Part shown: positions 1 to 64,000 of the stretch, piece by piece
Position numbering within the stretch: the stretch's first letter is position 1
Layout: each line of letters starts with the position of its first letter
NCBI GenBank assembly: GCA_002433235.1
Contig: DJHS01000047.1
Coordinates: 1,369 to 65,368 of the forward strand
Origin: Verrucomicrobia bacterium UBA6614
Lineage (GTDB): Bacteria; Verrucomicrobiota; Verrucomicrobiia; Limisphaerales; UBA1100
Direction: 5' to 3'
Length of the DNA stretch: 64,000 nucleotides
Notes under the pieces: generated by a model
What the model was told of the DNA's origin: nothing
Databases searched by the model: none
What the model saw: the letters and a program-made list of their open reading frames with translations, nothing else
Made by a program: the position numbers and the translations under genes

Positions 1-537
1 GGACGCAAGCCGAAGGCGGCCAAGTGCGGAATGCTTTTCTCGGGCGGCGTGGTGGAAGCGGTGGCCGATTTTTGGGGAGGACTGCGGGTGCCGCTGGTGG
101 TGGACCCGGTTTTGGCGTCATCGAGTGGAGGAAGCCTCTTGAGCGCGGGAGGAATTCGTGTGTTGCGCAGACGATTGCTTCCTGTTTGCCGATTGGTAAC
201 CCCCAACTTGGCGGAAGCGGAAGTGTTGACGGGCTTGAAGGTGCGTGGCCGGGAAGGGATGGCGGTTGCGGCGCGGGCATTGTTTGAAAAGTACGGATGC
301 GCGGCGGTCGTGACAGGGGGGCATCTGAAGGGGCGTGAGGTGGTGGAGATGTTTTTTGATGGGCGGGAAGAGATGGTGCTGGTGTCGGGCCGGGTGAAAG
401 GGAATTGGCGAGGAACGGGATGCCGGTTTTCAGCGGCAGTGGCGGCGGGTTTGGCGCATGGCGATTCGCTGGCGGCGGCGGTGAAAAAGGCGCAGGGGGT
501 TGTGGCGGCGTTTTTGAGAACCGCTGATGGGTGTTGA
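1..537 (+). CDS. thiD: hydroxymethylpyrimidine/phosphomethylpyrimidine kinase ThiD-like (C-terminal part; 5' end lies outside window)
   Basis: Reading frame is open from base 1 (GRKPKAAKCGMLFSGG...); ribokinase-fold ThiD/PdxK motifs (VVDPVL, GGHLKG, GTGC); stop TGA 535-537. Confidence 0.75.
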   Translation, partial: GRKPKAAKCGMLFSGGVVEAVADFWGGLRVPLVVDPVLASSSGGSLLSAGGIRVLRRRLLPVCRLVTPNLAEAEVLTGLKVRGREGMAVAARALFEKYGCAAVVTGGHLKGREVVEMFFDGREEMVLVSGRVKGNWRGTGCRFSAAVAAGLAHGDSLAAAVKKAQGVVAAFLRTADGC

Positions 538-556
538 TTAATTTCGTGTTTTTCTC

Positions 557-1462
557 TTGGGTCCGTGGTTCAAGGGGCGTGTGCGTGTTTGCGTGATTTT
601 CAACCCAACGGCGAAGGGCGACCGGGCGCGTCGATTTCTGGCCAGGCTGGAAGGACTGGGGGAAGGGTGTGAATTGCGGCCGACGACGGAGGCTGGAGAG
701 GGGATGGCCTTGGCGGAGGCGGCGGTGTGGGATGGGTTTGAGACGATTGTGGCGGCGGGAGGGGACGGGACAATCAACGAAGTGGTGAATGGAATGGCGC
801 GAGCCGAGGGGCTTGGGAGGGCACGGCTGGGAGTGTTGCCGTGGGGATCGGTGAATGTGTTTGCCAAGGAACTGGGGATTCCCGAGCGGTTTGAGGAGGC
901 TTGGGGCGTGGTCTTGCGAGGGAGCGAGCGACTGGTGGATTTGGGCTGGATGGAGCTGGGAGAGGAGAAGGTGCGGCGTTGTTTTGTGCAGTTGGCGGGG
1001 GCGGGTCTGGATGGACGGGCGGTGGAACTGGTGGATTGGGAGACCAAGAAGCAGTGGGGTGACTTGGCTTACGTTTTGGCGGGATGGCGGGCGCTGGGGG
1101 AAGAGTTGCCACAAATCACAGTGCGCGTGGCGGGGGAGACGGTTCGGGGGCAGTTGGCCTTGGTGGGGAACGGGCGATTTTATGGGGGGCGGCACGTATT
1201 TTTTCCGGAGGCGAAACTGGATGATGGGATTCTGGATTTGGTGATTTTGGAAGAAGTGCGCCGGGACCGGATATTTAATTATGCCTCGGCGGTATTGCGG
1301 GATCGGGTAACCACAATGGAGGGGGTGCGTTGCTTGAGGGGGGATGAGTTTGAAATGGAGGCGGAGGGGCGAGTTCCAGTGGAAATGGAGGGGGACGCGG
1401 TGGGGGTGTTGCCGGCCCGAGGATGGGTGGAGCGTAGGGTGTTGCGGGTCTTGGCAGGGTAG
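557..1462 (+). CDS. lipid kinase, diacylglycerol-kinase catalytic domain (YegS/BmrU family)
   Basis: IFNPTAKG ... AAGGDGTINEVVNG signature of DAGK_cat lipid kinases; 301-aa ORF. Confidence 0.8.
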   Translation: MGPWFKGRVRVCVIFNPTAKGDRARRFLARLEGLGEGCELRPTTEAGEGMALAEAAVWDGFETIVAAGGDGTINEVVNGMARAEGLGRARLGVLPWGSVNVFAKELGIPERFEEAWGVVLRGSERLVDLGWMELGEEKVRRCFVQLAGAGLDGRAVELVDWETKKQWGDLAYVLAGWRALGEELPQITVRVAGETVRGQLALVGNGRFYGGRHVFFPEAKLDDGILDLVILEEVRRDRIFNYASAVLRDRVTTMEGVRCLRGDEFEMEAEGRVPVEMEGDAVGVLPARGWVERRVLRVLAG

Positions 1463-1542
1463 GTTGTGGGATCGGCACTTGACCTGCGGGCTTGCTTGCG
1501 GAGAATCGGGCTTTCCTTCTGGTCGGGGAATGGTCTGTTGAC

Positions 1543-2190
1543 ATGGCATTGAAAAAGAACTCAAAGGGCCCGCGGCCGGAGATTCCCCGCAAGACGGTTT
1601 ACCGGCTTTCAATTTACAACCGTTGCCTACAACGACTGGCGGTTAATGGCATCAAGACGGTCTCCAGTGAAGCACTCGCGAGGGCGGCGGGCGTGAAATC
1701 CACCCAGTTGCGAAAGGACCTGACGTATTTCGGTCAATTTGGCACTCGGGGATTGGGTTACGAGGTGGAGCAGTTGTCGCAGATGATTGTGGATCTGCTG
1801 GGAACCAGCAGCCTGCAGCCGGTTGTTCTGGTGGGGGTGGGCAACCTTGGGCGGGCCTTGTTGTCCTATCGGGGATTCCAAAAGGAGGGGTTTGAGGTGG
1901 TGGGCGCGTTTGATATCGACCCGGTGGGGAAGGGAGCCAAGAGTCCCGCGCTGGAGGTGTTGCCCATGGCGCGGCTGGGGGAAATTGCGCGTGATAGCGG
2001 GGTGCGGTTGGCGATTATTTGTGTGCCGCCAGAGGAGGCTCAAGAGGTGGCAAATGACTTGGTGGCGGCGGGGGTGACGGGCATCATGAATTTTGCGCCG
2101 ACAGTTTTGCAGGTTCCAGACGAGGTGATGGTAAACAACGTTAACCTTGCGATTGAACTGGAGAACCTGAGCTATTTCATCCAGCAATAA
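1543..2190 (+). CDS. rex: redox-sensing transcriptional repressor Rex
   Basis: ATG at 1543 (ORF track opens at 1492) gives MALKKNSKGPRPEIPRKTVYRLSIYNRCL... winged-helix plus Rossmann GVGNLG; typical Rex length. Confidence 0.85.
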   Translation: MALKKNSKGPRPEIPRKTVYRLSIYNRCLQRLAVNGIKTVSSEALARAAGVKSTQLRKDLTYFGQFGTRGLGYEVEQLSQMIVDLLGTSSLQPVVLVGVGNLGRALLSYRGFQKEGFEVVGAFDIDPVGKGAKSPALEVLPMARLGEIARDSGVRLAIICVPPEEAQEVANDLVAAGVTGIMNFAPTVLQVPDEVMVNNVNLAIELENLSYFIQQ

Positions 2191-2193
2191 ACG

Positions 2194-2550
2194 TCAGTTG
2201 ACCGCGGCGGCCGCGGCGGCACCTTCATCCATCAGGATTATATAGGGAGGCTCGTACTTATTGCAGCGTAAGCGAAAGGTTTCGCCCTTGCGGCATTCGC
2301 GCGTGAAAATCTGGTGGCTGCGGTTGTTCCAGCCAATAATCTCCATGCCTTTGACCTGAGCCCAGCCGCGGGCCATGAATTGGCCGGCGGAGAGCCGTTC
2401 CTCGGTCCAGCCGCCACTGCTGTTGCCTTGGTAATCGTAATTCAAGGCGAGGTAAACGCGACCGGTTCGAGTGATTTCAAAGTCGGCGTTGCCATTGGTG
2501 CGTTTCGAGTCACCGGAAAAAATACTGGCCCCGAGAAGAATCTCCGGCAC
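2194..2550 (-). CDS. hypothetical protein (possible C-terminal half of the upstream secreted protein; same frame, separated by a single TGA)
   Basis: 118-aa ORF in the same frame as 2557..2937 with only TGA+2 codons between; GTG start; beta-rich composition. Confidence 0.4.
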   Translation of the reverse strand: MPEILLGASIFSGDSKRTNGNADFEITRTGRVYLALNYDYQGNSSGGWTEERLSAGQFMARGWAQVKGMEIIGWNNRSHQIFTRECRKGETFRLRCNKYEPPYIILMDEGAAAAAAVN

Positions 2551-2556
2551 ACGGGC

Positions 2557-2937
2557 TCAGCGTCCGCCGGTGTCCTTTTTGGAGGTGATGAGTCGTTCCG
2601 GCAAGGAGAGCATGGCCTTGATCTCGGAGGGGTTCTTGGGGTTGATGGCGTCAACGAACAGTTCGGCCGTGAAACGCTTGCCGGCGTCTGTTGATCTTAA
2701 AAGTCGGTCAATTTCAGCTTGGGGCAGGATGGCATCGCGCGGCGACAGTTGTTTGGCCAATTTCTCCAGATCGGCGAGCTGTTGCTCGATCAAATCCAAA
2801 TTCTCGGCCTTGTGTTTTTCCTCCAAGGCTTTGCGCTGGCGATTCTGTTTATTGATGAACTTGGTGAGAGATTTGGGCGCGGCCTCTGTCAGGGCGGCGG
2901 AAACGATGATTGCGAGAATGGCGGTGACGATCTTCAT
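2557..2937 (-). CDS. secreted coiled-coil protein, hypothetical (signal peptide MKIVTAILAIIVSAALTEA)
   Basis: N-terminal signal peptide, Lys/Glu-rich helical region; ends at TGA 2557-2559 that is in frame with the next ORF. Confidence 0.5.
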   Translation of the reverse strand: MKIVTAILAIIVSAALTEAAPKSLTKFINKQNRQRKALEEKHKAENLDLIEQQLADLEKLAKQLSPRDAILPQAEIDRLLRSTDAGKRFTAELFVDAINPKNPSEIKAMLSLPERLITSKKDTGGR

Positions 2938-3066
2938 GTGTTTTTGGACGGTGAAACCAGTGTTTCTGCTTCAACGCCAGATGGCTACGCAAAAAAGCCG
3001 GCCCCGGAGGATGGGGCCGGCTTTGGTGGGTACTGTTTCTGTGTTCAGCAGGGCGGAAGATGAAGG

Positions 3067-4194
3067 TCAGGGAAGCCGGACGATCTCGAGATCGAGTTTG
3101 CCTTCCCGTTCACGGAGGATAGCAGCCTGTTGGTCGCCGTATTTATCAACCTGTATCGCGCCATGGAGCGCCTCGACCACCTCTATCCCTTGAGGATCCT
3201 TTGCGACATTCCGGTCACGGCGCGTGGCTTTTTCGTTGGTCCTGTCCTTGGCGCTCACGGCAATGTGTTTCATGTCGATGCGGGCGGCCCAGTATTTGCT
3301 CGGGGTGTAGGCGAACGGTTTGTGGAAACGCATGGTGTGGGTGACCAGCCAACTCTTGCCGCCGCTCTTGTAGGTGAACATATCAACGGGCCGGTTTCCG
3401 GATCCAAGTTCAAGGACGCTGGTGCCCTTGACTTGCCCGTTGTTCTCTAGGTTTTCCAAGGGAAATTTGGCAATGGGCGTGCAGGCGAAGGAGCCAACCA
3501 TGTAGGGCGCGCCTTCTTGTTCGTAGAGCACGAAGCTCTGGATGGGGGCCTTGGTTTCCCAGCGGCGATGGGCCACGTGGTAGGTGTCCGTGCTGTAGGT
3601 GTTGCCAGCGGTGCCGGAGGCAAGCGGGAGCGGGAGGGAGAATATGCGGCTTCGGAAGGCATCATTGCTTTGTCCAGCGACGAGAATGCGGCCGGTCGCG
3701 AGGCCCAAGTCCGCAATTCTTGATATCCTCAACTTCTCGTTCAATTTGGCCCGGACCCACTGGACCTTTTCGGTGTCCAATGCAGAGAGCTTCCCGGCTG
3801 CGTTGACCGTAAGGATCGCGGACAGACCGTCGCTGCGTTGTGTAGAAAGATAGATTGTGCCCGTTTCCGGGTTGACGGCGAGATCATTGATGGTCACGGA
3901 CTTAGCGCCCAAGGCACTGGCGATTTTTTTGCTGACGTCGGGCACGGAGCCGATGAGGGGTTTGAATACGCCCCGGTCACCCGTGTCGATGGCGACAATT
4001 GAGCCGGCTGCCTCGGCAACGAGCAGGAGGCCGAAGGGTCCAGCGTGGAGATTGCCGGCTTTGTTAAATTTGAGGCCGCCTGTCTTTGGAGCTTTAAGAT
4101 AGGCTGAGGCCGCGGTGGGTGGGGCGGGGGAATCTTCAGCGAAGATGTTTGCGGCCAGTGTGAGTGACAATAGGGAGAGGGTGATTTGCTTCAT
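3067..4194 (-). CDS. secreted hypothetical protein
   Basis: ORF track 3067..4305; internal ATG at ~4194 gives signal peptide MKQITLSLLSLTLAANIFA; no recognisable catalytic motif. Confidence 0.6.
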   Translation of the reverse strand: MKQITLSLLSLTLAANIFAEDSPAPPTAASAYLKAPKTGGLKFNKAGNLHAGPFGLLLVAEAAGSIVAIDTGDRGVFKPLIGSVPDVSKKIASALGAKSVTINDLAVNPETGTIYLSTQRSDGLSAILTVNAAGKLSALDTEKVQWVRAKLNEKLRISRIADLGLATGRILVAGQSNDAFRSRIFSLPLPLASGTAGNTYSTDTYHVAHRRWETKAPIQSFVLYEQEGAPYMVGSFACTPIAKFPLENLENNGQVKGTSVLELGSGNRPVDMFTYKSGGKSWLVTHTMRFHKPFAYTPSKYWAARIDMKHIAVSAKDRTNEKATRRDRNVAKDPQGIEVVEALHGAIQVDKYGDQQAAILREREGKLDLEIVRLP

Positions 4195-4276
4195 GGCGAC
4201 CGGGTTGAGAGAGCAGTGTAGACCGTCGGCCTTAGCTGGCAACCCAAATTGCGTGAATTCATTGGACAACCGACCG

Positions 4277-5215
4277 ATGGCATTGGACATTCTGCGGATG
4301 CGCATTTTTCAACGGGAATGGCTTTTGGTTTTGGTGGCGGGATTGTTGTTCGCGGGGTGTTGTTCCTCGCCTTCGCGGATCATTGATACACACATCCATT
4401 TGTATGACACCTCGCGTGATGGCGGCGTCCCTTGGCCCCCGGAAGATGATGACGTGCTTTATCGGCCGACGTTGCCCAAGCATTTTGATGAGGTTTGTCG
4501 GGAGAATGGCGTTACGGCGACGGTGATCGTGGAAGCCAGTGACTTGGTGAAGGACAATCAGTGGGTGTTGGATTTGGTGGCGCACAATCCGCGGCGTTAC
4601 ATTGGACTGGTAGGCAACCTGCCGATTGGTACGCCAGGATTCTCGGGACATCTGGAACGATTGGCGGCGGATAAGCGGTATGTGGGCATTCGCATGCGGC
4701 AGCGGCCGGGTGGGGATGCGTTTTTTACGGACGCGGTTTGGCGCGACTTGAGGCTGTTGGCGGAGAAGGGACTCGTGCTGGATGTGTTGCTGGCGAATTT
4801 CAGCTTGGAGGACATTGTGTTGGTCGCGGAGAAAGTTCCGGGATTGAAGATAATGATCAATCACGTAACGGGGTTGATGATCACGGGTGCCCCGGCTGAG
4901 CCGGCATGGGCGGATAAAGTGAGGGCGGCTGCACGGTTTCCGAATGTCTATTGCAAAGTGAGCGGGATTTTCCAGCGGAGCGGCAAGATGCCGGCGCCGA
5001 AGGAATTGAGCTATTACGCGCCGATTTTTGAGGTGGTCTGGGAGGCGTTCGGAGAAGATCGGATTGTCTATGGCAGCAACTGGCCGGTGACGGATCGAGG
5101 CGGCGAATATCACGAGCAACTTTCAATCATCCGGGAATTCTTCGCGCCGAAGGGAAATAAAGTGCTCGAAAAATTGTTCTGGAAGAATGCGGTGAAATTT
5201 TATGGGGTGAATTGA
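4277..5215 (+). CDS. amidohydrolase-2 family TIM-barrel metal-dependent hydrolase (lipoprotein-type signal)
   Basis: IIDTHIHLY metal-binding motif; start ATG ~4277 gives MALDILRMRIFQREWLLVLVAGLLFAGCCSS. Confidence 0.7.
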   Translation: MALDILRMRIFQREWLLVLVAGLLFAGCCSSPSRIIDTHIHLYDTSRDGGVPWPPEDDDVLYRPTLPKHFDEVCRENGVTATVIVEASDLVKDNQWVLDLVAHNPRRYIGLVGNLPIGTPGFSGHLERLAADKRYVGIRMRQRPGGDAFFTDAVWRDLRLLAEKGLVLDVLLANFSLEDIVLVAEKVPGLKIMINHVTGLMITGAPAEPAWADKVRAAARFPNVYCKVSGIFQRSGKMPAPKELSYYAPIFEVVWEAFGEDRIVYGSNWPVTDRGGEYHEQLSIIREFFAPKGNKVLEKLFWKNAVKFYGVN

Positions 5216-5348
5216 TTCACCACAGGGGCACCAAGAACACAGAGGGTTCAGAGAATTTTATTTTGATCGTTCTGTGTTTTGGTGCCTCTGTGGTTAAAGA
5301 CAAACCCCTTGCCAGAGGGGAGCCTTCGCACCATCCTCGCCCAACACC

Positions 5349-6242
5349 ATGAAAACGAATAGACGCTCCTTTTTGCAGGGCACCCTTTCGGCCGCGGCCG
5401 CGGCGGGTGCAACTTGGTTTGATGTGCCGGAACTGTTGGCCAAGTCGGTGAAGCTTTCCAAGGCGCGGGCAGAGTCCCTTCGCAAATATGGTGGGTTTCC
5501 CATGGGTATCCAGAGTTACTCGTTGCGGGCGTTTGGCATCGATGGCAAGGAAGGGGCATTGCAGAAGATTGATGATCTGGGCCTACACTGGGTGGAATTT
5601 TTTGGACGGCATTACCCGATTACGCCGGACAAGGTGAAGATCGCTGAGATGAATGCCAAGCTGGCGAAACATGACATGAGCGTGAGTTCGCACGGGGTCA
5701 ATGGCTTTGGCAATAACCACGAGGCGAACGAAAAGATTTTCCAGTTTGCCAAGTTGGCAGGCATCCCGAACATCAGCGCGGATCCACGGCCGGACAGTTT
5801 TGAGAGCTTGGACAAGCTGGTGGAGAAGTACAACGTCCGCATTGCCATTCACAACCACGGCCCGGGTCATCGCTACAACAAGATTGAGGACTGCCTGAAG
5901 GCGGTGAAGGGGCACGACAAGCGCATTGGGTTCTGTGCGGATCTTGGCCATTTTATTCGTAGCGCGGAAGATCCGGTGGAGGTGGTGAACCGTCTGGGGG
6001 ATCGTTTGTACGGGATTCACCTGAAGGATTTTGCCGAGCAAAAGCAGCGCACCAAGGGTGTCATCATCGGCAAGGGGCACCTTGACGTGGTGGGCGTTTT
6101 CAAGGCGCTCAAGAAGGTGGGCTTTCCGGCGGACGGCGCGTTGAGTTTGGAGTATGAGGAAAATGCGGCCAACCCGATTCCGGATATCAAGGAATGCCTC
6201 GCCATCGCGGCGGAAGGTGCGCAAAAGGCACTGAGGGGCTGA
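5349..6242 (+). CDS. sugar phosphate isomerase/epimerase (xylose-isomerase-like TIM barrel), TAT signal
   Basis: MKTNRRSFLQGTLSAAAAAGA twin-arginine signal; HNHGPGH...FCADLGHF motifs of the AP-endonuclease 2/xylose isomerase-like barrel. Confidence 0.8.
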   Translation: MKTNRRSFLQGTLSAAAAAGATWFDVPELLAKSVKLSKARAESLRKYGGFPMGIQSYSLRAFGIDGKEGALQKIDDLGLHWVEFFGRHYPITPDKVKIAEMNAKLAKHDMSVSSHGVNGFGNNHEANEKIFQFAKLAGIPNISADPRPDSFESLDKLVEKYNVRIAIHNHGPGHRYNKIEDCLKAVKGHDKRIGFCADLGHFIRSAEDPVEVVNRLGDRLYGIHLKDFAEQKQRTKGVIIGKGHLDVVGVFKALKKVGFPADGALSLEYEENAANPIPDIKECLAIAAEGAQKALRG

Positions 6243-6258
6243 GCCTGGTTAATCATTG

Positions 6259-6298
6259 AGCCGGGCGATGGCAAAGGGAATCGCCCGGCTTTTTTGTT
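6259..6298 (+). terminator. rho-independent terminator after isomerase gene
   Basis: agccgggcga(6259-6268)/tcgcccggct(6281-6290) 10-bp stem, 12-nt loop, followed by tttttgtt. Confidence 0.7.
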
Positions 6299-6356
6299 GC
6301 CGGCGGGAACGTATCATTGAGTGGCATGATCGAGGTGTTGATAAAATCAATTATCT

Positions 6357-8015
6357 GTGTTGCGTCGAGTTGTGGCAGTGTCTCGCCCCGTGAGTAAAAT
6401 CGCGCACAAGTCGCTGGCCGGCAGAGGATTTCTTTCCCTCGTCTTCACCCAGTTCTTCGGGGTGATTAATGACAACCTGTTGAAGCAAGTCCTCACCTTC
6501 AGTGTCGCCGCGGCAGGAATCTGGAAAGGAGCGCTTGGGGATGGCGGGCAAGGGGTGGTGGCGATGTGTCTGGTGCTGCCTTTCCTTTTGTTCTCTGCGG
6601 TGGCCGGCCAGTTGGCTGACAAGTACAGCAAACAACTGGTGGCGCGCCGAGTGAAGGAGGCGGAGTTTCTGATCGCGCTGACTGCCTTGGCGGGTTTCTG
6701 GTGGGGCAATGTTTGGCTTTGCCTTCTGGCGATGTTTCTACTCGGGGTGCAGAGTGCCTTCTTTGGGCCCGCCAAGTACGGGGTGATCCCGGAATTGGTG
6801 AGGGAAAATCAACTGGGCTGGGGCAATGGCATAGTGAATATGCTCACCAATGTGGCGGCGGTGCTGGCCATTGTGGTGGGGGGGCCGCTTTACGAGAAAT
6901 TTGCCGGCCAAAAGAACACGGCTGCTGGGCCAGTGGATATTGGGGAGCCGATGGCTTGGTTGCCGGGGTTGTTGCTGTTGCTGGTGGCGGGCTTGGGGTT
7001 GGCAGCGGTCCGGTTCATGCCTGAGTTGCCGGCGAAGCGGCCGGATTTAAAATTCAAGTGGGAATTCTTCGCGCCCTACCTGAGAACCCTGCGGCATATG
7101 CGCGACGGTGGGACGCCCATCCTCACCGTGGCGGTGTTGCGGTCGAGCTTCTTCATGCTGGCCTACATCATCATCCTGATTCTGGCGGATTATACGGTGG
7201 TGCTCGGATTGCCCGAGGCGGAGGTAAGCTTGAAGTTGTTCGGGACTATTGGCGTTTCCATCGCGGTGGGGAGCATTCTGGCGGGGTTTGTGTCGCGGGG
7301 TGGAATCCAGCCCCGTTTGGTGCCCATAGGGGCCATTGGTTTGACGGTTTGTTTTTTTCTGCTGGCCGCTGCCCCATCGAGTTACATGCTGATTTATTCG
7401 GCTGAATCTGGGCAAAGCGACAGCGGCAATTTGCCGATGCTCAGGGAGAAGGGAAAAGTGCTGGTGGGGCAACAGAGAATTATAAGCCGGGTCGAGGAGT
7501 TGAGGTCAGACATAAAGCCGGAGCTGGGCAAGGGCGATTTGTCAGGGCTGTTGCAACAGGTGGCGGATGGAAAGGTGGATGGCTTGGTGATGCCCGCGGC
7601 GCGTTTGCAGGAGATCAAGCTGGAGAAAAGAGAAGGCTCCACGGTTCGCGATGTGAGTGGCAAGGGCGTGCCCGATGGATTGGCGGCGCATGCCATCAAG
7701 GCCCGCGATCGTGACGTGAAGCGCGTCATGATCTACTTGTTCTTGGTGGGAACATTCGCGGGTTTGTACGTTGTCCCGCTCCAGGCGTTGATCCAGAAAT
7801 TGGCGCCGGATGATTCCCGCGGGCGTTATATTGGCACGGCAAACGCAATAGACTCGGTGCTGGAGATTGGCGGCATCGCGTTATTCTTCGTCCTAAGAAA
7901 TGCAGGGATGGCGTCGCAGGATATTTTCTATGTGGGTGGCGCGATGGGGATCATGGCGCTGGGCTTGTTCTACTGGAAAATCCGAAGGCACTTGAATGAT
8001 CCGGAGTGGCGGTGA
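6357..8015 (+). CDS. MFS transporter (LplT-like) with ~200-aa central cytoplasmic loop
   Basis: GTG start; FLSLVFTQFFGVINDNLLKQ N-terminal MFS signature, 12 predicted TM segments, long charged loop 7390-7720. Confidence 0.7.
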   Translation: MLRRVVAVSRPVSKIAHKSLAGRGFLSLVFTQFFGVINDNLLKQVLTFSVAAAGIWKGALGDGGQGVVAMCLVLPFLLFSAVAGQLADKYSKQLVARRVKEAEFLIALTALAGFWWGNVWLCLLAMFLLGVQSAFFGPAKYGVIPELVRENQLGWGNGIVNMLTNVAAVLAIVVGGPLYEKFAGQKNTAAGPVDIGEPMAWLPGLLLLLVAGLGLAAVRFMPELPAKRPDLKFKWEFFAPYLRTLRHMRDGGTPILTVAVLRSSFFMLAYIIILILADYTVVLGLPEAEVSLKLFGTIGVSIAVGSILAGFVSRGGIQPRLVPIGAIGLTVCFFLLAAAPSSYMLIYSAESGQSDSGNLPMLREKGKVLVGQQRIISRVEELRSDIKPELGKGDLSGLLQQVADGKVDGLVMPAARLQEIKLEKREGSTVRDVSGKGVPDGLAAHAIKARDRDVKRVMIYLFLVGTFAGLYVVPLQALIQKLAPDDSRGRYIGTANAIDSVLEIGGIALFFVLRNAGMASQDIFYVGGAMGIMALGLFYWKIRRHLNDPEWR

Positions 8016-8051
8016 GCTTGACGGGGCGTGGGGCAGGTTTTACATGAGTGC

Positions 8052-8813
8052 ATGCGGATGCGAATTTACGTCCTCTTATTGGCCATGATTCCGATGATTG
8101 GTGAGGCGGCGCCCAAGCTTTGGCGGCAGATTGAAACGCGGCACTATCAATTCGAGGAGGCGAAAAAGAAAATGGTCTACACGGTGTTTGTGCCGTCGGG
8201 CTATGATCGCTCAAAGGCCGCGCCCCTGCTGGTTTTATTGCATGGCCTGTTTAGTGACCCGCATCAGGTCATCCGGTATGGGGGCTTGCTGGAGGAAGCG
8301 GAAAAGCATGGGGTCGTCGTGGCTTGTCCAATGGGGTATGACCGGGTGAGTTGGTATGGCAGTCGTGGCTCCGGCAAAATGGGTATTGGCGGCCCGCGTA
8401 ATCAGGGAGCCTTGAGCGAGAAGGACGTGATGAATGTGCTGACGATTGTTCGGAAGGACTTCAATGTGGATCCAAAGCGAATCTATCTCGGCGGCCACTC
8501 AATGGGCGGGGCAGGGACTTTTCACTTGGGCGCGAAGCATCCGGAGCTTTGGGCGGGCTTGGCGCCGATAGCGCCGGCGATGTTTGGTCTTAAGCGCGAC
8601 CTGAACAAGATAAAGGATTTGCCGGTTATTTTGGTTCAGGGCGAGAAGGACATGCTGTGTATGGCTATTTTTGCGCGTGGCTGCGTGGGGAGGATGAAGG
8701 CGCTGAAAATGGACTATCTGTATATCGAGGAAAAAGGTGGCGGCCATATTGATGTCGCAATGCGGCACTGGCCGGAAATTTTCGATTTTCTTCTCAAGAG
8801 GCCGCGTCCTTAG
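8052..8813 (+). CDS. secreted alpha/beta-hydrolase esterase (PHB-depolymerase/carboxylesterase-like)
   Basis: signal peptide MRMRIYVLLLAMIPMIGEA; LLVLLHG and GGHSMGG nucleophile-elbow motif. Confidence 0.7.
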   Translation: MRMRIYVLLLAMIPMIGEAAPKLWRQIETRHYQFEEAKKKMVYTVFVPSGYDRSKAAPLLVLLHGLFSDPHQVIRYGGLLEEAEKHGVVVACPMGYDRVSWYGSRGSGKMGIGGPRNQGALSEKDVMNVLTIVRKDFNVDPKRIYLGGHSMGGAGTFHLGAKHPELWAGLAPIAPAMFGLKRDLNKIKDLPVILVQGEKDMLCMAIFARGCVGRMKALKMDYLYIEEKGGGHIDVAMRHWPEIFDFLLKRPRP

Positions 8814-8816
8814 CGG

Positions 8817-10082
8817 CTATTTCAGGGGCCAGTTGAAATTCATTCTCCGGCCATTGCGAAGAATGGTGATGGGGAGCGTGTCCCCCGGCTTGTAGTTTTG
8901 CTTAATCCAATAATTAAATTTCCTGTGGTCGAGTCCTCTCACCGGCTTGCCGTTGATGGCGACAATATAGTCGTTCAGGCGCAGGCCGGCGGCTCTTGCG
9001 GCCCGGCCCTCGGGGCTGCTGGTGTTGATCCACTTGACTTTTAATGCACCTTGTCCCGCGGGGAGCTTCAGCCGGGCCAGTTCATTGCCCTTGACCTCCG
9101 GAGTGTAGACCCGCATGCGTGGAGGGAGTGCCCATAGGGAGCCACGCCAGGAGAAATCCGTTTTCTTCCAGTTGGGCTGTGTGCTGATAAGATGAGGTTG
9201 CGTGGCATTGGCCGTTTGCACCCTCAAGGTCTCCTGGCCATTCTTTCGGTTGTGAAGCACCCATTGAATGTCGGCGATGGAGGCAATGGCTTGGCCGTCC
9301 ATATGGGTGATGGCTTGGCCCGGCTTGAGCCCGGCCCGGGCCGCGGGGGAATTGGGTAGGACGCGGGAAATACGCTGGCCATCTTTCGGGTCGATATGCA
9401 GTCCCACATTCTCGGGAAGTGGGTAACGCCATAATTTTTCAGGGGTAAGTTTCTTTTCACGCATCAGTTGCAGGTTCTCAGCATCATGAATGTTGTGGCA
9501 ATGGATGCAATTGTTGCGCTGTGTCAGGAGCCGGTAATTGGCCTTGTTTTCAAGGCCGGGCATTTCCATGGCGGTCTTGTAGGGTTTGGCGGCGCCGCGC
9601 TTGCCCGTCAACTGGGCCTTGTTGCGAGGATAATTGGCATGGAGTGTCAGGACGTGTTGCATGGTCTTGATCAGGCTGTCCACGGAATTGTAGGCATCCG
9701 GCCCGGCACTGGACTGTGTCCCGTAGCGCGCATAGACAGTGCCGTCGGCATTGAGAAACATGGCGGCCCAGTTTAGGTCATAATCGAACTGGAACTGGGT
9801 GAGGTCGACTCCTTTCATTTCCACTTGGCGGACGGAAATGAATTCCTTGCGTGCCAGGTTGGCAACACGGTCGCTGCCCTTGGCCACCTCAGCGTCAAAC
9901 GCGGCACAGGCATGGCAAGGCACGCAGCGGAAGGTGACAAAGAGCGGCTTGCCCGTGCGCTTGGCCTCGGCGAATGCCTTGTGGAGATCATTGTAAATCC
10001 AGAGGGATTGCCCCTTGGCATTGGTGTCGTTTAGGCGGTCGCGCAACGGAGGGGCGGCAAGGACCATCGTGGCGGCGAGCAA
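8817..10082 (-). CDS. periplasmic thioredoxin-like (CVPC) / CxxCH heme motif / tandem PDZ domain protein
   Basis: FVTFRCVPCHAC thioredoxin-fold CxxC near 9920; NNCIHCHN CxxCH near 9486-9520; two PDZ-like segments (GLKPGQAITHMDGQ, GLRLNDYIVAINGK). Confidence 0.7.
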   Translation of the reverse strand: MLAATMVLAAPPLRDRLNDTNAKGQSLWIYNDLHKAFAEAKRTGKPLFVTFRCVPCHACAAFDAEVAKGSDRVANLARKEFISVRQVEMKGVDLTQFQFDYDLNWAAMFLNADGTVYARYGTQSSAGPDAYNSVDSLIKTMQHVLTLHANYPRNKAQLTGKRGAAKPYKTAMEMPGLENKANYRLLTQRNNCIHCHNIHDAENLQLMREKKLTPEKLWRYPLPENVGLHIDPKDGQRISRVLPNSPAARAGLKPGQAITHMDGQAIASIADIQWVLHNRKNGQETLRVQTANATQPHLISTQPNWKKTDFSWRGSLWALPPRMRVYTPEVKGNELARLKLPAGQGALKVKWINTSSPEGRAARAAGLRLNDYIVAINGKPVRGLDHRKFNYWIKQNYKPGDTLPITILRNGRRMNFNWPLK

Positions 10083-10250
10083 CAGGATGGAAAGGAGTGG
10101 CTTGATGGATTAAATCTAGCCCTTTTTGCGTCGTCTTGCAGCAATTTAATTGATCTTTCTTGCGCCGGTAAAATTTTTTGAAAATTATAGTAGCCAACCA
10201 TGGGCGGTTTGCCTAGATTCGTGCCGACCCAATTCATCGCACAGGTGTTT

Positions 10251-10278
10251 CATGTCCCGACCCACATGTCGGGACATG
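10251..10278. promoter_or_regulatory. palindrome (11-bp arms, 6-bp spacer) in divergent promoter region upstream of flotillin operon
   Basis: catgtcccgac-ccacat-gtcgggacatg, followed by AT-rich gtttaaagtttaaactgaaactgaaa ~55 nt upstream of ATG 10335. Confidence 0.3.
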
Positions 10279-10334
10279 GTGTTTAAAGTTTAAACTGAAA
10301 CTGAAATTATTCTTCCAACCAAAGGCTTAAAATC

Positions 10335-12563
10335 ATGATCGAACCCATCCTCGGTATATCTTCTGGAATCATCATCGGCGGGATTGTGTTGGGTGCTCTG
10401 GCTGTTTTTGGGGCCTTTCTGGCCATGTTTTGTCTGCGCAAGGTGAAGGCGGGTGAGGCGGGTGTGCGGACGGGCCTGGGGGGGTTGCAAGTCACCAAGA
10501 GTTACATGTTGCGAATGCCTTTTGTACACCGATGGGACATTATGGATATTCAGGTGAAGAAGCTGGAGGTAGCCCGCAAAGGCAAGGAAGGGTTGATCTG
10601 TCAGGACAATATTCGTGCGGACATTGAGGTAGCATTTTATGTGCGGGTTGATCCTGCCGAGGCAAACATTAAGGAAGTGGCCGAGGCCGTAGGCTGTGAA
10701 AGGGCCTCGGAAATCGAGCTGCTGCGCAGTTTGTTTGAGGCCAAGTTTTCAGATGCACTGAAAGCGGCGGGCAAACAAATGGATTTTGCCGATCTCTATA
10801 CCAAGCGGACGGAGTTCCGAAACATGATCATCAATGAGATCGGTAAGGATTTGAACGGATACAAGTTGGAAGACGTGGCGATTGATTATTTGGAGCAAAC
10901 AGCTCGGGACGACCATGATCCGGAGAACGTCTTGGACGCACAAGGCATTGAGAAGATCAACCGTATCACGGCGCAGATGGAGGAGGACACGAATAAGCGC
11001 ACTCAGCAGAAGGATGTGGAGATCAAGGACCAAAACGTGCGCGCGGAGATGGAGAAGCGTGAGCTGGACAAGCAAAACGAGGAGGACTTGGCTAAGCAAA
11101 CCCGTGCTGTGGAAGAGGCAAAGGCTCGCGAGAATGCCGCCGCCCAGGTGGAAGTGCAAAAGAACCGTGAGGTGTCCGAAAAGGCGGAGATTGAAGCCAA
11201 CCAGAACATCAAGGAACGTGCGGTTGAGGAGGAGCGGGTCGTGATGAGCGCCACCTACGCCAAGGATCAGGATCTGCTCCGGTTGGAACAGGAGAAAATT
11301 GAGTCGGGCGAACAGGCCTCAGTGGAACGGCAAAGGCGGGTTGGATTGCTGGAACAGGACAAGGAGGCCAAGATTATTGAGGCTGCCTTTGGCGTGGCCG
11401 AGAGCAAGGCGGGTCTGGAGTCCAAGGAAAAGGAAGTGACCACCCAGCACCAGCAGCGACTGGATGTGGAGGCGGATATGGAGGCCGATCGCGCCAAGCG
11501 AGTCTTGATGGTCAAGGCCACCGCGCAGGCGGAAGCGGCCATGGTGGAAGAAGTGAAACAGGCTGAAGCCAAGCACCAGGCTCAGAAGGAAATTGCGGAC
11601 AAGGATTTGTATCTGCAGGTGCAAGCGGCGGAAGCATCACGTCAATCCGCGGAAAAGAAGGCGGACGAAGTATTAACCATATCCGAGGCCGAGGCGAAGG
11701 CGAGTGAGAAGCGCAACCACGCCATGCAACAGGAAGCGGAGGGCAACGCTGCCTTGAAGAGCGCGGATGGGCTGGCAGAGGCCAAGGTGATTGCGGCCAA
11801 GGCCGAGGCCAAGAAGGTGGATGCTGAAGCCGAGGAGGCTCAGGGATTGGCCGAGGCCACGGTGATTGCCAAGCAGGGCGAGGCTTCTGGCTTGGCCAAG
11901 GCTGCCGAGGGCGAAGGCGAGGCGAAGGCGGTCTCCGCCAAGGGAACCGCGGAAGCCTCGGCTCTTGAGGCGCTGCGGCTGGCCGAGGCGGAAGGCACTG
12001 AGAAGCAGGGCTTGGCCGAGGCGCTGTCCAAGACCGAGATGGCCAAGGCGATTGAGTTGTTCAACAAGGCCTCGCAGGATCACGAGGAATTCCGCCTGCA
12101 ACTGGACAAGGACAAGGCGGTGGATCTCGCAGGTATCAATGTACAGAAAGATATCGCGGAGGCGCAGGCGCGCGTGGTGGGGGAGGCACTCAAGAGCGCG
12201 AATATCGACATTGTGGGTGGCGAGAACGACTTCTTCGAGAAGGTTGTACGCTCGGTTTCCCACGGTAAATCCGTTGACCGGTTGGTGAACAACAGCCAGA
12301 CGATCACGGACGTGAAGAACACCTTTTTCAATGGCGACCCGGATTACTTCAAGACGCAATTGCGCGGTTGGATCAAGGATTTGGGTGTTTCCAGTGAGGA
12401 CGTGAAGAATCTCACCATCTCGGCATTGCTCACCAAGTTAATCAGTCAGGCTGATGACAGTGGCCTGAAGTCGGTGATCCGGCAGGCGCAAAGCGCGGCG
12501 AAGGAAGCCGGTCTGTCCGATGTGGTTTCCAGTGTGTTGCTGGACGACAAGGCGGGAAAATAA
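10335..12563 (+). CDS. flotillin-like SPFH/Band-7 domain protein (YqiK/FloA family), N-terminal membrane anchor, long Glu/Ala/Lys-rich coiled coil
   Basis: TM helix MIEPILGISSGIIIGGIVLGALAVFGAFLAMF; SPFH core ~10440-11000; EA-rich repeats (AEAKA/AEAEG) characteristic of flotillins; 742 aa. Confidence 0.85.
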   Translation: MIEPILGISSGIIIGGIVLGALAVFGAFLAMFCLRKVKAGEAGVRTGLGGLQVTKSYMLRMPFVHRWDIMDIQVKKLEVARKGKEGLICQDNIRADIEVAFYVRVDPAEANIKEVAEAVGCERASEIELLRSLFEAKFSDALKAAGKQMDFADLYTKRTEFRNMIINEIGKDLNGYKLEDVAIDYLEQTARDDHDPENVLDAQGIEKINRITAQMEEDTNKRTQQKDVEIKDQNVRAEMEKRELDKQNEEDLAKQTRAVEEAKARENAAAQVEVQKNREVSEKAEIEANQNIKERAVEEERVVMSATYAKDQDLLRLEQEKIESGEQASVERQRRVGLLEQDKEAKIIEAAFGVAESKAGLESKEKEVTTQHQQRLDVEADMEADRAKRVLMVKATAQAEAAMVEEVKQAEAKHQAQKEIADKDLYLQVQAAEASRQSAEKKADEVLTISEAEAKASEKRNHAMQQEAEGNAALKSADGLAEAKVIAAKAEAKKVDAEAEEAQGLAEATVIAKQGEASGLAKAAEGEGEAKAVSAKGTAEASALEALRLAEAEGTEKQGLAEALSKTEMAKAIELFNKASQDHEEFRLQLDKDKAVDLAGINVQKDIAEAQARVVGEALKSANIDIVGGENDFFEKVVRSVSHGKSVDRLVNNSQTITDVKNTFFNGDPDYFKTQLRGWIKDLGVSSEDVKNLTISALLTKLISQADDSGLKSVIRQAQSAAKEAGLSDVVSSVLLDDKAGK

Positions 12564-12605
12564 TGTAGCAGCCCGGCTTGAGTTGGCCGGGTGGGTGCTT
12601 GAACC

Positions 12606-15600
12606 ATGGCGGAATCTCCGGACAGTGGCACTCCCGCGGAAGGCGCCCCGGCGGCGCTGGAAGGCGGGGCGTATGACCTGATCAAGCAGCGGTTGAGCGA
12701 TCAGGGCGGCCAGTTGCGGGCCAAGCTCGGGGCGCTGGATGAGCGTCGGGCGCTGGTGTTTGGATCACGCAAGCTGGAGCTGAAGAAGATGGACCGTGTG
12801 TCCACTCAGCTGAGTTGTGAGCCGCGGGACATGATCCAGTTGGGGAACAACCGGTTCCTTTTTGGCTTCAATGTTCAGCTTGGGCTGAAGCAGGGTCAGT
12901 TGGGGGATGTTTTCGCCATCTATAATTACGACGAGGCTGAGCAATCTTTCACTGAGGCTGACTTGGAGGATTTGCGCGATGAGCAGTTTGAGGAATCCTT
13001 TGCCCGACTTTTCCAGATTAACCAGGCGGCTACTTTTCATCGATTTGCCATCATCGGGACACACTTGTACATGGTGTTTCGGACGGGAACCAAGGTGGAT
13101 GATGTCACAGTATTCAAGTGGCTTTGCAAGGATGGTGCTCTAAGTTATGAGGATGATCGCAGCACGCCAGAATATTTGGCACAGGCATTCCCGAGCCAAT
13201 ACAATTTCCAATGGCACACCCCGGCGCGCAACGCCATTCGTCATGGGGATAATCCGCATGTGTCAATCGAGGAGCGGCTGTTTGTGGAATGCGTGGGAGG
13301 GGATCTGACGATCAAGGTCGAGGACAATACCAGTACGGGCGAGGGGATTTATGCTGAGGAAGTGGAGGACCGTAACCAGAAGGTTGATGACGCGGAGATT
13401 CAATATGCCATTCAAGGATCACTGATCCTGTTGAAGGTGACGCCCTATCGCGAGAAGGAAAGCCGGTATTTCATTTTCAATGAGAAACTGCAGGCAGTGC
13501 ACCGGGTGGATTCCATTGGTCAGGCTTGTGTAATGTTGCCGGAGGAGCACGGATTGATGTTCCCGGACGGCTATTATCTGCAAACCGGCGAGTTGAAGCG
13601 TTATGAGAGTGAAATGGGTGAGATGGTGCTGGAGCGCACGGTGACGTCGCCCAACGGTGAGGATTACCTGTATGTTTTCTTCAATCGCATGAGTGGCTTG
13701 TATGCGCTGATGCCCTATCGGTTGATTGAGCAGGAGGTTTCCGAACGGATTGCGTGTAACGGGTTTTCACTTTTCCCAAACGGCGATATTGTGAGTTTTC
13801 GGGCGGAGGAAGAGGCTATCAAGCATCACATGATGCAGCTCCGGCAGTCGCCTTTCTACCAGCCGGGATTTGAGCCGGAGAGCGGGGAGCGGGAATCGTT
13901 CCTGTTCCAGGTGGGCAACAAGGCGGTGGTCAAGGCAATGGCGGAATGCAATGAAGTGTTGATTCTCATCCGGAAGGAATCGCCGTACGCGGACCTGTAC
14001 GCCGATATGGCTTCCAAGGCGCAAGCCATTCCGGATAATTATTCATGGCTGAATTCTGAAGAAGCTCAGGGGGTCAGTGAGATTTTAAGGGAGATTGCCG
14101 GCACGGCCGAAAAGGCGGTGGCGGAATTTGACAAGGTAAGGCGGCTGCGGCTGGAGGCAAGAGAGCGCTCAGGCGATATTGCCGCGCGCGCAAAGACGCT
14201 CTTCGGTCAAGTGGGCCGCGCGGATTTCCGGTCGGTGGACGACTTTGTGGCCAACCTCGGTGGGCTGCGGCGGATGCGTGGCGAGATCATCACGCTGCGC
14301 GATGAGGTACGCTTCATCGACAAGGCGGCGATGGAGGCGCTGGAAACTCAGGTGAAGGAGCAGGTGGACGAGCTTTCGCAGAAATGTGTGGAATTTCTGC
14401 TGCAGCCGGAATCGTTGAATCCATACCGCGAACGCGCGGAGGAACAACGCGGGCGTGTGGATGGCGTGACCACGGTGGTGCAGGGCAAGGAGCTGGAAGA
14501 GGAAATCACCACGGCCGGTTCAGATCTGGAGATGTTGATCGATATCGTGCGCAGTTTGCAGATCGACGACACCACGGAGCAGACGCGCATTGTGGAGGCG
14601 ATCACGGCGATTTATCAGGTGGTCAACCAAGTAAAGGAGGCGCTCAAGAATAAGATGCGCACCCTGATGACCGCCGAGGGCGCGGCACAGTTCAATGCGC
14701 AGATTTTGCTGTTGAGCCAAACGGCGACGAATTATCTGGATATGTCCAACTCGCCGGAGAAATGCGACGAGTACTTCAACAATATTCTCAATCAGCTGGA
14801 GGATCTGGGCGGCGACTTTGCGGATTTCCCGGAATACATCGAGCAGTTGGACGAGAAACGCGGCGAGCTGGAGACGGCCTTCGAGCAGAAACGACTGCAA
14901 CTGGAAGAGGCGCGCAACCGCAAGGCCACGGCGCTGGCGTCCTCTGCCGAGCGCATGCTTAAGAGCATTGAGCACAAGCTGGGCACGTTCGAGGATGTTA
15001 ATGACATCAATGGCTACATGGCCGGGGACCGGATGATTGATTCGATCCGTGAGCGGGTGGAGGAACTGCAGGCGCTCGACAAGGTCGGCGAGGCGGAAGG
15101 CATCCTGAGCCAACTCAAGAGCGTGCACGAGGAGGCGGTACGGCAGATTAAGGACAAACAGGAACTTTACGTCGATGGCCAGAACGTGATCCAATTCGGC
15201 AAACACAAGTTCGCCGTTAATGCCCAGCCGCTGGACCTGACTATGGTGCGCCGCGGCGAGGATCAAAGCCTTCACCTTACCGGTACTCAATACTTTGACG
15301 AGGTGGCCGATGAAGCGTTCTTGGCCACGCGTGAGGTGTGGAACCAGACGGTTGTGTCCGAGGACAATGAGGTTTACCGCGCCGAGTATCTCGCGTTCCT
15401 GCTGTGGCAGAAGCTGGAACAGGAGGGCATCGATCGCATGACTGCGGTGGCAGCCATGAGTGACGAGGACCGTTTACAGGTGGTTCAAGATTTCATGGGC
15501 GATCGGTACTCAGAGGCGTACACGAAGGGAATTCATGATCAGGATGCCGAGAAGATTCTGGCCGCACTGCTCAGTACACAATCGGCGCTGCAATTGGCAC

Positions 15601-18224
15601 GTTATTACCCTCGCGCGCGCGCCTGTGCCGCTGTCTTCTGGCACAAGTTTTGCGAGGCTGACATACAAAAGCTGATGTTGGCCCGGCTGGAAGGGTTTGC
15701 CGCGCGCAATGAGGCGTTTCCCGGTGATCCCACGCAGGCCGATTATGTGGCTGAGTTACGCGCGATGGTGGCGGCATTTATTGAAGAGACGGGTTTATTC
15801 CCAACGGCTGATGCCGATCCCGCGGGTGAGTACCTGTTCTACGAGCACACCAATGGTCGGGACTGGGTGGTGAGCCAGGAGGCGGACAGCCTGCTCACGG
15901 AATTTGAACATCACCTCATCAAGTCCGGTAATGAGTCGGAATTTGTCAAGGCGCAGAAACCGTTGCAAAAAGATCCACACAGTCATTACCAGCTTGTTCG
16001 CGACTGGGTGCGTGGCTTTCTGTTGGATCGCAATGGGGCCAACAAATACCTAGAAGAAGTTTCCGCGCTCATCTTCTGTGGGCACCACCACAGACAGGCG
16101 GTGGTCAAGGCCGCCACTGGACAGGTGCTCAAAGGCATCCAGGGTGCGCACGATGCGGTGCAGGAGGGTGGGCAGTACGAATTTGATTATTTGTCTTTCC
16201 AGGAAAAACTGGGGCGGTTTGTGCGTGAATCCGTACCGCGCTTTGAGGCGTATCAGGAGCTGAAGCAGAAGATTATTGAGGAGGAGAAGGAGGCTTTGCG
16301 CCTGCATGAGTTTGAGCCGCGCGTGTTGTCCTCCTTTGTACGGAACCAGTTGGTGGATGAAGTGTACTTGCCGATCGTTGGCGATAACCTCGCCAAGCAA
16401 ATCGGTGCTGCGGGCGATGCCAAGCGCACAGATCTCATGGGTCTACTGCTGCTCATCTCGCCTCCCGGGTATGGTAAAACCACCTTGATGGAATATCTCG
16501 CCAACCGCATGGGCCTGATTTTCATGAAGATCAACGGCCCGGCGCTCGGCCACGAGGTGACCTCGCTCGATCCCGAGGAGGCACCCAATGCCGGTGCGCG
16601 TGAGGAAGTGAAGAAGCTCAATCTTGCGCTGGAGATGGGCGACAACGTGATGATCTACGTGGACGACATCCAGCACTGTCACCCCGAGTTTCTGCAGAAG
16701 TTTATTTCGCTTTGTGACGCCCAGCGGAAGATTGAGGGCGTGTGGCGCGGCCAGCCGAAGACCTACGACATGCGCGGCCGGCGCGTAGTGGTGGTGATGG
16801 CCGGTAACCCCTACACCGAGAGCGGTGAGAAATTTCGCATTCCGGACATGCTTGCCAACCGTGCCGACACTTACAATCTTGGTGACGACATGAAGGGCAG
16901 AGAGGTCGCCTTCTCCGGTAGTTACATCGAGAACGCCATCACCTCCAATCCCGTGCTGCAACCACTGGCCAAGGCCGCGCAGAAGGATATTCAAGCCTTT
17001 ATTCGCATGGCCGAGACCGACCAGCGCGAAGGCATCGAGTTGCAGGGCAATTTCTCCGCCAACGAACAGGAGGAATTGATCAATGTGATCAAGAAATTGA
17101 TCACGCTGCGCGATGTGGTTCTCAAGGTGAACCAGCTCTATATTGAGAGCGCCGGTCAGGCCGATGAATTCCGCACCGAACCCGCTTTCAAAATGCAGGG
17201 TTCCTACCGGAACATGAACCGCCTTGCGGAAAAGGTCCTGCCGATGATGAACGAGCAGGAGCTGATGGATCTCGTGCTCGACCACTACAAGGGCGAGAGT
17301 CAGACCCTGACTACAGGTGCCGAGGCGAATTTTCTGAAGTTTAAGCAGCTCATCGGCGTGATGACTGACGAGGAAGCTGAGCGCTGGGAGGAAATCAAAC
17401 GCACCTTCGGCCGCAACCAATACCTCCAGGGCGGCGACCAAAACGATCCCGTCAGTCGCGTCGTCAGCCAGCTTTCACTGTTCAGTGGTGGCCTGGAAAA
17501 TATTCAGGACACTTTAAAAGAGGAGTTTTCCAAGGCTCGTTCAACCAACGTGGAATTAGGCGGGATGAGTGAGAGTATTGACTCACTTCGCGAAACGGTG
17601 TCTGAACACCTGAAGCAACAGTCCGAGGCGTCCAGGGAGAATCCTGAGCTGAGCGGGGTGAACGAGAATTTGACGGCCCTGCGGGCGTCGCTTGAAAACT
17701 ATCTGACAAGGGAATCGCAGGGAACTGCGCAATCCGAGGCGGGTGAAACCCCGGCTAAGCCGGTAGCTCCACAGTTCTCCGCCATTAATGAGAATCTGGG
17801 TGCCCTCCGTTCGGCGGTGGAGGCGTATTTGTCACGAAGTGAAGAGTCGACGCAATCCGTGGCCGGCAGCGAAACCGCCCAGTACCTCCAAACCTTGGCG
17901 GCCCACATGAACGAGGGGCTGGCAGCAATTCGCACGGACATGGCGGAGGCCATGAAACAAATGCAGTCCAGCCAGATTTCGCAGCAGGTGTCAGCCATGC
18001 AGGATAGTATCGTGGGACTTCGAGACGTGCTGGCGCAGAACCGGGAACGCCTCAAGCAGGTTCAAGGCAGGCTGAAGGAGGCGGAGCCCGAGGTGGTGAT
18101 GGAGTTTAGCGAGGAAATGATCGACAATAATGAGGCACTCCTTCGCGCCATCTCTCAACAGATTGAGCAACTCCGGGAAGAAGGAGAAGGGGATTCACCG
18201 GGCAAGCCCGAATCTTCACAATAG
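12606..18224 (+). CDS. giant (1872 aa) cytoplasmic protein with one MoxR/AAA_5-type AAA+ ATPase module and long coiled-coil regions; function unknown
   Basis: Walker A LLISPPGYGKTTLMEYL (nt ~16455-16500), Walker B MIYVDDIQHC, then HPEFLQKFISLCDAQRKIEGVW and VVVVMAGNPYTE...DMLANRADTYNL mirroring MoxR/midasin-type DEINRA..Q..LLEAM.E..V.I.G / ATQNP.E...LDRF; 42-nt gap to flotillin stop; coiled-coil tandem repeats NENLxALRxxxExYL near C-terminus. Confidence 0.8.
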   Translation: MAESPDSGTPAEGAPAALEGGAYDLIKQRLSDQGGQLRAKLGALDERRALVFGSRKLELKKMDRVSTQLSCEPRDMIQLGNNRFLFGFNVQLGLKQGQLGDVFAIYNYDEAEQSFTEADLEDLRDEQFEESFARLFQINQAATFHRFAIIGTHLYMVFRTGTKVDDVTVFKWLCKDGALSYEDDRSTPEYLAQAFPSQYNFQWHTPARNAIRHGDNPHVSIEERLFVECVGGDLTIKVEDNTSTGEGIYAEEVEDRNQKVDDAEIQYAIQGSLILLKVTPYREKESRYFIFNEKLQAVHRVDSIGQACVMLPEEHGLMFPDGYYLQTGELKRYESEMGEMVLERTVTSPNGEDYLYVFFNRMSGLYALMPYRLIEQEVSERIACNGFSLFPNGDIVSFRAEEEAIKHHMMQLRQSPFYQPGFEPESGERESFLFQVGNKAVVKAMAECNEVLILIRKESPYADLYADMASKAQAIPDNYSWLNSEEAQGVSEILREIAGTAEKAVAEFDKVRRLRLEARERSGDIAARAKTLFGQVGRADFRSVDDFVANLGGLRRMRGEIITLRDEVRFIDKAAMEALETQVKEQVDELSQKCVEFLLQPESLNPYRERAEEQRGRVDGVTTVVQGKELEEEITTAGSDLEMLIDIVRSLQIDDTTEQTRIVEAITAIYQVVNQVKEALKNKMRTLMTAEGAAQFNAQILLLSQTATNYLDMSNSPEKCDEYFNNILNQLEDLGGDFADFPEYIEQLDEKRGELETAFEQKRLQLEEARNRKATALASSAERMLKSIEHKLGTFEDVNDINGYMAGDRMIDSIRERVEELQALDKVGEAEGILSQLKSVHEEAVRQIKDKQELYVDGQNVIQFGKHKFAVNAQPLDLTMVRRGEDQSLHLTGTQYFDEVADEAFLATREVWNQTVVSEDNEVYRAEYLAFLLWQKLEQEGIDRMTAVAAMSDEDRLQVVQDFMGDRYSEAYTKGIHDQDAEKILAALLSTQSALQLARYYPRARACAAVFWHKFCEADIQKLMLARLEGFAARNEAFPGDPTQADYVAELRAMVAAFIEETGLFPTADADPAGEYLFYEHTNGRDWVVSQEADSLLTEFEHHLIKSGNESEFVKAQKPLQKDPHSHYQLVRDWVRGFLLDRNGANKYLEEVSALIFCGHHHRQAVVKAATGQVLKGIQGAHDAVQEGGQYEFDYLSFQEKLGRFVRESVPRFEAYQELKQKIIEEEKEALRLHEFEPRVLSSFVRNQLVDEVYLPIVGDNLAKQIGAAGDAKRTDLMGLLLLISPPGYGKTTLMEYLANRMGLIFMKINGPALGHEVTSLDPEEAPNAGAREEVKKLNLALEMGDNVMIYVDDIQHCHPEFLQKFISLCDAQRKIEGVWRGQPKTYDMRGRRVVVVMAGNPYTESGEKFRIPDMLANRADTYNLGDDMKGREVAFSGSYIENAITSNPVLQPLAKAAQKDIQAFIRMAETDQREGIELQGNFSANEQEELINVIKKLITLRDVVLKVNQLYIESAGQADEFRTEPAFKMQGSYRNMNRLAEKVLPMMNEQELMDLVLDHYKGESQTLTTGAEANFLKFKQLIGVMTDEEAERWEEIKRTFGRNQYLQGGDQNDPVSRVVSQLSLFSGGLENIQDTLKEEFSKARSTNVELGGMSESIDSLRETVSEHLKQQSEASRENPELSGVNENLTALRASLENYLTRESQGTAQSEAGETPAKPVAPQFSAINENLGALRSAVEAYLSRSEESTQSVAGSETAQYLQTLAAHMNEGLAAIRTDMAEAMKQMQSSQISQQVSAMQDSIVGLRDVLAQNRERLKQVQGRLKEAEPEVVMEFSEEMIDNNEALLRAISQQIEQLREEGEGDSPGKPESSQ

Positions 18225-18236
18225 AATCTGATGGGA

Positions 18237-19025
18237 TTATTTAATCTCAGGGAACTGTATCCAACGGTCCAATCCCTTGCCGTCTTCCTTGACTTCCTCC
18301 TGAACCACGACCGGCTTTGACGCGGGCAATTCCGTGGCAGACGGTGTTGGCTGGGCCGGCTGGGCTTTGGGTGCCGACAGTGTAGCCGGTTCCGGTTGTT
18401 TCGGTAATGGTGCGGGCTCTTCTTCTGTATCGTCCTTTATATCGAAGCTGCTGGTGAAGGATGATTTGGTGAAACTTGAGGATGAAATAAAGGGTGACCG
18501 GGTCTCTTGGGCGGGCTCCGGGGCAGGAGTTTTTGTGTCGGCCGCGGGAGCCTCTTCCTCGGGCTTGGCCCAGTTGATGTGGATGGCTGGGACCACGCCT
18601 ACCTCGATTTCGAAATTGCAAAGCTCCAGCGAGGAGAGGTTAACCTTGTCTTCCATCTGTTCCGCCTTGCGGATGGCTTTTAGTAGAGCGCTGACCACCT
18701 TGCGATCTTCATGCTTTTCAATCAGTTTCCTGAAGGCGCGGTCACTAATGTCTTCCACGCGACGAATACTGGGCACGACCTTGGGGTTGAACCCCATCTC
18801 GATGCGTAGTCCGATCAACTCATATCCTGCCTCCTCAAAAACAGACGTCGACTCCTGGATCTCCGTCAGGGTATCCATGATCTTCTCCTCGTTGTCTGCC
18901 TTTAGGTCCGACACCGTGCCTTCCACCTCCTCCCGCAGTTCGCGCAGGGTGGTCGAGCCCTCCTCAACCGCCTTGCGGATTTTCTCCGCTTTTGCCTTAA
19001 GATTCTTGATGAAACTGATCGCCAT
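18237..19025 (-). CDS. hypothetical acidic protein with Pro/Ala/Thr-rich low-complexity linker
   Basis: 262-aa ORF convergent with giant gene (12-nt gap); N-terminal ~170-aa helical domain, PAPEPAQ...PKAQPAQPTP linker, C-terminal LDRWIQFPEIK. Confidence 0.55.
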   Translation of the reverse strand: MAISFIKNLKAKAEKIRKAVEEGSTTLRELREEVEGTVSDLKADNEEKIMDTLTEIQESTSVFEEAGYELIGLRIEMGFNPKVVPSIRRVEDISDRAFRKLIEKHEDRKVVSALLKAIRKAEQMEDKVNLSSLELCNFEIEVGVVPAIHINWAKPEEEAPAADTKTPAPEPAQETRSPFISSSSFTKSSFTSSFDIKDDTEEEPAPLPKQPEPATLSAPKAQPAQPTPSATELPASKPVVVQEEVKEDGKGLDRWIQFPEIK

Positions 19026-19190
19026 GATATTTCCCGGGTTTGATGTTTGATATAGACGGTTTCGGCCGACGGCGCTGGGTGCCGCAATCCTAGGCTTTGC
19101 CTCGAGAAAGAAAAGTCAAATTTGCATATTGGCAGTGGGCTTCAAGCTGCCTACAATCGAATCACCCGACGCACGCAGATTCTTGTGGCC

Positions 19191-19904
19191 ATGAAAGATC
19201 ACGAAGTAAAAGATTATCTCCGAAAGACTTTTGATGACGGCAGGCTTGTCCGGAAGGAGCGGGATGCCCTGCAGGAATTGCTGGGCAAACGTGGAGTCAA
19301 CGACCAGAAGCGGGCGTTGTATCGCAGCATGGCTTTTGACATCGCCCGGGAGGTGAGTACGGCCGGCGATGCTGAGCAAAGACGCATGGTCATGGATTGG
19401 CTGGAGGCCGTCATCAAGGCCTTTTACCCTGCTGAGCCCATTGGTGTGGACGCCAACCGTGTCGAGGCAGAGGTATGGTTCAGCCCGGATGATGATTGCG
19501 TGGGCCGAATAATTGATCTTCTTGCCCAAGCCAGGCAAACCGTCGACATCTGTGTCTTTACCATAACCGACAACCGCATTGCCGAAGCCATCGCGCGTGC
19601 CCACCAGCGCGGCGTTCGGGTTCGCGTGATTTCCGATGATGACAAGGCCTTTGACAAGGGATCAGACGTGGGCCGGCTGCGCGGCCAGGGCATTGATTGC
19701 CGCGTGGATAACACCGAGCACCACATGCATCACAAGTTCGCGATTTTTGACCATCGGCTTTTGTTGACTGGCAGTTATAATTGGACTCGATCCGCCGCAT
19801 TGAACAATGAGGAGAACTTTGTTATTAGTGGCGATCCGAGGTTGTTGAAAAATTTCGCCCGAATGTTTGACAAGCTTTGGGCTGATTTCGGTCGGACCTC
19901 ATGA
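19191..19904 (+). CDS. phospholipase D-family single-HKD nuclease (Nuc/BfiI-like) with ~80-aa N-terminal extension
   Basis: HMHHKFAIFD...TGSYNWTRSA HxK(x)4D(x)6GSxN motif near 19727-19790; ATG 19191 (MKDHEVKDYL); ORF track opens at 19122 with TTG. Confidence 0.75.
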   Translation: MKDHEVKDYLRKTFDDGRLVRKERDALQELLGKRGVNDQKRALYRSMAFDIAREVSTAGDAEQRRMVMDWLEAVIKAFYPAEPIGVDANRVEAEVWFSPDDDCVGRIIDLLAQARQTVDICVFTITDNRIAEAIARAHQRGVRVRVISDDDKAFDKGSDVGRLRGQGIDCRVDNTEHHMHHKFAIFDHRLLLTGSYNWTRSAALNNEENFVISGDPRLLKNFARMFDKLWADFGRTS

Positions 19905-19923
19905 CCCAGCGCGCTCCAAGCGC

Positions 19924-22425
19924 ATGAAAAGCACGGAGCCATCCCCGCCCAAACGCAAGATTCGCCTTCGGTTCAAGGCGAAGGACTTGGAGCGCATTGA
20001 TATTGATGCGCTTCGCCGACAGCTTGGAGTAGCAAAGGAAAAGGAGCGCGGACCGAAGCCCTCAATCGAGACTGAGCCGGAGCCGGTTGTGGAACACACG
20101 TCTCCGCCAACTATCCATGAGCCATCCATTTCTGGGCAAGCGCAGCCGGGAATTCAGCAGAAGATCTCTTGGCGGTATGTTGCATTTGGTGCGGCTTGTT
20201 TAGGCGTCCTTGGGTTGATTGCATGGGGAATGGTCGGAGTTGTCAGCGGTCTGCTTGATAGTGGTTTAAGGGAGGAAGCCAAACCGAAGGTTCAAGGCAA
20301 CGGGGAAAAAGCTCCACCCGCGCCTTTATGGCCTAGGATTCCTGAGACAAAACCAAATTCACAAGTTCAAGTGATGGCGCAGAAAGGGAATCCGGATGCG
20401 GCGTTTGATTGGGGGGTTCATTTGGCCGGAAAGCTGGATGGCAACCCTGAGCTTGCCCCGGAAGTGTTTAATCATTTTCGGATTGCCGCCGAGGAAGGTC
20501 ATGGCCCCGCTATGATGAACCTCGCATGGTGTTATGAGAACGGCGTTGGAACGCCAGCTGAAATCACTGAGGGCCTCGGCACTGAGTTACGGGCAGAGGC
20601 TGATTTGCCGATTAGTCCCAAGGGTGAAAATTCTCGAATGGGCTGGGCAATTTTGGCGGGCATGGTGGGTTGGTTCGTTCTTTGGGCTGTATCCTCTATG
20701 GGCTGGAGCAAACGGATGGCAGGCCTTTCTGAAGAAGAACGGGGGTTTGTCGGCAAAGCGGCGCATGTTCATCTCGGCGGGTACGGGGAGGTTAGTTTGA
20801 AATCCATAGGCGGATTAGTCCTTTGCCCGCTTGTGCTTGGGTTTGCATGGATGATTTATCAGTCGGGCATCTGGGCAGGCGATGTTTTATACGCGTCAAT
20901 TGCGTTTGGCCTGCCGGCTTCAGTGTTGTTGCTTTACATTGTATCTCGGTTTCGCTGGGAACCGTTTGCGGCCTTCAATTATCACGCCGGCACCCGGATG
21001 CCGGATGGCTTCTGCGAAGAGACAGAATTCCACATGCTGATCCGAAAACTTCCCCTGCTGGTCATGTTGACGCTTTTGTTTTGGGATCTGGTCGAGCTTG
21101 GTTGGGCATTCTGTCTGGCTGTTGGACTGGTTTGGTGGATTCTTGGGAAAGGAGTTGATCCATTGCCACAGATTGACCTAAAGCCGCCCCGGAATGGGTT
21201 GGAAGAATCAAAAAAATATTGGTGGCCCATCCAAAACCTCCCCCGGTTTATTTTCATTGCGGCAGCTTATTATCTGTTTGGTTGGTTTGGGTTTTTGGCG
21301 GGATTTTCAATCTGTGCGATTGATATGTTGCCCTTGACAGGTTCCAAGCCACCGCCACGATTGCCTGAGACTTCAGCGCAATTCATAGAGCGAAGGGTTA
21401 TTCATAATGTGTCAGCGATGAGGGTTTGGTGGGGCGTTTGGGTAACACTTTTATTGGTATTGTCGTTAACGAGCGAGTATGCGGTGAGTATGGTAAGGGA
21501 GATTGGAATTATTTCGTTCATTATCGCAATCATCTTTCTGTCATGGATGTGGCCCAAGGGATCCAAGATCCAGCCGGAAGCTATTCGATATATGCCGAGA
21601 TGGATCGCGGTTGCTTGGGCACAAGTCGTCATAGGGTATGCCTGCTGGGCATTCACTGGATTGGTGTGGGTTCAATTCACTTTCGTCGTCTTGGGATTGC
21701 TGGGGTTGTCCTTTTGCCGGATGATACTTCTCAATGGAGAAAAAACATCCCTAGGTCGCCAATTGACATGGGGTTTTCGTGATGAGTGTTGGCTTATGAG
21801 TTGGTGGCGAATTAAATCCCCGCATTTGCTTTTCACGGCGGCAGTTGTGGGGGCGTTGCTGGTTTTATGGGAGAATGGCCTTGTATTTTACGGCCTCAAG
21901 CAATGGGGAATTGGCACGGTGGTATTGGGAGGGATGTTTATTTTGGCGGTTGGGAAGGGCGGGGAAGAAAGCGGAGATAACAGAAATTTATCCCGCCTTG
22001 CGAAACCGGACTTAAGGTTGAGCAGTGTGTTGGCCGAGAATGGCATTCTGATCCTGGCGGGAGGGATGTTGATTGCCTTGCTCGTTCCGGAAAATTCAAG
22101 GTTTGGATGGTTTGAATATTTTTGGGCAGCGACCTTGTTTATGGGCATGCCAATCATGTTCTTGGTTGCCTTGGCTTGGGTGAAGCTTCGGAGGCTATCC
22201 TTGTTCGGAAAGCAGTTCAGAGAGCGTGAACCGATATTTGTTCATGAAACAAGAGGTTTGCAGGTGAGATGGGGTAGACTTTGTGCTGTAGCTGTTCTAG
22301 CGGGAATCTTGGCGGCTTCGACGATTACCGGCTTAACCGGCGGCATGCACAAGGGCTTTCGAGTAATCGTTGATGGCTGGGGTTATCAAGTAATCGATGG
22401 GGGATTTTACCTCCCGGATAAATAG
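19924..22425 (+). CDS. polytopic membrane protein with N-terminal Lys-rich cytoplasmic tail and a Sel1-like repeat; unknown function
   Basis: ATG 19924 (MKSTEPSPPKRKIRLRFKAK); Sel1/TPR-like AAFDWGVHLAGKLDGNPELAPEVFNHFRIAAEEGHGPAMMNLAWCYENGVG near 20390-20550; >15 hydrophobic segments; local GC ~40-50% versus ~60% background. Confidence 0.7.
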   Translation: MKSTEPSPPKRKIRLRFKAKDLERIDIDALRRQLGVAKEKERGPKPSIETEPEPVVEHTSPPTIHEPSISGQAQPGIQQKISWRYVAFGAACLGVLGLIAWGMVGVVSGLLDSGLREEAKPKVQGNGEKAPPAPLWPRIPETKPNSQVQVMAQKGNPDAAFDWGVHLAGKLDGNPELAPEVFNHFRIAAEEGHGPAMMNLAWCYENGVGTPAEITEGLGTELRAEADLPISPKGENSRMGWAILAGMVGWFVLWAVSSMGWSKRMAGLSEEERGFVGKAAHVHLGGYGEVSLKSIGGLVLCPLVLGFAWMIYQSGIWAGDVLYASIAFGLPASVLLLYIVSRFRWEPFAAFNYHAGTRMPDGFCEETEFHMLIRKLPLLVMLTLLFWDLVELGWAFCLAVGLVWWILGKGVDPLPQIDLKPPRNGLEESKKYWWPIQNLPRFIFIAAAYYLFGWFGFLAGFSICAIDMLPLTGSKPPPRLPETSAQFIERRVIHNVSAMRVWWGVWVTLLLVLSLTSEYAVSMVREIGIISFIIAIIFLSWMWPKGSKIQPEAIRYMPRWIAVAWAQVVIGYACWAFTGLVWVQFTFVVLGLLGLSFCRMILLNGEKTSLGRQLTWGFRDECWLMSWWRIKSPHLLFTAAVVGALLVLWENGLVFYGLKQWGIGTVVLGGMFILAVGKGGEESGDNRNLSRLAKPDLRLSSVLAENGILILAGGMLIALLVPENSRFGWFEYFWAATLFMGMPIMFLVALAWVKLRRLSLFGKQFREREPIFVHETRGLQVRWGRLCAVAVLAGILAASTITGLTGGMHKGFRVIVDGWGYQVIDGGFYLPDK

Positions 22426-22433
22426 CGGAACGA

Positions 22434-23708
22434 CTATCGGCCGATACACCAGAGATGGGTGTGAGTGCGCAGGAAGAATTGGCCGTCGGAGACAGCGAGG
22501 GATGCGTTGGTCAAGGCACCGTCCAGTGGGTTGATCCCCAGGATTTTGAACTTGGGTGATGCGGCCAGAACCAGCGTTTCCGCGGATTGGTTGGGGATAT
22601 AGATTCGATCGCCTGAGAGAACCATGGAGGACCAGGATTCCTGCTTGGCTGCCTTGCCGCGGGCGCGTTCGCTGAATAGCACCTTGCCGGTTTTAAGTTC
22701 AATGCAATCGAGAATGCCGGCGGTGTTTAAAACATAAGCGTGCCCATCATGAATCACCCCGCTGCCCAGTCGGTTGGGGGTGCGCACGGTTTGCCAAAGA
22801 CGCCGGTTGGTGGTGACATCGCCCGTGCCTCCGATGTTTACCGCCACGCTGGTGCCAAAGTAGCCCCCCATGGCCACCACCGTGTTTTCGCCAAAAATAG
22901 GGGAGCAATAGATCAACGGGTTGAGTCCTTCACAGTGCCAGAGCACTCGGCCAGTAGCCGGATCATGGGCGCGAATGCGGCCGGGGGGCGTCATTACAAT
23001 TGCTTCCCCCTTGCCATGGGGGACGATCAATGGGGTGGCATAACTGCAGATCCAGTTGCTGGTGTCGCGGCTGCCGCGAAATCCATCGGTGCGGCCTTTT
23101 GTCTGGACAGGCGGGTCGGCGCTGGTCCAGAGGGTTTTGCCGGTGCGTTTGTCCAGCGCCATCAGGTGAGCCTTGGGAGCAGGACCTCGGTAGATATAGA
23201 CGCGGTTTTCATGAATGACGGGTGAAACGGCGCTGCCCCAGTCGAAGGAGATGGGGTTTAGGTCTGTCCGGCTCCATAACGGCTTGCCTTCCAGATCGTA
23301 ACAGAAGACGCCCGCTGAGCCGAACATGGCAATGACGCGTTCCCCATCCGTGGCGGGCGATTCTGAGCAATAGGGGTTTGTTCGGTGCGTTCTTTCTTTG
23401 GTTTCATGTTTGACCGCGCGTTGCCAAAGCAACGTGCCGTTTCGGCGATCCAGACACATGAGGGTGCGCTGATTTTCCTTTTCCAGTGGTTGGGTCAAAA
23501 AAATCCTGTCACCCCAGATTATGGGGGTGGAGTTGCCTCTTTGGGGGAGTTCGATTTTCCAGGTAATGTTCTCGGTGGCGCTCCACTTCAAGGGAAGATT
23601 GCGTTCCGTGGTTTCTCCGGTGCCCGAGGGGCCGCGCCACATGGGCCAGTTGGCGGCGGTCAGGAAAGAGGCGGCAAGCCACAGGAAAAGAACGTAGAGA
23701 ATTTTCAT
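22434..23708 (-). CDS. PQQ-like beta-propeller repeat protein (BamB/PQQ-enzyme repeat family), secreted
   Basis: signal peptide MKILYVLFLWLAASFLTAA followed by NWPMWRGPSGTGE; blade repeats LWQ.../LWT...; paralog of 32019, 36400, 44106. Confidence 0.85.
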   Translation of the reverse strand: MKILYVLFLWLAASFLTAANWPMWRGPSGTGETTERNLPLKWSATENITWKIELPQRGNSTPIIWGDRIFLTQPLEKENQRTLMCLDRRNGTLLWQRAVKHETKERTHRTNPYCSESPATDGERVIAMFGSAGVFCYDLEGKPLWSRTDLNPISFDWGSAVSPVIHENRVYIYRGPAPKAHLMALDKRTGKTLWTSADPPVQTKGRTDGFRGSRDTSNWICSYATPLIVPHGKGEAIVMTPPGRIRAHDPATGRVLWHCEGLNPLIYCSPIFGENTVVAMGGYFGTSVAVNIGGTGDVTTNRRLWQTVRTPNRLGSGVIHDGHAYVLNTAGILDCIELKTGKVLFSERARGKAAKQESWSSMVLSGDRIYIPNQSAETLVLAASPKFKILGINPLDGALTNASLAVSDGQFFLRTHTHLWCIGR

Positions 23709-23794
23709 GCGCAGAGAATAACCAGCGGAACGATGGGTGCAAGCGTGGGTTGATGGTTGCCATATCGATCGCTGGCCGATTAACTGGCTGCAGC

Positions 23795-24430
23795 ATGACC
23801 GACTTGGTTCTGGCAACCCGCAACCGGCATAAGGTTGAAGAATTGTACTCGATGTTGGGGGACGAATTTCGATTCAAGACGCTGGCTGATTTTTCCGGGC
23901 TGCCGGAGGTGCCAGAGCACGCGGAAAGTTTCGCAGGCAACGCTACGCTAAAGGCCTTGACGATGGCGCAGTTAATTGGCGCTGAGGCAGGGCATAGCAA
24001 CAGGTTTGTAATCGCGGATGATTCCGGCTTGGAGGTGGATGCCCTTGGCGGTGCGCCCGGTGTCCATTCGGCTCGTTACGCTTCCTCTGGCTCGGTAAAT
24101 GCGAGTGATGAGGATAACAATGCCAAGCTTCTGAAGGAACTGGAGAATGTTCCTCCTGGAAATCGTGGAGCGAGGTTCGTTTGTGTCATTGCCTCGGCGG
24201 AAATTGTTGGGCGTGATAAAACCCCTGAAGTCCATTTGAGCGAGGGGAGGTGCGAAGGGTCCATTGCAGTGGCCTCAAGTGGCGCGGAGGGATTTGGGTA
24301 CGATCCCTTGTTTATCCCCTCTGGGCATGATCAGACATTCGCCGAGATGGGGGCAGCGGAAAAGAACGCAATCAGTCACCGTGCGAACGCACTGAAGGGT
24401 CTGTTTGAGTGGTTGCGGCAGGTTACCTGA
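23795..24430 (+). CDS. rdgB: dITP/XTP pyrophosphatase (Ham1/RdgB family)
   Basis: MTDLVLATRNRHKVEE...FGYDPLFIP...ISHRANAL Ham1 signature. Confidence 0.85.
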   Translation: MTDLVLATRNRHKVEELYSMLGDEFRFKTLADFSGLPEVPEHAESFAGNATLKALTMAQLIGAEAGHSNRFVIADDSGLEVDALGGAPGVHSARYASSGSVNASDEDNNAKLLKELENVPPGNRGARFVCVIASAEIVGRDKTPEVHLSEGRCEGSIAVASSGAEGFGYDPLFIPSGHDQTFAEMGAAEKNAISHRANALKGLFEWLRQVT

Positions 24431-25355
24431 TGTTGATGCCCTTGAGGGCATTTTCCAAACTTCCCAAGCCGTCGCCACTGGATTCTGGGTTTAGCAGTTT
24501 CTTGAGGTATGCAATTCCATCGGGGATTCTCTGAACCGTGCCCGGCAGCGTGGCACCGCAGGCGTTGGGGTGGCCTCCGCCTTGCAGCTGCTTGGCAACC
24601 GGAAGTGCCTCACCGTTTCTGCTGCGAAGGCTGATGTTCACCGTGCGGAACCGCGTGCTCATGGTAGCCAGGATAGGGTAGGGGACGGCGTTGTCGTCCA
24701 GCAGTTCGTGGACGATGGTGTTGCTATCGCCCACGGGCACATCCACCAAGCCTACGTTGTCGGAAATGCGCTCCACGTTTGCTTTGGCATGAGCAAAACC
24801 AAGTGGATTCTCCACTTCGCGGCGAGTGGCAACTACCTTCAGAAGCGGATGATCCACCAGGGATTCCAAGTCGTTTCCCACCAGTGTGTGGAGGTTCCAG
24901 AAAAAATATTGTTTAACAAGGCTTCCGTAATCAATCGCGGTCACGAATTCAGGGTCACCGGTCAGGAACAGGTCGCCGACATTTGTGAGATGGACCAGTC
25001 GGTCGAGCGCTTCATTGCCAAGGTTATGTTCCTTGCAGAGTTCATAGCAAAGTAGCGAGGCTGACTTGGTGGTGTCATGAACCAGTCGGCAGTGCTGGGG
25101 TGTCACATCAGTCGCGTGATGGTCCACGATCAACCAATTTTCGCGGTCCATGCGCGCGGCAAAATTCAAGTCACAGACCCAGGCGCATTGTTCCCGTAAC
25201 GGGCGCCTTTCCCAATTGTTGTAATTCCACGCCTGCAGCGGCACCTCCCTGTCAAACAGCGCCTTCGCCAAGCGCTGCAGAAGGTGTCCTGAGACAAATC
25301 CGTCTAGGTCGCTCTCATGCGTGATCACTACCTCCGGTTGGGGCAAGTTATTCAT
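24423..25355 (-). CDS. DHH/DHHA1 family phosphoesterase (NrnA-like oligoribonuclease/pAp phosphatase)
   Basis: ITHESDLDGFVSGHLL (DHH motif I), LIVDHH, C-terminal GGGHPNACGATL DHHA1 motif. Confidence 0.8.
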   Translation of the reverse strand: MNNLPQPEVVITHESDLDGFVSGHLLQRLAKALFDREVPLQAWNYNNWERRPLREQCAWVCDLNFAARMDRENWLIVDHHATDVTPQHCRLVHDTTKSASLLCYELCKEHNLGNEALDRLVHLTNVGDLFLTGDPEFVTAIDYGSLVKQYFFWNLHTLVGNDLESLVDHPLLKVVATRREVENPLGFAHAKANVERISDNVGLVDVPVGDSNTIVHELLDDNAVPYPILATMSTRFRTVNISLRSRNGEALPVAKQLQGGGHPNACGATLPGTVQRIPDGIAYLKKLLNPESSGDGLGSLENALKGINIR

Positions 25356-25449
25356 GGGCGGAAACTAGCCGGACAACGACTCGTCGCCAAGCGTTTCCCG
25401 CTTTTTCCTTTTCGTGTTAAGGACGATCACGCACCATCCCCAGCTCATG

Positions 25450-26253
25450 AGCCTGTTTGACCTGACTGATGAAGTGGCTGTGGTGATCGGTGCCACCGGC
25501 GCCCTCGGCGGCGCCTGTGCGGTGGCGATGGCCGAGGCCGGTGCCAAAATGGCCGTGGTGGGCCGCAGCGCCGAACGCGGCGAGGCGCGCGTAAGCGAAA
25601 TCACCGAGGCCGGCGGTACAGCGCAATTTTTCAGCTGCGACGCGATGGGTCCGGACAGCCTCAAGGCCTGCCACGAGGCGGTTACCGAGGCTCTCGGCGC
25701 ACCGACGGTTTTGTTGAATGCCGCCGGCGGCAATCATCCCGATGCCACCGTCACGCCCGAGATGCCGTTTGAAAACATCCCCCTGCCCGCATGGGCAAAG
25801 GTGTTTGACCTCAATCTCGTAGGCGGACTGCTCTTGCCCTGCCAGGAATTCGGCCCGGCCATGTGCGAGCGCGGCAAGGGCAGCATCATCAACATTGCCA
25901 GCCTCACCTCGCACCTGCCGCTCTCCAAGGTGATTGCCTATTCCGCCTCCAAGGCCGCCGTACTGAGTGCCACCCGTTTCCTCGCGCGCGAATGGGCCAT
26001 GAAAGGCGTGCGCGTAAACAGTATCACGCCCGGCTTTTTTCCGGCCGAACAAAACAAGAAACTGCTCTTCAACGAGGACGGCACGCCGAGCGATCGGGCC
26101 AAGGCAATCTTTGGTCACACGCCAATGGACCGTTTTGGTGACCCCAAGGAACTTGCCGGCGCCGCGGTGTATCTCGCCAGTGAAAAGGCCGCCAGCTTCG
26201 TGACCGGCTCGGACATTGTGGTGGACGGCGGGTTTTTAGCGCAGACGATTTAA
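25450..26253 (+). CDS. SDR family oxidoreductase (short-chain dehydrogenase)
   Basis: VIGATGALGGA Rossmann motif, NAAG, Y-x3-K (YSASKAA) catalytic motif. Confidence 0.8.
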   Translation, partial: SLFDLTDEVAVVIGATGALGGACAVAMAEAGAKMAVVGRSAERGEARVSEITEAGGTAQFFSCDAMGPDSLKACHEAVTEALGAPTVLLNAAGGNHPDATVTPEMPFENIPLPAWAKVFDLNLVGGLLLPCQEFGPAMCERGKGSIINIASLTSHLPLSKVIAYSASKAAVLSATRFLAREWAMKGVRVNSITPGFFPAEQNKKLLFNEDGTPSDRAKAIFGHTPMDRFGDPKELAGAAVYLASEKAASFVTGSDIVVDGGFLAQTI

Positions 26254-26254
26254 T

Positions 26255-26399
26255 GTGCTGCCGGCATCTTGCCGGCAGGCCAATCGCGCACAATAATCAA
26301 TTCATGAAAACCCAGAAATCCAAATTGAATCCCAAGCCTCCCCTCCGCGCACTTTTGTAAGCAGGCATTGCCTGCCTGCCGGCAAGATGCCGGCAGCAC
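26255..26399. repeat. pair of 25-nt perfect inverted repeats (each itself a hairpin) bracketing ~95 bp upstream of the LarA-like gene
   Basis: gtgctgccggcatcttgccggcagg (26255-26279) is the exact reverse complement of cctgccggcaagatgccggcagcac (26375-26399); additional hairpin gcaggcattgcctgc 26361-26375. Confidence 0.6.
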
Positions 26400-26406
26400 T
26401 TTAGCG

Positions 26407-27699
26407 ATGAACACAATCTCCCAAACCGCACCCGCTGGCACGCCACTGACCGGCGACCAAGTCAACAGCTTCGTGGCCGAGGCGTTGCCGACGGCGGATT
26501 ATTCCAGCAAAAAGGTTCTGCTCATTGTTCCGGACCACACGCGCACGGCGCCCGTGGGCCAGCTGTTCAAAGCCATCCATGCGCAGATCGCCGGCAGCAC
26601 GGCCAAGCTGGATGTGATGATCGCCCTCGGCACGCACCACGCCATGAGCGAGGAGGCAATTTGCGAGCGGCTGGAGATCACGCTCGACGAACGCCGCAGG
26701 CAGTATGCCGATGTCGCCTTTCATAACCATGAATGGGACAACCCCGATATGCTGCGCAACATCGGCACCATTCCTGCCTCGACGATTGGCGAATTGTCCG
26801 GTGGCCGGTTTGAGATGGATGTGCCGGTGGAAATCAATCACACGATCTACGACTACGATCAGGCGATGATCCTTGGGCCGGTGTTCCCGCATGAGGTGGT
26901 CGGTTTTTCCGGCGGCAACAAATACCTTTTCCCCGGCATCAGCGGCCCCGAGGTGCTGAACTTTTTCCATTGGCTCGGCGCGGTGGTCACCAACCCGATG
27001 ATCATCGGCAGCAAATGGACCCCCGTGCGCAAGGTCGTCGATCACGCCGCCGCGATGGTGGATATTGAGAAAACCTGCTTCAGCATGGTGGTGCGTCCGG
27101 ATAAAACCCTCGCCGGACTGTTCTTCGGCACGCCGGAAGGCGCCTGGGATGCCGCCAGCGATTTGTCGGCGACCGAACACATCACGTACAAGGAGCGGCC
27201 CTTCAACAAAATCGTTTCGTGCGCACCGAAGATGTACGATGACCTTTGGGTTGGCGGCAAATGCATGTACAAGCTCGAGCCCGTGCTGGCCGATGGCGGT
27301 GAGCTAATCATTTATGCGCCGCACATCACCGAGGTTAGTTTTTCGCACGGCGATATCATCAAGCAGATCGGCTACCACTGCTCGGCTTATCTGCTCCATC
27401 ACTGGGATCGCTTTAAGGATTTCCCCTGGGGATTGCTCGCACACAGCGGCCACGTGAAGGGCATCGGCACGGTGGACGCCAACGGCAACGAGCAACCGCG
27501 CGCCACCGTCACCCTCGCCACCGGCATCCCGGAGGAGGTTTGCCGGCAAATCAATCTCGGCTACGTCGATTATCGCACGATCGACATTGAAGACTACGCT
27601 GATCGCGAGGACGAAGGCGTGTATCTTGAGCGCAAAGCCGGCGAGCGGCTCTATCACCTGCGCCAACGCCCCGACTGGGCCGGCGGCACGGACGATTGA
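26407..27699 (+). CDS. LarA-family protein (nickel-pincer-nucleotide-dependent lactate/alpha-hydroxyacid racemase homolog, DUF2088)
   Basis: KVLLIVPDHTRTAP...LGTHHAMSEEA N-terminal LarA-like motifs; ATG 26407 (MNTISQ). Confidence 0.75.
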   Translation: MNTISQTAPAGTPLTGDQVNSFVAEALPTADYSSKKVLLIVPDHTRTAPVGQLFKAIHAQIAGSTAKLDVMIALGTHHAMSEEAICERLEITLDERRRQYADVAFHNHEWDNPDMLRNIGTIPASTIGELSGGRFEMDVPVEINHTIYDYDQAMILGPVFPHEVVGFSGGNKYLFPGISGPEVLNFFHWLGAVVTNPMIIGSKWTPVRKVVDHAAAMVDIEKTCFSMVVRPDKTLAGLFFGTPEGAWDAASDLSATEHITYKERPFNKIVSCAPKMYDDLWVGGKCMYKLEPVLADGGELIIYAPHITEVSFSHGDIIKQIGYHCSAYLLHHWDRFKDFPWGLLAHSGHVKGIGTVDANGNEQPRATVTLATGIPEEVCRQINLGYVDYRTIDIEDYADREDEGVYLERKAGERLYHLRQRPDWAGGTDD

Positions 27700-27730
27700 C
27701 AGTCGACGGACTGCTCGGCATCGTGGGCGC

Positions 27731-28564
27731 ATGCCTTCGGTTTCCGCCGATCAAATTGCGTCCTTTGAAGAGGACGGTTATCTCATCATCCCCGGCCTGT
27801 TTGATGCCGAAGAGGCGGGCATCCTTCGCGCCGCCGCACAGGCCGATCAATCCTTCCAGGATCACGCCTACGATTTGGAGGACGGCGAAGGCGGCAAGGC
27901 GCAGCTGGTGCTATGGAATTCCGCCGGCGAAGATCTCTGGGGCGCCATCGCCCGCAGCGAACGCGTCGTCAACGCCATGGAAGCCCTTCTCGGCGATGAG
28001 GTGTATCATTACCACAGCAAGATGAGCATCAAGCAGCCGCGCACCGGCGGCGCGTGGAGCTGGCATCAGGATTACGGTTACTGGTACCAAAACGGCTGCC
28101 TCTGGCCAGACATGGGCTCCGCTTTTATTGCGGTCGATCCCAACACCCGCGCCAACGGCTGCCTGCAGGTGCTCAAGGGCTCCCACAAAATGGGCCGCAT
28201 CGAGCACGGTCGTTACGGCGACCAGACCGGCGCCGATCCCGAGCGCACCGATGAAGCCGTGAAAGTGATGGAGCTCGTTTACGTGGAGCTGAACCCCGGC
28301 GACACGCTCTTCTTCCACAGCAACCTCCTCCATCGCTCCGATCAAAACACCTCGCCTGATCCGCGCTGGTCACTCATTTGCTGCTACAACACCAAGCACA
28401 ACGATCCCTACAAGGATTCCCATCACCCGCGCTACGCCCCGCTCGAGAAACTGCCCGACACCGCCATCAAGGAAATGGGCGCGAAGCTGTTCGAGAGTAA
28501 AACCGATTTCTGGGATCCTGCCGCGGACGCCACGACCGGCGCCGGCGAAAAAGCCTCCACATGA
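27731..28564 (+). CDS. phytanoyl-CoA dioxygenase (PhyH) family Fe(II)/2OG oxygenase
   Basis: ATG ~27731 (MPSVSADQIASFEEDGYLIIPGLF); WHQDYGYW...HSNLLH 2-His-1-carboxylate pattern. Confidence 0.75.
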   Translation: MPSVSADQIASFEEDGYLIIPGLFDAEEAGILRAAAQADQSFQDHAYDLEDGEGGKAQLVLWNSAGEDLWGAIARSERVVNAMEALLGDEVYHYHSKMSIKQPRTGGAWSWHQDYGYWYQNGCLWPDMGSAFIAVDPNTRANGCLQVLKGSHKMGRIEHGRYGDQTGADPERTDEAVKVMELVYVELNPGDTLFFHSNLLHRSDQNTSPDPRWSLICCYNTKHNDPYKDSHHPRYAPLEKLPDTAIKEMGAKLFESKTDFWDPAADATTGAGEKAST

Positions 28565-29649
28565 ACCTCAACATTCATTCCGAACTCCCCGAGCGCAAAG
28601 ACTGGCGCATCGGCTGCGTCGGCAGCGGCTTCATCATGAGCGACTGCCATTTGGTCGCCTACGGCAAGGCCGGCTTCAACCCCGTCGCCATCGCCAGCCG
28701 CACGCAGGTCAACGCCGCCGCCTGCGCTGAGGCGCACAACATCGGCAAAGTGCATAGCACCATCGACCAGTTGCTTGATGACGAATCCATCGAGGTGCTG
28801 GATCTCGCCGTGCCGCCGGACAACCAACTCGAGATCATCAAGGCCGCCTGTGCGCGCGGCACGGCCAAAGGCATTCTGGCGCAGAAACCGCTGGGTGCGA
28901 ATTACGCGGAGGCCGTTGAGGCGGTCGAAGCCTGCGAAGCCGCCGGCATTGTCTTGGCCGTGAACCAAAACATGCGCTACGACCAATCCGTGCGCGCCGG
29001 CAAAACGTTGCTCGAAAACGGCACCATCGGCGATCCCGTGCTCGCCACCATCGACATGCGCGGCATCCCCCACTGGATGCCGTGGCAGGAGCGCCAGGGC
29101 TGGGTCACCCTGCGCATCATGTCCATCCATCACATGGATACTTTCCGCTACTGGCTCGGCGATCCCGAGCGAATCTACTGCACCACCCGCCCCGATCCGC
29201 GCACCACCTTTCCCCACACCGACGGCATCGCCAGTTACATTCTCGAATATGAAAATGGCCTGCGCGCTATCGCCATTGACGACACTTGGACCGGCCCCGC
29301 GCGCGAAGGCGCCCCGGCCGACATCGGCATCGAATGGCGTATCGAGGGCATGGATGGTCTTGCCATCGGCGACATCGGCTGGTGTCAGGATCCGTACACC
29401 ACACCGTCCACCATCCGCTACGCCACCAAGGGCGATGAAGATTTCACTGCGCCGACGTGGCAAGAAAGCTGGTTCCCCGACGCCTTCATTGGCACCATGG
29501 CGCAGCTGCTCATCGGGCTGGAGACCGGCAACCCACCGGCCATCGACGGTCGGGATAATTTAAACACCATGGCTCTGGTGGAAGCGGCTTATATTAGCGC
29601 CGAGCAACACCGGGCGGTGAGCTTGGCTGAAGTAAAAAGTGAAAAGTAG
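28561..29649 (+). CDS. Gfo/Idh/MocA family NAD(P)-dependent oxidoreductase
   Basis: WRIGCVGSGFIMSDCHLVAY Rossmann start, EKPLGANYAEA motif; start overlaps previous stop (ATGA). Confidence 0.8.
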   Translation: MNLNIHSELPERKDWRIGCVGSGFIMSDCHLVAYGKAGFNPVAIASRTQVNAAACAEAHNIGKVHSTIDQLLDDESIEVLDLAVPPDNQLEIIKAACARGTAKGILAQKPLGANYAEAVEAVEACEAAGIVLAVNQNMRYDQSVRAGKTLLENGTIGDPVLATIDMRGIPHWMPWQERQGWVTLRIMSIHHMDTFRYWLGDPERIYCTTRPDPRTTFPHTDGIASYILEYENGLRAIAIDDTWTGPAREGAPADIGIEWRIEGMDGLAIGDIGWCQDPYTTPSTIRYATKGDEDFTAPTWQESWFPDAFIGTMAQLLIGLETGNPPAIDGRDNLNTMALVEAAYISAEQHRAVSLAEVKSEK

Positions 29650-30114
29650 AAAGTAAAAGCCACAAGTCAAAATTCAAATTTTTGAGATATGGTTACTGAT
29701 AGTGAAGGCACAAGCACGCAAGCGGCATCGGATATTAAGCGGCGGGCTTATCAGTTTTCGGTGGATATTTTGAAAATGGCAAATGCGCTGCCGGAGAAAA
29801 AGCTGCAATCGATTCTAATTAACCAACTCGTGCGTTCGGCCACGTCCATCGGTGCAAACATCATCGAGGCGAAAGCCGCCAGCTCGAAACGCGATTTCAG
29901 GCGCTTTTACGACATTGCCCTCAAGTCCGCCAACGAAACCAAATACTGGCTTTGCCTCCTCCGCGACGGAATGAACATCCCATCCACCACCATCGCCCCG
30001 CTCCTGCAAGAGGCCAAAGAAATCTCGAACATCCTCGGCGCCAGTCTCATCACCCTCCGCAAAAAACGCGATTGACCGATCACTTTTGACTTTTAACCTG
30101 TGGCTTTTACTTTC
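29649..30114. mobile_element. IVS-like cassette: four-helix-bundle gene flanked by imperfect inverted repeats, inserted between two operon genes
   Basis: left arm gaaagtaaaagccacaagtcaaaa (29649-29672) vs right arm ttttgac[ttttaacc]tgtggcttttactttc (30084-30114); locally AT-rich. Confidence 0.5.
29689..30075 (+). CDS. four-helix-bundle protein (23S rRNA intervening-sequence protein family)
   Basis: 128 aa; YQFSVDILKMANALP...SIGANIIEAKAASSKRDF...ETKYWL hallmark of the IVS four-helix-bundle family. Confidence 0.75.
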   Translation: MVTDSEGTSTQAASDIKRRAYQFSVDILKMANALPEKKLQSILINQLVRSATSIGANIIEAKAASSKRDFRRFYDIALKSANETKYWLCLLRDGMNIPSTTIAPLLQEAKEISNILGASLITLRKKRD

Positions 30115-30141
30115 TCCTTTTAACCTTTTACTTTTCAAAAC

Positions 30142-30966
30142 ATGAAACTCGGAATGATTAACTCCGCCTGGGAACAGCACGGCATCGGGCTGGTCGACGG
30201 GCTGCACAAGACCAAGGAACTCGGCTTTGATTGCGTGGATATTTTCCAGGATCCACTTGATGACAACGCCGATGACCGCATCGCCACCATCAAACAAACC
30301 TGCGACGAACTGCAGCTGCCCATCATCAGCGTAGTCGGCGTGAGCGTGGGCCTCGTGGATTTCAACCCGTCCGTACAACAATTCCACGTCGAGCGGTGCA
30401 AACGTTACCTCGACATGGCTGCCACGCTCGGAGCGAAGAATTACCTCCTCGTGATCGGCGAATACATTTGGCAAAAGGAAGTCATCCCGCCGGAAGAACA
30501 ATGGCGCTTCGCCGTGGAGAACGTGCAGGTGCTGGGCGATTACGCCGCCGAGCGCGACCTCGAGATCGTCATCGAGCTGGAGCCCTTCCACATGTCGCTC
30601 GTCAACACCATCGCCGAGATGGACCGTTACCTGACCGATGTTGACCGCCCCGCCGTGAAGGCGAATATCGACATCAGCCACATGCTCCTCAGCGACAGCC
30701 CGCCCGAAAGCCTCGCCGCCCTCAAGGGCCGCGCCGGGCACGTGCACATTTCCGATTGCGACGGCAAAGTGCACGGAGACCTGCCTCCCGGCCACGGCGT
30801 GGTGCCTTTCCAACCGTACCTGCAGGCGATCAAGGATCTCGACTTCGACGGCGCCATCAGCCTCGAGCTGGAATATGCGCCCGATCCGAGCAAGATTGTC
30901 GAGTGGGTCACCGAAGCCTACACCTCGACGGACAAGTTAATGGCCGAAGTCAACCTGCGCGGCTAA
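30142..30966 (+). CDS. sugar phosphate isomerase/epimerase (xylose-isomerase-like TIM barrel)
   Basis: FDCVDIF...IELEPFHMSLVNT...HVHISDCDG metal-binding pattern. Confidence 0.8.
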   Translation: MKLGMINSAWEQHGIGLVDGLHKTKELGFDCVDIFQDPLDDNADDRIATIKQTCDELQLPIISVVGVSVGLVDFNPSVQQFHVERCKRYLDMAATLGAKNYLLVIGEYIWQKEVIPPEEQWRFAVENVQVLGDYAAERDLEIVIELEPFHMSLVNTIAEMDRYLTDVDRPAVKANIDISHMLLSDSPPESLAALKGRAGHVHISDCDGKVHGDLPPGHGVVPFQPYLQAIKDLDFDGAISLELEYAPDPSKIVEWVTEAYTSTDKLMAEVNLRG

Positions 30967-31370
30967 TGAGCACCGAACCCAACGAGTGGCAAACACAGTT
31001 TCGCGACCTTTTCTTTAAGGGCGTCGAACGCCATGAAGCCGGCCGGCAATCGCCCGAAACAATGTTCGAAGGCGACGAACCCGCCTTTCTCGAATCCATC
31101 GGTTGCAGCACACAGGAGATGTTTGATTTCTGTGACGACTACGTGCGCTGGGGCGATGTCGTTTACGAGCACGTCGAGGAATTGCAGGCCGTGCGGCGCG
31201 ACTATTTTCTCAACGACCTCCGGGGCCAACCCGCCGCGCGCCGAATGGAGATGGAGGAATTTCCCGCCAAGACCGATGAGATTGCCGGCGTCGCCTGGCT
31301 CCCGCGCCTGATCGTCAAGGCCCGTGCCAAGCTCGAGGGCGCCCTGCCCGCGGATTTAATGTACGGCTGA
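30966..31370 (+). CDS. DUF5069-like small protein; in-frame TGA at 31368-31370 with coding-like continuation to TAA 31494-31496
   Basis: ATG 30966 overlaps upstream stop (TAATG); ...[71 protein letters not shown]; strong GC3 bias continues after the TGA. Confidence 0.65.
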   Translation: MSTEPNEWQTQFRDLFFKGVERHEAGRQSPETMFEGDEPAFLESIGCSTQEMFDFCDDYVRWGDVVYEHVEELQAVRRDYFLNDLRGQPAARRMEMEEFPAKTDEIAGVAWLPRLIVKARAKLEGALPADLMYG

Positions 31371-31492
31371 GGCGGCGACCGCCAGTTCTTCCGTGAGAAG
31401 AACGTCGACCCTGCCGAACTTCTGCGCGTCACCCTCGTTGCCGGCGACGAAGATCAACTCATCGTGGATTACGTGGAAAGCTGCATTCACGG

Positions 31493-31867
31493 CTAACCCA
31501 AGCGGCAATTCTCCGCGCCGGCAAACGCGTACTCCTCCACCACGCGCCCGGCAATCAGGTGTTCCTGGATGATCCGCTCCAGCACCTCCGGGGTACAGGA
31601 ATGGTACCAGGTACCCTCCGGATAAACCACGGCCACTGGCCCGCGCAGGCAAACCCGCAGGCAATTGGCCTTCGTGCGAAACACCTGCGGTTTGGCACCC
31701 ACCAAACCCAGTTCCTTCAGTCGGTTCTTCAGATAATCCCAAGACTCCAAGCCAGCCTCCTTGGCACAGCATTTGGCATCCGTCTGATCTGCACACAGGA
31801 AGATGTGGCGTTGGTATTTGTTCAATCCCAGAGTTTTTGTGCTTGTCTGAAGGTTTGGTTCGGACAT
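31493..31867 (-). CDS. thioredoxin-like [2Fe-2S] ferredoxin
   Basis: [14 protein letters not shown]...[20 protein letters not shown] four-Cys pattern of thioredoxin-fold 2Fe-2S ferredoxins. Confidence 0.75.
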
Positions 31868-32018
31868 GCGAGAAGTTCACCTGATTGACTGTTTGAGGTC
31901 AATCGCCTTGAGTCTGAAAGTTTGTATTGCACGGATACGGGAGCAAGGTGTGAGGCCAGCACTGTTTGAATTGCATACTATGACTGGACGAGGTGATGGC
32001 GGATGTTATCATCACCGG

Positions 32019-33278
32019 ATGACATCTATTCGTATCTCTCTCGTGCTAGTTTTGACTGGTGTTTCACTTTTTGCTGACAATTGGCCGGCTTGGCGCGGGC
32101 CGGCGGGAACAGGTGTGAGCATGGGCAAGGGGTTGCCGATTAAATGGTCGACCACCAAAAATGTTAAATGGAAGGTGCCGCTGCCGGAGCGCGGAAATTC
32201 TTCGCCGATTGTGTGGGGGGACAAGGTGTTTGTGACTCAGGCGATTGAGCAGGTGGGGCGGCGGATGTTGTTGTGTCTAAACAGGAAGAATGGGAGAGAG
32301 TTGTGGCGCAGTAGTGTGCTCTTTCGGGAGAACGAGTTGACTCACCGGACGAATCCGTATTGCTCGGCGTCGCCAGCGACGGATGGTGAGCGGGTGGTGG
32401 TTTCGCATGGCTCGGCAGGAATTGTTTGTTACGACATGGATGGAAAGGAGTTGTGGCGGCGTGACTTGGGGGTGCAACGGCACATTTGGGGTAACGCGGC
32501 CTCGCCGGTGATTTACAAGGACTTGGTGATCTTGAACCATGGCCCCGGCGATCCGACATTCTTGGTGGCTTTGAACAAGGCTAACGGAACGGAAGTTTGG
32601 CGGCATGATGAGCTGGGCGGTGATTCGGGGGTCAAGAAGGATGGTCAACGCGGCAAGTGGATTGGTTCATGGACGACGCCAATTGTGGTTTCTGTTAACG
32701 GCCGGGATCAATTGTTGATGAGTTATCCGGGGCGGTTGGTGGCTTTTGAACCGGCAAACGGGAAGGAAGTGTGGTCGTGTGGCGGTTTGAATTCTCTGGT
32801 TTACACGTCGCCTATTTTCGATGAGGGAATTGCAGTGGCGATGGGCGGCTATGGCGGCACAGCGTTAGCAGCGCGGTTGGGGGGCAAGGGGGATGTGACG
32901 AAAACGCACCGGCTTTGGGCACGCCCAAAGGAGCAGCAACGGATTGGCTCAGGCGTCATGCATGAGGGGCACGTTTATATTCAGAATGCGACCGGAGTGG
33001 CGCAATGCATTAATGTGAAATCCGGCAAAGTGGTCTGGGAGGAGAGACTGAAGGGGAAAGGGGCGCGGGGTGGATCCTGGTCTTCAATGGTCTTTGCAGG
33101 GGGGAGGTTGTATGCCATGAACCAGTCGGCAGATGTATTTGTACTGAAGGCGGCGCCAAAATTTGAATTGGTTGCGACCAACTCACTGGGGGAAACCACG
33201 CAATCGTCCATCGCGGTTTCGGGTGGTGAGTTGTTTATCCGGACCTACAACCACCTTTGGTGCATTAGTGGTGAATGA
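32019..33278 (+). CDS. PQQ-like beta-propeller repeat protein, secreted (paralog)
   Basis: signal MTSIRISLVLVLTGVSLFA + DNWPAWRGPAGTG; same blade pattern as 22434..23708 (~45% identity by eye). Confidence 0.85.
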   Translation: MTSIRISLVLVLTGVSLFADNWPAWRGPAGTGVSMGKGLPIKWSTTKNVKWKVPLPERGNSSPIVWGDKVFVTQAIEQVGRRMLLCLNRKNGRELWRSSVLFRENELTHRTNPYCSASPATDGERVVVSHGSAGIVCYDMDGKELWRRDLGVQRHIWGNAASPVIYKDLVILNHGPGDPTFLVALNKANGTEVWRHDELGGDSGVKKDGQRGKWIGSWTTPIVVSVNGRDQLLMSYPGRLVAFEPANGKEVWSCGGLNSLVYTSPIFDEGIAVAMGGYGGTALAARLGGKGDVTKTHRLWARPKEQQRIGSGVMHEGHVYIQNATGVAQCINVKSGKVVWEERLKGKGARGGSWSSMVFAGGRLYAMNQSADVFVLKAAPKFELVATNSLGETTQSSIAVSGGELFIRTYNHLWCISGE

Positions 33279-33323
33279 TTGTAACCTCTGGCCGTTTGTT
33301 GGCTTATATAGCTCAGAAATCCT

Positions 33324-34847
33324 ATGAATAAATTATCCAAGTTGTTTCTGTTTTTGATCATGCCGGCCTTTGTTGCCGCCGGGGGGGGAGTGCCGAACTT
33401 TTCAGAGCATGTGGCTCCGATCATTTTCAACAATTGCACCTCGTGCCATCGTAAGGGTGAGGGTGCACCGTTTGAATTCATCAGCTATGAAGATGTTCGC
33501 AAACGAGGCAGGTTGATTGTGCGGGTGACGGAAAGTGGCTTCATGCCGCCGTGGCATGCGACCTCGGCTGATTATCAGTTTGAGGGCGCCCGTGGATTGA
33601 AGGATGGCGAAATTGAGACGTTGACCCGCTGGGTGGAAGGGGGCATGCCGGAAGGGGATCCGAAAAAGCTTCCGAAACGGCCGACTTTTACTCCAGGCTG
33701 GAGGCTGGGGAAGCCGGACTTGGTCGTTAAAATGAAGGAGCCTTATCCGGTGCCTGCGGCGGGGCGCGACATTTACCGGAGCTTTGTCATCCCGCTGGAC
33801 ATTCGCGAGACGAAATGGGTGAAGGCGGTCGAGTTCAAGCCGGGGGCGCCGGCGGTGGTGCATCATAGCTTATTCCGGTACGACACCTCGGGCTTGGCTC
33901 GCCGACTGGATGCTCGGAGTCCAACGCCTGGCTTTAGGGGCATGGGTGACGGAAATGCGCTGGGGCCGCGCAGTCTGGGTGGCTGGGCTGTGGGTGGCAG
34001 TGCGCGGTTTTTGCCGGAGGGCTTGGCGTATCGATTGCCGGCGGGTTCGGACTTGATTCTGGACATGCATTTTCATCTCTCGGGAAAACCGGAAAAAGAG
34101 GTTTCAACAGTCGGGATTTATTTTTCGGACAAGCCTCCGACGGATGTCTTTACAGCCATTCAGATGCCGCCACAGTTTGGGGCGCTTTCGCGGGTGGATA
34201 TCCCGGCTGGGGTAAAGGACTACACGGTGGAGGATTCGTTTGTGCTTCCTGTTGACTTGGAGGCATTTTCCGTAAGCGCTCATGCGCATTATTTGGGCAA
34301 GCAAATGCGAATGACGGCGACGTTACCCAATGGAGCGAAGAAGGAGTTGATCCATATTCCGGACTGGGACTTTACTTGGCAGGAGGAATACAACTATTCG
34401 GAATTCGTTTCGCTGCCGAAGGGGACGCGGCTGGATACCACGATTGTCTGGGACAACTCAGAGGGCAATCCCTCCAACCCCCACAACCCACCCCGGAGGG
34501 TAAGATGGGGATTGCAGTCTACGGATGAGATGGGGAGCCTGACGTTGGCGGTGAAGCCTAAGAACTTGTCAGACATGCGTTCTCTTCACACCGCGTTGGG
34601 GCGGCACGCTCGAAATCATTACAATGCCCGGCGTAATCGGCCCGCCCAAGCCGGCGGCGGATTATGGGCGGCCGTTGTCGCGGGTATCATGCGGGGTGAC
34701 AAGAATGGAGATGGGAAAATTAATAAGGTGGAGGCCCCTCGCTGGCTGCTAAAATCATTCGACAAGGTTGATGCGGATTCAAGCGGTGATTTGGATCGGC
34801 GGGAACTTGAAAGGGCGCGTGATCGCCTTGGGAAGGGGCGGGATTAG
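33324..34847 (+). CDS. secreted CxxCH heme-binding (PSCyt-like) domain protein with monooxygenase-like beta-sandwich region and two C-terminal EF-hand motifs
   Basis: signal peptide; [19 protein letters not shown] CxxCH; [11 protein letters not shown] / [10 protein letters not shown] His clusters; [12 protein letters not shown] and [16 protein letters not shown]-hand loops (34690-34810). Confidence 0.7.
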
Positions 34848-34849
34848 TT

Positions 34850-36364
34850 ATGTGGGTTCCAAAATTTGAAAGGGATGCGAAGGTGGGTGTGGATTCACCC
34901 ATCCCGACACAGGTGGTTTCCAATGAGGAATTTATTCCGAGACCGCAAACGGAGGAGCAGAAGCGATGGGAGCGGCGGATTGGCGAACTGTCAGAGGCAA
35001 AAGCCAAGGCGCTGGGGATGGGGCGGCGTGAGTTTATGCGCAGCTCAATGGGAATGGCGACGGCGTTTCTGGCGGCAAATGAGGTATACGGAAATTACTG
35101 GGAAGTGGACGAGAAGGAGACGTTGGAACCGGCGGCTCATGAGGAAAAATGGCCAAAGGGTGACTATTTCATTTTTGATGTGCAGACACATTTTACGAAT
35201 GGTGTGCCCTTGGGGATGCGTGCATTCACAAATCTCATTGTCAAAGGGCTGGGGGTGAAGCTGGATAACCGGCCGGAGTCGTACGGCTTCAATAATTTTG
35301 TGAAGGAGATTTTCTTTGATAGCGACACTTCCATGGCGGTGATCTCAGGGATCCCGGGTAAGGAGTTTCATCGTGATCGGGAAGGCAAGTTGCTGGATGG
35401 TCCGAAACGTGGCGGCGGCATATTGCCGAGTTGGCTGATGTCACAGTCGAAGAAGCAACTGAATGAACTGACGGGATCCAAGCGTGTGTTGTGCCAGGGG
35501 AACTGCGCGCCAAATCACTATTGGGACCGTAAAAACAAGAAGCCTAATTTCGCGGAATTGTTCGAACAAATGGAGCGCGAAGTGAAGCAATATGGCATCG
35601 ATAGTTGGAAATGGTACTGCCACATGGATCCGGGGCGCAGCGGGAACGGATTCCGGATGGATGACGAAAAGATGGCATATCCGTTTTATGAGAAGTCGAA
35701 GAAGCTTGGGCTAAAGGTGTTCAGTTGTCACAAGGGGTTTGCGAGCCAGTCTCGGCGGCTGGGGCATTTCACGCATCCGGGCGACGTGGAGAAGGCGGCA
35801 GTGGATCACCCGGACTTGAGCTTTGTGGTGTACCACTCGGCGTTGAAGCACGGGCCGGGCGAGGCGGGATTCAAGGATCCGAAGTTTTTTGATCCAAAGA
35901 CGGGCGACTTTGTCTGGCACAACGAGCTGATGAAGATCAAGCAGCGCAATCCAAAAATGGACAATGTGTATTGTGAGATTGGGTCGTCGTTTGGTCTATT
36001 GGCGGTCTTGCATCCGCTGATGGCACAACATCTCATCGGCAAGAACGTGAAGTACTACGGCGCGGATCATGTCATCTGGGGCACGGACTGTCTGTGGTGG
36101 GGTTCGCCGCAATGGGTGATCGAGGCGTTCAAGCGCTTCCAGATTTCCGATGAGTTGTGTGAGCGTTTCGGATACAAAAAGCTGACAAAGGAAGACAAGG
36201 CGAAGATTTTTGGCCTGAATGCCGCCAAGGTTTACAAAGTGGACTTGAAAGCCAAGCTGAAGCAATTCCCCAAGGACACCTTGACACGGTTGAAGACCGC
36301 GTATCTCGACGAGGGTGGTCACCGTGAAAATGCTGCCCATGGTTGGGTGCGCGCCGAGGCTTGA
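34850..36364 (+). CDS. amidohydrolase family metal-dependent hydrolase with TAT signal
   Basis: [18 protein letters not shown] twin-arginine signal; FDVQTHF (HxH-type) motif; ATG overlaps upstream stop. Confidence 0.75.
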
Positions 36365-36399
36365 TGGACTCCACAGACCCGCCGGCCTTTGATGCTCAA

Positions 36400-37740
36400 A
36401 TGAAACTAAATCTGACAATCATCACGCTGCTCCTTGCAGTGACCTTGGGGGCTACTGAAAACTGGCCCCAGTTCCGTGGGCCGGGAGCCATGGGGGTTTC
36501 TGAGAATGCGAATTTGCCGGGGGAGTGGAGCTCGTCTAAAAATGTTCTGTGGACAAGGGGATTGCCAGGGCGCGGCTGGTCATCACCCGTGGTTTGGGGC
36601 AAACGGGTGTTCGTGACCACTGTTACCACTGATGGTCAGCAGTGGGAGGCGAAGAAGGGTTTGTACTTTGGTGGCAACCGTTATCAGCCACCGACGGGAA
36701 CGCATCATTGGAAGGTCATTTGCCTGGATCTTGAGACGGGCAAGGTGATTTGGGAGCAAACACCACTTACCGGCAAGCCGCGGGGGAGTATTCATATCAA
36801 GAACAGTTACGCTTCCGAGACGCCCATTACCGACGGCGAACGCGTCTATGCGTATTTCGGTAATCACGGTTTGTTCTGCTACGACATGGCCGGCAAGCAG
36901 CTTTGGAAAAAGGAATGGCCGGCGGTGAAAACGCGCTACGGCTGGGGGCTGGCGGCGTCGCCAGTGCTGCACGACGGGCGGCTGTACATTGTAAATGACA
37001 ACGAAGAGCAGTCGTTCCTCGTGGCGCTGGACGCAAAGACCGGCAAACAAATCTGGCGCACGGCGCGAGATGATGAAAAGAGCAACTGGTCCACGCCATT
37101 CATTTGGCAGAACAAATTGCGCACGGAAATAATCACGCCTGGAACCCGAAAGAATCGCGCCTATAACCTTGAGGGTAAACTATTGTATCAATTTGGTGGT
37201 AGTTCATCGATCACCATTGCCACACCATACGCGAAGTTTGGGTTGCTGTACATCACCTCCGGCTATGTGGGCGATCGCAAGAAACCCATCTTTGCCATTC
37301 GCCCCGGTGCGAAAGGTGACATCTCACTGGAATCCGATGAGGACAGCAATGTCCACATCGCTTGGTGCCAGCGACGGGCGGGGCCTTACAATCCATCCAC
37401 CATCATCTATGGTGACCTGCTTTACGTGCTGTTCGACCGCGGTTTGGTGGCCTGCTTTGAGGCAAAGACGGGTAAACATGTTTACGGGCCGGAGCGGGTT
37501 GTGCCCCGCGGCGGCGCGTTCACCAGTTCGCCGTGGGCGTACAACCACAAAATCTTTTTCCTCGATGAAAACGCCATCACCCATGTGCTAAAGGCAGGCC
37601 GTGAATTCAAAATGTTGGGCCAAAACCGTTTGAGTGAAAATGAGGGCATTTGCATGGCCACGCCGGCGATGGCGGGTGACCACCTTCTAATCCGGACGGA
37701 TGCTCGGATTTACTGTATCCGAAAGGGGGGGGCTCGATGA
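36400..37740 (+). CDS. PQQ-like beta-propeller repeat protein, secreted (paralog)
   Basis: MKLNLTIITLLLAVTLGA + TENWPQFRGPGAMG. Confidence 0.85.
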   Translation: MKLNLTIITLLLAVTLGATENWPQFRGPGAMGVSENANLPGEWSSSKNVLWTRGLPGRGWSSPVVWGKRVFVTTVTTDGQQWEAKKGLYFGGNRYQPPTGTHHWKVICLDLETGKVIWEQTPLTGKPRGSIHIKNSYASETPITDGERVYAYFGNHGLFCYDMAGKQLWKKEWPAVKTRYGWGLAASPVLHDGRLYIVNDNEEQSFLVALDAKTGKQIWRTARDDEKSNWSTPFIWQNKLRTEIITPGTRKNRAYNLEGKLLYQFGGSSSITIATPYAKFGLLYITSGYVGDRKKPIFAIRPGAKGDISLESDEDSNVHIAWCQRRAGPYNPSTIIYGDLLYVLFDRGLVACFEAKTGKHVYGPERVVPRGGAFTSSPWAYNHKIFFLDENAITHVLKAGREFKMLGQNRLSENEGICMATPAMAGDHLLIRTDARIYCIRKGGAR

Positions 37741-37982
37741 CCGAGGGTGAGGGTATGGACGAGACAGACATGAACCTGCGGGCATACCTTGAAAGCCTCA
37801 GCGACGAGCACTTGGCCAAATACGATCTTCGCTGGACGGATGACGAGGTGAAGGTGTGGGACGACAACTTTCGATCCGATGGTGCATTAATGCTTGTCTG
37901 TTGCGAGCGTGACGTTGATATAGCGGAGTTTCGCCTGCGACTGGAAGAATACCTCGCTGAGCGCGTTACAACCGGCACTTGA
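37737..37982 (+). CDS. small acidic hypothetical protein (81 aa), translationally coupled to PQQ gene
   Basis: ATGA overlap with upstream stop; no motif; could be spurious. Confidence 0.35.
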   Translation: MTEGEGMDETDMNLRAYLESLSDEHLAKYDLRWTDDEVKVWDDNFRSDGALMLVCCERDVDIAEFRLRLEEYLAERVTTGT

Positions 37983-38018
37983 CGGCATGGGATTTGTGCC
38001 CGATGAAGGGGGCAATTC

Positions 38019-40037
38019 ATGCAGGCCCTATCCATTCTTCTTACATCGGTTTTTCTTTTAACCCTCTACAACGCGCACGCTGCATTGTTCAAAACGCGGG
38101 GTGATAAAATGTTCGCCGCGTATTTCAAGGCCGAGGCGGATCGGTTGGCAGCGGATTGTTTGAAAGACGTCAAGACGCTGGCGGATTGGAATGACCGTAA
38201 GGATCGCTATCGGCGGGAAATGCACGAGATGCTTGGGTTGGACCCCGCGCCGCCGCGAACACCATTGAAGGCGACAGTGACGGGGAAAGTGCAGCACGAG
38301 GAATTTGAGGTGTGGAACCTGCATTACCAGTCCATTCCCAAATTGTATGTCACGGCCAACCTGTACGTGCCAAAAGGACTGAAGAAACCCGCGCCGGCCA
38401 TTCTTTATGTGTGCGGGCACGGCCGTGTAAAAAAGGACGGTGTCAGCTATGGCAACAAGGTGCACTACCAGCATCATGGTGTGTGGTTTGCGCGTAACGG
38501 CTACGTTTGCCTAGTTATTGACACGCTGCAACTGGGTGAAATCGAGGGCATTCACCACGGCACTTACAACCACGGCATGTGGTGGTGGAACAGTCGTGGT
38601 TATTCGTCGGCGTCAGTGGAGGCGTGGAACTGCATCCGGGCGCTGGACTATTTGGAGACCCTCGAGTTTGTCGACAAAAACCGCTTTGGTGTCACTGGCC
38701 GCAGTGGCGGGGGAGCGTACAGTTGGTGGATTTCTGTGCTCGATGAACGCATCAAGGTGTCGGCGCCAGTGGCCGGCATCGCGGATTTGCAGAATCACGT
38801 TTACGCCGGATTTCCAAACAGCGGGCGACTGGCGCACGGAGTTGTGGAAGGCCATTGCGACTGCATGTTTCACGTGAACACATACCGCTGGGATTTCGGA
38901 CAAGTCGCCGCGTTGGTGGCCCCGCGTCCGTTGATGATACTCAACACGGATGACGATCGCATTTTTCCGCTTGATGGAGTCAGCCGTGTTTTCAACGATG
39001 TGCGCCGCATTTACGATTTACACGGCGCCCGGGACAAGCTGGGCTTGGTCATCACCCCCGGCGGCCATAAGGACACCCAGCCATTGCGGGTGCCTGCCTT
39101 TAATTGGTTCAACCGCCATCTCAAAGGCGAAGAACCGCCGATCACCATTGCCGCCGAAAAATTGTTTCAACCTGAGGAATTGAGGGTGTTCAAAAAGCTG
39201 CCTGCTGATGAGATAAACACCAAGATCCAAGACTGTTTCACACGCATTGCAACTGACAAAAGGGAGGCCAAACCTTCCATCGACTCCGTTAAATTGCTTA
39301 GGCAAAAGACTTTTCGCGGCTGGGCGGCGACCGATGTGCCCTTAAATGAAAAGCGCGTGTATCGTAAGGAGCATAAAGGCGTCATATTTGAGGCATTTGA
39401 TTTTGATAGCCAAAAGGAAATTCAACTGCGCGCATACGTCTGCTATCGCACCGGCCTCAAGCAGCCCAAGGCAATTCATCTTGAAGTGTTGCCCGAGGCG
39501 GCTTGGCGCAAGTACCTCGTGCTGGGGCGACCGATTTACGCCAGGGAATGGGCCGAGGAGTTGGCGCTAGCGGGCATTGCTGCGGATGCCCCAATCACCG
39601 CTCAGCAGAAAGCGATGCTCGAGAAAAAACTCGACCATGTGCGCAACCAACCCGAGGTGTACATCACCTTCATGCCGCGCGGCATTGGCTTGAGCGTGTT
39701 GAGTGAGGATGAGCGCCACATTACACAAGCCCGTCGGCGTTTCATGCTGCTGGGGCAGACACTGGCAGGAATGCAGGTGTACGACGTGCGCCGTGCCGTG
39801 CAACTAACGCGAGAGCTGGGACACGCCGCTCCGTTGACTGTTTGGGGTTATGGCGAAACGGCCAGTCACGTGGCGTTGGCTTCGTTATACGAAAAGGGCA
39901 TTCGCCAGATCAATCTTGCCAATTACCCGAAGAACGATAAGGAGCAGCCGGATTACCTAAACATTTCCCGGATCACCACGCCCGCTGGTGTGCTTCGTTT
40001 GGCGCGCGAAAAGGTGAAGGTGAATTTAGGCAGGTAA
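38019..40037 (+). CDS. secreted alpha/beta-hydrolase, acetyl-xylan-esterase (AXE1)/cephalosporin-C deacetylase-like
   Basis: signal peptide; GVTGRSGGG nucleophile elbow, downstream Asp/His; 672 aa. Confidence 0.75.
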   Translation: MQALSILLTSVFLLTLYNAHAALFKTRGDKMFAAYFKAEADRLAADCLKDVKTLADWNDRKDRYRREMHEMLGLDPAPPRTPLKATVTGKVQHEEFEVWNLHYQSIPKLYVTANLYVPKGLKKPAPAILYVCGHGRVKKDGVSYGNKVHYQHHGVWFARNGYVCLVIDTLQLGEIEGIHHGTYNHGMWWWNSRGYSSASVEAWNCIRALDYLETLEFVDKNRFGVTGRSGGGAYSWWISVLDERIKVSAPVAGIADLQNHVYAGFPNSGRLAHGVVEGHCDCMFHVNTYRWDFGQVAALVAPRPLMILNTDDDRIFPLDGVSRVFNDVRRIYDLHGARDKLGLVITPGGHKDTQPLRVPAFNWFNRHLKGEEPPITIAAEKLFQPEELRVFKKLPADEINTKIQDCFTRIATDKREAKPSIDSVKLLRQKTFRGWAATDVPLNEKRVYRKEHKGVIFEAFDFDSQKEIQLRAYVCYRTGLKQPKAIHLEVLPEAAWRKYLVLGRPIYAREWAEELALAGIAADAPITAQQKAMLEKKLDHVRNQPEVYITFMPRGIGLSVLSEDERHITQARRRFMLLGQTLAGMQVYDVRRAVQLTRELGHAAPLTVWGYGETASHVALASLYEKGIRQINLANYPKNDKEQPDYLNISRITTPAGVLRLAREKVKVNLGR

Positions 40038-40049
40038 CCGGATTTATCA

Positions 40050-41474
40050 TCAACGAATCGTTCCGCGGGCGGCTTTGCCGGGGAAAATGTCTTTCTGAAA
40101 ATTGCCTTCTTTCACAATTGGCACCCCGTGGACGAGCGTGTAGCGGATGCCGGTGGAGAATTGGGCAGCGTCTTTAAAGGTGGCTTGATCGATGATTTTG
40201 GCAGCGTTGAAAATGATGATGTCCGCGTCGGCGCCGACTTGCAGGCGGCCTTTCTTTTTAAATGCGGGCGCGCATTTCTCAAGGCGTTTTGCGGGCCAAA
40301 GGGCGCATTTCTTTAGGGCAAGCATCAGGGGGAGGTCCTTGTTTTCACGGACGTATTTGCCGAGAACGCGGGAGTAGCAGCCGGCGTTGCGGGGATGGCC
40401 CATGAAGCCGTCGCTGGCAATCATGGTGTGCGGGCTGGCAACAACCTGACGCACGAGGTTCTCGGGGTTGGCGTGAACGATCACCTTGCCACCTTGTTTG
40501 CGATATTTATCAAAGGTCGCCTTGGTGAGGCGTTCACCGGTGGCGACCCATTGGAGGTTGTTGTAGGTGATGCCGGCGCGATCCTGCCAGCCATCGTCAA
40601 AGATGGCGGATTTGATATCCGTCATGCCAGCTGTGTACGGGTACACTTCACAGGAAATATCGAGGCCGTTTTTGCGGGCAGCAGCAACCATTTCGATAAG
40701 GCGCGGGGTGACAAGGTTGCCGGTACTTTGGATATGCACTATGTGCCCGGGAGCCCCGCTGATAGCCGAGAGCGCGATGACTTCGTGCATGGCGGTGTGG
40801 ATGTTCAGGCCGGTGTCCGCGCCTTTGCTTCTCATGTGTACATGACATGAGGCATCGAACTGGGCGGCAATGCGAAAGATTTCTAGGGATTCCCATTGCG
40901 TGGCCTCGGGTGTGTATTGCAGGCCAAAACCGACGGCGACGGCACCCCGGCTTAGCCCGTGTTCAATTTTTCTTTTGATGGCAGCGAGTTGTTCGGGCGT
41001 TGCGCGTTGTTTGGCGCCTCGGGAATTTGCGGGTGGCAGGAATGCGGGCTTGTCGCCCATCACACTGATGCGCGTGGGGATGTGTCCGATGCTTACGCCA
41101 AAATTGATGGGGGTTTTGCCCGCGCGCAGCTTGTACCACAAGTCCACATCGGCAGTGCCTACTTCGAGCTCAAGCGCGGTGGTCACGCCATCCATGGCTT
41201 TGAACGGGTAATCCTCCGGGCCCTGACCGTGTTGGTGCAGGTCCACAAAGCCCGGGGCTACCACGAGGCCTTTGGCGTTGATGGTCGACTTGCCGTTGAG
41301 CGGGGTTTTTGAAATAGCCTTGATGGTTCCGTCGGTAATGCCGATGTGTCGAATAGCGTCGAGCTCGGTGGCGGGATCCATGACGCGTCCGCCGGTAATG
41401 ACGGTGTCGAAGGTTTCGGCGCCTGTGGTCGTGAGAGTTGCGAGGGCTAGGGTGAGGGCGAAAAGAGTTTTCAT
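40050..41474 (-). CDS. amidohydrolase, N-acyl-D-amino-acid deacylase (D-aminoacylase)-like, secreted
   Basis: signal peptide MKTLFALTLALATLTTTGA; GFVDLHQHG metal-binding motif. Confidence 0.8.
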   Translation of the reverse strand: MKTLFALTLALATLTTTGAETFDTVITGGRVMDPATELDAIRHIGITDGTIKAISKTPLNGKSTINAKGLVVAPGFVDLHQHGQGPEDYPFKAMDGVTTALELEVGTADVDLWYKLRAGKTPINFGVSIGHIPTRISVMGDKPAFLPPANSRGAKQRATPEQLAAIKRKIEHGLSRGAVAVGFGLQYTPEATQWESLEIFRIAAQFDASCHVHMRSKGADTGLNIHTAMHEVIALSAISGAPGHIVHIQSTGNLVTPRLIEMVAAARKNGLDISCEVYPYTAGMTDIKSAIFDDGWQDRAGITYNNLQWVATGERLTKATFDKYRKQGGKVIVHANPENLVRQVVASPHTMIASDGFMGHPRNAGCYSRVLGKYVRENKDLPLMLALKKCALWPAKRLEKCAPAFKKKGRLQVGADADIIIFNAAKIIDQATFKDAAQFSTGIRYTLVHGVPIVKEGNFQKDIFPGKAARGTIR

Positions 41475-41554
41475 TTTAATTTCTCACGCGGAGCCGCAGA
41501 GACGCGGAGAGTGAATAGATGGTTTCTCCGCGCCTCCGCATCTCTGCGTGCGGC

Positions 41555-42316
41555 TTATTGTTTTGCTTCTTCCAAAAAATTGGTCACGGCGGCAGTCATC
41601 ACTGCCTCGAAAGGGACGGAGATGAAGCGGGCGCCTTTGTCGCGCCATTTTTGGGCGCCTTCGCTGTTGTAAATCATGAGGCCGAGGATTTTGCCGGCGT
41701 CGAGGGTGGTGGTGGCAATTTTGTCCATGGCGGCCTGTACGTCGGGGTGGGGGATGTTGCCGGGGTGGCCGAGGGAATTGGCAAGGTCGTTGGGGCCGAT
41801 AAAGATGACATCGACATCCGGCGTTTTCACGATGGCGTCCAGGTTGGCGAGACCTTCGGTGGTTTCGATTTGCGCGATGACGAGCGTTTCTTCGTTGGCT
41901 CTTTTTACGTAATCACCAAGTGGGCCGGTACGGCCAAAATTGGCGGCGCGGATGCCGGCTAAACCGCGTTTGCCGCGAGGTTGGTATTTGATGGATTGTA
42001 CGGCGCGTTCGGCGTCGTCGTCGGTGTTGACGAATGGTATGAGAGCGCCCTGTGCGCCGGTGTCCATAAAACGCAAAATGGTGGATTGCTCATTGGTTGT
42101 GGCCCGCGCGATGGGCGTGACGCCGTGCAGTTCGCAGGCGCGGCACTGATCCTCCACGTCGCGGGGTTGCAATGTGCCGTGTTCGCCGTCCAGTACGAGA
42201 AAGTCCCAGCCGAGATAACCCTGCAGTTCGATGAGGCTGGTGTCAGGCGTCCGAAAAAACGCACCGTACACCGTTTCGCCGCTGTTCAGTTTCTGCTTGG
42301 TGGTGTTTGTTTGCAT
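41555..42316 (-). CDS. HpcH/HpaI family 2-keto-3-deoxy-acid aldolase
   Basis: ATG ~42316 (MQTNTTKQ); class II aldolase/PEP-utilising barrel pattern (GWDFLVLDGEHG, QIETTEG). Confidence 0.8.
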   Translation of the reverse strand: MQTNTTKQKLNSGETVYGAFFRTPDTSLIELQGYLGWDFLVLDGEHGTLQPRDVEDQCRACELHGVTPIARATTNEQSTILRFMDTGAQGALIPFVNTDDDAERAVQSIKYQPRGKRGLAGIRAANFGRTGPLGDYVKRANEETLVIAQIETTEGLANLDAIVKTPDVDVIFIGPNDLANSLGHPGNIPHPDVQAAMDKIATTTLDAGKILGLMIYNSEGAQKWRDKGARFISVPFEAVMTAAVTNFLEEAKQ

Positions 42317-42320
42317 TAAA

Positions 42321-43988
42321 TTAGACCATTGGAAACAGCTTGGCGGCAATTATCGTCACGATGATGCCGGTGAATCCCATGATGGTGGCCATGGGTGTGA
42401 GCGCCTTGAGAGTTTCTTTTTCGGTCATGCCGCTCATTTTGCTGATTACCCAGAAGCCACTGTCGTTCATCCACGGGAACGGTTTTGACCCGCAGCCGAT
42501 AGCCACGGCGAGGTACACGGGATGATAGCTTAATTCCGTGTCCAGCGCGATCGGACCCACAATGGCCACGGCGGTGAACATGGCGACGGTGGCAGAGCCT
42601 TGGGCCCCGCGAATGACGGCGGTGACGATGAACGCAATGGGCAAAAGCCATGGGCCGAGCGATCGGCCCTCCGTCATGCCGGAAATTTCGGGGCCGATGC
42701 CGGACTGGCGGAGCATGGCACCGAATGCGCCGCCCGCGCAGCAAATCAAAATAATGAGGCCGCCTTCCATCATCGATTGCTGCACGTGATCGGCCACGAC
42801 TTGACGGTCATTTAATCGCGTGGCGGCCAGAAGCATCGCCACGGCGGCCGCGATGGTCAGCGCGATGTTTTTGTCACCCAACAACTGTAGGGAAAGTGGC
42901 AGTGACTCGGTGGGGGCGAGACCGCTTTTGTAAATGGCCACGCCGCTAATGAGTACGACAGGCAACAAGATGGGAAGGAGCGAGGCGCCGAGCGAAGGCA
43001 GCTCGCTGATATCGCGTTCGGACAATTCTTCCAGCTTCGCCAGTTCCTCGGGAGACTCGCGCAGCGGCACCTCCATGCGCTTGTTCAGCCAGTGCGCGTA
43101 CACGAGGCCCATCGCACTGCAGCAAATGCCGATGAGCAGTCCGGTCATAATCATTGTGCCTAGGTTGACGTCCAGTTCTTCCGCCACGAATAGCGGCCCG
43201 GGCGTGGGCGGCACCAGCGAATGGGTCATTGTGCCGCCGGCCACCAGTGCCACGACGAAGAGCACGTAGTTCTTTTTTACTTTCAACCACGTGGCCTTGA
43301 CGATGGGAATGGCCAGCAGGAAGAGGCTGTCGAAAAATACCGGGATGCCCAGTAGGAACGCGCTGCCGCAAAATGCCACCGGCGCCCGCTTAAGCCCGAT
43401 GAACGAAAGAGCCCCGCGCACGATGCGTTCCGCTGCGCCACTGGCCAGCAGGCAGCGGCCGATAACGCAAGCCATCGCAATGAGGATGCCAATCTTGCCT
43501 GCTGTGGAGCCGAAGGCGTCGGTGATGCGGTTGAGGGTATTGTTTGACTGCGCGTATTTCTCTGCAGCCACTTTGGCTTTGGCTTCGTATATAGTTTGAT
43601 GAGCCAAAACGGCGGCCTTGACGTGCTTCCGAATAGTCATTTCGTCCGGCGTGGTGTCGGTGCTGTTTAGGTCTGAATAGATTTTGTGCAGCTCTCCGTC
43701 TAACTGGGTCTTTTCTTTGCTGTTGCAAAGCGTATTCGACGTGAATTTCTTCGGCGGTTTGCCCGAAGCCAGCGCCTCATAAACTGCCACCACTCCAAAT
43801 TTGGTGTCAGCGCGGATGGCGTCACCCTCATATTTGGCGGCCATTGATTGTTGAAGATAGGACGGCATCGTCAGGCCGCCTACGGCAAATGCGCCGAGAA
43901 TCAGTGAGAGAAATGGGTGCAGACGCAGCCAAAGAATGCCGCCCAGCACGATGGCCAAACCGATGGCGAGCAGCAGCAGTGGGTTCAC
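42321..43988 (-). CDS. GntP family (gluconate/sugar-acid:H+) permease with ~110-aa soluble insertion after TM1
   Basis: ITDAFGSTAGKIGILIAMACVIGRCLLASGAAERIV GntP signature; 555 aa versus ~450 typical. Confidence 0.8.
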   Translation of the reverse strand: MNPLLLLAIGLAIVLGGILWLRLHPFLSLILGAFAVGGLTMPSYLQQSMAAKYEGDAIRADTKFGVVAVYEALASGKPPKKFTSNTLCNSKEKTQLDGELHKIYSDLNSTDTTPDEMTIRKHVKAAVLAHQTIYEAKAKVAAEKYAQSNNTLNRITDAFGSTAGKIGILIAMACVIGRCLLASGAAERIVRGALSFIGLKRAPVAFCGSAFLLGIPVFFDSLFLLAIPIVKATWLKVKKNYVLFVVALVAGGTMTHSLVPPTPGPLFVAEELDVNLGTMIMTGLLIGICCSAMGLVYAHWLNKRMEVPLRESPEELAKLEELSERDISELPSLGASLLPILLPVVLISGVAIYKSGLAPTESLPLSLQLLGDKNIALTIAAAVAMLLAATRLNDRQVVADHVQQSMMEGGLIILICCAGGAFGAMLRQSGIGPEISGMTEGRSLGPWLLPIAFIVTAVIRGAQGSATVAMFTAVAIVGPIALDTELSYHPVYLAVAIGCGSKPFPWMNDSGFWVISKMSGMTEKETLKALTPMATIMGFTGIIVTIIAAKLFPMV

Positions 43989-44021
43989 GGAGAGACGGTA
44001 AATTTTCAGTTACCAATGTTC

Positions 44022-44062
44022 AATTATCAATTTGGTAGAACGAAAATTTGGCATTGATAATT
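44022..44062. promoter_or_regulatory. 10-bp inverted repeat (aattatcaat / attgataatt, 21-bp spacer) in divergent promoter region between GntP operon and PQQ paralog
   Basis: located 44-84 nt upstream of ATG 44106 and 34 nt upstream of GTG 43988. Confidence 0.3.
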
Positions 44063-44105
44063 GATCACTGAATGCGCCAGCATTCCGCATTAGTCCAATT
44101 GAGCC

Positions 44106-45656
44106 ATGAAAATACTTGTTGTCCTCACGTTTGCCTTCGTGTTTTCCACCTTCGCCGAATGGCCGCAATGGCGCGGGCCGGGCCGGAATGGGGTGGTAAC
44201 GGACAGTGTGCCGTTGTTGAAGGCGTTTCCAAAGGAGGGCCTGAAACAGCTTTGGACGAGTGAATTTATCCCGAGTGACGACGATGGTGGGCATGGAAGT
44301 GTGGTGGTGGCCAACGGGCGGGTTTATATGGCGATTGTTTGGCACGAAAACGTGCCGACGAAGACCCGGGCGATTGATGATTTGGTTTTGCGCAAATTGG
44401 GCAATCGGGGAACGAGCCAGCTAGGAGATGCGTTGGTGGCGAAGATGGAGAAGGATCGGCTGGGCCTGAGCCGACGGTTGCGCGGGGAGAAATTGCAGGC
44501 GTGGATTGATGAGTGGATTGATGCGAATTTGGACAAGGATCAAAAGCAGGTGCTGGGCAGCTGGGTGGCGAGCCGATTCAAGAAGGGGAAGGCGGCGATT
44601 GCCATCAAGGATTTGCAGAAGTTGGCGACCATGCGCGAACATCGGTTTGAGGATGATGCCGCGTTCAAAAAATGGCTGGGCGGTCAGGGCTTCAATGAAG
44701 AGACCAAGGCGCAGGTAGTTAAGGCGGTGCCGAACACGCGCAAGGTGGCCAAGGACGTGGTGGTTTGCCTCGACGCAATGACCGGCAAGACGCTTTGGAA
44801 AACGGATGCTCCGGGCGAGCCAACCGGCAGAAAAGCATCCAGCACGCCGTGTGTGGCGGATGGTAAGGTGTTCGCTTTGGGCGGCCGGCATGCGTACTGC
44901 GTGGATGCGAAGACCGGCAAAAAAGTTTGGTCTGCTGAATTGCCGAGCAAGGGTGGGGCGTCGTCGTTTCTCGTGGCTGAGGGAAAGGCGTTCATCATGG
45001 TCGGTAAACTGATTGCGTTGGATGTAAAGACGGGCGAGGTCGCTTGGGAAAGCGATGATGTGCGCGGCGGCAATTCCTCACCGGTGCTGTGGGAGAACGG
45101 CGGCAAAAAATATCTGCTCACGAACAGTAGCCGCGAGGTGTTTTGCCTGAACCCCGCCGATGGCAAGGTCTTGTGGCGCACGCCCGGCGGTGGCGATTCA
45201 ACGCCGGTGGTTTCCGGGCAGCACATGGCCGTTTACAGCCGTGACAAAAAGATTGGCTTGGCCGGTTATCACATTTCGGCAGCTGGCGCCAAATCGCTGT
45301 GGAAGATTCCATTGGATGCGCGGCGCACGCAATCCACGCCGGTGATTTATGATGGGCACGTGTTCCTTGCAGGCGGCGACACGCAGATGTGTGTGGAGAT
45401 GGATTCCGGCAAGGTGAAGTGGAAAGAGAAGCGTTCGAGTAACATTTCCTCGCCGTTCATTGCGGATGGTCGGCTGTTTGCTTTCGAGAAAAAGGGCAGC
45501 GAACTGGTCATGCTCCGCGCCGATCCGCTGGCGCATTACGAGGAAGGCAAAGCCCGCGTCCGCGCCATGTGGTGCCCGTCCCCGGTGCTCAGCCGCGGCA
45601 AGCTGTTCGTACGACAGGGGAACGGGGTGGCGTGTTTTAATTTGGCTGCGGAATAA
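44106..45656 (+). CDS. PQQ-like beta-propeller repeat protein with ~150-aa helical insertion (paralog)
   Basis: MKILVVLTFAFVFSTFA + EWPQWRGPGRNG; insertion aa ~60-215 rich in Lys/Asp. Confidence 0.8.
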   Translation: MKILVVLTFAFVFSTFAEWPQWRGPGRNGVVTDSVPLLKAFPKEGLKQLWTSEFIPSDDDGGHGSVVVANGRVYMAIVWHENVPTKTRAIDDLVLRKLGNRGTSQLGDALVAKMEKDRLGLSRRLRGEKLQAWIDEWIDANLDKDQKQVLGSWVASRFKKGKAAIAIKDLQKLATMREHRFEDDAAFKKWLGGQGFNEETKAQVVKAVPNTRKVAKDVVVCLDAMTGKTLWKTDAPGEPTGRKASSTPCVADGKVFALGGRHAYCVDAKTGKKVWSAELPSKGGASSFLVAEGKAFIMVGKLIALDVKTGEVAWESDDVRGGNSSPVLWENGGKKYLLTNSSREVFCLNPADGKVLWRTPGGGDSTPVVSGQHMAVYSRDKKIGLAGYHISAAGAKSLWKIPLDARRTQSTPVIYDGHVFLAGGDTQMCVEMDSGKVKWKEKRSSNISSPFIADGRLFAFEKKGSELVMLRADPLAHYEEGKARVRAMWCPSPVLSRGKLFVRQGNGVACFNLAAE

Positions 45657-45659
45657 TTC

Positions 45660-46898
45660 CTACCACGCCATCGCGCCGATCCGCTTCGCCACTTCCTCCG
45701 CATTCGCGCGGCTGTTGAACGCGCTTATCCGGAAGTAGCCTTCGCCGGCGGTGCCAAAGCCCGCGCCGGGGGTGATGACCACGGCAGCTTCGTTGAGCAC
45801 CTTATCAAAAATATCCCAACTCGGGGCGCCATTGGGTGTCTTGACCCAAATGTAAGGCGCGTTCGTGCCGCCAAAAACTTCGAGCCCCGCGGCCTTGGCC
45901 GCTTCGCACAGGATTTTGGCGTTGCCCATGTAATGGTCGATGAGCGCGCGCACTTGTGCCTGGCCGGCCTCAGTGTAGACGGCAGCGGCGGCGCGTTGGA
46001 TGGGGTAACTGGTGCCGTTGAATTTCGTCGCCACGCGGCGTCCCCAAAGGGCGTGGAGAGGGTGGTCGTTGCCGGCGGCGTCTTTGGCGGTTAAGCCCTT
46101 CGGCACGACGGTGAAAGCACAGCGGGTGCCGGTGAAGCCGGCGTTCTTGGAGAAGCTGCGGAACTCGATGGCGCAATCACGCGCGCCTTCGATTTCAAAT
46201 ATGGAATGCGGCATATCAGCATCCTGAATGAACGCCTCGTACGCGGCATCGTACAGAATGATACTGCCGTTGGCCTTGGCGTAGTCCACCCACGCGGCGA
46301 GCTGCGCCTTGGTAGCGGTGGCGCCGGTGGGGTTGTTCGGGTAGCAAAGGTAAATGAGATCAGCCGGTTCGTCGGGGATGGCGGGCACGAAAGCGTTTGC
46401 GTCGGTGCACGGCAGATAAATGATACCCTCGAAAAGCCCGGCGTCATCGGCGGGGCCGGTGTGCCCGGCCATCACGTTGGTGTCGAGGTACACGGGGTAC
46501 ACGGGGTCGGTGATGGCGATGCGGTTTTGGCTGCCGAGAATGTCGAGGATGTTCGCAGAATCGCACTTGGCGCCATCGGACACAATAATCTCATCGGCAC
46601 TAATGTCCATTCCGCGCGCGGCATAATCATGCTTTGCAATTGCTTCGCGAAGAAAATCGTATCCCAACTCGGGAGCGTATCCGCGGAAGGTCTCACGGTT
46701 CCCCATCTCATCGACGGCTGAGTGCAGTGCTTCGATGACCGCTTCCGGCAACGCTTCCGTCACATCGCCGATGCCGCACCGGATGAGACCGGCGGCCTTG
46801 TCGGGGTTGGCCTGTGTGAATTCGTTTACGCGACGGCCAATCTCGGGAAAGAGATAGCCGGCCTTGAGCTTCAAAAAATGTTCGTTGATGTACGCCAT
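45660..46898 (-). CDS. dapL: LL-diaminopimelate aminotransferase
   Basis: [24 protein letters not shown]...[13 protein letters not shown] (PLP Lys) DapL signature; ORF track start 47198 adds an implausible 100-aa Pro/Ser/Arg-rich extension. Confidence 0.85.
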
Positions 46899-46947
46899 GG
46901 GGGGAGGGCGGACGGTAGCGGAAGGGCTCGGTCGAATCAAGCGGTTC

Positions 46948-49900
46948 TCACTTTTGCATGAGGAACGCAAAAAGGTCGCGCACCTGCTGCGGAGTGAGGG
47001 CGTCGAGCAGGCCCTCGGGCATAAGGGAGACGGGCATGGCCTGAAGATCCTTGATTTCATTGCGCGGCAGGGTAATGGAGTTTTGGGCGAGGTCGCGCAG
47101 GACAATGAACTGCGGCGCGTTTTGGGCGATAAAGCCCGTGAGGCGCTGGTTGTCCTTGGTGACGACGTTGAAGCCGGCAAACTCCTCGCGGATGCCAAGG
47201 CTGGGATCGACCACGGCGGGGATGAGAAAGCCCGGATTGTTCAGCTGATATGCGTCGAGGTTCGGCCCGATGTTGCCTCCTTTCCCCTTATAGCGATGGC
47301 ACGCCGCGCACGCGATGGCGTACACTTGCGCGCCCGCCTTGGCGTCGCCCTTGTTCTCGGTAATCAACGCGCCAACCGCGGCGATGCGCTTCTGTTTGTC
47401 TTCACTGCTCTGGCGCAGTTGTCCCCAGTGCTTCTTCACGAGCGCATCAATGGCCTTGCGCTTGTGGCCTTGCATCGCGAGCACCGTGGCAGGCTTCACG
47501 TCCTCGCGCTTGATGGTGCCCGCATCGACTCCGCGCGCGAACGCCAGCGACCAATCGGCGCGGCTGCTCAAAATATTCTGCGCACTATCGCGCTCGCGCT
47601 GGGGCATCTCGGCATAACGCGCCAACAGCGACGTGCCCACCGCGGCATCCTCAAAGCGCTGCATTGCCGTCATCAATTCAATGCGACGGCTACTGTTGTT
47701 GCTGGCCCTAAATTCCGCGAGCAACAGCTTGAGCGCATCGGCGCTGCGGCGTTCGGAAAGCAGCTTGGTCAACGCGCGCCGGTCGTTGGCGGGGGTTTTC
47801 GGGTTTTTGACGAGCTCCATCGCTTCCGCCATCGCCTCAGGCAGGCCGAGGCGGGTGGCCAGTGAAATGAGCTGCGGCGTGTGGGTGCGGGTTTTCCAAA
47901 GTTTACGCGTCTCGGTGACCAGCGCGGCGGGCGGATTCTGCACCGCGTTTCCCTGCAGGCCGGCCTCGAGGCCTTTGATGAGCTGGTCGCGATCGGCATC
48001 GCTCGGAGCCTGGGCGAGAATGCGGGCGGCGGTGGCGAGGTTGGCGGGCGTTCGCTCAGCGGTGTAACGCTGGGCGATGCGCGCGATGAGGTGCTGGCGC
48101 ATCATCTGCGTTGTCCAGATCGATTGGTCGGCGAGCAGCTTGGTGATGGCGTCCCGGTCGCCGGTGGCCTTTTTCTCGATCGCCCACCAAAGGAGGAGCG
48201 GGATGTGTTTGTCGTTGGCGTCTTCGGTGCGGCGAATGAGAGCGGCGAGGATGGGAAAGGCATCCTTCGCTGCCCAGCGTTTGCAGGACGCGGCGAGGCA
48301 GCTGCGGACTTCGGGATGCTTTTCGGTTTTGGCCAACTCGGTAAGTTGATTGCGCAGGGCGGGGGTCATGAGATGGCTGTCGCCGAGCAGGCGTATGGTC
48401 CAGAAGCGAATGAACGGGTGTTTGTGCCGCAGCGTTTGCTCGGCGAGTTGCGTGGTGAAACCGCCGCTGTGGTTGATGGCCCAGAAACTTTCGAGCGCGA
48501 TTTGGCCGTCGTTTACCAAGGCAATTCTCGTGAGTCCGGGTACGAGCGATTTGTCGCGGCGATCGGCGAGGATGCGTTGCGCGGTTTGGCGGTGCCACTT
48601 GTTGGGGTGAACGAGGGTGTTGATGAGCTCGGTGGTGGACAGCTTGCCGAGGTCGAAGGGCTTGATGGTCTTCGCGCCCTTGGCATGCATGCGGTAAATA
48701 CGTCCGCTGCTCTTGTGCCAAGTGTCGCGGGGATCGAGGTGGCTCAGACGGCTGTCATACCAATCGGCAAAATACACCGCGCCATCAGGACCGGCCTTGG
48801 TGTCGACAATGCGGAACCAGCGGTCATCGGTGGTCACCATTGGCGCGGTGTCGACGGTGCGGAAGCTCGAGGTGTCTTTGTAAATGCGGCTGGCCTGCAC
48901 GCGATTGACCAGCGCCATGCCGGCGATGATGTGTCCCTCGTAACTGGGCAACTTGCCGCCCTCGTAGATGATGGTCGATTGCGGGAAGCGCGGCTTGTAA
49001 CCCTCGTGCGCCATGTGTTGGTAAAAGCCGAACGCATGCGGATTGATCAATGGCCCGTGCTTGGCCCAGCCTTTGATGTAGCAGCCGCCTTGCACGTAAT
49101 GGACGCCGCGCGTGTTGCCGTAGTTGGTGCCGCTGAAGGTGCGGCCTTGGCTGTCGAAGTCCAAACAGAATGTGTTTCCGCCGCCCTCGGCGAAGACTTC
49201 AAACTTTTTTGTGCGCGGATGATAACGCCAAATGGCCTGTCCGAGAAACTTGATACCCTGAATTTCTGCGGTGCACGTGCTGCCATGCGCGCCGTAAATC
49301 CAGCCGTCTGGCCCCCAGCGGAGGCTATTGGCGCCGGAGTGCGTGTCCTCGAGGCCGAAGCCGGTGAGGTGCACCTCGGGATCGCCATCAGGGATGTCGT
49401 CGCGATCTTTGTCCGGATAAAAAAGCAGATACGGCGGCATCAGCACCCACGCACCGCCGCGTCCGGTGATGACGCTGCGGGCCATGTTCAGTCCATCGAG
49501 GAAGGTCTTGTGTTTATCGAAGACGCCGTCACCGTCCGTGTCTTCGTGGATGGTAATCTTGTCCTTGCCGCGAAAATGATTCGGCGGCGGCGGTGGCACT
49601 TTATCGAATACCGCGCGCAGGTACTTGTCGTACTCCATGACCTTCAGCCCGGCCGGGAAGGGATACTGCAGATACTGCGTCACCCACATGCGCCCGCGTT
49701 CGTCGAAGTAAATGTTCAGCGGCTGCGCCACCTGCGGCTCATGCGCCACCACCTGCATCACCAGCCCCTCAGCCATCTTGAGCTTCTTGATGCCCTCAGC
49801 GGGCGTGGACGGCTCAGAGCCATCATTCAACGCTCCGCGCCCCTTGAAATTATCCACGAATCCCTTAAGGCTGTCGGAGAATTTCTCAGGCGGTTTCTTG

Positions 49901-49959
49901 TCGTCGGCAAAAAGGGAAGGGGAGAAAACGAGCAACAAGAAAAGCGCAGCACGGTTCAT
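46948..49959 (-). CDS. PVC-type 'membrane-bound dehydrogenase domain' protein: SGL/glucose-dehydrogenase-like beta-propeller + HEAT repeats + C-terminal cytochrome c (CxxCH)
   Basis: signal peptide; 1003 aa; C-terminal [22 protein letters not shown] heme motif; architecture typical of Planctomycetes/Verrucomicrobia. Confidence 0.8.
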
Positions 49960-50066
49960 CCGCCGATTGTGGGCAACGGAATAATTTCAGCAAGAACCAA
50001 TCTCCGTGTTCCTTGTGTCTCTGTAGTAGACGATTCTTTAATCACACAGGCACAGAGGGCAGAGTT

Positions 50067-51359
50067 TTAAATAAACAACCCTGCGATGCAGGCATTAATG
50101 TAGCTGACGAGCACGCCGCCGGCCATGGCACGGAGGCCGAATTGGGCGAGATCTTTGCGGCGTTCGGATGCGAGTGAGCCGATGCCTCCGATTTGGATGG
50201 CGATGCTGGCGAAATTGGCAAATCCGCAAATGGCATAAGTGGTGATATAAAAACTGCGCTCATGTGCCAGCGTGGTGATTTCGGGATTGGTCAGTGCCTT
50301 AAAGCCCATGAATTCATTGAGCACGATTCGCTCGCCGAGCACCTGCCCGACGGCGGTGCAGTCTTCCCAAGGAACTCCCATCAGAAAAGCAAAAGGTGCG
50401 TTGAGCCAGCCGAGGATGTTTTGAAAGGTGTATGTGCTTTCCGTAGCCACACCGATCCATTGCTGGGGCTGGGCGATGAGGATGTTTAAGAGCGCTACTA
50501 CGGCGGTGAAGGCGATCAGCATAGCCAGTACGTTGATGGTGAGCTTCATTCCGTCGCCGGCACCTTGGCAAAGGGCATCGAGTATGTTGGAGGTCTCAGG
50601 CTTTACCTCAGCGGTGGCCCCATGAGCGGTGGGGCTTGTTTCAGACTCGGGCAGGAGAATTTTGCCCATCAGCAATGCCACTGGCGCAGCCATCACTGAG
50701 GCGGTGAGTAGGTGGCCGGCCATGTCGAGGTAGCCGGCGGTTTTGCCGAAGCTTGCATATACGGCAAATACGCCTCCGGCGATGGTGGACATGCCAGCCA
50801 CCATCATGGTCATGATTTCGCTGCGTGTCATACCCTTGAGGTAGGGCTTGATGACCAAGGGCGCCTCGGTTTGGCCCATGAATACGTTGGCGGCGCTGCA
50901 GAGGCTTTCGCTGCCACTGGTGCCGAGGAGGCGGCGCATTACCCACGCCATGCCGCGCACGATGTGTTGCAGGATGCCGAGGTGGTAAAGCAGGCTTGAG
51001 ACGGTGGCCACGAGGATGATGGTACCAGCGATGATGATGGCGACCAACGCGCCGGTGTCGTCACGGCTGTCGCCAATTTTACCGAATGCTTCGCCCATCT
51101 CTCCGTGGTTGGCCAAAGGGCCGAAAACCAGTGAGGTGCCGGCTTCGGCGGCATCCAGTAGTTTTTGGACAGCGGTCTTGGCGAAAGAAAAAATTTTTTC
51201 GCCCACGGGTGTTTTGAGCATAAATAGCGCCAGCGCCAACTGCAGGCCAATTCCCGAGAGCACGATGCGCCATGGGAATCGATCTCTTCGCAGCGAGATG
51301 CCCCATGCCATGGCAAGGAATGCCACCAGCCCGAGCAGGCTCATTAATCGTAAGTCCAC
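50067..51359 (-). CDS. NupC/CNT family concentrative nucleoside transporter
   Basis: 430 aa, ~10 TM; C-terminal nucleoside-transporter domain pattern (GFKALTNPE...IAIQIGGIG). Confidence 0.75.
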   Translation of the reverse strand: MDLRLMSLLGLVAFLAMAWGISLRRDRFPWRIVLSGIGLQLALALFMLKTPVGEKIFSFAKTAVQKLLDAAEAGTSLVFGPLANHGEMGEAFGKIGDSRDDTGALVAIIIAGTIILVATVSSLLYHLGILQHIVRGMAWVMRRLLGTSGSESLCSAANVFMGQTEAPLVIKPYLKGMTRSEIMTMMVAGMSTIAGGVFAVYASFGKTAGYLDMAGHLLTASVMAAPVALLMGKILLPESETSPTAHGATAEVKPETSNILDALCQGAGDGMKLTINVLAMLIAFTAVVALLNILIAQPQQWIGVATESTYTFQNILGWLNAPFAFLMGVPWEDCTAVGQVLGERIVLNEFMGFKALTNPEITTLAHERSFYITTYAICGFANFASIAIQIGGIGSLASERRKDLAQFGLRAMAGGVLVSYINACIAGLFI

Positions 51360-51402
51360 TGCGGTCTTAATAGTTTATCTGGGCGGCATGGACAAGGGCG
51401 GG

Positions 51403-52353
51403 CTATTCACCGGCGGTTGACTTTGGCTCTTCGGGTTTTGGATCAGCGAAGAATTCCAGAAGCGGCACGATACCGACTCCTGCGAGCATGATCAGCGCGA
51501 GATGGCCGGTGTGCGGGCTAAAGTCAGGGGGATACCATTGATATCCAATCAGGATGGGCTTTCCTTCGCGCAGGATTATTTCACCGTTTTCGCCCATGAG
51601 ATGTTTTTTGAGTTTCCAAGGCCATATGATGAGCAAGGAGCCAGCAACGAACCCCGTGAGCACCGAAAGGGTGGCATGACGCCATTTCTCGAGAATATAA
51701 GACAGTGCGCGTGAGAAGGCCATGAGGCCGAAAGCACAGCCGAGGGCAAAGGGGGCAAGTACAGAAATGTTGAATGAACCGATGGCGTTCATGATGAGAA
51801 GGAAGTTGCCCATGAGGAGGAGAATGAATGAGCCAGAGATGCCGGGGAGAATCATGGCGCTCATGGCAACGGTTCCACACAGGAAGACATACCAGGACGC
51901 GGGGTTAGGGCCGGCGTGTCGAAGGAAAACAATGCTGATGGCGAGGCCGACTCCGACGGCAAAGAGAACGGCATGTTGAGCGTACCATCTTGGCACCCGG
52001 CGGCCAACGGAAAAGACAGAGGCGAGGATGAGCCCGAAGAAAAAGGCCAGGGTGAATTGTTCCTTTTCGTTCAGTACCTTTTCGAGAAGTTTGGCGAGGG
52101 TGAAGACGCTGGCGAGCAGGCCCACGCCGATGGCACAGACGAATGGGCCATTGACATGGTTGAAAGCTTTTCGGAATTCTCCTTTAAACAGCAATCGTGC
52201 TGACTGCCAGCCGAAGCTTTTTATGGTGGTGATGAGTTCCTCGTAAATGCCGGTGATGAGCGCAATGGTGCCTCCGGAAACGCCAGGGATGACGTTGGCG
52301 GCCCCCATGGCTGCGCCCTTGATGATCAGGCTGATGAAACGCAACAGGGGCAT
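51403..52353 (-). CDS. DUF368 family membrane protein (PopT-like candidate undecaprenyl-phosphate translocase)
   Basis: duplicated IPGVSGGTIALITG / LPGISGSFILLLMG motifs diagnostic of DUF368. Confidence 0.8.
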   Translation of the reverse strand: MPLLRFISLIIKGAAMGAANVIPGVSGGTIALITGIYEELITTIKSFGWQSARLLFKGEFRKAFNHVNGPFVCAIGVGLLASVFTLAKLLEKVLNEKEQFTLAFFFGLILASVFSVGRRVPRWYAQHAVLFAVGVGLAISIVFLRHAGPNPASWYVFLCGTVAMSAMILPGISGSFILLLMGNFLLIMNAIGSFNISVLAPFALGCAFGLMAFSRALSYILEKWRHATLSVLTGFVAGSLLIIWPWKLKKHLMGENGEIILREGKPILIGYQWYPPDFSPHTGHLALIMLAGVGIVPLLEFFADPKPEEPKSTAGE

Positions 52354-52356
52354 GGA

Positions 52357-53505
52357 TCAGGCGGCTTGGTCTCCGCGGTACAGGCGAGGGACACGGTGGG
52401 TTATGGCGGTGAGGGTTTCCCAAGGGACAGTTGACGCCCACTGAGAAAGCTGGTTTGCGCTGATTTCCATTTTGCCCTGATGGCCAATCAGCGTGGCTTC
52501 ATCGCCCGGGTTTGGAGTTTGTACGCGCGAGACGTCGGCCAGCATTTGGTCCATGGTGATGCAGCCGAGGATGGGGCATTGTTTGCCGCCGATTAGCACG
52601 CGAGCTTCGCGATGGGCGGAGCGGAGGTAGCCGTCGCCATAGCCCGCGGTGAGCGTGGCTACGCGCATGCGCCGTTGTGCGATGTAAGAACGACCATAGC
52701 TGAGGGTTGTGCCCTTGGGAATTTCCTTGATCAGGGAGATGCGGCACTTCCAAGCAAGCGCAGGGTGAAGATGGCGTTTTAGGGCGGCAGCCGGGCGGCG
52801 TCGCCCCGAGGGGAGAACGCCGTACACCAATAGCCCGGGCCGGACAAGGTTGTGCATAGACTGGGGCTCGTGAAGCAGTGCGGCGCTGTTGTTGGCATGG
52901 AAGTGGCTGAAGTGATGGCCCGCGGCGGTCAGTTGTTTTGCAAGTCTTTGAAACTGGGTGCGTTGTTTACGCGTGAAAGTGGCGTCGTTCTCACCGTCAG
53001 CGTAGTGGGTGTAGAGTCCGACAGCGTTAAGGTTGGGCAGTCGCTTGATTTCATCCAGCAGCGCGGGCATCTGTTCGGGGGGGGCGCCCAGTCGGCCCAT
53101 GCCGGTGTCTACCTTCACATGGGCGCTGACAGTGCGCTTGAGTTTGCGGGCCATGCGCGAGAAGCGGCGGGCTTCCTCAGACGTGGACAAGGTGGGCATT
53201 ACATTGTCCTTGATGGCGCGCTCGGTTTCGTCGGGAAGACATGCGCCAAGCATGAGGATGGGCCAGCCGCGGCCAACGGCCCGAATGTTCCGGGCTTCGT
53301 TAAGATTGGCCACGCCAAAAATATCGGTCCCGGCCTGCATGAGCAGTGCGGCGATCTGTCGCAGACCATGGCCATAGGCGTCGGCTTTAACCACGGTCAT
53401 CAGCGAGCACTCCGGGCCGATGCGGTGGCGTAGCCACGCGAGGTTGCTGCGCAGAGCGTCGAGGTCAATTTCAGCCCAGCATCGATGGGAGAAGCTCACG
53501 GGCAA
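52357..53505 (-). CDS. alr: alanine racemase
   Basis: VVKADAYGHG PLP-lysine motif. Confidence 0.85.
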   Translation of the reverse strand: MPVSFSHRCWAEIDLDALRSNLAWLRHRIGPECSLMTVVKADAYGHGLRQIAALLMQAGTDIFGVANLNEARNIRAVGRGWPILMLGACLPDETERAIKDNVMPTLSTSEEARRFSRMARKLKRTVSAHVKVDTGMGRLGAPPEQMPALLDEIKRLPNLNAVGLYTHYADGENDATFTRKQRTQFQRLAKQLTAAGHHFSHFHANNSAALLHEPQSMHNLVRPGLLVYGVLPSGRRRPAAALKRHLHPALAWKCRISLIKEIPKGTTLSYGRSYIAQRRMRVATLTAGYGDGYLRSAHREARVLIGGKQCPILGCITMDQMLADVSRVQTPNPGDEATLIGHQGKMEISANQLSQWASTVPWETLTAITHRVPRLYRGDQAA

Positions 53506-53545
53506 GATTTGCGAAGGCGCGTTGTGCTTGGCAAGTTTGGGTCAT

Positions 53546-54175
53546 TCACAGGGCGCGAGGTGGCGGCGCCTTTGTGAAATCAATGGACCTGATGTAGATC
53601 GGCTCGATGGGTTTGCATGGGGGAAACCGGGTTTGGCTGGCTGCCATTCTGGCGAGAGCCGCAGCGTCTGGATAGAGAGGGGTGCAGAAGGGAAAACCGG
53701 TGGCGTCGGGGCCATGGGCTTCCAATGTTGCGGCTTCTGATACGCCGATGATTTGCAGTGGGGCTGATTCTGTCTGTGAATCGTCGGTGAGTTTCCATGT
53801 GGTTTGGTAATACTCATGGCGCTGGGCATCGATGATGAAATGCACCTTCCCACGAATTCCGTTGGTGCGGGCGGTGGAGGCGAGGATTTCGGCACTGCTG
53901 GTGGTATAAAGGTTGATATCGTTTGCGAATTGCCATCCTTGTGCGGTGGCAATGGCGGATCGGATTCCTGTGTAGCTTCCAGGGCCAATTCCCAAGGCAA
54001 TTGTTTCAACATGGGTTTGGTCGATGTCAGCTTCGCCCAAGGCTTGATCGACAAGCATCAGGGGGGATTGGCTGACTTCATTGGTCTCCACCTTAGCCAG
54101 TAAATTGGCACCATCAGCCACGGCCACGCTACGTCGGCGACTACTGAATTCAAGAGCCAAAATCTTCATGCTCAA
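53546..54175 (-). CDS. tsaB: tRNA threonylcarbamoyladenosine biosynthesis protein TsaB (YeaZ)
   Basis: MKILALEFSS...IALGIGPGSYTGIRSAIATAQG. Confidence 0.8.
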   Translation of the reverse strand: MSMKILALEFSSRRRSVAVADGANLLAKVETNEVSQSPLMLVDQALGEADIDQTHVETIALGIGPGSYTGIRSAIATAQGWQFANDINLYTTSSAEILASTARTNGIRGKVHFIIDAQRHEYYQTTWKLTDDSQTESAPLQIIGVSEAATLEAHGPDATGFPFCTPLYPDAAALARMAASQTRFPPCKPIEPIYIRSIDFTKAPPPRAL

Positions 54176-54602
54176 TGCGGCGTTCGGTTTCGCCGGTCTG
54201 GGTTAGTCGAACGTGCCGATATTTTGGGGGACGGGGGCCTGTCCATCGGTCGATCCATTCTATGACGGAAATGCCCGTTGGATCGAAGTATGGCTCGAGC
54301 CCGGCGGCCAGAATCTGGGTGTCATTTTCGAGGCGGTAAAAATCGAGATGATTCAGTGGCAGCTTGCCCTGATGTTCACATACGAGAGTGAAAGTGGGCG
54401 ATGTGATTGGAGTGGCGATCCCCAAGCCGAGAGCGATGCCCTTGACCAGTTGTGTTTTGCCCGTGCCCAAATCGCCTTCCAGGCCAATGACCCAGCCGGG
54501 TTGGGCGAGTCGTGCCCACTCATTGCCAAGCGCTTGGGTTTCCTCGGGGTTATTTGAGATGGTCGTAACCTTTGACATTGAGAGAGTGTGCGCCGTTTTC
54601 AT
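54150..54602 (-). CDS. tsaE: tRNA threonylcarbamoyladenosine biosynthesis ATPase TsaE (YjeE)
   Basis: GLEGDLGTGKTQLVKGIA P-loop; internal start chosen (ORF track 54740); overlaps tsaB start. Confidence 0.75.
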   Translation of the reverse strand: MKTAHTLSMSKVTTISNNPEETQALGNEWARLAQPGWVIGLEGDLGTGKTQLVKGIALGLGIATPITSPTFTLVCEHQGKLPLNHLDFYRLENDTQILAAGLEPYFDPTGISVIEWIDRWTGPRPPKYRHVRLTQTGETERRIEHEDFGS

Positions 54603-55476
54603 CGCGCAGCGAAATGCCGGGTTTGCGAGTGATTTTGCCAATGCACTTGAGCGGAAGTTCTCGGAAAGATTGTTTCCATTCGTCGTGCAGCGAGACTGCC
54701 TGTTTCGCAGGGAGGGTGAAGAGGAGTTCGTAATCCTCACCGTCAGTCAAGGCGGCAAGGAGTGGGGTTTTGCCCGAAGGGTTGGCCCGCGAGTACTCCT
54801 TGGCGGCCTTGCTGATGGGGATGGCAGTGGTGAGTAGCTCCGCGCCAATTTGATCGTTGAGTAGATGGTGAAGGTCGGTGGCCAATCCATCGCTGAGATC
54901 GATCATGGCGTGGATGTCAAACCTGCCAGATAGCCAGTGGGATTCCTGCAGTCGAGGCATGAAGTCGAGGTGTTTACCAGCCAAGGAGCCGCCTAGTTCA
55001 CCAGTAACAAATATGGCGTCTCCCGTCTGGCTACCGGCTCGGGTGATAACGGTGGCGGGATCGCATCGGCCAATCAAGGACACCGAAATCAGGAGTTCAC
55101 TGGTGCGGGTGGTTTCGCCTCCAACGATGAAGGTGTCGTGTTGGGCAGCCATTTCCTGCGCGCCTTGATAAATTGCGGCAAGCCGGGCCTCGTCAAAAAT
55201 TTTGGGGAGTCCCAGGGTGATTAGTGCATGAGTGGGGTAGCCGGACATGGCCGCAATGTCTGAGAGCGGGCGGGCGATGGCTTTGCGGCCGATCAATTCT
55301 GGCCGGGTGTCAGCGGTGAAATGAATGCCTTCGACAATCGCATCTGTTTTGAAGAGGCAGAGGTCCTCGTTCTTTTGTGTGCTGATCACTGCGCAATCAT
55401 CGCCTGGTCCCACATGCACGGAATCGTCACTGGGCAGCCCTTGGGTTAGCGTTCGGATGAGTTTTGCCTCACTCAT
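54550..55476 (-). CDS. thiL: thiamine-monophosphate kinase
   Basis: MSEAKLIRTL...GDDCAVI...ITLGLP...SDGLATDL AIR-synthase-related fold motifs; start overlaps upstream stop. Confidence 0.85.
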   Translation of the reverse strand: MSEAKLIRTLTQGLPSDDSVHVGPGDDCAVISTQKNEDLCLFKTDAIVEGIHFTADTRPELIGRKAIARPLSDIAAMSGYPTHALITLGLPKIFDEARLAAIYQGAQEMAAQHDTFIVGGETTRTSELLISVSLIGRCDPATVITRAGSQTGDAIFVTGELGGSLAGKHLDFMPRLQESHWLSGRFDIHAMIDLSDGLATDLHHLLNDQIGAELLTTAIPISKAAKEYSRANPSGKTPLLAALTDGEDYELLFTLPAKQAVSLHDEWKQSFRELPLKCIGKITRKPGISLRDENGAHSLNVKGYDHLK

Positions 55477-56204
55477 GATGGAGGGATGATTTTTTCCAGC
55501 GGGATGATACCGCGGGCCAGCAAAACATTGCAGAGATTGAAGCCGGCGTGAGTAAGAACTGGGCACAGGAGGTTGCCGGTTTTTTCGTACTGCCATGTAA
55601 GGAGTAGGGCCAGGGCAAAAAGTGGCAGGGCGTTGAGTAGACTCAAATGGACGGCGGAAAAGAGAAAGGCTGGGGCACAATATGCCACCCAGCGCGGCAC
55701 GGAAATACGGAGCGAGGGAAAGAGGATGCCGCGGAAGAGAATTTCTTCCACGAGTGGGGCTTGAATGACAGGCATGAGGCTGAAAAGCAGAATCTGGAAG
55801 GGGGTATCCATGGATTTCAATGTTTGGATGCTCTTCTGCGCTTCGACGGCGATGCCCATGCTTTTAAAGAAAAGATTGCAGCCCATTTGCAGGATGAACA
55901 TGAGCGGGACAATGGCGAATCCGATAAAGAAGGCCGTCGGAAGGAGTTGGGCCAGTGGTCCTTTTTTAAGCCCCAGCACGGCGTCAAGACTCAGCTCATA
56001 TTTGGACATCAGGATGCCGACAGCGCAGGCGGCATAGGCAAGAAAAACCACGGAATTGAGCAGAAAGTTGCCCAAGGAAAAGACAGGGGGTGGCGCATTG
56101 GCGGGGATTTGCGATTGGGCAAACTGTGCAACCACAATGGACAGGACGAAGGGGCTGATGAGCAGCGCAGCTTCCCAGAGCTTCCATGGTTTTCGGTCAA
56201 GCAC
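55473..56204 (-). CDS. CPBP family intramembrane glutamic endopeptidase (CAAX protease-like)
   Basis: EEILFRG and FxxxH / HxxxN motifs in TM context. Confidence 0.75.
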   Translation of the reverse strand: MLDRKPWKLWEAALLISPFVLSIVVAQFAQSQIPANAPPPVFSLGNFLLNSVVFLAYAACAVGILMSKYELSLDAVLGLKKGPLAQLLPTAFFIGFAIVPLMFILQMGCNLFFKSMGIAVEAQKSIQTLKSMDTPFQILLFSLMPVIQAPLVEEILFRGILFPSLRISVPRWVAYCAPAFLFSAVHLSLLNALPLFALALLLTWQYEKTGNLLCPVLTHAGFNLCNVLLARGIIPLEKIIPPS

Positions 56205-56288
56205 GCGCCACGTTAGGATGGCTGGGGCATGTGGGGCGATGAAAAAGGTTGGGTTGCGGGCGGGGCGGCCCTAGACTCCGCGTCCTTC

Positions 56289-57035
56289 ATGACAGATACA
56301 ACGATAACTGCTGGCCGGGTGGATGGCCGCGCCGATGATGAACTGCGGCCAGTTCGGTTCCGGAATGGAATCGCATCGCATGCAACGGGATCAACCCTCA
56401 TCGAATGGGGCAATACCCATGTCATTTGTGCGGCGACCATCGAGGAATCCGTGCCTCGCTGGATGCAGGCGCAGGAAGTGGAAGGGGGCTGGGTGACGGC
56501 GGAGTATTCCATGTTGCCCTATTCCACTCATGATCGGAAGAAACGTGATGTCACCAAGGGCAAACTGGACGGGCGATCGACGGAGATCCAGAGACTGATT
56601 GGGCGGTCCATGCGGGCGGCGGTGGATTTAAAAAAACTGGGCTCGCGCACCCTGTGGATTGACTGCGACGTGTTGCAAGCTGATGGAGGAACGAGGACAG
56701 CATCCATTACGGGCGCTTATGTGGCGGCAAGCTTGGCGGTGTCCAAGCTCATCGAGAATAGCTTGCTGACGGAAAGCCCAATGGTCAATGCGGTGGCCGC
56801 GGTTAGCGTGGGCGTTGTGGGCGGTCGGCCCATGCTTGACCTGAACTATCCGGAAGATTCCGCCGCTGCAGTGGATATGAATCTGGTGATGACAGGGGCG
56901 GGGAATTTTGTGGAAATTCAAGGCACCGGGGAAGAGGCGACTTTTTCGGCGGATGAACTGACCGCGCTGCTGGCCCTGGGCCGCAAGGGGGTAGAGGATT
57001 TGAACGCCCTGCAAAAGTCGGCACTGGCCCGATAG
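56289..57035 (+). CDS. rph: ribonuclease PH
   Basis: ATG 56289 (MTDTTITAGRVDGRADDELRPV); TAEYSMLP...DCDVLQADGGTRTASITGA. Confidence 0.9.
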   Translation: MTDTTITAGRVDGRADDELRPVRFRNGIASHATGSTLIEWGNTHVICAATIEESVPRWMQAQEVEGGWVTAEYSMLPYSTHDRKKRDVTKGKLDGRSTEIQRLIGRSMRAAVDLKKLGSRTLWIDCDVLQADGGTRTASITGAYVAASLAVSKLIENSLLTESPMVNAVAAVSVGVVGGRPMLDLNYPEDSAAAVDMNLVMTGAGNFVEIQGTGEEATFSADELTALLALGRKGVEDLNALQKSALAR

Positions 57036-57037
57036 CG

Positions 57038-57439
57038 CTACTGGCATTCCGGGCAAAGGTCAAAAAACTCCAGCTTGTGCGTCAATGCGGTGAAACCGTT
57101 GCGGCGGGCGATCTTTCGCTCCAATTCACTGGGAAAGCATTCGTCAATCTCCACGACGCGGTCGCACTTGTGGCAAATCAAGTGATGATGGTGAGCGTTG
57201 TTGTCACCACAGATCAACTCGTAACGGGCGGTTCCATCACCAAAATCAAAACGCTTCACCAGTTTCAATTCTTCAAGCAGATGCATGGCTCGATAAACAG
57301 TGGCCAGATCGCAGGGTGAGGGCAGCGCGGCGTGGATTTCCCGGATAGTGCGGGGATGCTCATTGGTGCTCAGTGCGTCTAGAATATCCTGGCGCGGCCC
57401 GGTAATGCGCCGGTCGTCCTGACGCAGGCGATGAGTCAA
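57038..57439 (-). CDS. zur: Fur-family metalloregulator, Zur by context
   Basis: HHHHLICHKCDRVVEID...CPEC Fur-fold metal sites; downstream of and co-oriented with ZIP zinc transporter. Confidence 0.7.
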   Translation of the reverse strand: MTHRLRQDDRRITGPRQDILDALSTNEHPRTIREIHAALPSPCDLATVYRAMHLLEELKLVKRFDFGDGTARYELICGDNNAHHHHLICHKCDRVVEIDECFPSELERKIARRNGFTALTHKLEFFDLCPECQ

Positions 57440-57466
57440 TTGATGTAGCGATTCGCTGCGCCATTC

Positions 57467-58216
57467 CTAGTGCTGATGAGTTGAAAACGCCACGGTGCCG
57501 GCGGCAAGAATGGCTCCGAGGGCAATAGCAATTCCTTTTTGCCGGTTTACCCGGTGGCCTTCCTCGCTCTCGAAGAGAATGGTGGTCGACACATGCATGA
57601 AAATGCCAATGACGATTGCAAGCAGCCAGTGATGGCGCCCAGCAAGGAAGGGCAGATTCCCGGCCAATGCGCCCAGCGGAGCCATGACGGCAAATATTCC
57701 GAAGAGAATCCAGACTCGCGATTTTGTAATGCCGCTCTGCTGGAGCATGGCCAACAACACAATGGCAACAGGAAATTTGTGAATGGCAATTGCAGCCAGC
57801 AACAGGGAGGGATTGTACTCGTGCAAATGATCATGGGCGTGCGCGTGTGCATGAGAATCCGCGCCGAGGGGTGTTGCCTCCAAGAATGCGTGAATGCACA
57901 ACCCCATCAACATGCTGTAGGGAAGCGGTCCATGAGGGGGGTGGGAGTGGCCGTGCTCCAAGCCCCGAGAAAAATTCTCCAAAATGATTTGCACAAAAAA
58001 TCCCGCGAGAATGAAAGCCCCAATTTGCCAATGTGGTTCCTTGGTGCTCGCAAACACCTCGGGCATAAGGTGCAGGCAGGTCAGGCCAATCAGGTAGGCG
58101 CCCGAAAAGGCGGTGAGCAGCTTTAAGTTGCGCGTTTCACCCAAACGACTGAAGGCAATCGCAGCGGCGCCGGCAAGCACAGATACAATGAGAATCAGGA
58201 TTTGAAGTCCAAACAT
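57467..58216 (-). CDS. zupT: ZIP family zinc transporter (ZupT-like)
   Basis: His-rich loop GLEHGHSHPPHG and HAHAHAHDH; 8 TM ZIP pattern. Confidence 0.8.
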   Translation of the reverse strand: MFGLQILILIVSVLAGAAAIAFSRLGETRNLKLLTAFSGAYLIGLTCLHLMPEVFASTKEPHWQIGAFILAGFFVQIILENFSRGLEHGHSHPPHGPLPYSMLMGLCIHAFLEATPLGADSHAHAHAHDHLHEYNPSLLLAAIAIHKFPVAIVLLAMLQQSGITKSRVWILFGIFAVMAPLGALAGNLPFLAGRHHWLLAIVIGIFMHVSTTILFESEEGHRVNRQKGIAIALGAILAAGTVAFSTHQH

Positions 58217-58217
58217 T

Positions 58218-58236
58218 ATTGCAAATTATTTGCAAT
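58218..58236. promoter_or_regulatory. candidate Zur box (perfect 9-1-9 palindrome ATTGCAAAT-T-ATTTGCAAT) abutting the ZIP start codon
   Basis: AT-rich palindrome in otherwise GC-rich DNA, between the rpsR terminator and the zupT ATG (58214-58216). Confidence 0.5.
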
Positions 58237-58247
58237 TATGTGGCAGC

Positions 58248-58271
58248 AAAAAACCCGCCTGAAGCGGCGGG
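58248..58271 (-). terminator. rho-independent terminator of rpmG-rpsR operon
   Basis: minus-strand cccgcc-gcttca-ggcggg hairpin followed by UUUUUU (plus-strand aaaaaa 58248-58253). Confidence 0.65.
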
Positions 58272-58283
58272 CGGAAATGCCGG

Positions 58284-58541
58284 TTATTTCATCAGCAACA
58301 TTTGGCGTGCGCGCTTGATGGAGCGGGTCAAGCGCCGTTGATAGTGCGCGGGCAGACCGGTGTATTTGCGCGGAAGAATGCGGCCCTCGTCAGTGACGTA
58401 GCGGCGCAGCAGGTCGGCATTCTTTGGGTCAAGCTGGTCGATTGTAAAATCGACTTGCGGGCGGGGACGAGCCACGCGGCGGTCGGTTCCGCCAGTGCGG
58501 CGGCCGCGCGGGGTGCGGTCGGTGTTGGTTTTGCGTGCCAT
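58284..58541 (-). CDS. rpsR: 30S ribosomal protein S18
   Basis: RRYVTDEGRILPRKYTGLPAHYQRRLTRSIKRARQMLLMK. Confidence 0.9.
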   Translation of the reverse strand: MARKTNTDRTPRGRRTGGTDRRVARPRPQVDFTIDQLDPKNADLLRRYVTDEGRILPRKYTGLPAHYQRRLTRSIKRARQMLLMK

Positions 58542-58542
58542 G

Positions 58543-58710
58543 TTACTTGATCTCGCGGTGCACGGTGTGGCGCCGCAGGAAAGGGTTATATTTTTTCTTC
58601 TCCACGCGCTCGGTCTGGAGTTTCTTGTTGCGCGTGGTCATGTAGCGCGAAGGTGGCTTGCCTTCGTTCTTCGCTTCAGTGCATTCAAGGGTGACGATTT
58701 CGCGTGGCAT
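58543..58710 (-). CDS. rpmG: 50S ribosomal protein L33 (55 aa; below ORF-track length cutoff)
   Basis: hand translation of minus strand: [55 protein letters not shown]; stop 2 nt before rpsR ATG. Confidence 0.8.
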
Positions 58711-58716
58711 GATGTT

Positions 58717-59424
58717 TTACTTCTTGGCCTTGGCGGCCTTTTTTTTCTTGGCGGAAGACTTCTTTTTTGCCGGCGCCTTTTTCTTGCCGGCCTTCTTGGG
58801 AGAATCATCTGAGGAGGCCGGGGCGCTGGGTTCGAATGAGCCGGAGGCACCGTCGATAGTGCCGAGGCTTCCCAGTTTGCGGCGTTGCAGTACGCCATCC
58901 CTCTCAAGTTTGGCTTGGGCATCAACAGTGAACCGTGTCCACGGGATGGCCTGCAGACGGGCCTTTGGGATTGGCTTGTCAGTCAGTTCACAAACGCCGT
59001 AGTTGTCCTTCTCGATGCGACGGATGGCTTCCTCAATCTCGTAGACCGCGTCCTGATCAGCGGAGAGGAGGCTGAGCGCGGAATCCCGGTCAAAGTTGTC
59101 CGTTCCGGAATCGGCCATGTGCATGGAGTAGTTGCTCATCTCCTCGGCCGATTCCTTCTTGAGATCGGTCATTTGGTTGAGCAGCCGGGCGCGGAGATCG
59201 AGAAGAATATCGTAATACTTTTTCCACTCTGCCTTGATCTTGACGGAGTTGCTCGGACGCCAAGCGGAGGCCTGCTTGGGGGTCTTTACCGGCTTGTAGC
59301 CGAGGATCGCTGCAGCGGAGGCCGCCTTGACGGACTTGCCCGCGCCATTGCGCTTGGCGGATTTTTTTGCCTTCGGAGCAGCCTTTTTGGCCGCTTTTTT
59401 CTTTGCTGTTTTCTTCGTGCTCAC
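58717..59424 (-). CDS. DksA/TraR-family protein flanked by histone-H1-like Lys/Ala-rich N- and C-terminal tails
   Basis: core LLDLRARLLNQMTDL...SNYSMHMADSGTDNFDRDSALSLLSADQD...DNYGVCELTDKPIPKARLQAIPWTRF (DksA coiled-coil tip DxxDxA-like and C-terminal domain, only one Cys); tails KKTAKKKAAKKAAPKAKKSAK / KKAGKKKAPAKKKSSAKKKKAAKAKK. Confidence 0.7.
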   Translation of the reverse strand: MSTKKTAKKKAAKKAAPKAKKSAKRNGAGKSVKAASAAAILGYKPVKTPKQASAWRPSNSVKIKAEWKKYYDILLDLRARLLNQMTDLKKESAEEMSNYSMHMADSGTDNFDRDSALSLLSADQDAVYEIEEAIRRIEKDNYGVCELTDKPIPKARLQAIPWTRFTVDAQAKLERDGVLQRRKLGSLGTIDGASGSFEPSAPASSDDSPKKAGKKKAPAKKKSSAKKKKAAKAKK

Positions 59425-59786
59425 AACACCCTGAGGTTAAAGGGGTGGGGAATGTACCAGAAGAAATCGAGATTGCCACAAAAAAGTGTGGGTTTTGGAA
59501 GTCTGTTCTGGGTGGTGATTTTTGGTGATTTGCCATTGATTTTCGGGTTCAAGCCGCGAAACGGCGTAGGTTCAATTGGGGGATTTCACGCCACTTGGGA
59601 AAAATCCACGCACCTGCGGAGAGGGGACTTGAATGCACATTAAGAAATCCAAGGGAAATGGGGTGATATATTTCGAATGCGGGTTGGCATGGCACGTGCT
59701 TCTATCAATGGTATACAAGGCAGACGCAGCAGCCTTAAAAGAATAAACAAAGAGTACAACAATGGGGCCTGTTGCGATGCTTAAAC

Positions 59787-59815
59787 AAGGGGCAGTTTTC
59801 TGCCCCTTTGTTTTT
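59787..59815. terminator. hairpin terminator (potentially bidirectional) 13 nt downstream of the minus-strand membrane-protein gene
   Basis: aaggggcag-tttt-ctgcccctt followed by tgttttt on plus strand; A-tract on the other side. Confidence 0.55.
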
Positions 59816-59827
59816 ATCTAACTTCTT

Positions 59828-61249
59828 TTAAGCCCCAAGAGCGCGGCAGCGAATCCATAGCCAGCTCATTTGCAGAATGCCACCGATGGTCATGGCCAGT
59901 ACGGCCGCGTTCAAGCCCGGCATGGATTGTTGGGCCGTGATGATGGAGATGAAAATAAACAAGGAAAGGGTGTAGAACAAGACCGCCTCGGTGACCGGAT
60001 TGCTGCGTTTTGCGTGAATGAGACGGCCTTCGAAGTAGCAGGCCCAAGTGGTGATGGCGGGATGGAGCAGGGCAAACCAAAGGCTAGCCTTGCCGATTTG
60101 GGCCAGCTCGACGCGGAGACCGATAATTTGCGTGAACCAAAGGTCGATTAGGGGTGTGGTGATGAGGGCCAACAGAGGGAGGGAAAGAACAAGGCTGAGG
60201 ATGGCAGTGAAGTTGAAGAGTTGGCGGTGGGCGTTGGGCTTGTCGAGAAGGGCGACGACGACCTCGGTGTAGGCAATGCCGGCGGAGCGCAGCATGAAAA
60301 TGAGGCTGTTGATGGTCGGCCAGATGGCGAGGGTGAGCATGGGGTCGGGAAGCCGGCTCAGGCCGCCGGTGAGAATTGGCTGCCCGAGGAGGCCAATGGT
60401 GGGCGCGAAGGCGATGGGGAGATAAAAGAGAATGACTTCACACATGGTCAGGGCCGGGCCTTGGGCATCACGTAGTGGGCCTTGTAGGACGGCATGAGTT
60501 TTCCAGCGGATGTAAAGGGCCTCGATGATGACACCAATGGCAATAGCGGTCGCGGCCACCACGATGCCTGCGTATTTTTCGACCAAGACTCCAGCAACGA
60601 GCACAATGGCATCAGCAATCAGGCGAATGCCGGTGCCCCAGCCCACGGCGCTGGCTTTCCCAAAACGAATCAGGACGCCCTGGTGAAATCTGCGGTGGGC
60701 GATGGCCCATGTCCAGGGGGTCATGATCTGGAGTCCTATTCGGCCGGGTTCGATGATATCCGCGGGGGCCTTGATGACCTGCACGGCCAGCCAATCGTAA
60801 AGAGGGGTGAATGCGATGAGGATGTGCAGGAATGTGAGGGCGATGCTGGAGACGGTCATCAGCCGGTGGAGTTTTTGATAGGAACTCCAGTCGCGGCTCA
60901 GGGCGGTGGATGCCGTGAGGAGCATGATGATGGGCGACTCAATCACGAGAGCGATAGCGAACACCATGCCGTAGGCTCCCGTATGGACATCCGATTGTGT
61001 CAACTTGGTCAGGGCGGCACAGACCATTGGGATCTCGGCGCCCATGAGCAGCCAGCTCGCGGCGAGAGGGAGCCACGTGCGAATGATTTGGCGTTGATCC
61101 AGCGGTGCGGAGATGGGGAGAAGAAGTGGGTTAGCGAGGGGCGGCGCGGCCGGTGTGGGAGGGATTTTGGCTGCGCATGGGCCAGGGACTGTTGGCCAAG
61201 CCTTTACTGTCGGTCTTAAGCGCGTAGAGGTGGTAGTCCCATGAGCCAA
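59828..61249 (-). CDS. polytopic membrane transporter, MOP/MATE-flippase-like (true start possibly internal near 61045)
   Basis: 12-14 hydrophobic segments; ORF-track start overlaps upstream gene by 118 nt, internal ATG (MGAEIPMVCAAL) more plausible. Confidence 0.55.
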   Translation of the reverse strand: MAHGTTTSTRLRPTVKAWPTVPGPCAAKIPPTPAAPPLANPLLLPISAPLDQRQIIRTWLPLAASWLLMGAEIPMVCAALTKLTQSDVHTGAYGMVFAIALVIESPIIMLLTASTALSRDWSSYQKLHRLMTVSSIALTFLHILIAFTPLYDWLAVQVIKAPADIIEPGRIGLQIMTPWTWAIAHRRFHQGVLIRFGKASAVGWGTGIRLIADAIVLVAGVLVEKYAGIVVAATAIAIGVIIEALYIRWKTHAVLQGPLRDAQGPALTMCEVILFYLPIAFAPTIGLLGQPILTGGLSRLPDPMLTLAIWPTINSLIFMLRSAGIAYTEVVVALLDKPNAHRQLFNFTAILSLVLSLPLLALITTPLIDLWFTQIIGLRVELAQIGKASLWFALLHPAITTWACYFEGRLIHAKRSNPVTEAVLFYTLSLFIFISIITAQQSMPGLNAAVLAMTIGGILQMSWLWIRCRALGA

Positions 61250-62399
61250 AGTAAAGGGTGCCGTTCGGGCTGAGGGCAGCCGAGGAAGTCACGTTGTCGG
61301 GAGTAGGGAAATCCCATTTTTTGCCTCCAGTTTTTGCGTCCAAGGCATAGAGGCGACCGTCGTAGGAGCCGGCGTAAACCGTGCCATCCGCACCGATGAC
61401 GGGGGCGCAGCGGACTCTTTCCTGGGTTTTGAATTCCCATTTTTTCCCGCCAGTGGCCCCGTCGATGGCGTAAATCTTGGCGTCAAAGGAGCCGATATAG
61501 ACCGTGCCGTCAGGGCCGATTGTGGGGGGGGAATAGACGCCGCCGTCGGTTTTGAATTCCCATTGTTTCTCTCCGCTCTGGCCATGGAGGGCGTAGAGTT
61601 TTTGGTCTTCAGAGCCGATGTAGACGGTGCCATCTGCGCCAATGGCCGGGGAAGACCAGATGTTATTGCCGGTCTTGAATTCCCATCTCTTGATCCCGGT
61701 CTTTCCGACGAGAGCGTAGACCTTGTGGTCCATTGAGCCAAAGTAGACGGTTCCATCCGGACCAATGGCGGCTGTTGAAGGAATGCCGTGGCCGGTTTGG
61801 AATTCCCATTTTTTTTCGCCGGTCGATCCGTCGATGGCGTAAAATTTTGTGTCGCGTGAGCCAATAAACACTGTCCCATCGGCGCCAATAACCGGCGAAG
61901 CCCACAGCCAACCGCCGGTTTGGAATTCCCATTTCAGTTCGCCGGTTTTGCCATCGAGGGCTGTGAGGTTATTGTCTTGAGATCCACAATAGATGGTTCC
62001 ATCTGGCCCAATGGCGGGGGAGCCGTAGATGTTCAGGCCGGTTGTGTATTCCCATTTTTTTTCTCCGGTTTGGCCATGGAGGGCGTAGATTTTTTTGTCG
62101 TATGATCCGAAGTATACGGTGCCGTCGGCGCCGATGGCGGGGGATGAGGGGATGGGGCCGTTTGATTTGAAGGACCAAACGAGAGGTTCTTGGTTTTCTG
62201 GTTGTGGCTCGTGCGGGGATGGCTGGGAAGTGGTTATTGGATTATTGGCCTTAGGTGAGGGAGGGGTGTGCGGGGTATTCCCTGCTTGGGGTGTTTGAGT
62301 TTTGTCGTCGCCACAAGCGATGCAGAACAGGCAAACGATGATGGCAAAAAATCTGAGGGCTGTTTTGCCCGCTTGTGAATGGCTGTTCCGCGTGTGCAT
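61131..62399 (-). CDS. PQQ-enzyme-repeat beta-propeller lipoprotein with eight near-identical ~40-aa blades
   Basis: lipobox [14 protein letters not shown]; repeats [11 protein letters not shown](F/I)GSxDxK(L/I)YA(L/I)[14 protein letters not shown] x8. Confidence 0.85.
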
Positions 62400-62510
62400 T
62401 GGGCGGATGTTAGTGAGAGAGGAGCCTTTCGGAAAAGTTTAAATGATTGCTGGGCGGGCGAGGGGAGAGGCATGGTGCCCGGATGTTCTGGGGTGAGTCA
62501 CGGTGAAATT

Positions 62511-62957
62511 ATGATTGTTGTGTTGCAGCGAGTGAGCGAGGCCCGTGTGGCGGTGGACAGCCGTGTCACTGGTGAGATTGGCTTGGGGTTGATGATTTTG
62601 CTGGGAGTGGTTGAAGGGGACGGGGAGGAAGATGCTGAGTTTCTGGCCGATCGGGTTGCAGGGTTTCGAATATTTTCGGACGAAGAGGGGAAGATGAATC
62701 GGTCCGTTCAAGATGTTGGCGGCGCAGCGCTGGTTGTCAGCCAGTTCACCTTGGCGGGAGACTGGCGCAAGGGACGTCGGCCGAGTTTCACCAAGGCGGC
62801 AAGTCCGGAGGAAGGGGAACGTTTGTACGAGTATTTTTGCGCGCAGTTGAAGGAGCAGAATGTGCCGGTGGAGACCGGAGAGTTTGGGGCGATGATGGAT
62901 GTGTCCTTGGTCAATCAAGGGCCGGTGACATTTGTCATGGACAGCCGGGATCAATGA
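62511..62957 (+). CDS. dtd: D-aminoacyl-tRNA deacylase
   Basis: ATG 62511 ([13 protein letters not shown]); ...SQFTLAGD...NQGPVTF Dtd signature. Confidence 0.85.
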
Positions 62958-63051
62958 CCTGCTTGGGCACGAAAGAAGCTTGCTGTCTGGTCCTCGGCTG
63001 TCACAATTCCGCCATTGTTCGAGAGTTGAAACCCATCACAAAGGAAATCCC

Positions 63052-64000
63052 ATGAATCATCAGACTCGACGTTCTTTCCTCAAGGCATCAGCTGCAGCCT
63101 CGGCCTTGGCGGTGAATTTTGTGCCCTCGCGCGTGTTTGGCGCGAATGACCGTGTAAGGATTGGTGTGGCTGGAATCAATGGCCGTGGTCAAAGTCACAT
63201 GGGTGCCTACTTGGGGATGAAGAATGTGGAGGTGTCGCACTTGATTGACCCGGACAGTCGCTTGTTCAACAGCCGGGGCAAGCGGGTTGCGGATCGTCAG
63301 GGCGGAAGAATGCCCAAGTGTGTTCAGGATGTGCGCGAGGCACTGGAGGACAAGAATCTGGATGCGGTGTCCGTGGCAACAACCAATCACTGGCACTCGT
63401 TGATCGGCATCTGGGCGTGTCAGGCCGGAAAGGATGCTTATATTGAAAAGCCAATTTCACATAATGTTTATGAGGGGCGCAAGCTGGTCGAGGCGGCGGA
63501 GAAGTACAAGCGTATCGTTCAGCATGGAACGCAACAACGGAGCAGCGGGGGACGCTTGAATGAAATTCTGGCTGTGCAGTCGGGGAAGTATGGCAAGCTC
63601 CTGGTGAGTAAGGGGTATTGCTGCAAACCGCGCTGGAGTATTGGACACAAGAAACCGGGAACACCGCCGAATGGACTGGATTTTGATCTGTGGCTGGGGC
63701 CGGCTCCGGAGCAGCCCTATCACGGTAATTTGGTACACTACAATTGGCATTGGTTCTGGGACACGGGCAACGGCGACACCGGCAACCAGGGCGTTCACGA
63801 AATGGACGTGGCGCGCTGGGCGATCAAGGGTGCGACTTTGCCGAAGAGCGTTTGGAGCATCGGCGGCCGATTTGGGTATGAAGATCAAGGAGAAACGGCC
63901 AATACGCAGCTGGCGGTGTATGAGTATGACGAAGCGATTCTCCTCTTTGAGACGCGGGGGCTTGTGGGGAGACACGATATTCCCCGTGTTGTAAAGAACG
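63052..64000 (+). CDS. Gfo/Idh/MocA family oxidoreductase with TAT signal (3' end outside window)
   Basis: hand translation: MNHQTRRSFLKASAAASALAVNFVPSRVFGANDRVRIGVAGINGRGQSH...; open to end of window, not in ORF track. Confidence 0.75.
   Translation, partial: MNHQTRRSFLKASAAASALAVNFVPSRVFGANDRVRIGVAGINGRGQSHMGAYLGMKNVEVSHLIDPDSRLFNSRGKRVADRQGGRMPKCVQDVREALEDKNLDAVSVATTNHWHSLIGIWACQAGKDAYIEKPISHNVYEGRKLVEAAEKYKRIVQHGTQQRSSGGRLNEILAVQSGKYGKLLVSKGYCCKPRWSIGHKKPGTPPNGLDFDLWLGPAPEQPYHGNLVHYNWHWFWDTGNGDTGNQGVHEMDVARWAIKGATLPKSVWSIGGRFGYEDQGETANTQLAVYEYDEAILLFETRGLVGRHDIPRVVKN

Follow-up and report, generated by a model that had tools for sequence, protein, structure and literature searches.

In the window, by which we mean the whole 64,000-nt stretch of DNA analysed, ORF calling located all five genes of the preliminary description in the places it had given for them. 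The genes and the associated features were the following:

10335-12563, plus strand: flotillin/SPFH gene (742-aa ORF)
12564-12605, plus strand: flotillin-giant spacer (42 nt, read directly from the sequence)
12606-18224, plus strand: giant ATPase gene (1872-aa ORF)
18237-19025, minus strand: protein X gene (262-aa ORF, convergent)
19122-19904, plus strand: ORF of a PLD-family enzyme; likely start codon ATG at 19191, giving 19191-19904 and 237 aa
19129-19157, plus strand: site resembling a promoter (TTGGCA-17-TACAAT, from a consensus scan), with the PLD start codon 34 nt downstream
19867-22425, plus strand: membrane-protein ORF; likely start codon ATG at 19921, giving 19921-22425 and 834 aa

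The reported location of the flotillin gene, 42 nt upstream of the gene for the 1872-aa ATPase (hereafter the giant), was confirmed from the coordinates and the spacer itself. A terminator scan revealed no terminator-like site in this spacer, in which a short G+C hairpin (CCCGGC at 12572-12577 pairing with GCCGGG at 12587-12592) lacks a T-run, so the two genes are likely co-transcribed, as their spacing and conserved gene order also suggest. The stop codon of the giant is separated by 12 nt from the convergent protein X ORF, and that of the PLD gene by 17 nt from the start of the 834-aa protein. The promoter-like site could serve the PLD and membrane-protein genes separately; with X inverted in the window, these two may need a promoter of their own. 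The consensus scan as a whole gave sites no more numerous than in shuffled sequence, and this one is a positional hint only. The genes around the module are housekeeping genes syntenic with those of relatives, and not a defence island, and no YqiJ/YuaF (NfeD-like), PspA or CesT genes were found at the window locus.

In the flotillin, a hydrophobic N-terminal anchor (aa ~5-35) and the RKVK after it lead into the SPFH/Band_7 domain (aa 36-183); a long coiled coil rich in Glu and Ala comes next, and then a C-terminal domain that is conserved (HEEFRL...GGE..FF). It was aligned with homologues from five phyla, and the NCBI names of its homologues are 'flotillin family protein' or 'SPFH domain-containing protein'. 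Full-length domain scans gave no match, presumably because of the coiled coil, and Band_7/SPFH (E 6.9e-14) was obtained only when the N-terminal 261 aa were scanned alone. The anchor was the single hydrophobic segment detected by hydropathy, and the positive-inside rule points to an N-out/C-in topology.

The giant matched PF12458 (DUF3686; aa 37-479, E 5.3e-154) and PF25472 (DUF7902), and is therefore a member of a catalogued family, with more than 2000 homologues and at least 585 species loci, that is named 'DNA repair ATPase' at NCBI without evidence. The MoxR/midasin-type AAA_5 ATPase proposed for it was recovered, as both AAA (28.5 bits) and AAA_5 (27.4 bits) exceeded their cut-offs. Pfam showed no peptidase, VWA or further catalytic domain in the giant, which supports the earlier statement that the ATPase is its only recognisable catalytic module. 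No hydrophobic or transmembrane segment or signal sequence was detected by hydropathy, and on this profile the giant is a soluble protein. Its parts were assigned as follows:

12777-13847, plus strand: beta-propeller (aa ~58-414, about 28 strands)
13899-15161, plus strand: helical rod region (aa ~432-852) of three-helix spectrin-like bundles, with DUF7902 (aa 603-685) inside
16428-16925, plus strand: AAA+ core (aa ~1275-1440)
16926-17435, plus strand: lid and helical domain (aa ~1441-1610), 3' of the AAA+ core
17463-18221, plus strand: C-terminal tail (aa ~1620-1872), variable, low-complexity and helical

The propeller was modelled with pLDDT values mostly of 75-90 (AF2 model m26f5901f6551), with a strand count consistent with seven blades. 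A long helix (aa 21-52) lies N-terminal to it, and helix and propeller together constitute DUF3686. The Foldseek hits of the propeller in the PDB, with E-values from 2e-5 to 1e-3, were propeller proteins: prolyl oligopeptidase, Vps18, the clathrin N-terminal domain, the propeller of a trilobed protease and WD repeats. Among 1.84 billion representatives, DUF3686 was found in 615 clusters and always at the N-terminus of 1600-1930-aa proteins, a restriction to one architecture that argues for a dedicated partner and against a general enzyme.

Across phyla, no part of the giant is better conserved than the AAA+ core, the AAA+ region being about 70% identical; the best structural matches of the AAA+ module, all weak, were midasin, dynein and MoxR proteins. 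The core contains Walker A (SPPGYGKTT, 1285-1293), Walker B (VDDIQH, 1352-1357), sensor-1 (N1401), PDMLANRAD with R1419 and a predicted pre-sensor-1 beta-hairpin (1376-1387). Walker B was Asp-Asp, and not Asp-Glu, in all 8 of the aligned cross-phylum sequences, so ATP hydrolysis by the giant may be slow or regulatory. The lid and helical domain (pLDDT 85-96, model mefd1a81aff95) carries an invariant RTEPxFxLQGSYRNMN motif, with R1535 as a candidate sensor-2 arginine. The helices of the C-terminal tail had low pLDDT, and the tail is short or missing in many homologues, such as that of Hymenobacter (1633 aa). As modelled, the propeller, the spectrin-like rods and the MoxR/midasin/dynein-like AAA+ domain would suit a remodelling ATPase whose arms dock the substrate.

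Synteny of the two genes in related genomes had been named beforehand as a refutation test, and the flotillin gene was found just upstream of the giant gene, in the same orientation, in 67 of the 70 related loci with enough upstream DNA; the remaining three had no adjacent flotillin. The pair is spread over at least ten phyla, including Verrucomicrobiota, Planctomycetota, Bacteroidota, Desulfobacterota and Kiritimatiellota, and was also present in Omnitrophota, Clostridia, Gammaproteobacteria, Actinomycetota and Deinococcota. This gene order supports the view that the flotillin and the giant AAA+ genes are a real functional pair. The distribution of the giant family is patchy and includes megaplasmids such as pQBR103, as well as plasmids of Hymenobacter, Streptomyces and Deinococcus, and the operon of some genomes contains IS200-type insertions. 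No phage-borne homologue was found, nor any homologue of the giant at the DNA level in complete E. coli genomes.

In most phyla, a YqiJ/YuaF-type NfeD-like gene for a 3-TM protein is located directly upstream of flotillin in the giant's operon (YqiJ-like genes were present in 51/66 loci). The reported lack of an NfeD partner thus holds for the window but not for the family. CesT/Tir and PspA accompany the giant in many Bacteroidota; a Hymenobacter plasmid homologue (46% identity) lies in a CesT-PspA-YqiJ-flotillin-ATPase operon, and the pQBR103 locus carries PspA and a yjfK-L-M-C polyamine-type cluster. The window clade has no YqiJ, and the adjacent position is taken by the gene for protein X, which is soluble.

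Protein X has a conserved N-terminal domain of ~165 aa, a disordered Pro/Ser/Thr linker, an SSF(F) motif and, at its C-terminal end, the short conserved motif D..L.R[FW]..[FM]P. No Pfam, PDB or PADLOC match was found for it, and no hydrophobic segment by hydropathy. It had been taken for an orphan, but its homologues adjoin the giant gene, directly 3', in at least 11 other loci, either co-directional with it (L004, L005, L012, L013, L038, L093, L095 and the P0325 contig) or inverted (L001, L010 and L011, as in the window). Judging from these loci, X belongs to the operon as a conserved third gene specific to the clade, and it is inverted in the lineage of the window.

The 237-aa form of the PLD is 100% identical to the database protein P0292, which supports the start codon at 19191. 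Its assignment to the PLD family with a single HKD was borne out (PLDc_2, E 1.1e-30; motif HHKFAIFD...GSYNWT), whereas 'nuclease' is one reading only: its closest PDB matches were MitoPLD/Zucchini (9lkx and 4ggj, E 1e-31), ahead of Nuc (4e-12) and NucT (7e-10), and its nearest solved relatives are titled 'mitochondrial cardiolipin hydrolase'. The MitoPLD/Zucchini-like catalytic domain follows a helical N-terminal domain of ~100 aa, and hydropathy revealed no N-terminal transmembrane anchor or hydrophobic segment. The protein also matched NucT, DrmC, MkoB/C and DpdK models (NCBIfam and PADLOC), and Zucchini-type PLDs are also nucleases. PLD genes were found beside giants in Verrucomicrobiota (L001, L010, L011, L093, L095 and the P0325 contig), Bacteroidota (L039, L087) and Vibrio campbellii (L091, where the PLD gene follows the giant after 70 nt in the same orientation). 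They occur in a minority of giant loci (6/72), and three of the six homologues looked up were away from any giant. By this distribution, the PLD recurs as an accessory of the flotillin-giant module.

The product of the last gene, described as a Sel1-repeat polytopic membrane protein, is indeed polytopic, with about 12 hydrophobic segments by hydropathy, but Sel1 was limited to one sub-threshold match in its N-terminal soluble part (E 0.056; 14.5 bits versus a cut-off of 30.7). No homologues were detected by tblastn in other loci; the 635-aa product 3' of the PLD in L001 gave weak collinear end-matches only, and a 703-aa ORF occupies the equivalent position in L010. On these comparisons, the protein is fast-evolving and confined to the closest relatives of the window. 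The GC content of its gene, put at ~40-50%, reached a minimum of 0.47-0.50 over 21000-22200, compared to about 0.56 around it, and never fell to 40%; the T-rich skew of this region is as expected from a polytopic membrane protein.

With a probability of about 0.5, we regard the region as encoding a conserved membrane-associated two-component machine with lineage-specific accessories, and its function, at the same even odds, as the remodelling of flotillin assemblies, driven by ATP, as part of the handling of membrane stress. Both proteins are predicted to be on the cytoplasmic side, from the single N-terminal anchor and RKVK of the flotillin and from the absence of transmembrane segments and signal sequence in the giant. 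The N-terminally anchored flotillin would expose its SPFH, coiled-coil and C-terminal domains to the cytoplasm and, by analogy with solved SPFH proteins, oligomerise into a dome or cage delimiting a patch of inner membrane. The giant would presumably form a ring through its single MoxR/midasin-like AAA+ domain, each subunit extending a long spectrin-like helical arm with the beta-propeller at its tip as a docking domain. Through a putative physical interaction, it would use ATP on the flotillin assemblies, or on clients held by them, for assembly, opening or disassembly under membrane or envelope stress, and its relation to SPFH scaffolds would be comparable to that of Vps4 to ESCRT-III/PspA-type polymers. 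The C-terminal peptide motif of X is a candidate ligand of the propeller, with X as a possible adaptor, and the PLD would be an optional effector, plausibly lipid-modifying, for example from cardiolipin to phosphatidic acid. The neighbour genes in other phyla (YqiJ, CesT/Tir, PspA and polyamine-type) are concerned with membrane stress, a reading also reached by Ravi et al. (PMC11237479). No experimental study of the flotillin-giant system was found in the literature searched. Counted against remodelling were the Asp-Asp Walker B, the nuclease-type matches of the PLD, the 3/70 loci without flotillin and the absence of PspA, CesT and YqiJ from the window; the patchy family and its megaplasmids would also suit an accessory or conflict role.

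A tentative alternative is that the flotillin is a mere platform recruiting the giant, which would be a MoxR-like chaperone working at, and not on, the scaffold, its substrates being polymers of PspA/IM30, or else membrane proteins that are unfolded or wrongly assembled and are held in a flotillin microdomain. However, most loci lack PspA and CesT, as does the window, whereas flotillin is present in 67/70, and a VWA/MIDAS adaptor, the usual partner of MoxR, was not found among the Pfam-annotated neighbours of L001, L004, L005 and L093. We consider a role of the locus in anti-phage defence or conflict rather unlikely. In such a system the flotillin would sense perturbation of the envelope by phage, the giant would relay or amplify the signal, and the PLD would be the nuclease effector, either in abortive infection or in a manner similar to DrmC of DISARM. 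Giant NTPases are common in conflict systems, and the DrmC, MkoB/C, DpdK and NucT matches of the PLD, the patchy phyla, the plasmid locations and the IS200-type insertions would agree with such a role. Nevertheless, neither the flotillin nor the giant had a significant PADLOC model, phage-borne homologues were lacking, and the PLD, nearer to MitoPLD/Zucchini than to DrmC, accompanies the giant in few loci; the recurring partners are membrane-stress genes, and the neighbours in the window are housekeeping and syntenic.

It is highly improbable that the giant is a DNA-repair ATPase of the SMC/SbcC type with an incidental flotillin, despite its title in Pfam, 'ATPase involved in DNA repair', its NCBI name, a weak match of its coiled-coil region to LmuB (SMC-like), a LexA-family regulator near the Hymenobacter locus and photolyase, glycosylase and ligase genes near L095. 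The giant has no DNA-binding, nuclease or ABC/SMC ATPase domain, its NTPase is an AAA+ and not an SMC head, its near-obligate partner is a membrane protein, and the name had no experimental backing in the literature searched. We presume that this name most likely came from coiled-coil-driven similarity to SbcC-type COGs, given the title of COG0419.

The claim of an undescribed system was not supported. The two-gene module was flagged by comparative genomics in 2020-2024, and operons of Band-7/flotillin, beta-propeller AAA+ and YqiJ/YuaF, often with CesT/Tir-PspA and sometimes with PLD, were reported by Ravi et al. (mSystems 2024; PMC11237479) in a description that is purely computational. The system is already described, and the window carries a verrucomicrobial form of it, with accessory genes of its own. 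The two share the flotillin architecture (TM, Band-7 and coiled coil), the order flotillin then ATPase and an occasional HKD-PLD, and the operon of the Hymenobacter plasmid homologue has exactly the described composition. In contrast, the window lacks YqiJ/YuaF, PspA and CesT, and has an inverted X, unmentioned in the passages of that paper on these operons, and an 834-aa membrane protein after the PLD. The flotillin architecture is also shared with E. coli YqiK-YqiJ, B. subtilis FloT/YuaG-YuaF and S. aureus FloA-NfeD, but these classical flotillin-NfeD pairs have no ATPase, whereas the window has the ATPase and no NfeD-like gene. FloA-NfeD holds unfolded proteins (PMC11222466), and the SPFH protein YdjI connects PspA with the membrane (PMC8581546). 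The PLD resembles MitoPLD/PLD6 (Zucchini) and Nuc/NucT in its single HKD, implying a dimeric active site; it differs in having no N-terminal TM anchor and, in its place, the ~100-aa helical N-terminal domain, conserved in the Vibrio orthologue.

For the ATPase core of the giant, the best though weak fold match is with MoxR proteins (RavA-ViaA, CbbQ-CbbO, NorQ-NorD) and midasin/Rea1; further points in common are the predicted pre-sensor-1 hairpin, an NP-type sensor-1 and the above-threshold AAA_5. Like midasin, the giant has a huge non-ATPase part made of helical elements with a docking domain at the end. However, it has a single AAA+ in 1872 aa, where MoxR proteins measure about 300 aa and midasin has six AAA domains, and differs further in having no VWA/MIDAS partner or domain, no Pfam AAA_3 match, a DD Walker B and an N-terminal beta-propeller as docking domain. 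Flotillin forms a closed cage (PMC11260169), and SPFH cages partner AAA+ machines, as in HflK/C-FtsH (PMC12048511). FtsH is a membrane-anchored Zn-protease of the classical AAA clade, whereas the giant, MoxR/midasin/dynein-like, has no TM or protease domain, and the HflK/C cage is periplasmic, whereas the window flotillin is predicted to face the cytoplasm. The analogy with HflK/C-FtsH drawn in the preliminary description therefore survives as a functional idea and not as membership: as in HflK/C-FtsH and prohibitin-m-AAA, an SPFH scaffold is coupled genetically, and in our proposal physically, to an AAA+ machine, with a link to membrane-protein and membrane-stress handling.

The five genes of the preliminary description were all found as placed, on the evidence of the ORF list, the translations and hydropathy. 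The 1872-aa ATPase, hereafter the giant, follows the flotillin gene after exactly 42 nt, and direct reading of the spacer bore out the distance claimed earlier.

10335-12563, + strand: flotillin-like protein, 742 aa (ORF list and translation)
12606-18224, + strand: giant, 1872 aa (ORF list and translation)
18237-19025, - strand: ORF of protein X, 262 aa, convergent with the giant gene and 12 nt beyond its stop
19122-19904, + strand: ORF of a phospholipase D (PLD) family enzyme, likely start ATG 19191, giving 237 aa (19191-19904)
19867-22425, + strand: membrane-protein ORF, likely start ATG 19921, giving 834 aa and lying 17 nt past the PLD stop

The PLD start is almost certain: the 237-aa product from ATG 19191 is identical to a database protein (P0292). 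A single N-terminal anchor was predicted in the flotillin, none in the giant, X or PLD, and about 12 hydrophobic segments in the 834-aa protein. The promoter and terminator scan revealed no terminator-like site in the flotillin-giant spacer; over the whole window it gave no more sites than in shuffled sequence, and operon boundaries are therefore argued from spacing alone. A small G+C hairpin lies within the spacer, at 12572-12592. A perfect inverted repeat of 11 bp, CATGTCCCGAC / GTCGGGACATG, with a 6-nt spacer (10251-10278), lies about 60 nt 5' of the flotillin start codon and may serve as an operator or form a hairpin in the 5'-UTR; when the window was aligned with the related locus L001, it was not kept in the L001 upstream region. 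Near it, an AT-rich block, ATTATAGT(A/G)GC, at ~10168-10190, is common to both loci.

The flanking genes are of housekeeping type, encoding a xylose-isomerase-like TIM barrel, an MFS transporter, an esterase, a thioredoxin-PDZ protein, a PQQ_2 (BamB-like) beta-propeller protein, Ham1, a DHH protein and a LarA-like protein; a relative with 76% identity shares the order of the upstream flank (AP_endonuc_2, MFS, thioredoxin-PDZ). Around the locus, + strand genes are in the majority, and GC skew is strongly positive over nearly all of 1-64000 (cumulative 9.1, with a short reversal at ~25-32 kb), which fits a place of the window on one replichore.

The giant belongs to a recognised family, with Pfam matches to PF12458 (DUF3686; aa 37-479, E 5e-154) and PF25472 (DUF7902). 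The AAA and AAA_5 matches were both barely over threshold. When DUF3686 was searched against 1.84 billion representative proteins, matches fell in 615 clusters only, and in full-length matches the domain was always N-terminal in proteins of 1600-1930 aa. Therefore, DUF3686 is exclusive to the architecture of the giant. An AlphaFold2 model of aa 1-1200 (mean pLDDT 79) predicted the following arrangement.

aa 21-52: long N-terminal helix
aa 58-414: beta domain of ~28 strands, a predicted beta-propeller whose Foldseek matches are propellers
aa 432-852: helical bundles, modelled as helical rods
aa 860-920: small beta region, poorly predicted
to aa ~1157: further helical domains

The model of aa 1150-1872 was weaker (mean pLDDT 64.7), partly because alignment diversity stayed low: a further extensive search for homologues, run from a cross-phylum alignment, returned nearly the same verrucomicrobial set and added little diversity. 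The motifs of this region are Walker A SPPGYGKTT, Walker B VDDIQH with its Asp-Asp pair, sensor 1 AGNPYTE and PDMLANRAD, and alignments showed the AAA+ motifs to be kept from Verrucomicrobiota to Actinomycetota. Neither phmmer nor a five-sequence profile matched anything in PDB sequences but the P-loop strand and helix of p97, RuvB and others; sequence was thus uninformative on the AAA+ clade, which was judged by structure. In the pLDDT 64.7 model, a beta-hairpin (aa 1376-1387) is predicted after the Walker B helix and before strand 4, the position of a pre-sensor-1 hairpin. Together with the conserved motifs and an NP-x12-LxNR spacing that we take to be like the MoxR pattern, this makes the earlier MoxR/AAA_5 label plausible, though tentative. 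The stated lack of a VWA partner also stood, as no VWA family was detected in the five window proteins or among Pfam-annotated neighbours in L001, L004, L005 and L093. The Walker B motif occupies aa 1352-1357 (window 16659-16676), and its Asp-Asp was invariant in 8 sequences from five phyla. The usual acidic pair is Asp-Glu, and the substitution may mean that ATP is hydrolysed slowly or under regulation.

The giant has more than 2000 homologues, and a one-genome-per-species scan gave at least 585 loci, those listed including Verrucomicrobiota, Planctomycetota, Bacteroidota, Desulfobacterota, Kiritimatiellota, Omnitrophota and Clostridia. No homologue was detected in the phage records searched or, by a DNA-level search, in complete E. 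coli genomes. Synteny in related genomes, on which the preliminary description had staked the pairing, was borne out: by tblastn, 67 of the 70 fetched loci with at least 3 kb of upstream DNA had a same-strand flotillin gene no more than 3 kb upstream, a linkage that spans at least 10 phyla. On three verrucomicrobial contigs with giants 53-76% identical, the gene 5' of the giant encodes a flotillin-like protein of 725-784 aa. The gene order is the same on plasmids of Hymenobacter, P. fluorescens SBW25 (pQBR103), Streptomyces and Deinococcus, where the gene directly 5' of the giant is annotated as 'flotillin family', 'SPFH domain-containing' or a ~650-aa hypothetical protein, and the arrangement recurs on Proteus, Vibrio and Halomonas chromosomes.

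The flotillin-like gene of L005 is separated from the giant by a Y1_Tnp gene and two small ORFs. An IS200-type Y1_Tnp gene (150 aa) was seen between the two genes in three verrucomicrobial loci (L005 9176-9628; L095 3128-3580; the contig of database protein P0325), at the position of the hairpin-bearing 42-nt spacer of the window. It may be a hairpin-targeting IS200/IS605 or RAYT-like element, possibly inherited once. On the 1.5-Mb contig of L095, the giant was called as four ORFs (4159-9192: DUF3686, a 147-aa piece, DUF7902 and AAA), being either a decaying pseudogene 3' of the IS200 insertion or a product of long-read assembly frameshifts.

When its first 261 residues were scanned alone, the flotillin gave a Pfam Band_7 match (E 6.9e-14). 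The full-length protein matched no Pfam family even at E 10, which looks like a composition-filter artefact of its Glu/Ala-rich coiled coil; this coil is accompanied by a conserved C-terminal region in the alignment of homologues. The full-length Pfam scan of a Streptomyces homologue was likewise empty, and automated pipelines may systematically overlook this flotillin subfamily.

In the clade of the window, the giant is directly followed by a ~265-aa X, and the 3-TM NfeD-like protein YqiJ/YuaF is missing. The X gene is co-directional with the giant in eight loci (L004, L005, L012, L013, L038, L093, L095 and the P0325 contig) and inverted in the window, L001, L010 and L011; no flanking inverted repeats were found around the inverted gene. 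Within the Verrucomicrobiota sampled, X and YqiJ are mutually exclusive, no X-containing locus having YqiJ. Alignments of X showed an N-terminal domain of ~165 aa to be conserved, with a Pro/Ser/Thr linker that is disordered, an SSF(F) motif and, at the C-terminus, a short conserved motif such as D..LARFKKMPDLS or DKWTSFPDIS. Pfam, NCBIfam, PADLOC and PDB profile searches assigned X to no family, and an NCBIfam match to GvpQ (1.8e-3) was rejected as far below the cut-off. We suggest that X might act as an adaptor, binding the propeller of the giant through its C-terminal peptide.

The PLD translation contains a single HKD motif (HHKFAIFD...GSYNWT) that agrees with the MitoPLD/Zucchini pattern HxK(x)4D...GSxN. 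Its best PDB matches were MitoPLD/Zucchini (9lkx and 4ggj, E 1e-31), far ahead of Nuc (4e-12) and NucT (7e-10). Thus, its earlier assignment to the single-HKD PLD family holds, whereas the word 'nuclease' is no better founded than 'cardiolipin hydrolase'. In L093 the PLD gene lies 8 nt after X, and in L095 and the P0325 contig the two genes touch or overlap; in Vibrio campbellii the PLD gene lies 70 nt after the giant (42% identity, including the N-terminal helical domain), and the Bacteroidota loci L039 and L087 likewise have it beside the module. As 3 of the 6 homologues looked up are encoded away from a giant, the PLD is a facultative accessory. Two of these three unlinked homologues lie a few kb from canonical MoxR-system genes (L094 10001-20693; L097 3959-10167): bpMoxR/AAA_3, DUF58, DUF4381, BatA-VWA and BatD in Stieleria, DUF58 and TgpA in a Planctomycetaceae MAG. 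This proximity may be coincidence or a wider association of the PLD subfamily with MoxR-type ATPase systems.

Two features ascribed to the 834-aa membrane protein were not recovered. The Sel1 repeats came down to a single stretch with E 0.056 and 14.5 bits, where the cut-off is 30.7, and the GC dip, said to go down to ~40-50%, reaches 0.47-0.50 and never 40%. Since the dip is small and the composition T-rich as in membrane proteins, horizontal transfer of the stretch was dropped as an explanation. The protein has faint collinear similarity to the L001 gene at the same position and no tblastn match in any other fetched locus.

Gene content, domain architecture and conservation are solid; what follows on function we infer. 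The giant is proposed to be an ATP-driven remodeller of flotillin assemblies, or of what they contain, in the handling of membrane stress (probability about one half). This reading draws on its near-obligate linkage to a flotillin predicted to face the cytoplasm, the propeller seen in no other architecture, the rod and AAA+ architecture, the membrane-stress partners encoded elsewhere, and precedents: AAA+ machines partnered by SPFH cages (PMC12048511), closed cages formed by flotillin (PMC11260169), PspA tethered by the SPFH protein YdjI (PMC8581546) and unfolded proteins held by FloA-NfeD (PMC11222466). Alternatively, the giant might serve as a chaperone for third-party clients on a flotillin platform, which we consider unlikely. 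More improbable still is a role of the locus in conflict or defence, in which the PLD would be the nuclease effector. In PADLOC-DB v2 the PLD matched DrmC, MkoB and DpdK as a generic PLD, the flotillin had no match, and the giant gave weak partial matches (LmuB coiled coil at 1e-5, P-loop-only at 5e-3 or weaker). A named anti-phage system was rejected, as the two core proteins matched no PADLOC-DB v2 system.

The database names, 'ATPase involved in DNA repair' in Pfam and 'DNA repair ATPase' as NCBI product, would make the giant literally a DNA-repair enzyme, which is hardly credible. The name has no support in domains, gene context or the literature searched; it probably arose from coiled-coil similarity to SbcC/SMC-type COGs, with which the weak LmuB match is consistent. 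An SMC/SbcC identity was discarded because the NTPase is a contiguous AAA+ near the C-terminus, not an ABC head split by a coiled coil, and no Mre11-type nuclease gene adjoins the giant among the window proteins or the annotated neighbours in L001, L004 and L005.

Carried further, ATP-driven remodelling might take a specific form, which we put forward tentatively and regard as rather doubtful. The giant would be a dedicated disassemblase or gate-opener of flotillin cages, with a hexameric MoxR/midasin-like ring, six spectrin-like arms and propellers gripping the termini of flotillin (or of X or YqiJ), and the PLD would turn cardiolipin into phosphatidic acid locally, aiding membrane repair. 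If so, it would be a bacterial Vps4/NSF-like recycling factor for SPFH scaffolds. No energy-dependent regulator would have been known before it for any flotillin assembly, and the exchange of contents by closed SPFH cages would have an explanation.

The role of bacterial flotillins and the loading, opening and recycling of closed SPFH cages are questions on which the giant bears: a protein of 1600-1900 residues, almost always with a flotillin directly 5', is the most obvious candidate for an energy-dependent scaffold regulator, filed in databases under the misleading 'DNA repair ATPase'. This analysis adds a quantified linkage (67/70 loci, at least 10 phyla), the exclusivity of the propeller domain, a first predicted structural outline (propeller, spectrin-like rods, MoxR-like AAA+), and the definition of a verrucomicrobial variant in which NfeD-like YqiJ is absent, soluble X present and a Zucchini-like PLD frequent. 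Tractable carriers include P. fluorescens SBW25 pQBR103, Proteus mirabilis, Vibrio campbellii and Streptomyces.

Among known SPFH-AAA+ pairs, HflK/C-FtsH differs in that FtsH-type partners are membrane-anchored AAA+ proteins with a metalloprotease, whereas the giant has neither a hydrophobic segment nor a peptidase family. The closest relative is an operon class flagged computationally by Ravi et al. (mSystems 2024, preprint 2020; PMC11237479), and the earlier term 'undescribed system' is therefore wrong. The class comprises a CesT/Tir-PspA dyad plus three other genes, for a Band-7/flotillin, a beta-propeller AAA+ protein and a 3-TM YqiJ/YuaF protein; some Proteobacteria add an HKD phospholipase D, and abbreviated operons of flotillin, YqiJ and sometimes the ATPase, without the dyad, are widespread. 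A Hymenobacter plasmid locus, with the order Tir-like chaperone, PspA, DUF1449, flotillin, ATPase, corresponds exactly to this operon, and its ATPase is 46% identical to the giant of the window. The module is thus real, strongly conserved and already flagged, yet it appears uncharacterised and experimentally untouched, as the literature searched yielded no experimental study of the giant family.

Across the fetched loci, the CesT/PspA dyad is present in many from Bacteroidota and in pQBR103, and a YqiJ-like gene lies upstream of flotillin in 51 of 66 loci other than the window. The YqiJ-like proteins, with three hydrophobic segments and a beta-rich C-terminal part, match no family in the Pfam set searched and were identified by the NCBI name 'DUF1449 family protein', 3-TM hydropathy and the description by Ravi et al. 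On pQBR103 (L007 1-6818), genes for PspA/IM30, a rhomboid protease, DUF2491, DUF350, DUF1190 and a glutathionylspermidine-synthase-like protein form a same-strand cluster of the E. coli yjfJ-K-L-M-C type 5' of the pair, PQBR_RS00465/RS00470; this locus already offers the genetic means to probe the link to PspA and polyamines.

Compared with the operon of Ravi et al., the window shares a flotillin with Band_7, one N-terminal hydrophobic segment and a Glu/Ala-rich coiled coil, a giant with DUF3686 propeller, helical rods and AAA at 42 nt from it, and the optional HKD PLD (PLDc_2 at 19191-19904). It differs in lacking the YqiJ/YuaF gene (no tblastn match in 64 kb) and any counterpart of CesT/Tir and PspA, which belong to the full version only. 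The window thus holds a verrucomicrobial variant that dispenses with YqiJ, PspA and CesT and carries an inverted X, a Zucchini-like PLD and a clade-specific membrane protein.

Follow-up and report, generated by a model that had tools for sequence, protein, structure and literature searches.

What does a bacterial protein of 1872 residues with a single, C-terminal AAA+ module act on? The question is raised by a giant open reading frame (ORF) in the window, the 64,000-nucleotide stretch of contig DJHS01000047.1 (Verrucomicrobia bacterium UBA6614) analysed here. An earlier note on this DNA had described the product as a lone MoxR-type ATPase in an unusually large, coiled-coil-rich protein.

The giant protein and its family

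The position, strand, start codon and length of the ORF were reproduced exactly (Table 1). An assembly chimera, which the earlier note had named as a refuting outcome, can be discarded, since many homologues align over the full length; relatives on independent contigs likewise align end to end (residues 1–1872, 75–85% identity). Homologues of ∼1578–1931 residues with the same Pfam architecture number ∼120 among the matches listed; DUF3686 and DUF7902 occur on 120/120 listed homologues and an AAA-type match on most of them. Full-length alignments extend to Verrucomicrobiota, Bacteroidota, Actinomycetota, Deinococcus and Gammaproteobacteria. A search with the AAA region recovered 397 clusters at E<=1e-30, and in the full-length clusters among the 150 listed the module lies ∼1150–1430 residues from the N-terminus. 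Family members are collinear, with conservation across phyla along residues 1–1640. These alignments show the giant protein to be a genuine member of a family that is widespread in bacteria, the DUF3686 or ‘β-propeller + coiled-coil + AAA+’ family. Set against textbook MoxR proteins the lone module is indeed unusual, as the earlier note had held; however, it is common to the several hundred clusters (at 50% identity) that make up the family, is modelled in Pfam and has been described by Ravi et al. (2024, PMC11237479).

Table 1. Features of the locus, numbered from the first letter of the window (res, residues).
Feature	Position (nt)	Strand	Details
Flotillin-like partner gene, 742 aa	10335..12563	+	TM/hairpin res 1–37; SPFH/Band_7 res 36–183; long E/A/K-rich helical region
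Intergenic spacer, 42 nt	12564..12605	+	hairpin stem 12571–12577 / 12586–12592
Giant ORF	12606..18224	+	ATG start; 1872 aa; soluble, no TM segment
DUF3686 domain, β-rich N-terminal head	12714..14042	+	res 37–479; PF12458 E=5e-154
DUF7902	14412..14660	+	res 603–685; PF25472 E=1e-20; inside helical/coiled-coil-like middle, ∼res 480–1000
Helical domain before AAA module	15606..16295	+	res 1001–1230; includes three or four short β-strands
AAA+ αβα core	16440..16880	+	res 1279–1425
Walker A SPPGYGKTT	16458–16484	+	res 1285–1293
Walker B VDDIQH	16650–16676	+	D1353/D1354
Pre-sensor-1 β-hairpin	16728–16769	+	AlphaFold models
Sensor-1 N1401	16806–16808	+	follows β4 in model
Arg-finger candidate R1419	16860–16862	+	invariant 88/88
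Lid and conserved C-terminal helical domain	16881..17525	+	res 1426–1640; helices of model 2; motif QGSYRNMNR
Sensor-2 candidate R1535, in QGSYRNMNR	17208–17210	+	invariant 88/88
Variable helical tail	17526..18221	+	res 1641–1872; Verrucomicrobiota-specific; two NENLxALR copies
orf262, 262 aa	18237..19025	-	no Pfam domain; convergent with giant gene; ∼150-aa structured N-terminal part, P/A/S-rich tail
PLD-like protein, single HKD motif, 260 aa	19122..19904	+	PLDc_2 E=1e-30; possible accessory component

The N-terminal ∼1200 residues, previously left unassigned, are not so, because PF12458 and PF25472 match there and cover part of them, the PF12458 match spanning profile positions 2–447 of 448. 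Ravi et al. (2024, PMC11237479) term this N-terminal domain ‘β-propeller repeats’; when the DUF3686 region was compared with itself by hhalign, no internal repeats emerged, and searches of the PDB (with the sequence and two family profiles) found no solved structure related by sequence to the N-terminal 1200 residues. The middle region gave weak coiled-coil-type matches, to LmuB at 584–872 (PADLOC) and to syntaxin Habc (E=0.026). The C-terminal tail is poorly shared, with 54–91% gaps per column across phyla and low pLDDT. The NENLxALR repeats were found as two copies 42 residues apart, at residue 1686 (nt 17661–17705) and residue 1728 (nt 17787–17831), in a stretch with 89–93% gaps in homologues. 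The duplication is confined to the protein level; TRF detected no tandem repeat in the DNA of the ORF.

Experimental work on any DUF3686-type giant ATPase was not found in the literature searched. No papers turned up on DUF3686, on PF12458 or on a ‘DNA repair ATPase’ in connection with flotillin, and nothing relevant on flotillin and MoxR.

A flotillin-like gene and other neighbours

The decisive context, absent from the earlier note, is the flotillin-like gene directly upstream. Band_7 (PF01145) matches the N-terminal 222 residues of its product with E=3e-14, whereas a Pfam scan of the full-length protein gave no match and the C-terminal 520 residues matched no Pfam family and contained no Flot domain. 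Hydropathy peaks at 2.58 within residues 1–37 of this protein, and reaches a maximum of only 1.0 (19-residue window) in the giant protein; a membrane segment in the former and none in the latter agrees with a cytoplasmic factor that a membrane scaffold recruits. Co-transcription of the two genes is probable; a promoter/terminator scan gave counts no higher than in shuffled sequence, with no such site reported in the 42-nt spacer.

The linkage to the flotillin-like gene is near-obligate: it lies directly upstream on the same strand at 52/54 loci, and in 25 of the 26 clusters at 60% identity. The same order occurs in Streptacidiphilus, in other Verrucomicrobia, on the metagenomic contigs L022 and L023 and on the Pseudomonas plasmid pQBR103, while in Aureibacter no flotillin gene adjoins the giant gene. 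Genes for YqiJ/NfeD, CesT-PspA and PLD proteins are often found beside the pair, and in a Chitinophagaceae locus (L021) the order is CesT-PspA-YqiJ-flotillin-giant.

An operon with a ‘novel AAA+ ATPase’ has been described by computation, with Dokdonia donghaensis as an example (Ravi et al., 2024, mSystems, PMC11237479). The present locus shares its domain order and the gene for a TM, Band-7 and coiled-coil protein directly upstream, and L021, which contains a DUF3686 family member, matches the published gene order. From this match in operon structure, rather than from an accession, we infer that the DUF3686 family is the ATPase of Ravi et al. The paper also reports abbreviated operons of flotillin and ATPase only, and a PLD/HKD gene in some operons. 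Unlike the published operon, the window's clade lacks YqiJ/NfeD, CesT and PspA beside the pair, and neither its ∼230-residue variable C-terminal tail nor the Verrucomicrobia-specific 262-aa gene (orf262) was found in the searched passages of the paper and its supplement.

In every verrucomicrobial cluster, an orf262-type gene adjoins the giant gene. Its counterparts in two distant Verrucomicrobia (L024 and L025; 264–269 aa, 30% identity, E=1e-27 to 1e-28) follow immediately after the giant gene and share its strand. The family comprises 58 proteins, which the sources leave unnamed or call ‘hypothetical’; outside Verrucomicrobia, the downstream genes of L021 and L022 are unrelated. GvpN is a MoxR-like protein, and orf262 gave a faint match to GvpQ (E=0.0018). 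A gas-vesicle link was rejected because this score falls well short of the cut-off and no further gas-vesicle match was obtained among the neighbours scanned. The PLD-like gene is kept downstream within the window's clade, and such a gene is near the flotillin-giant pair at six further loci (L039, L046, L051, L052, L057 and L079) and on pQBR103. Diverged genomes retain the synteny with pheST and a Trx/PDZ gene.

The AAA+ module

The strings quoted earlier for the AAA region were recovered: LLISPPGYGKTT at residues 1282–1293, MIYVDDIQHCHPEFLQKFISLCDAQRKIEGVW at 1349–1380 and RRVVVVMAGNPYTESGEKFRIPDMLANRADTYNL at 1392–1425. The Pfam profiles AAA (PF00004, 1281–1362) and AAA_5 (1281–1405) both exceeded their gathering scores; NCBIfam gave sub-threshold P-loop matches only, and the PDB searches (sequence and two family profiles) reached RuvB and p97 only at the level of Walker A. 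The module is single, as had been proposed, with one in Pfam and no second P-loop found in the whole protein. Searching the entire protein with a strict [AG]xxxxGK[ST] pattern gave no match because the P-loop, SPPGYGKT, begins with Ser.

Residue invariance was counted over 88 full-length family members from several phyla. The Walker A residues G1288, G1290, K1291 and T1292 are invariant in 88/88, as are N1401, directly after strand β4 (1394–1400) in the model, and the two arginines with candidate roles, R1419 (in NRAD, before β5) and R1535 (in GSYRNMNR, on the lid helix); R1523 is conserved in 87/88. Both profiles score above cut-off, and the ATPase motifs are intact and invariant. The second acidic residue of Walker B (MIYVDD, 1348–1354, on strand β3) is Asp, not Glu, in every member; the DD pair is a family-wide variant and may confer slow, switch-like hydrolysis rather than that of a processive motor.

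The proposed placement in the helix-2-insert group stood only in part. The pre-sensor-1 hairpin/helix-2-insert clade (MoxR, dynein, midasin and MCM) reportedly belongs to the classification of Iyer et al. from 2004. In both AlphaFold models, which were restricted to residues 1001–1872, a pre-sensor-1 β-hairpin (strands 1375–1380 and 1383–1388) lies between α3 and β4, and the solved folds closest to the AAA model, CbbQ (6l1q) and NorQ (9qh4), fall within this clade. However, the helix-2 site of the model consists of a short helix (1311–1314) and a conserved 14-residue loop (1315–1328, LDPxxAPNA) followed by α2, with no helix-2 β-hairpin, the diagnostic feature, assigned by DSSP, and the HMMER alignment to p97 shows a gap of only 2–3 residues there. 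Furthermore, Foldseek E-values did not separate RuvB, MCM and CbbQ, Pfam bit scores were nearly equal for AAA_5 (31.4) and classical AAA (31.7), and the MoxR-specific AAA_3 (PF07726) gave no match at E<=1, the HMMER filters dropping most matches above ∼0.1, and is missing from the precomputed Pfam lists of 120 listed homologues. The predicted fold of the module is MoxR-like. The first AlphaFold model misfolded the P-loop region, and the fold evidence is that of a predicted model.

Several features set the giant protein apart from the MoxR-type ATPases CbbQ, NorQ and RavA: the missing AAA_3 match, a DD instead of a DE Walker B, the unmodelled helix-2 hairpin, the C-terminal position of the module behind ∼1280 residues of extra domains, and the lack of a VWA/MIDAS partner gene. 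On this last point the earlier note was right, since no VWA, protease or nuclease domain was detected in the protein (Pfam, NCBIfam, PADLOC) or beside its gene, and no VWA gene in any annotated context of the family loci, the neighbours in the window being the flotillin-like, orf262, PLD and Trx/PDZ genes. Midasin/Rea1 and the dynein heavy chain contain six concatenated AAA modules per chain, compared with one in the giant protein, which would consequently need to oligomerise, and which has neither a MIDAS nor a microtubule-binding domain; the resemblance is one of analogy, not orthology.

The DD Walker B, kept in 88/88 members, is also found in DnaA-type switch ATPases. Together with the more than 1000 helical or coiled-coil-like residues of the giant protein and the absence from the model of the pore-lining helix-2 hairpin, it would be consistent with a nucleotide-gated scaffold, in which a long structural tether organises flotillin domains or connects them with other structures, and the AAA module serves as a slow ATP switch for oligomerisation instead of a remodelling motor. 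However, the full catalytic and trans-acting set (sensor 1, R1419 and R1535) is invariant, the pre-sensor-1 hairpin is kept in the model, and CbbQ and NorQ, the closest folds, are active remodellers; we regard a scaffold of this kind as unlikely.

Proposed role at the membrane

Because the flotillin-like gene is almost always directly upstream, the giant protein most likely acts on membrane scaffolds rather than on DNA, and a flotillin-associated AAA+ remodeller at the inner face of the membrane is the best reading of the locus. With moderate confidence, we propose a soluble giant ATPase that has the membrane-anchored product of the upstream flotillin-like gene as its partner and remodels the sub-membrane scaffold or its clients; we infer the physical interaction with flotillin from gene order alone. 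The MoxR/CbbQ-like module would assemble into a ring, as in its structural relatives, and the ∼800-residue helical region (∼residues 480–1280) would carry the β-rich DUF3686 head. This head may do within the chain what a separate VWA adaptor does in classical MoxR systems, binding a target that would be the flotillin/SPFH scaffold or client proteins on it. ATP binding and hydrolysis would then drive the assembly, disassembly or remodelling of sub-membrane scaffolds under envelope stress, in other lineages jointly with YqiJ/NfeD, CesT-PspA and a PLD-type enzyme. Domed ring assemblies of SPFH proteins on membranes (PMC12624060) and a B. subtilis SPFH protein that connects PspA to the membrane (PMC8581546) have been reported, and sub-membrane assembly and remodelling are proposed for the operon by Ravi et al. 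(2024, PMC11237479).

A more specific version, put forward only tentatively, is that the giant protein is a dedicated ATP-driven remodeller of flotillin cages, a MoxR-clade ring in which the cis-fused DUF3686 head replaces the VWA adaptor. Such a remodeller would act on the SPFH dome by opening, disassembling or loading it, or by pulling clients out. It would then be to flotillins what Vps4 is to ESCRT-III/PspA or FtsH to HflK/C. In FtsH-HflK/C and Vps4-ESCRT-III/PspA the logic is the same, with an SPFH cage or a polymer of PspA/ESCRT-III as the genetic or physical partner of an AAA+ protein, but FtsH and Vps4 are members of the classical AAA clade, possess TM/protease or MIT domains of their own and show no homology to the giant protein beyond the AAA fold. 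Bacterial flotillins would thereby gain an energy-consuming cycle, in contrast to the S. aureus flotillin-NfeD system, the only one tested, which is described as ATP-independent and in which FloA-NfeD holds unfolded proteins (PMC11222466).

Large coiled-coil NTPases are frequent in defence systems, and the recurrence of a single-HKD PLD-family gene by the flotillin-giant pair, as well as the presence of the family on megaplasmids such as pQBR103, would suit an anti-phage or conflict system in which a large AAA+ protein, as sensor or effector, acts with a nuclease-like PLD/HKD protein and an SPFH protein of the membrane. We consider this very improbable: PADLOC yielded only a weak coiled-coil match to LmuB and sub-threshold P-loop matches, there were 0 matches in 50,697 phage records, diverged genomes keep a stable synteny with housekeeping genes such as pheST and the Trx/PDZ gene, and the genes that recur as partners relate to envelope stress (PspA, CesT, YqiJ/NfeD and polyamine genes). 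An SMC/RecN/SbcC-related ATPase for DNA repair, as the databases name the family (‘ATPase involved in DNA repair’ in the Pfam DUF3686 line, ‘DNA repair ATPase’ at NCBI), can practically be dismissed, since the NTPase is a contiguous AAA+ module rather than an ABC/SMC head (no SMC_N or AAA_23-type matches), Pfam and NCBIfam found no DNA-binding or nuclease domain, the weak RuvB matches are limited to the Walker A region, the weak profile match to the SMC-like LmuB is confined to the coiled-coil region, and the conserved neighbours encode membrane proteins. The name is without support from sequence or context, and the label, which has spread to many proteins, is probably wrong.

The window does not introduce a system of a new kind; computational descriptions of the family and its operon go back to a 2020 preprint and the 2024 paper. 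The interest lies elsewhere: bacterial flotillin function and the turnover of flotillin assemblies are still unsettled, and in at least five phyla one class of long flotillins has this conserved family as a near-obligate genetic partner. With its intact CbbQ/NorQ-type ATPase, the family offers a concrete handle on that question, and it occurs in tractable carriers such as Proteus mirabilis, Vibrio campbellii, Streptomyces and Pseudomonas fluorescens SBW25 with plasmid pQBR103.

Domain architecture and distribution of the giant protein

The giant protein belongs to a family that is already known, and is not a fresh discovery. The peptide strings quoted in the earlier note were found at residues 1282-1293, 1349-1380 and 1392-1425, and the N-terminus, which that note had left unassigned, carries strong matches to DUF3686 and DUF7902. 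Pfam gives a single AAA module, there is no second P-loop, and no VWA, protease or nuclease domain was returned for the protein by Pfam, NCBIfam or PADLOC scans, all as first read. The claimed tandem NENLxALR repeats exist as two protein copies (residues 1686 and 1728; nt 17661 and 17787), but no tandem repeat is present there at the DNA level.

Features of the giant gene, its product and its neighbourhood (nucleotide positions in the window; residues of the giant protein)
Feature	Position	Strand	Remarks
Trx7/PDZ (seleno)protein family gene	8817-10082	-	NCBIfam NF041199, E=1e-130
Flotillin-like gene	10335-12563	+	742 aa; 42-nt gap to giant gene
Hairpin in 42-nt spacer	12571-12592		7-bp stem GCCCGGC/GCCGGGT, 8-nt loop
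Giant ORF	12606-18224	+	ATG start, 1872 aa, uninterrupted
orf262	18237-19025	-	262 aa, no Pfam domain; adjoins giant gene
PLD-like protein, single HKD	19122-19904	+	PLDc_2, E=1e-30
Polytopic membrane protein	19867-22425	+	852 aa, at least 12 hydrophobic segments; no Pfam or NCBIfam match
DUF3686 (PF12458)	residues 37-479		Pfam, E=5e-154
DUF7902 (PF25472)	residues 603-685		Pfam, E=1e-20
AAA (PF00004)	residues 1281-1362		Pfam, above gathering score
AAA_5	residues 1281-1405		Pfam, above gathering score
β1, then α1	residues 1281-1284 (β1)		second AlphaFold model
β2	residues 1305-1310		second AlphaFold model
Short helix, conserved 14-residue loop, α2	after β2		second AlphaFold model
β3	residues 1348-1353		second AlphaFold model
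β-hairpin, ahead of β4	residues 1375-1380/1383-1388; β4 1394-1400		second AlphaFold model
β5	residues 1421-1423		second AlphaFold model
Helical lid and C-terminal domain	after β5		second AlphaFold model

A database search with the giant protein gave 2032 matches, the best 120 of which measure 1578-1931 aa and have a common Pfam architecture. Homologues of the same architecture, aligned over residues 1-1872 on independent contigs (75-85% identity; 97-98% at the protein level for the contigs closest to the window, which derives from a marine Verrucomicrobiales MAG), rule out an assembly chimera. A search with the AAA module plus lid (residues 1201-1640) against 1.84 billion cluster representatives matched 964 clusters at E<=1e-3, of which 743 reached E<=1e-10 and 397 reached E<=1e-30. 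All of the top 150 clusters belong to the same family, their full-length members having 1590-1930 aa. Named carriers include Chitinophagaceae, Aureibacter, Streptacidiphilus, Hymenobacter, Proteus mirabilis, Pseudomonas plasmid pQBR103, Deinococcus, Halomonas, Vibrio, Photobacterium, Streptomyces and Nonomuraea; no phage record matched the family. Conservation extends to around residue 1640, with its peak in the AAA region, and the last ~230 residues, with both NENL repeats, form a lineage-specific variable tail. At one compared locus (L058, 8954-11518) the homologue appears to be broken up into two neighbouring ORFs (8954-10216 and 10220-11518), preceded by just a fragment of flotillin/YqiJ genes; this may reflect decay of the copy or a fault in the assembly.

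Fold and catalytic residues of the AAA module

On a 300-residue slice, AAA (PF00004) and AAA_5 scored equally in Pfam (31.7 and 31.4 bits). Sequence and profile searches of the PDB picked up nothing beyond the region around Walker A in RuvB and p97, and the clade assignment was therefore tested on structural models. The first AlphaFold model, covering residues 1001-1872, was of poor quality near the P-loop. A second, built for residues 1190-1640 from a more varied alignment, had a pLDDT of 87.5 and a pTM of 0.77. Foldseek E-values of ~1e-6 for RuvB, MCM and CbbQ alike gave no discrimination, and the top target-normalised TM-scores (0.45-0.51) were those of CbbQ and NorQ. Placement in the pre-sensor-1-hairpin superclade is well supported by the predicted fold. 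The first reading as an AAA module was correct; its helix-2-insert/MoxR assignment holds for the pre-sensor-1 hairpin, but no helix-2 hairpin was seen in the second model, the MoxR-specific AAA_3 profile did not match the protein and no VWA partner gene lies near the giant gene. The giant protein is a user of a MoxR-like module, not a member of the MoxR family.

Residue invariance was scored across 88 aligned full-length members drawn from several phyla. Invariant throughout (88/88) were G1288, G1290, K1291 and T1292 of Walker A (P-loop SPPGYGKT), D1353, D1354 and H1357 of Walker B (VDDIQH), R1374, N1401 at the sensor-1 position, R1419 (NRAD) and R1535 (GSYRNMNR). A Walker B of DD, not DE, is a family-wide peculiarity. 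Since these motif residues are invariant, the module looks catalytically competent, which argues against the degenerate, non-ATPase P-loop considered previously.

The flotillin-like partner and other neighbouring genes

The 742-aa protein encoded directly upstream, the key functional clue that the earlier note overlooked, is flotillin-like: residues 1-37 at its N-terminus are hydrophobic, its N-terminal slice matches the SPFH/Band_7 domain (E=3e-14), and it has an extended helical region rich in E/A/K. The hairpin in the spacer might influence mRNA stability or the coupling of both genes.

The same gene order occurs in Streptacidiphilus (Actinomycetota), on two metagenomic contigs (L022 and L023), in Chitinophagaceae (CesT-like, PspA, YqiJ-like, flotillin, giant), on pQBR103 downstream of DUF350, DUF1190 and glutathionylspermidine-synthase genes, and in distant Verrucomicrobia. 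One of the latter has an IS200-type insertion between the two genes: in this soil/freshwater genome (L025), an IS200/IS605-type Y1 transposase gene (6176-6628), flanked by small ORFs on both sides, separates an otherwise intact pair. A metagenome scan gave 80 further loci, and linkage was counted on the 54 loci where the giant N-terminus was complete and the sequence upstream of it ran to 2.5 kb or more. In 49 of these, a flotillin-like gene on the same strand ends no more than 800 bp ahead of the giant gene; three more have one at 864-3992 bp, and it is missing solely in Aureibacter; it accompanies 25 of 26 giant-protein clusters (60% identity).

Ahead of the flotillin gene, most clusters other than the two verrucomicrobial ones carry YqiJ/NfeD-like genes and several carry CesT-PspA; PLD-like genes lie near the pair in several lineages, the window included. 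Precisely this neighbourhood appears in Ravi, Anantharaman et al. (mSystems 2024, PMC11237479; preprint 2020), with CesT/Tir-PspA, the flotillin protein, the AAA+ ATPase, a YqiJ/YuaF protein with 3TM and, in some cases, a PLD (HKD) hydrolase; abbreviated operons retain just the flotillin protein and YqiJ/YuaF, sometimes with the ATPase. Roles in the assembly of sub-membrane complexes are proposed there, and the supplementary example from Dokdonia donghaensis has the gene order of our Chitinophagaceae locus L021. The AAA call stands, but the family to which the giant protein belongs is already modelled in Pfam and described in print; no experimental paper on the giant ATPase was found in the literature.

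In Verrucomicrobia, a 262-269-aa protein without known domain is always encoded next to the giant gene's 3' end; distant members have it on the same strand, the window's clade in inverted orientation. Here it is orf262, in which an N-terminal part of ~150 aa is structured and the tail is rich in P/A/S; it is homologous to the genes directly downstream of the giant gene in distant Verrucomicrobia (30% identity, E ~1e-28). Its family has 58 members, unnamed or 'hypothetical', the named ones nearly all from Verrucomicrobiota MAGs.

The PLD-like gene overlaps by 38 nt, at its 3' end, the start of the 852-aa protein gene, which was found in very close relatives only (L012, L032). The Trx7/PDZ gene is divergent from the flotillin-like gene, in a neighbourhood kept in most related marine Verrucomicrobiales contigs reaching far enough upstream, and presumably encodes the Cys form, because the ORF is uninterrupted in the window. 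Most 2-kb bins have a positive GC skew, whose cumulative value climbs from 0.4 to 4.6, and the sign is briefly reversed once, at ~26-32 kb; skew is unusually strong (0.41) in the initial 2 kb, where GC is 61%.

On pQBR103, a well-studied megaplasmid of Pseudomonas fluorescens SBW25 (L106, record 87-98 kb), the cluster comprises DUF2491, DUF350, DUF1190, glutathionylspermidine synthase, a hypothetical 217-aa protein, an SPFH protein and a 1748-aa 'DNA repair ATPase', with a PLD family gene ~8.6 kb downstream.

A possible role in remodelling flotillin scaffolds

The giant protein is soluble, combines a β-rich conserved head, ~800 residues of helical domains and a CbbQ/NorQ-like AAA+ module, and is almost always encoded together with a flotillin-like protein anchored in the membrane. 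Like CbbQ and NorQ, its AAA modules would assemble into a ring, and the DUF3686 head may act as the target-binding adaptor, a role normally taken by a separate VWA protein in MoxR systems. The target would be the flotillin/SPFH assembly or clients bound by it, and ATP turnover would assemble, open or dismantle flotillin scaffolds under envelope stress. We lean towards such a remodeller. Three published points are consistent with it: the domed ring assemblies of SPFH proteins on membranes (PMC12624060), the holding of unfolded proteins by FloA-NfeD (PMC11222466) and the cooperation of SPFH proteins with PspA in Bacillus (PMC8581546).

The main rival, a nucleotide-gated structural tether and not a motor, would fit the DD Walker B and the lack of a helix-2 pore hairpin in the model; we think it rather unlikely. 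A place in a defence system, to which the nearby PLD gene and megaplasmid carriage might point, is considerably more doubtful given the PADLOC results, the lack of any match among phage records, a synteny with housekeeping genes that stays stable, and partners that are envelope-stress genes. The NCBI name 'DNA repair ATPase', which derives from the Pfam description of DUF3686 ('ATPase involved in DNA repair'), is without support and very improbable as a function, the NTPase being AAA+ and not an SMC/ABC head, with no DNA-related domain and a membrane-related gene context.

To the literature found, the analysis adds a model-based structural placement of the ATPase within the CbbQ/NorQ-dynein-midasin group, an invariant DD Walker B with candidate arginine residues, a quantified flotillin linkage (52/54 loci), a third gene specific to Verrucomicrobia and the recurrence of PLD-like genes. 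The family is large and probably misnamed; pQBR103 could offer a ready experimental system, and the family could render bacterial flotillin function experimentally tractable.

Follow-up and report, generated by a model that had tools for sequence, protein, structure and literature searches.

An in-frame TGA in a DUF5069 gene of marine Verrucomicrobia is a probable selenocysteine codon

Does the TGA at which a short verrucomicrobial gene appears to end terminate translation, or is it a sense codon within a longer gene? Within the 64,000-nt stretch of DNA analysed here (the window), an open reading frame on the plus strand runs from an ATG at 30966 to a TGA at 31368-31370, which is preceded by ...PADLMYG. 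The A of this ATG is at the same time part of the TAA of the upstream gene. Past the TGA, the same frame holds 41 sense codons and reaches a TAA at 31494-31496. A sequence-only reading of this DNA had pointed to the in-frame TGA and its 41-codon continuation; both are confirmed in the sequence, and the continuation shows conservation of the coding type in relatives. The gene and its parts are as follows.

30966 to 31496, plus strand: full candidate selenoprotein gene, 176 codons plus TAA, with the proposed selenocysteine (Sec) at codon 135.
31368 to 31370, plus strand: in-frame TGA and proposed Sec codon (U135); surrounding motif LMYG-U-GGDR.
31371 to 31493, plus strand: 41 C-terminal codons after the proposed Sec codon, missing from public gene calls.

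On the comparative sequence evidence set out below, we consider it very probable that 30966-31496 encodes a 176-residue DUF5069 selenoprotein in which the UGA is read as Sec. An mRNA hairpin at 31385-31403, beginning 14 nt past the UGA and presenting an apical loop CGUGA that starts 21 nt after it, would serve as the binding site for SelB in complex with GTP and Sec-tRNA(Sec). Competing with release factor 2, SelB would deliver Sec to the A site, and a further 41 codons would then be translated, up to the TAA at 31494. The participation of SelB and tRNA(Sec) and the presence of selenium in the product would follow the pattern known from other bacterial selenoproteins.

If the TGA were instead a true stop, the product would have 134 residues and the 123 nt downstream would have been kept as an RNA element or as a separate small ORF. 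Public gene calls all end at this codon. Moreover, an open extension of 41 codons carries no significance by itself: 26% of the stop-to-stop intervals in the window equal or exceed that length. Significance comes from comparison: the TGA, the downstream frame and the hairpin are all conserved across dozens of independent sequences. Among 24 unique Sec-clade sequences, pN/pS is 0.180 for 88 codons upstream of the TGA (pS 0.656) and 0.205 for 34 codons downstream of it (pS 0.623); pS is close to saturation throughout, at about 0.65. By this measure, the codons past the TGA experience purifying selection of the same strength as those before it. They are coding-like, and their synonymous sites are free to vary outside the hairpin. 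No in-frame ATG, GTG or TTG occurs within the first 31 codons after the TGA, which argues against a separate small ORF with a start near this codon.

The downstream peptide is also collinear with the C-terminus of homologs that carry Cys at this position (Cys forms), with an invariant GGDR directly after the TGA or Cys codon. Gene callers cut the protein to about 131 to 134 residues, whereas the read-through product has 176. With the TGA read as Cys, the protein scores 31.6 bits against Pfam DUF5069 (PF16798), compared with 15.1 bits for the truncated product; the gathering threshold of the family is 27 bits, and the protein thus qualifies as a member only when the TGA is read through. The earlier assignment of the gene as DUF5069-like holds in this sense, and PF16798 is precomputed on Cys-form homologs as well. 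The residues after the TGA are needed to complete the DUF5069 domain, which is preceded by an N-terminal helical extension of about 95 residues. Termination at the TGA is largely refuted by these observations, and we regard it as very unlikely.

The strongest indication of what the UGA encodes comes from the codons found at the same position in relatives. DNA of 80 loci was taken from a collection of species-representative genomes. Throughout the marine Verrucomicrobiales group, the codon is TGA in 22 of 22 loci (21 fetched loci and the window itself) and never TAA or TAG. In 60 more distant orthologs, TGC or TGT occupies exactly the same codon, within the motif LMYG-C-GGDR. The prediction that homologs would carry Cys in this column is borne out by these orthologs, as is their predicted length of about 175 residues, given that the Cys-form homologs have 173 to 176 residues and are collinear with the read-through product. 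An independent set of sequences was obtained by scanning JGI metagenome contigs for matches to a degenerate DNA pattern limited to D-L-M-Y-G-TGA-x-G-D-R, of which the hairpin was not a part. It returned 45 matches, and 44 of these are family members with the TGA and an intact downstream frame.

A protein-database search with the read-through protein gave 448 relatives. Of the best 120 clusters, 112 stop at precisely ...MYG; Cys occupies this position in six, which are full-length, and Trp in one. A full-length version containing U, which would be expected to rank at the top, is absent from these best 120 matches. The sequence-only reading had named homologs ending at the TGA as evidence that would count against recoding. 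Taken literally, the 112 clusters are of this kind, but their endings are an artefact of gene calling, as the reading frame stays open in the DNA of each locus of this type that was examined. A neighbour-joining tree places 53 unique Sec forms in a monophyletic group, within which amino-acid identity falls to 57%; the best identity between a Sec and a Cys form is 58%. The distribution fits a single old replacement of Cys by Sec in the ancestor of the marine Verrucomicrobiales clade that has been kept since.

These data also bear on the possibility that the TGA is a sequencing error, marks a recent pseudogene, or reflects a genome-wide reassignment of UGA (code 4 or 25). The database entry with Trp at this position (P0002) would agree with reassignment, and UGA-to-Trp reassignment occurs in some Verrucomicrobiota (PMC13462651). 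The DNA of P0002, however, has TGA, and the stored protein is not reproduced by translation under table 11; hence, its Trp reflects the gene caller's choice of code 4. More than 60 independent assemblies, at 57-97% identity, contain the TGA. They include polished long-read assemblies (among them a 3.5-Mb contig), Illumina MAGs, a single-cell genome and Tara scaffolds, and recurrence across so many independent assembly types excludes a sequencing error or a recent pseudogene. Reassignment is excluded because TGA terminates 13 of the 33 other confident ORFs in the window; furthermore, no other gene in the window needs read-through of UGA. Taken together, we consider the probability of an error, a pseudogene or a reassigned code to be negligible.

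Bacterial Sec insertion depends on an element in the mRNA, and two hairpins follow the TGA.

31371 to 31383, plus strand: hairpin 1, GGCGG-CGA-CCGCC, probably a side effect of the GGDR codons.
31385 to 31403, plus strand: hairpin 2, SECIS-like, with the 5' arm GUUCUUC at 31385-31391, the loop CGUGA at 31392-31396 and the 3' arm GAAGAAC at 31397-31403.

Hairpin 2 (GUUCUUC-CGUGA-GAAGAAC) has a 7-bp stem and a 5-nt loop, starts 14 nt after the TGA and sits inside the codons for Q-F-F-R-E-K-N. Its start had been placed correctly in the sequence-only reading; the loop had been given there as 6 nt, with a g repeated, and has 5. The published bacterial SECIS model has a loop of 3-9 nt, an upper stem of 4-16 bp and a distance of 16-37 nt from UGA to loop (PMC13188914, Fig. 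2 legend), together with a G within the first two loop positions and a minimum free energy (MFE) of -7.5 kcal/mol or lower (PMC13188914). Hairpin 2 lies within all of these ranges with a 5-nt loop, a 7-bp stem and a spacing of 21 nt, and its loop has G at position 2 and U at position 3. Its MFE of -7.6 kcal/mol passes the -7.5 threshold marginally, the hairpin being short, and taken by itself this value is modestly unusual (z = -2.6).

Conservation adds weight to this comparison. For the helix of hairpin 2, 98.4% of cells are paired across 18 distinct sequences. All seven pairs form in 41 of 46 unique Sec sequences and the other five lose only the bottom pair, compared with seven in-register pairs in none of 57 Cys-form sequences. 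A compensatory change from C-G to U-A is found in three loci (L009, L010 and L019), and the same variant recurs in the metagenome contigs; the covariation concerns one base pair. Synonymous sites are frozen in the hairpin, where pS is 0.30 compared with 0.62-0.73 elsewhere, and all 24 sequences share the codons TTC(+7), CGT(+8) and GAG(+9). The loop variants CGGGC and CGUGC retain the G at position 2. The earlier suggestion of a bacterial SECIS-like element at hairpin 2 is thus well supported by its agreement with the published model and by its conserved and covarying pairing.

Hairpin 1, which had also been put forward, was rejected as a part of the element. Although 87.8% of its cells are paired, 7 of 18 sequences disrupt the central base pair. 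Moreover, at least one Cys form (L021) is predicted to fold a comparable helix, and this hairpin is therefore a consequence of the GGDR codons. A scan of the window at Rfam gathering thresholds gave no match. A permissive Rfam scan of 31300-31520 placed a THF-II match of 12 bits on the hairpin, which we regard as spurious. A comparison of MFE between the Sec and Cys clades is uninformative because the two differ in GC content, and counts of in-register pairs were used in its place.

Read-through of the UGA might also occur without selenium. Downstream RNA structure can stimulate read-through generally, and here the hairpin could slow the ribosome or impair RF2 so that a near-cognate Trp, Cys or Arg tRNA decodes the UGA, giving a mixture of 134- and 176-residue products. 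The small size of the hairpin would agree with this mechanism, as would the outcome of the search for Sec machinery. E. coli SelA, SelB and SelD, used as tblastn queries, gave no match to selA, selB or selD either in the window or in the fetched loci (1.46 Mb in total); ARAGORN detected no tRNA in the window and no tRNA-Sec in any of these loci. However, all fetched loci represent the same syntenic neighbourhood, and the missing machinery therefore says little about the genome. Against read-through of this kind, the codon is always TGA and is paired with Cys in orthologs, a pattern characteristic of Sec; the hairpin resembles SelB-binding elements in its spacing and its G-U loop; and Trp or Arg would be poorly suited to an essential and nearly invariant Cys position. 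We therefore judge selenium-free read-through unlikely.

A second variant retains SelB and the SECIS-like hairpin and replaces the amino acid: a Sec-like tRNA charged with Cys would insert Cys at the UGA. Such a Cys-charged, Sec-like recoding tRNA was reportedly proposed for some bacteria by Mukai et al. in 2016. The TGA, the SECIS-like hairpin and the Cys homologs fit this explanation equally well. Such systems are rare, however, and nothing at this locus points specifically to one, which leaves it only a slim chance of being correct.

Insertion of Sec remains the preferred reading, and within the window it concerns this gene alone. The TGA at 31368 is the only one in the window flanked on either side by convincing coding sequence, and neither the window nor the scanned flanks of the genome-derived Sec-clade loci hold a second selenoprotein candidate. 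A candidate TGA at 50997 is antisense to the gene at 50067-51359, a marginal candidate in the flank of one locus (L005) was judged by eye to be antisense, and where the frame stays open for long beyond the TGAs at 2557 and 52357, it does so through ordinary neighbouring genes that have start codons of their own.

We next turn to the protein. An AlphaFold model of a full-length Sec-clade homolog (P0002) has a mean pLDDT of 91.9 and a pTM of 0.85 and is confident to the C-terminus. The predicted fold is all-helical, unlike thioredoxin, and it resembles that of the solved DUF5069 member 3omd; Foldseek found nothing significant in the PDB. In a sequence alignment, the Sec falls on the Cys of 'YNC' in PDB 3omd. 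Residues that are invariant across the family comprise C47 (in the motif IGC[ST]), WLPR, the Y and G flanking the Sec or Cys, and the G, D and R of GGDR. Cys56 (FDF-C-DD) occurs in most of the Sec clade and is Val in Cys forms.

Sec replaces almost only catalytic, redox or metal-binding cysteines, and position 135 is therefore the probable active site of the protein. The cysteine position in YG-C-GGDR is probably the active site of the DUF5069 domain as such. A redox pair between the Sec and the nearby C-terminal Cys had been envisaged in the sequence-only reading. This pairing is not borne out, given that the C-terminal Cys172 is only partly conserved and the invariant cysteine is C47. The invariant Cys47 is instead the most plausible partner residue of Sec135, which may serve as a redox or metal-binding residue, possibly together with C47.

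The surroundings of the gene might indicate the process in which the protein takes part. Three neighbours are of interest in this respect.

28561 to 29649, plus strand: GFO/IDH/MocA oxidoreductase, a conserved member of the upstream cluster.
30142 to 30966, plus strand: xylose-isomerase-like TIM barrel (AP_endonuc_2), Pfam 143.8 bits, whose TAA and the selenoprotein gene's ATG have one base in common.
31493 to 31867, minus strand: thioredoxin-like [2Fe-2S] ferredoxin-like gene, convergent, whose 3' end overlaps the extended gene by 4 nt.

The TIM-barrel gene lies directly upstream in every Sec-group locus for which upstream DNA was recovered and also in the marine Cys clade, and its protein is 84-98% identical throughout the Sec clade and the marine Cys clade. 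Called genes show this order as well. From this arrangement, the selenoprotein is predicted to be translationally coupled to the TIM-barrel gene, and a functional partnership with the TIM-barrel enzyme may exist. The ferredoxin-like gene, which matches an NCBIfam 2Fe-2S ferredoxin model at 50.9 bits, below the cut-off, is found downstream in most Sec-group loci. The gene context of the distant Cys forms is variable and gives no further indication. Upstream genes on the same strand encode GFO/IDH/MocA, PhyH, LarA-like and SDR proteins; together with the TIM barrel, they suggest that the cluster serves the oxidation of sugars or sugar acids.

How does this gene compare with known selenoprotein genes? 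With bacterial genes that carry an intragenic SECIS element (the E. coli fdhF/fdnG archetype and the families of Zhang and Gladyshev), it shares the alignment of UGA with Cys. It also shares with the fdhF/fdnG type an intragenic stem-loop just downstream, with a small G-U loop and a spacing of 16-37 nt, and truncation by annotation pipelines. The protein itself differs from catalogued selenoproteins, as it is all-helical, is devoid of UxxC or CxxU and has the local motif YG-U-GGDR. An inventory from 2026 comprises 119 prokaryotic selenoprotein families and subfamilies (PMC13188914, Table 1), and the DUF5069 family is absent from these 119 (PMC13188914, Table 1). DUF5069/PF16798 is mentioned in no paper of the searched literature, the scope of which was main texts as opposed to supplementary tables and BSepDB. 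No NCBIfam model, for selenoproteins or others, matches the protein at E <= 10. The protein is likewise absent from the sequences that the GOS study gave for new families, and the 'hypothetical protein GOS_A' reported there is a different protein.

The closest likeness in the sequence around Sec is to the 'hypothetical protein DG' (NF049953, motif GUxG), which was found in Desulfosediminicola by deep-Sep and has no conserved domain (PMC12013277). Both proteins have the short motif G-U-x-G around Sec. The present protein has a DUF5069 domain, however, and does not match NF049953 even at E <= 10; therefore, the two are not members of the same family. Compared with Pfam DUF5069 and PDB 3omd, an uncharacterised protein from Leptospirillum rubarum, this clade has Sec in place of Cys and adds the N-terminal helical extension, which carries the invariant Cys47. 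Furthermore, in marine Verrucomicrobia the gene forms an operon with the TIM-barrel enzyme gene. Hence, the family appears to be a selenoprotein family unlisted so far, and the recoding mechanism itself appears to be the standard bacterial one.

New selenoprotein families still turn up regularly through the logic of Sec/Cys pairing. This case of Sec/Cys pairing is unusually clean among finds of new families.

Beyond the Sec assignment, we favour with reasonable though lesser confidence a broader picture in which DUF5069 is an uncatalogued all-helical selenoprotein family that arose by a single Cys-to-Sec change in marine Verrucomicrobiales. Its active site would probably be formed by YG-U-GGDR together with Cys47, and the protein would work with the co-translated TIM-barrel enzyme, a sugar isomerase or epimerase, in a carbohydrate-oxidation cluster.

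For annotation, the finding means that pipelines systematically miss this family: at least 112 public protein clusters are truncated at this codon, and the NCBI records of the examples seen are named 'hypothetical protein'. It also provides a first functional clue for DUF5069, as Sec marks the cysteine of YG-C-GGDR as catalytically important and most likely redox-active or metal-binding. The range of selenoprotein folds would be widened beyond the dominant thioredoxin-like ones. Moreover, bacterial SECIS models could be refined with the clean natural data set that a very uniform SECIS over a deep clade offers. For the organisms themselves, the gene flags the probable use of selenium in abundant, uncultured marine Verrucomicrobia.

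Among 24 unique sequences of the clade that carries TGA at the proposed selenocysteine (Sec) codon of the DUF5069 gene (30966-31496, + strand), the glycine codon directly 5' of the TGA (codon -1) reads GGC in 23 (pS 0.08), unlike the neighboring glycine codons, which are free to vary. Sec decoding may require this near-invariant GGC as part of its context. The features discussed here are listed below.

Features of the proposed Sec-type gene and its surroundings
Window 25414-30966, + strand: same-strand gene run upstream of the probable selenoprotein gene
Window 29689-30075, + strand: four-helix-bundle protein gene, 128 aa (TIGR02436, 98 bits)
Window 30142-30966, + strand: TIM-barrel (AP_endonuc_2) partner gene, with equivalents in the relatives' loci L001-L038
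Window 31365-31367, + strand: codon -1 (Gly, GGC)
L081 968-1498 and L082 546-1076: loci coding for P0002, a database homolog from the Sec-type clade

The public gene call for P0002 renders the TGA at the proposed Sec position as tryptophan and, therefore, the gene caller applied code 4 to these short contigs. The resulting full-length "W" protein could mislead homology-based checks. Within the window, the sole further TGA that scores coding-like on both sides (50997-50999, + strand) was rejected because it lies antisense to a 430-aa gene (50067-51359, minus strand) and is thus an artefact of high-GC antisense frames.

The metagenome-assembled genome CAZTTU01 harbors three distinct Sec-type gene copies on three contigs (L015, L017, and L018), with the same set of neighbor genes wherever flanking DNA is present. 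Either the bin mixes related strains or the copies are true paralogs.

The probable selenoprotein gene is the final member of a run that comprises SDR, LarA-like (Lar_N), PhyH dioxygenase, GFO/IDH/MocA, and TIM-barrel genes. Among the Sec-type loci compared, the four-helix-bundle gene between the GFO/IDH/MocA and TIM-barrel genes is restricted to the window and its nearest relative (L001), and the distance from the GFO gene to the DUF5069 gene is ~1320 nt in these two vs. ~840 nt in the remaining loci. The ~490 bp carrying this gene look like a lineage-specific insertion within the operon. Across the window and L001-L038, the TIM-barrel partner shares 84-98% identity while the DUF5069 proteins share just ~53%, and constraint is much stronger on the TIM-barrel enzyme than on its small DUF5069 partner. 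The run is kept in a 3.5-Mb genome contig (L085), and from SDR to TIM barrel it may constitute an uncharacterised sugar or sugar-acid pathway.
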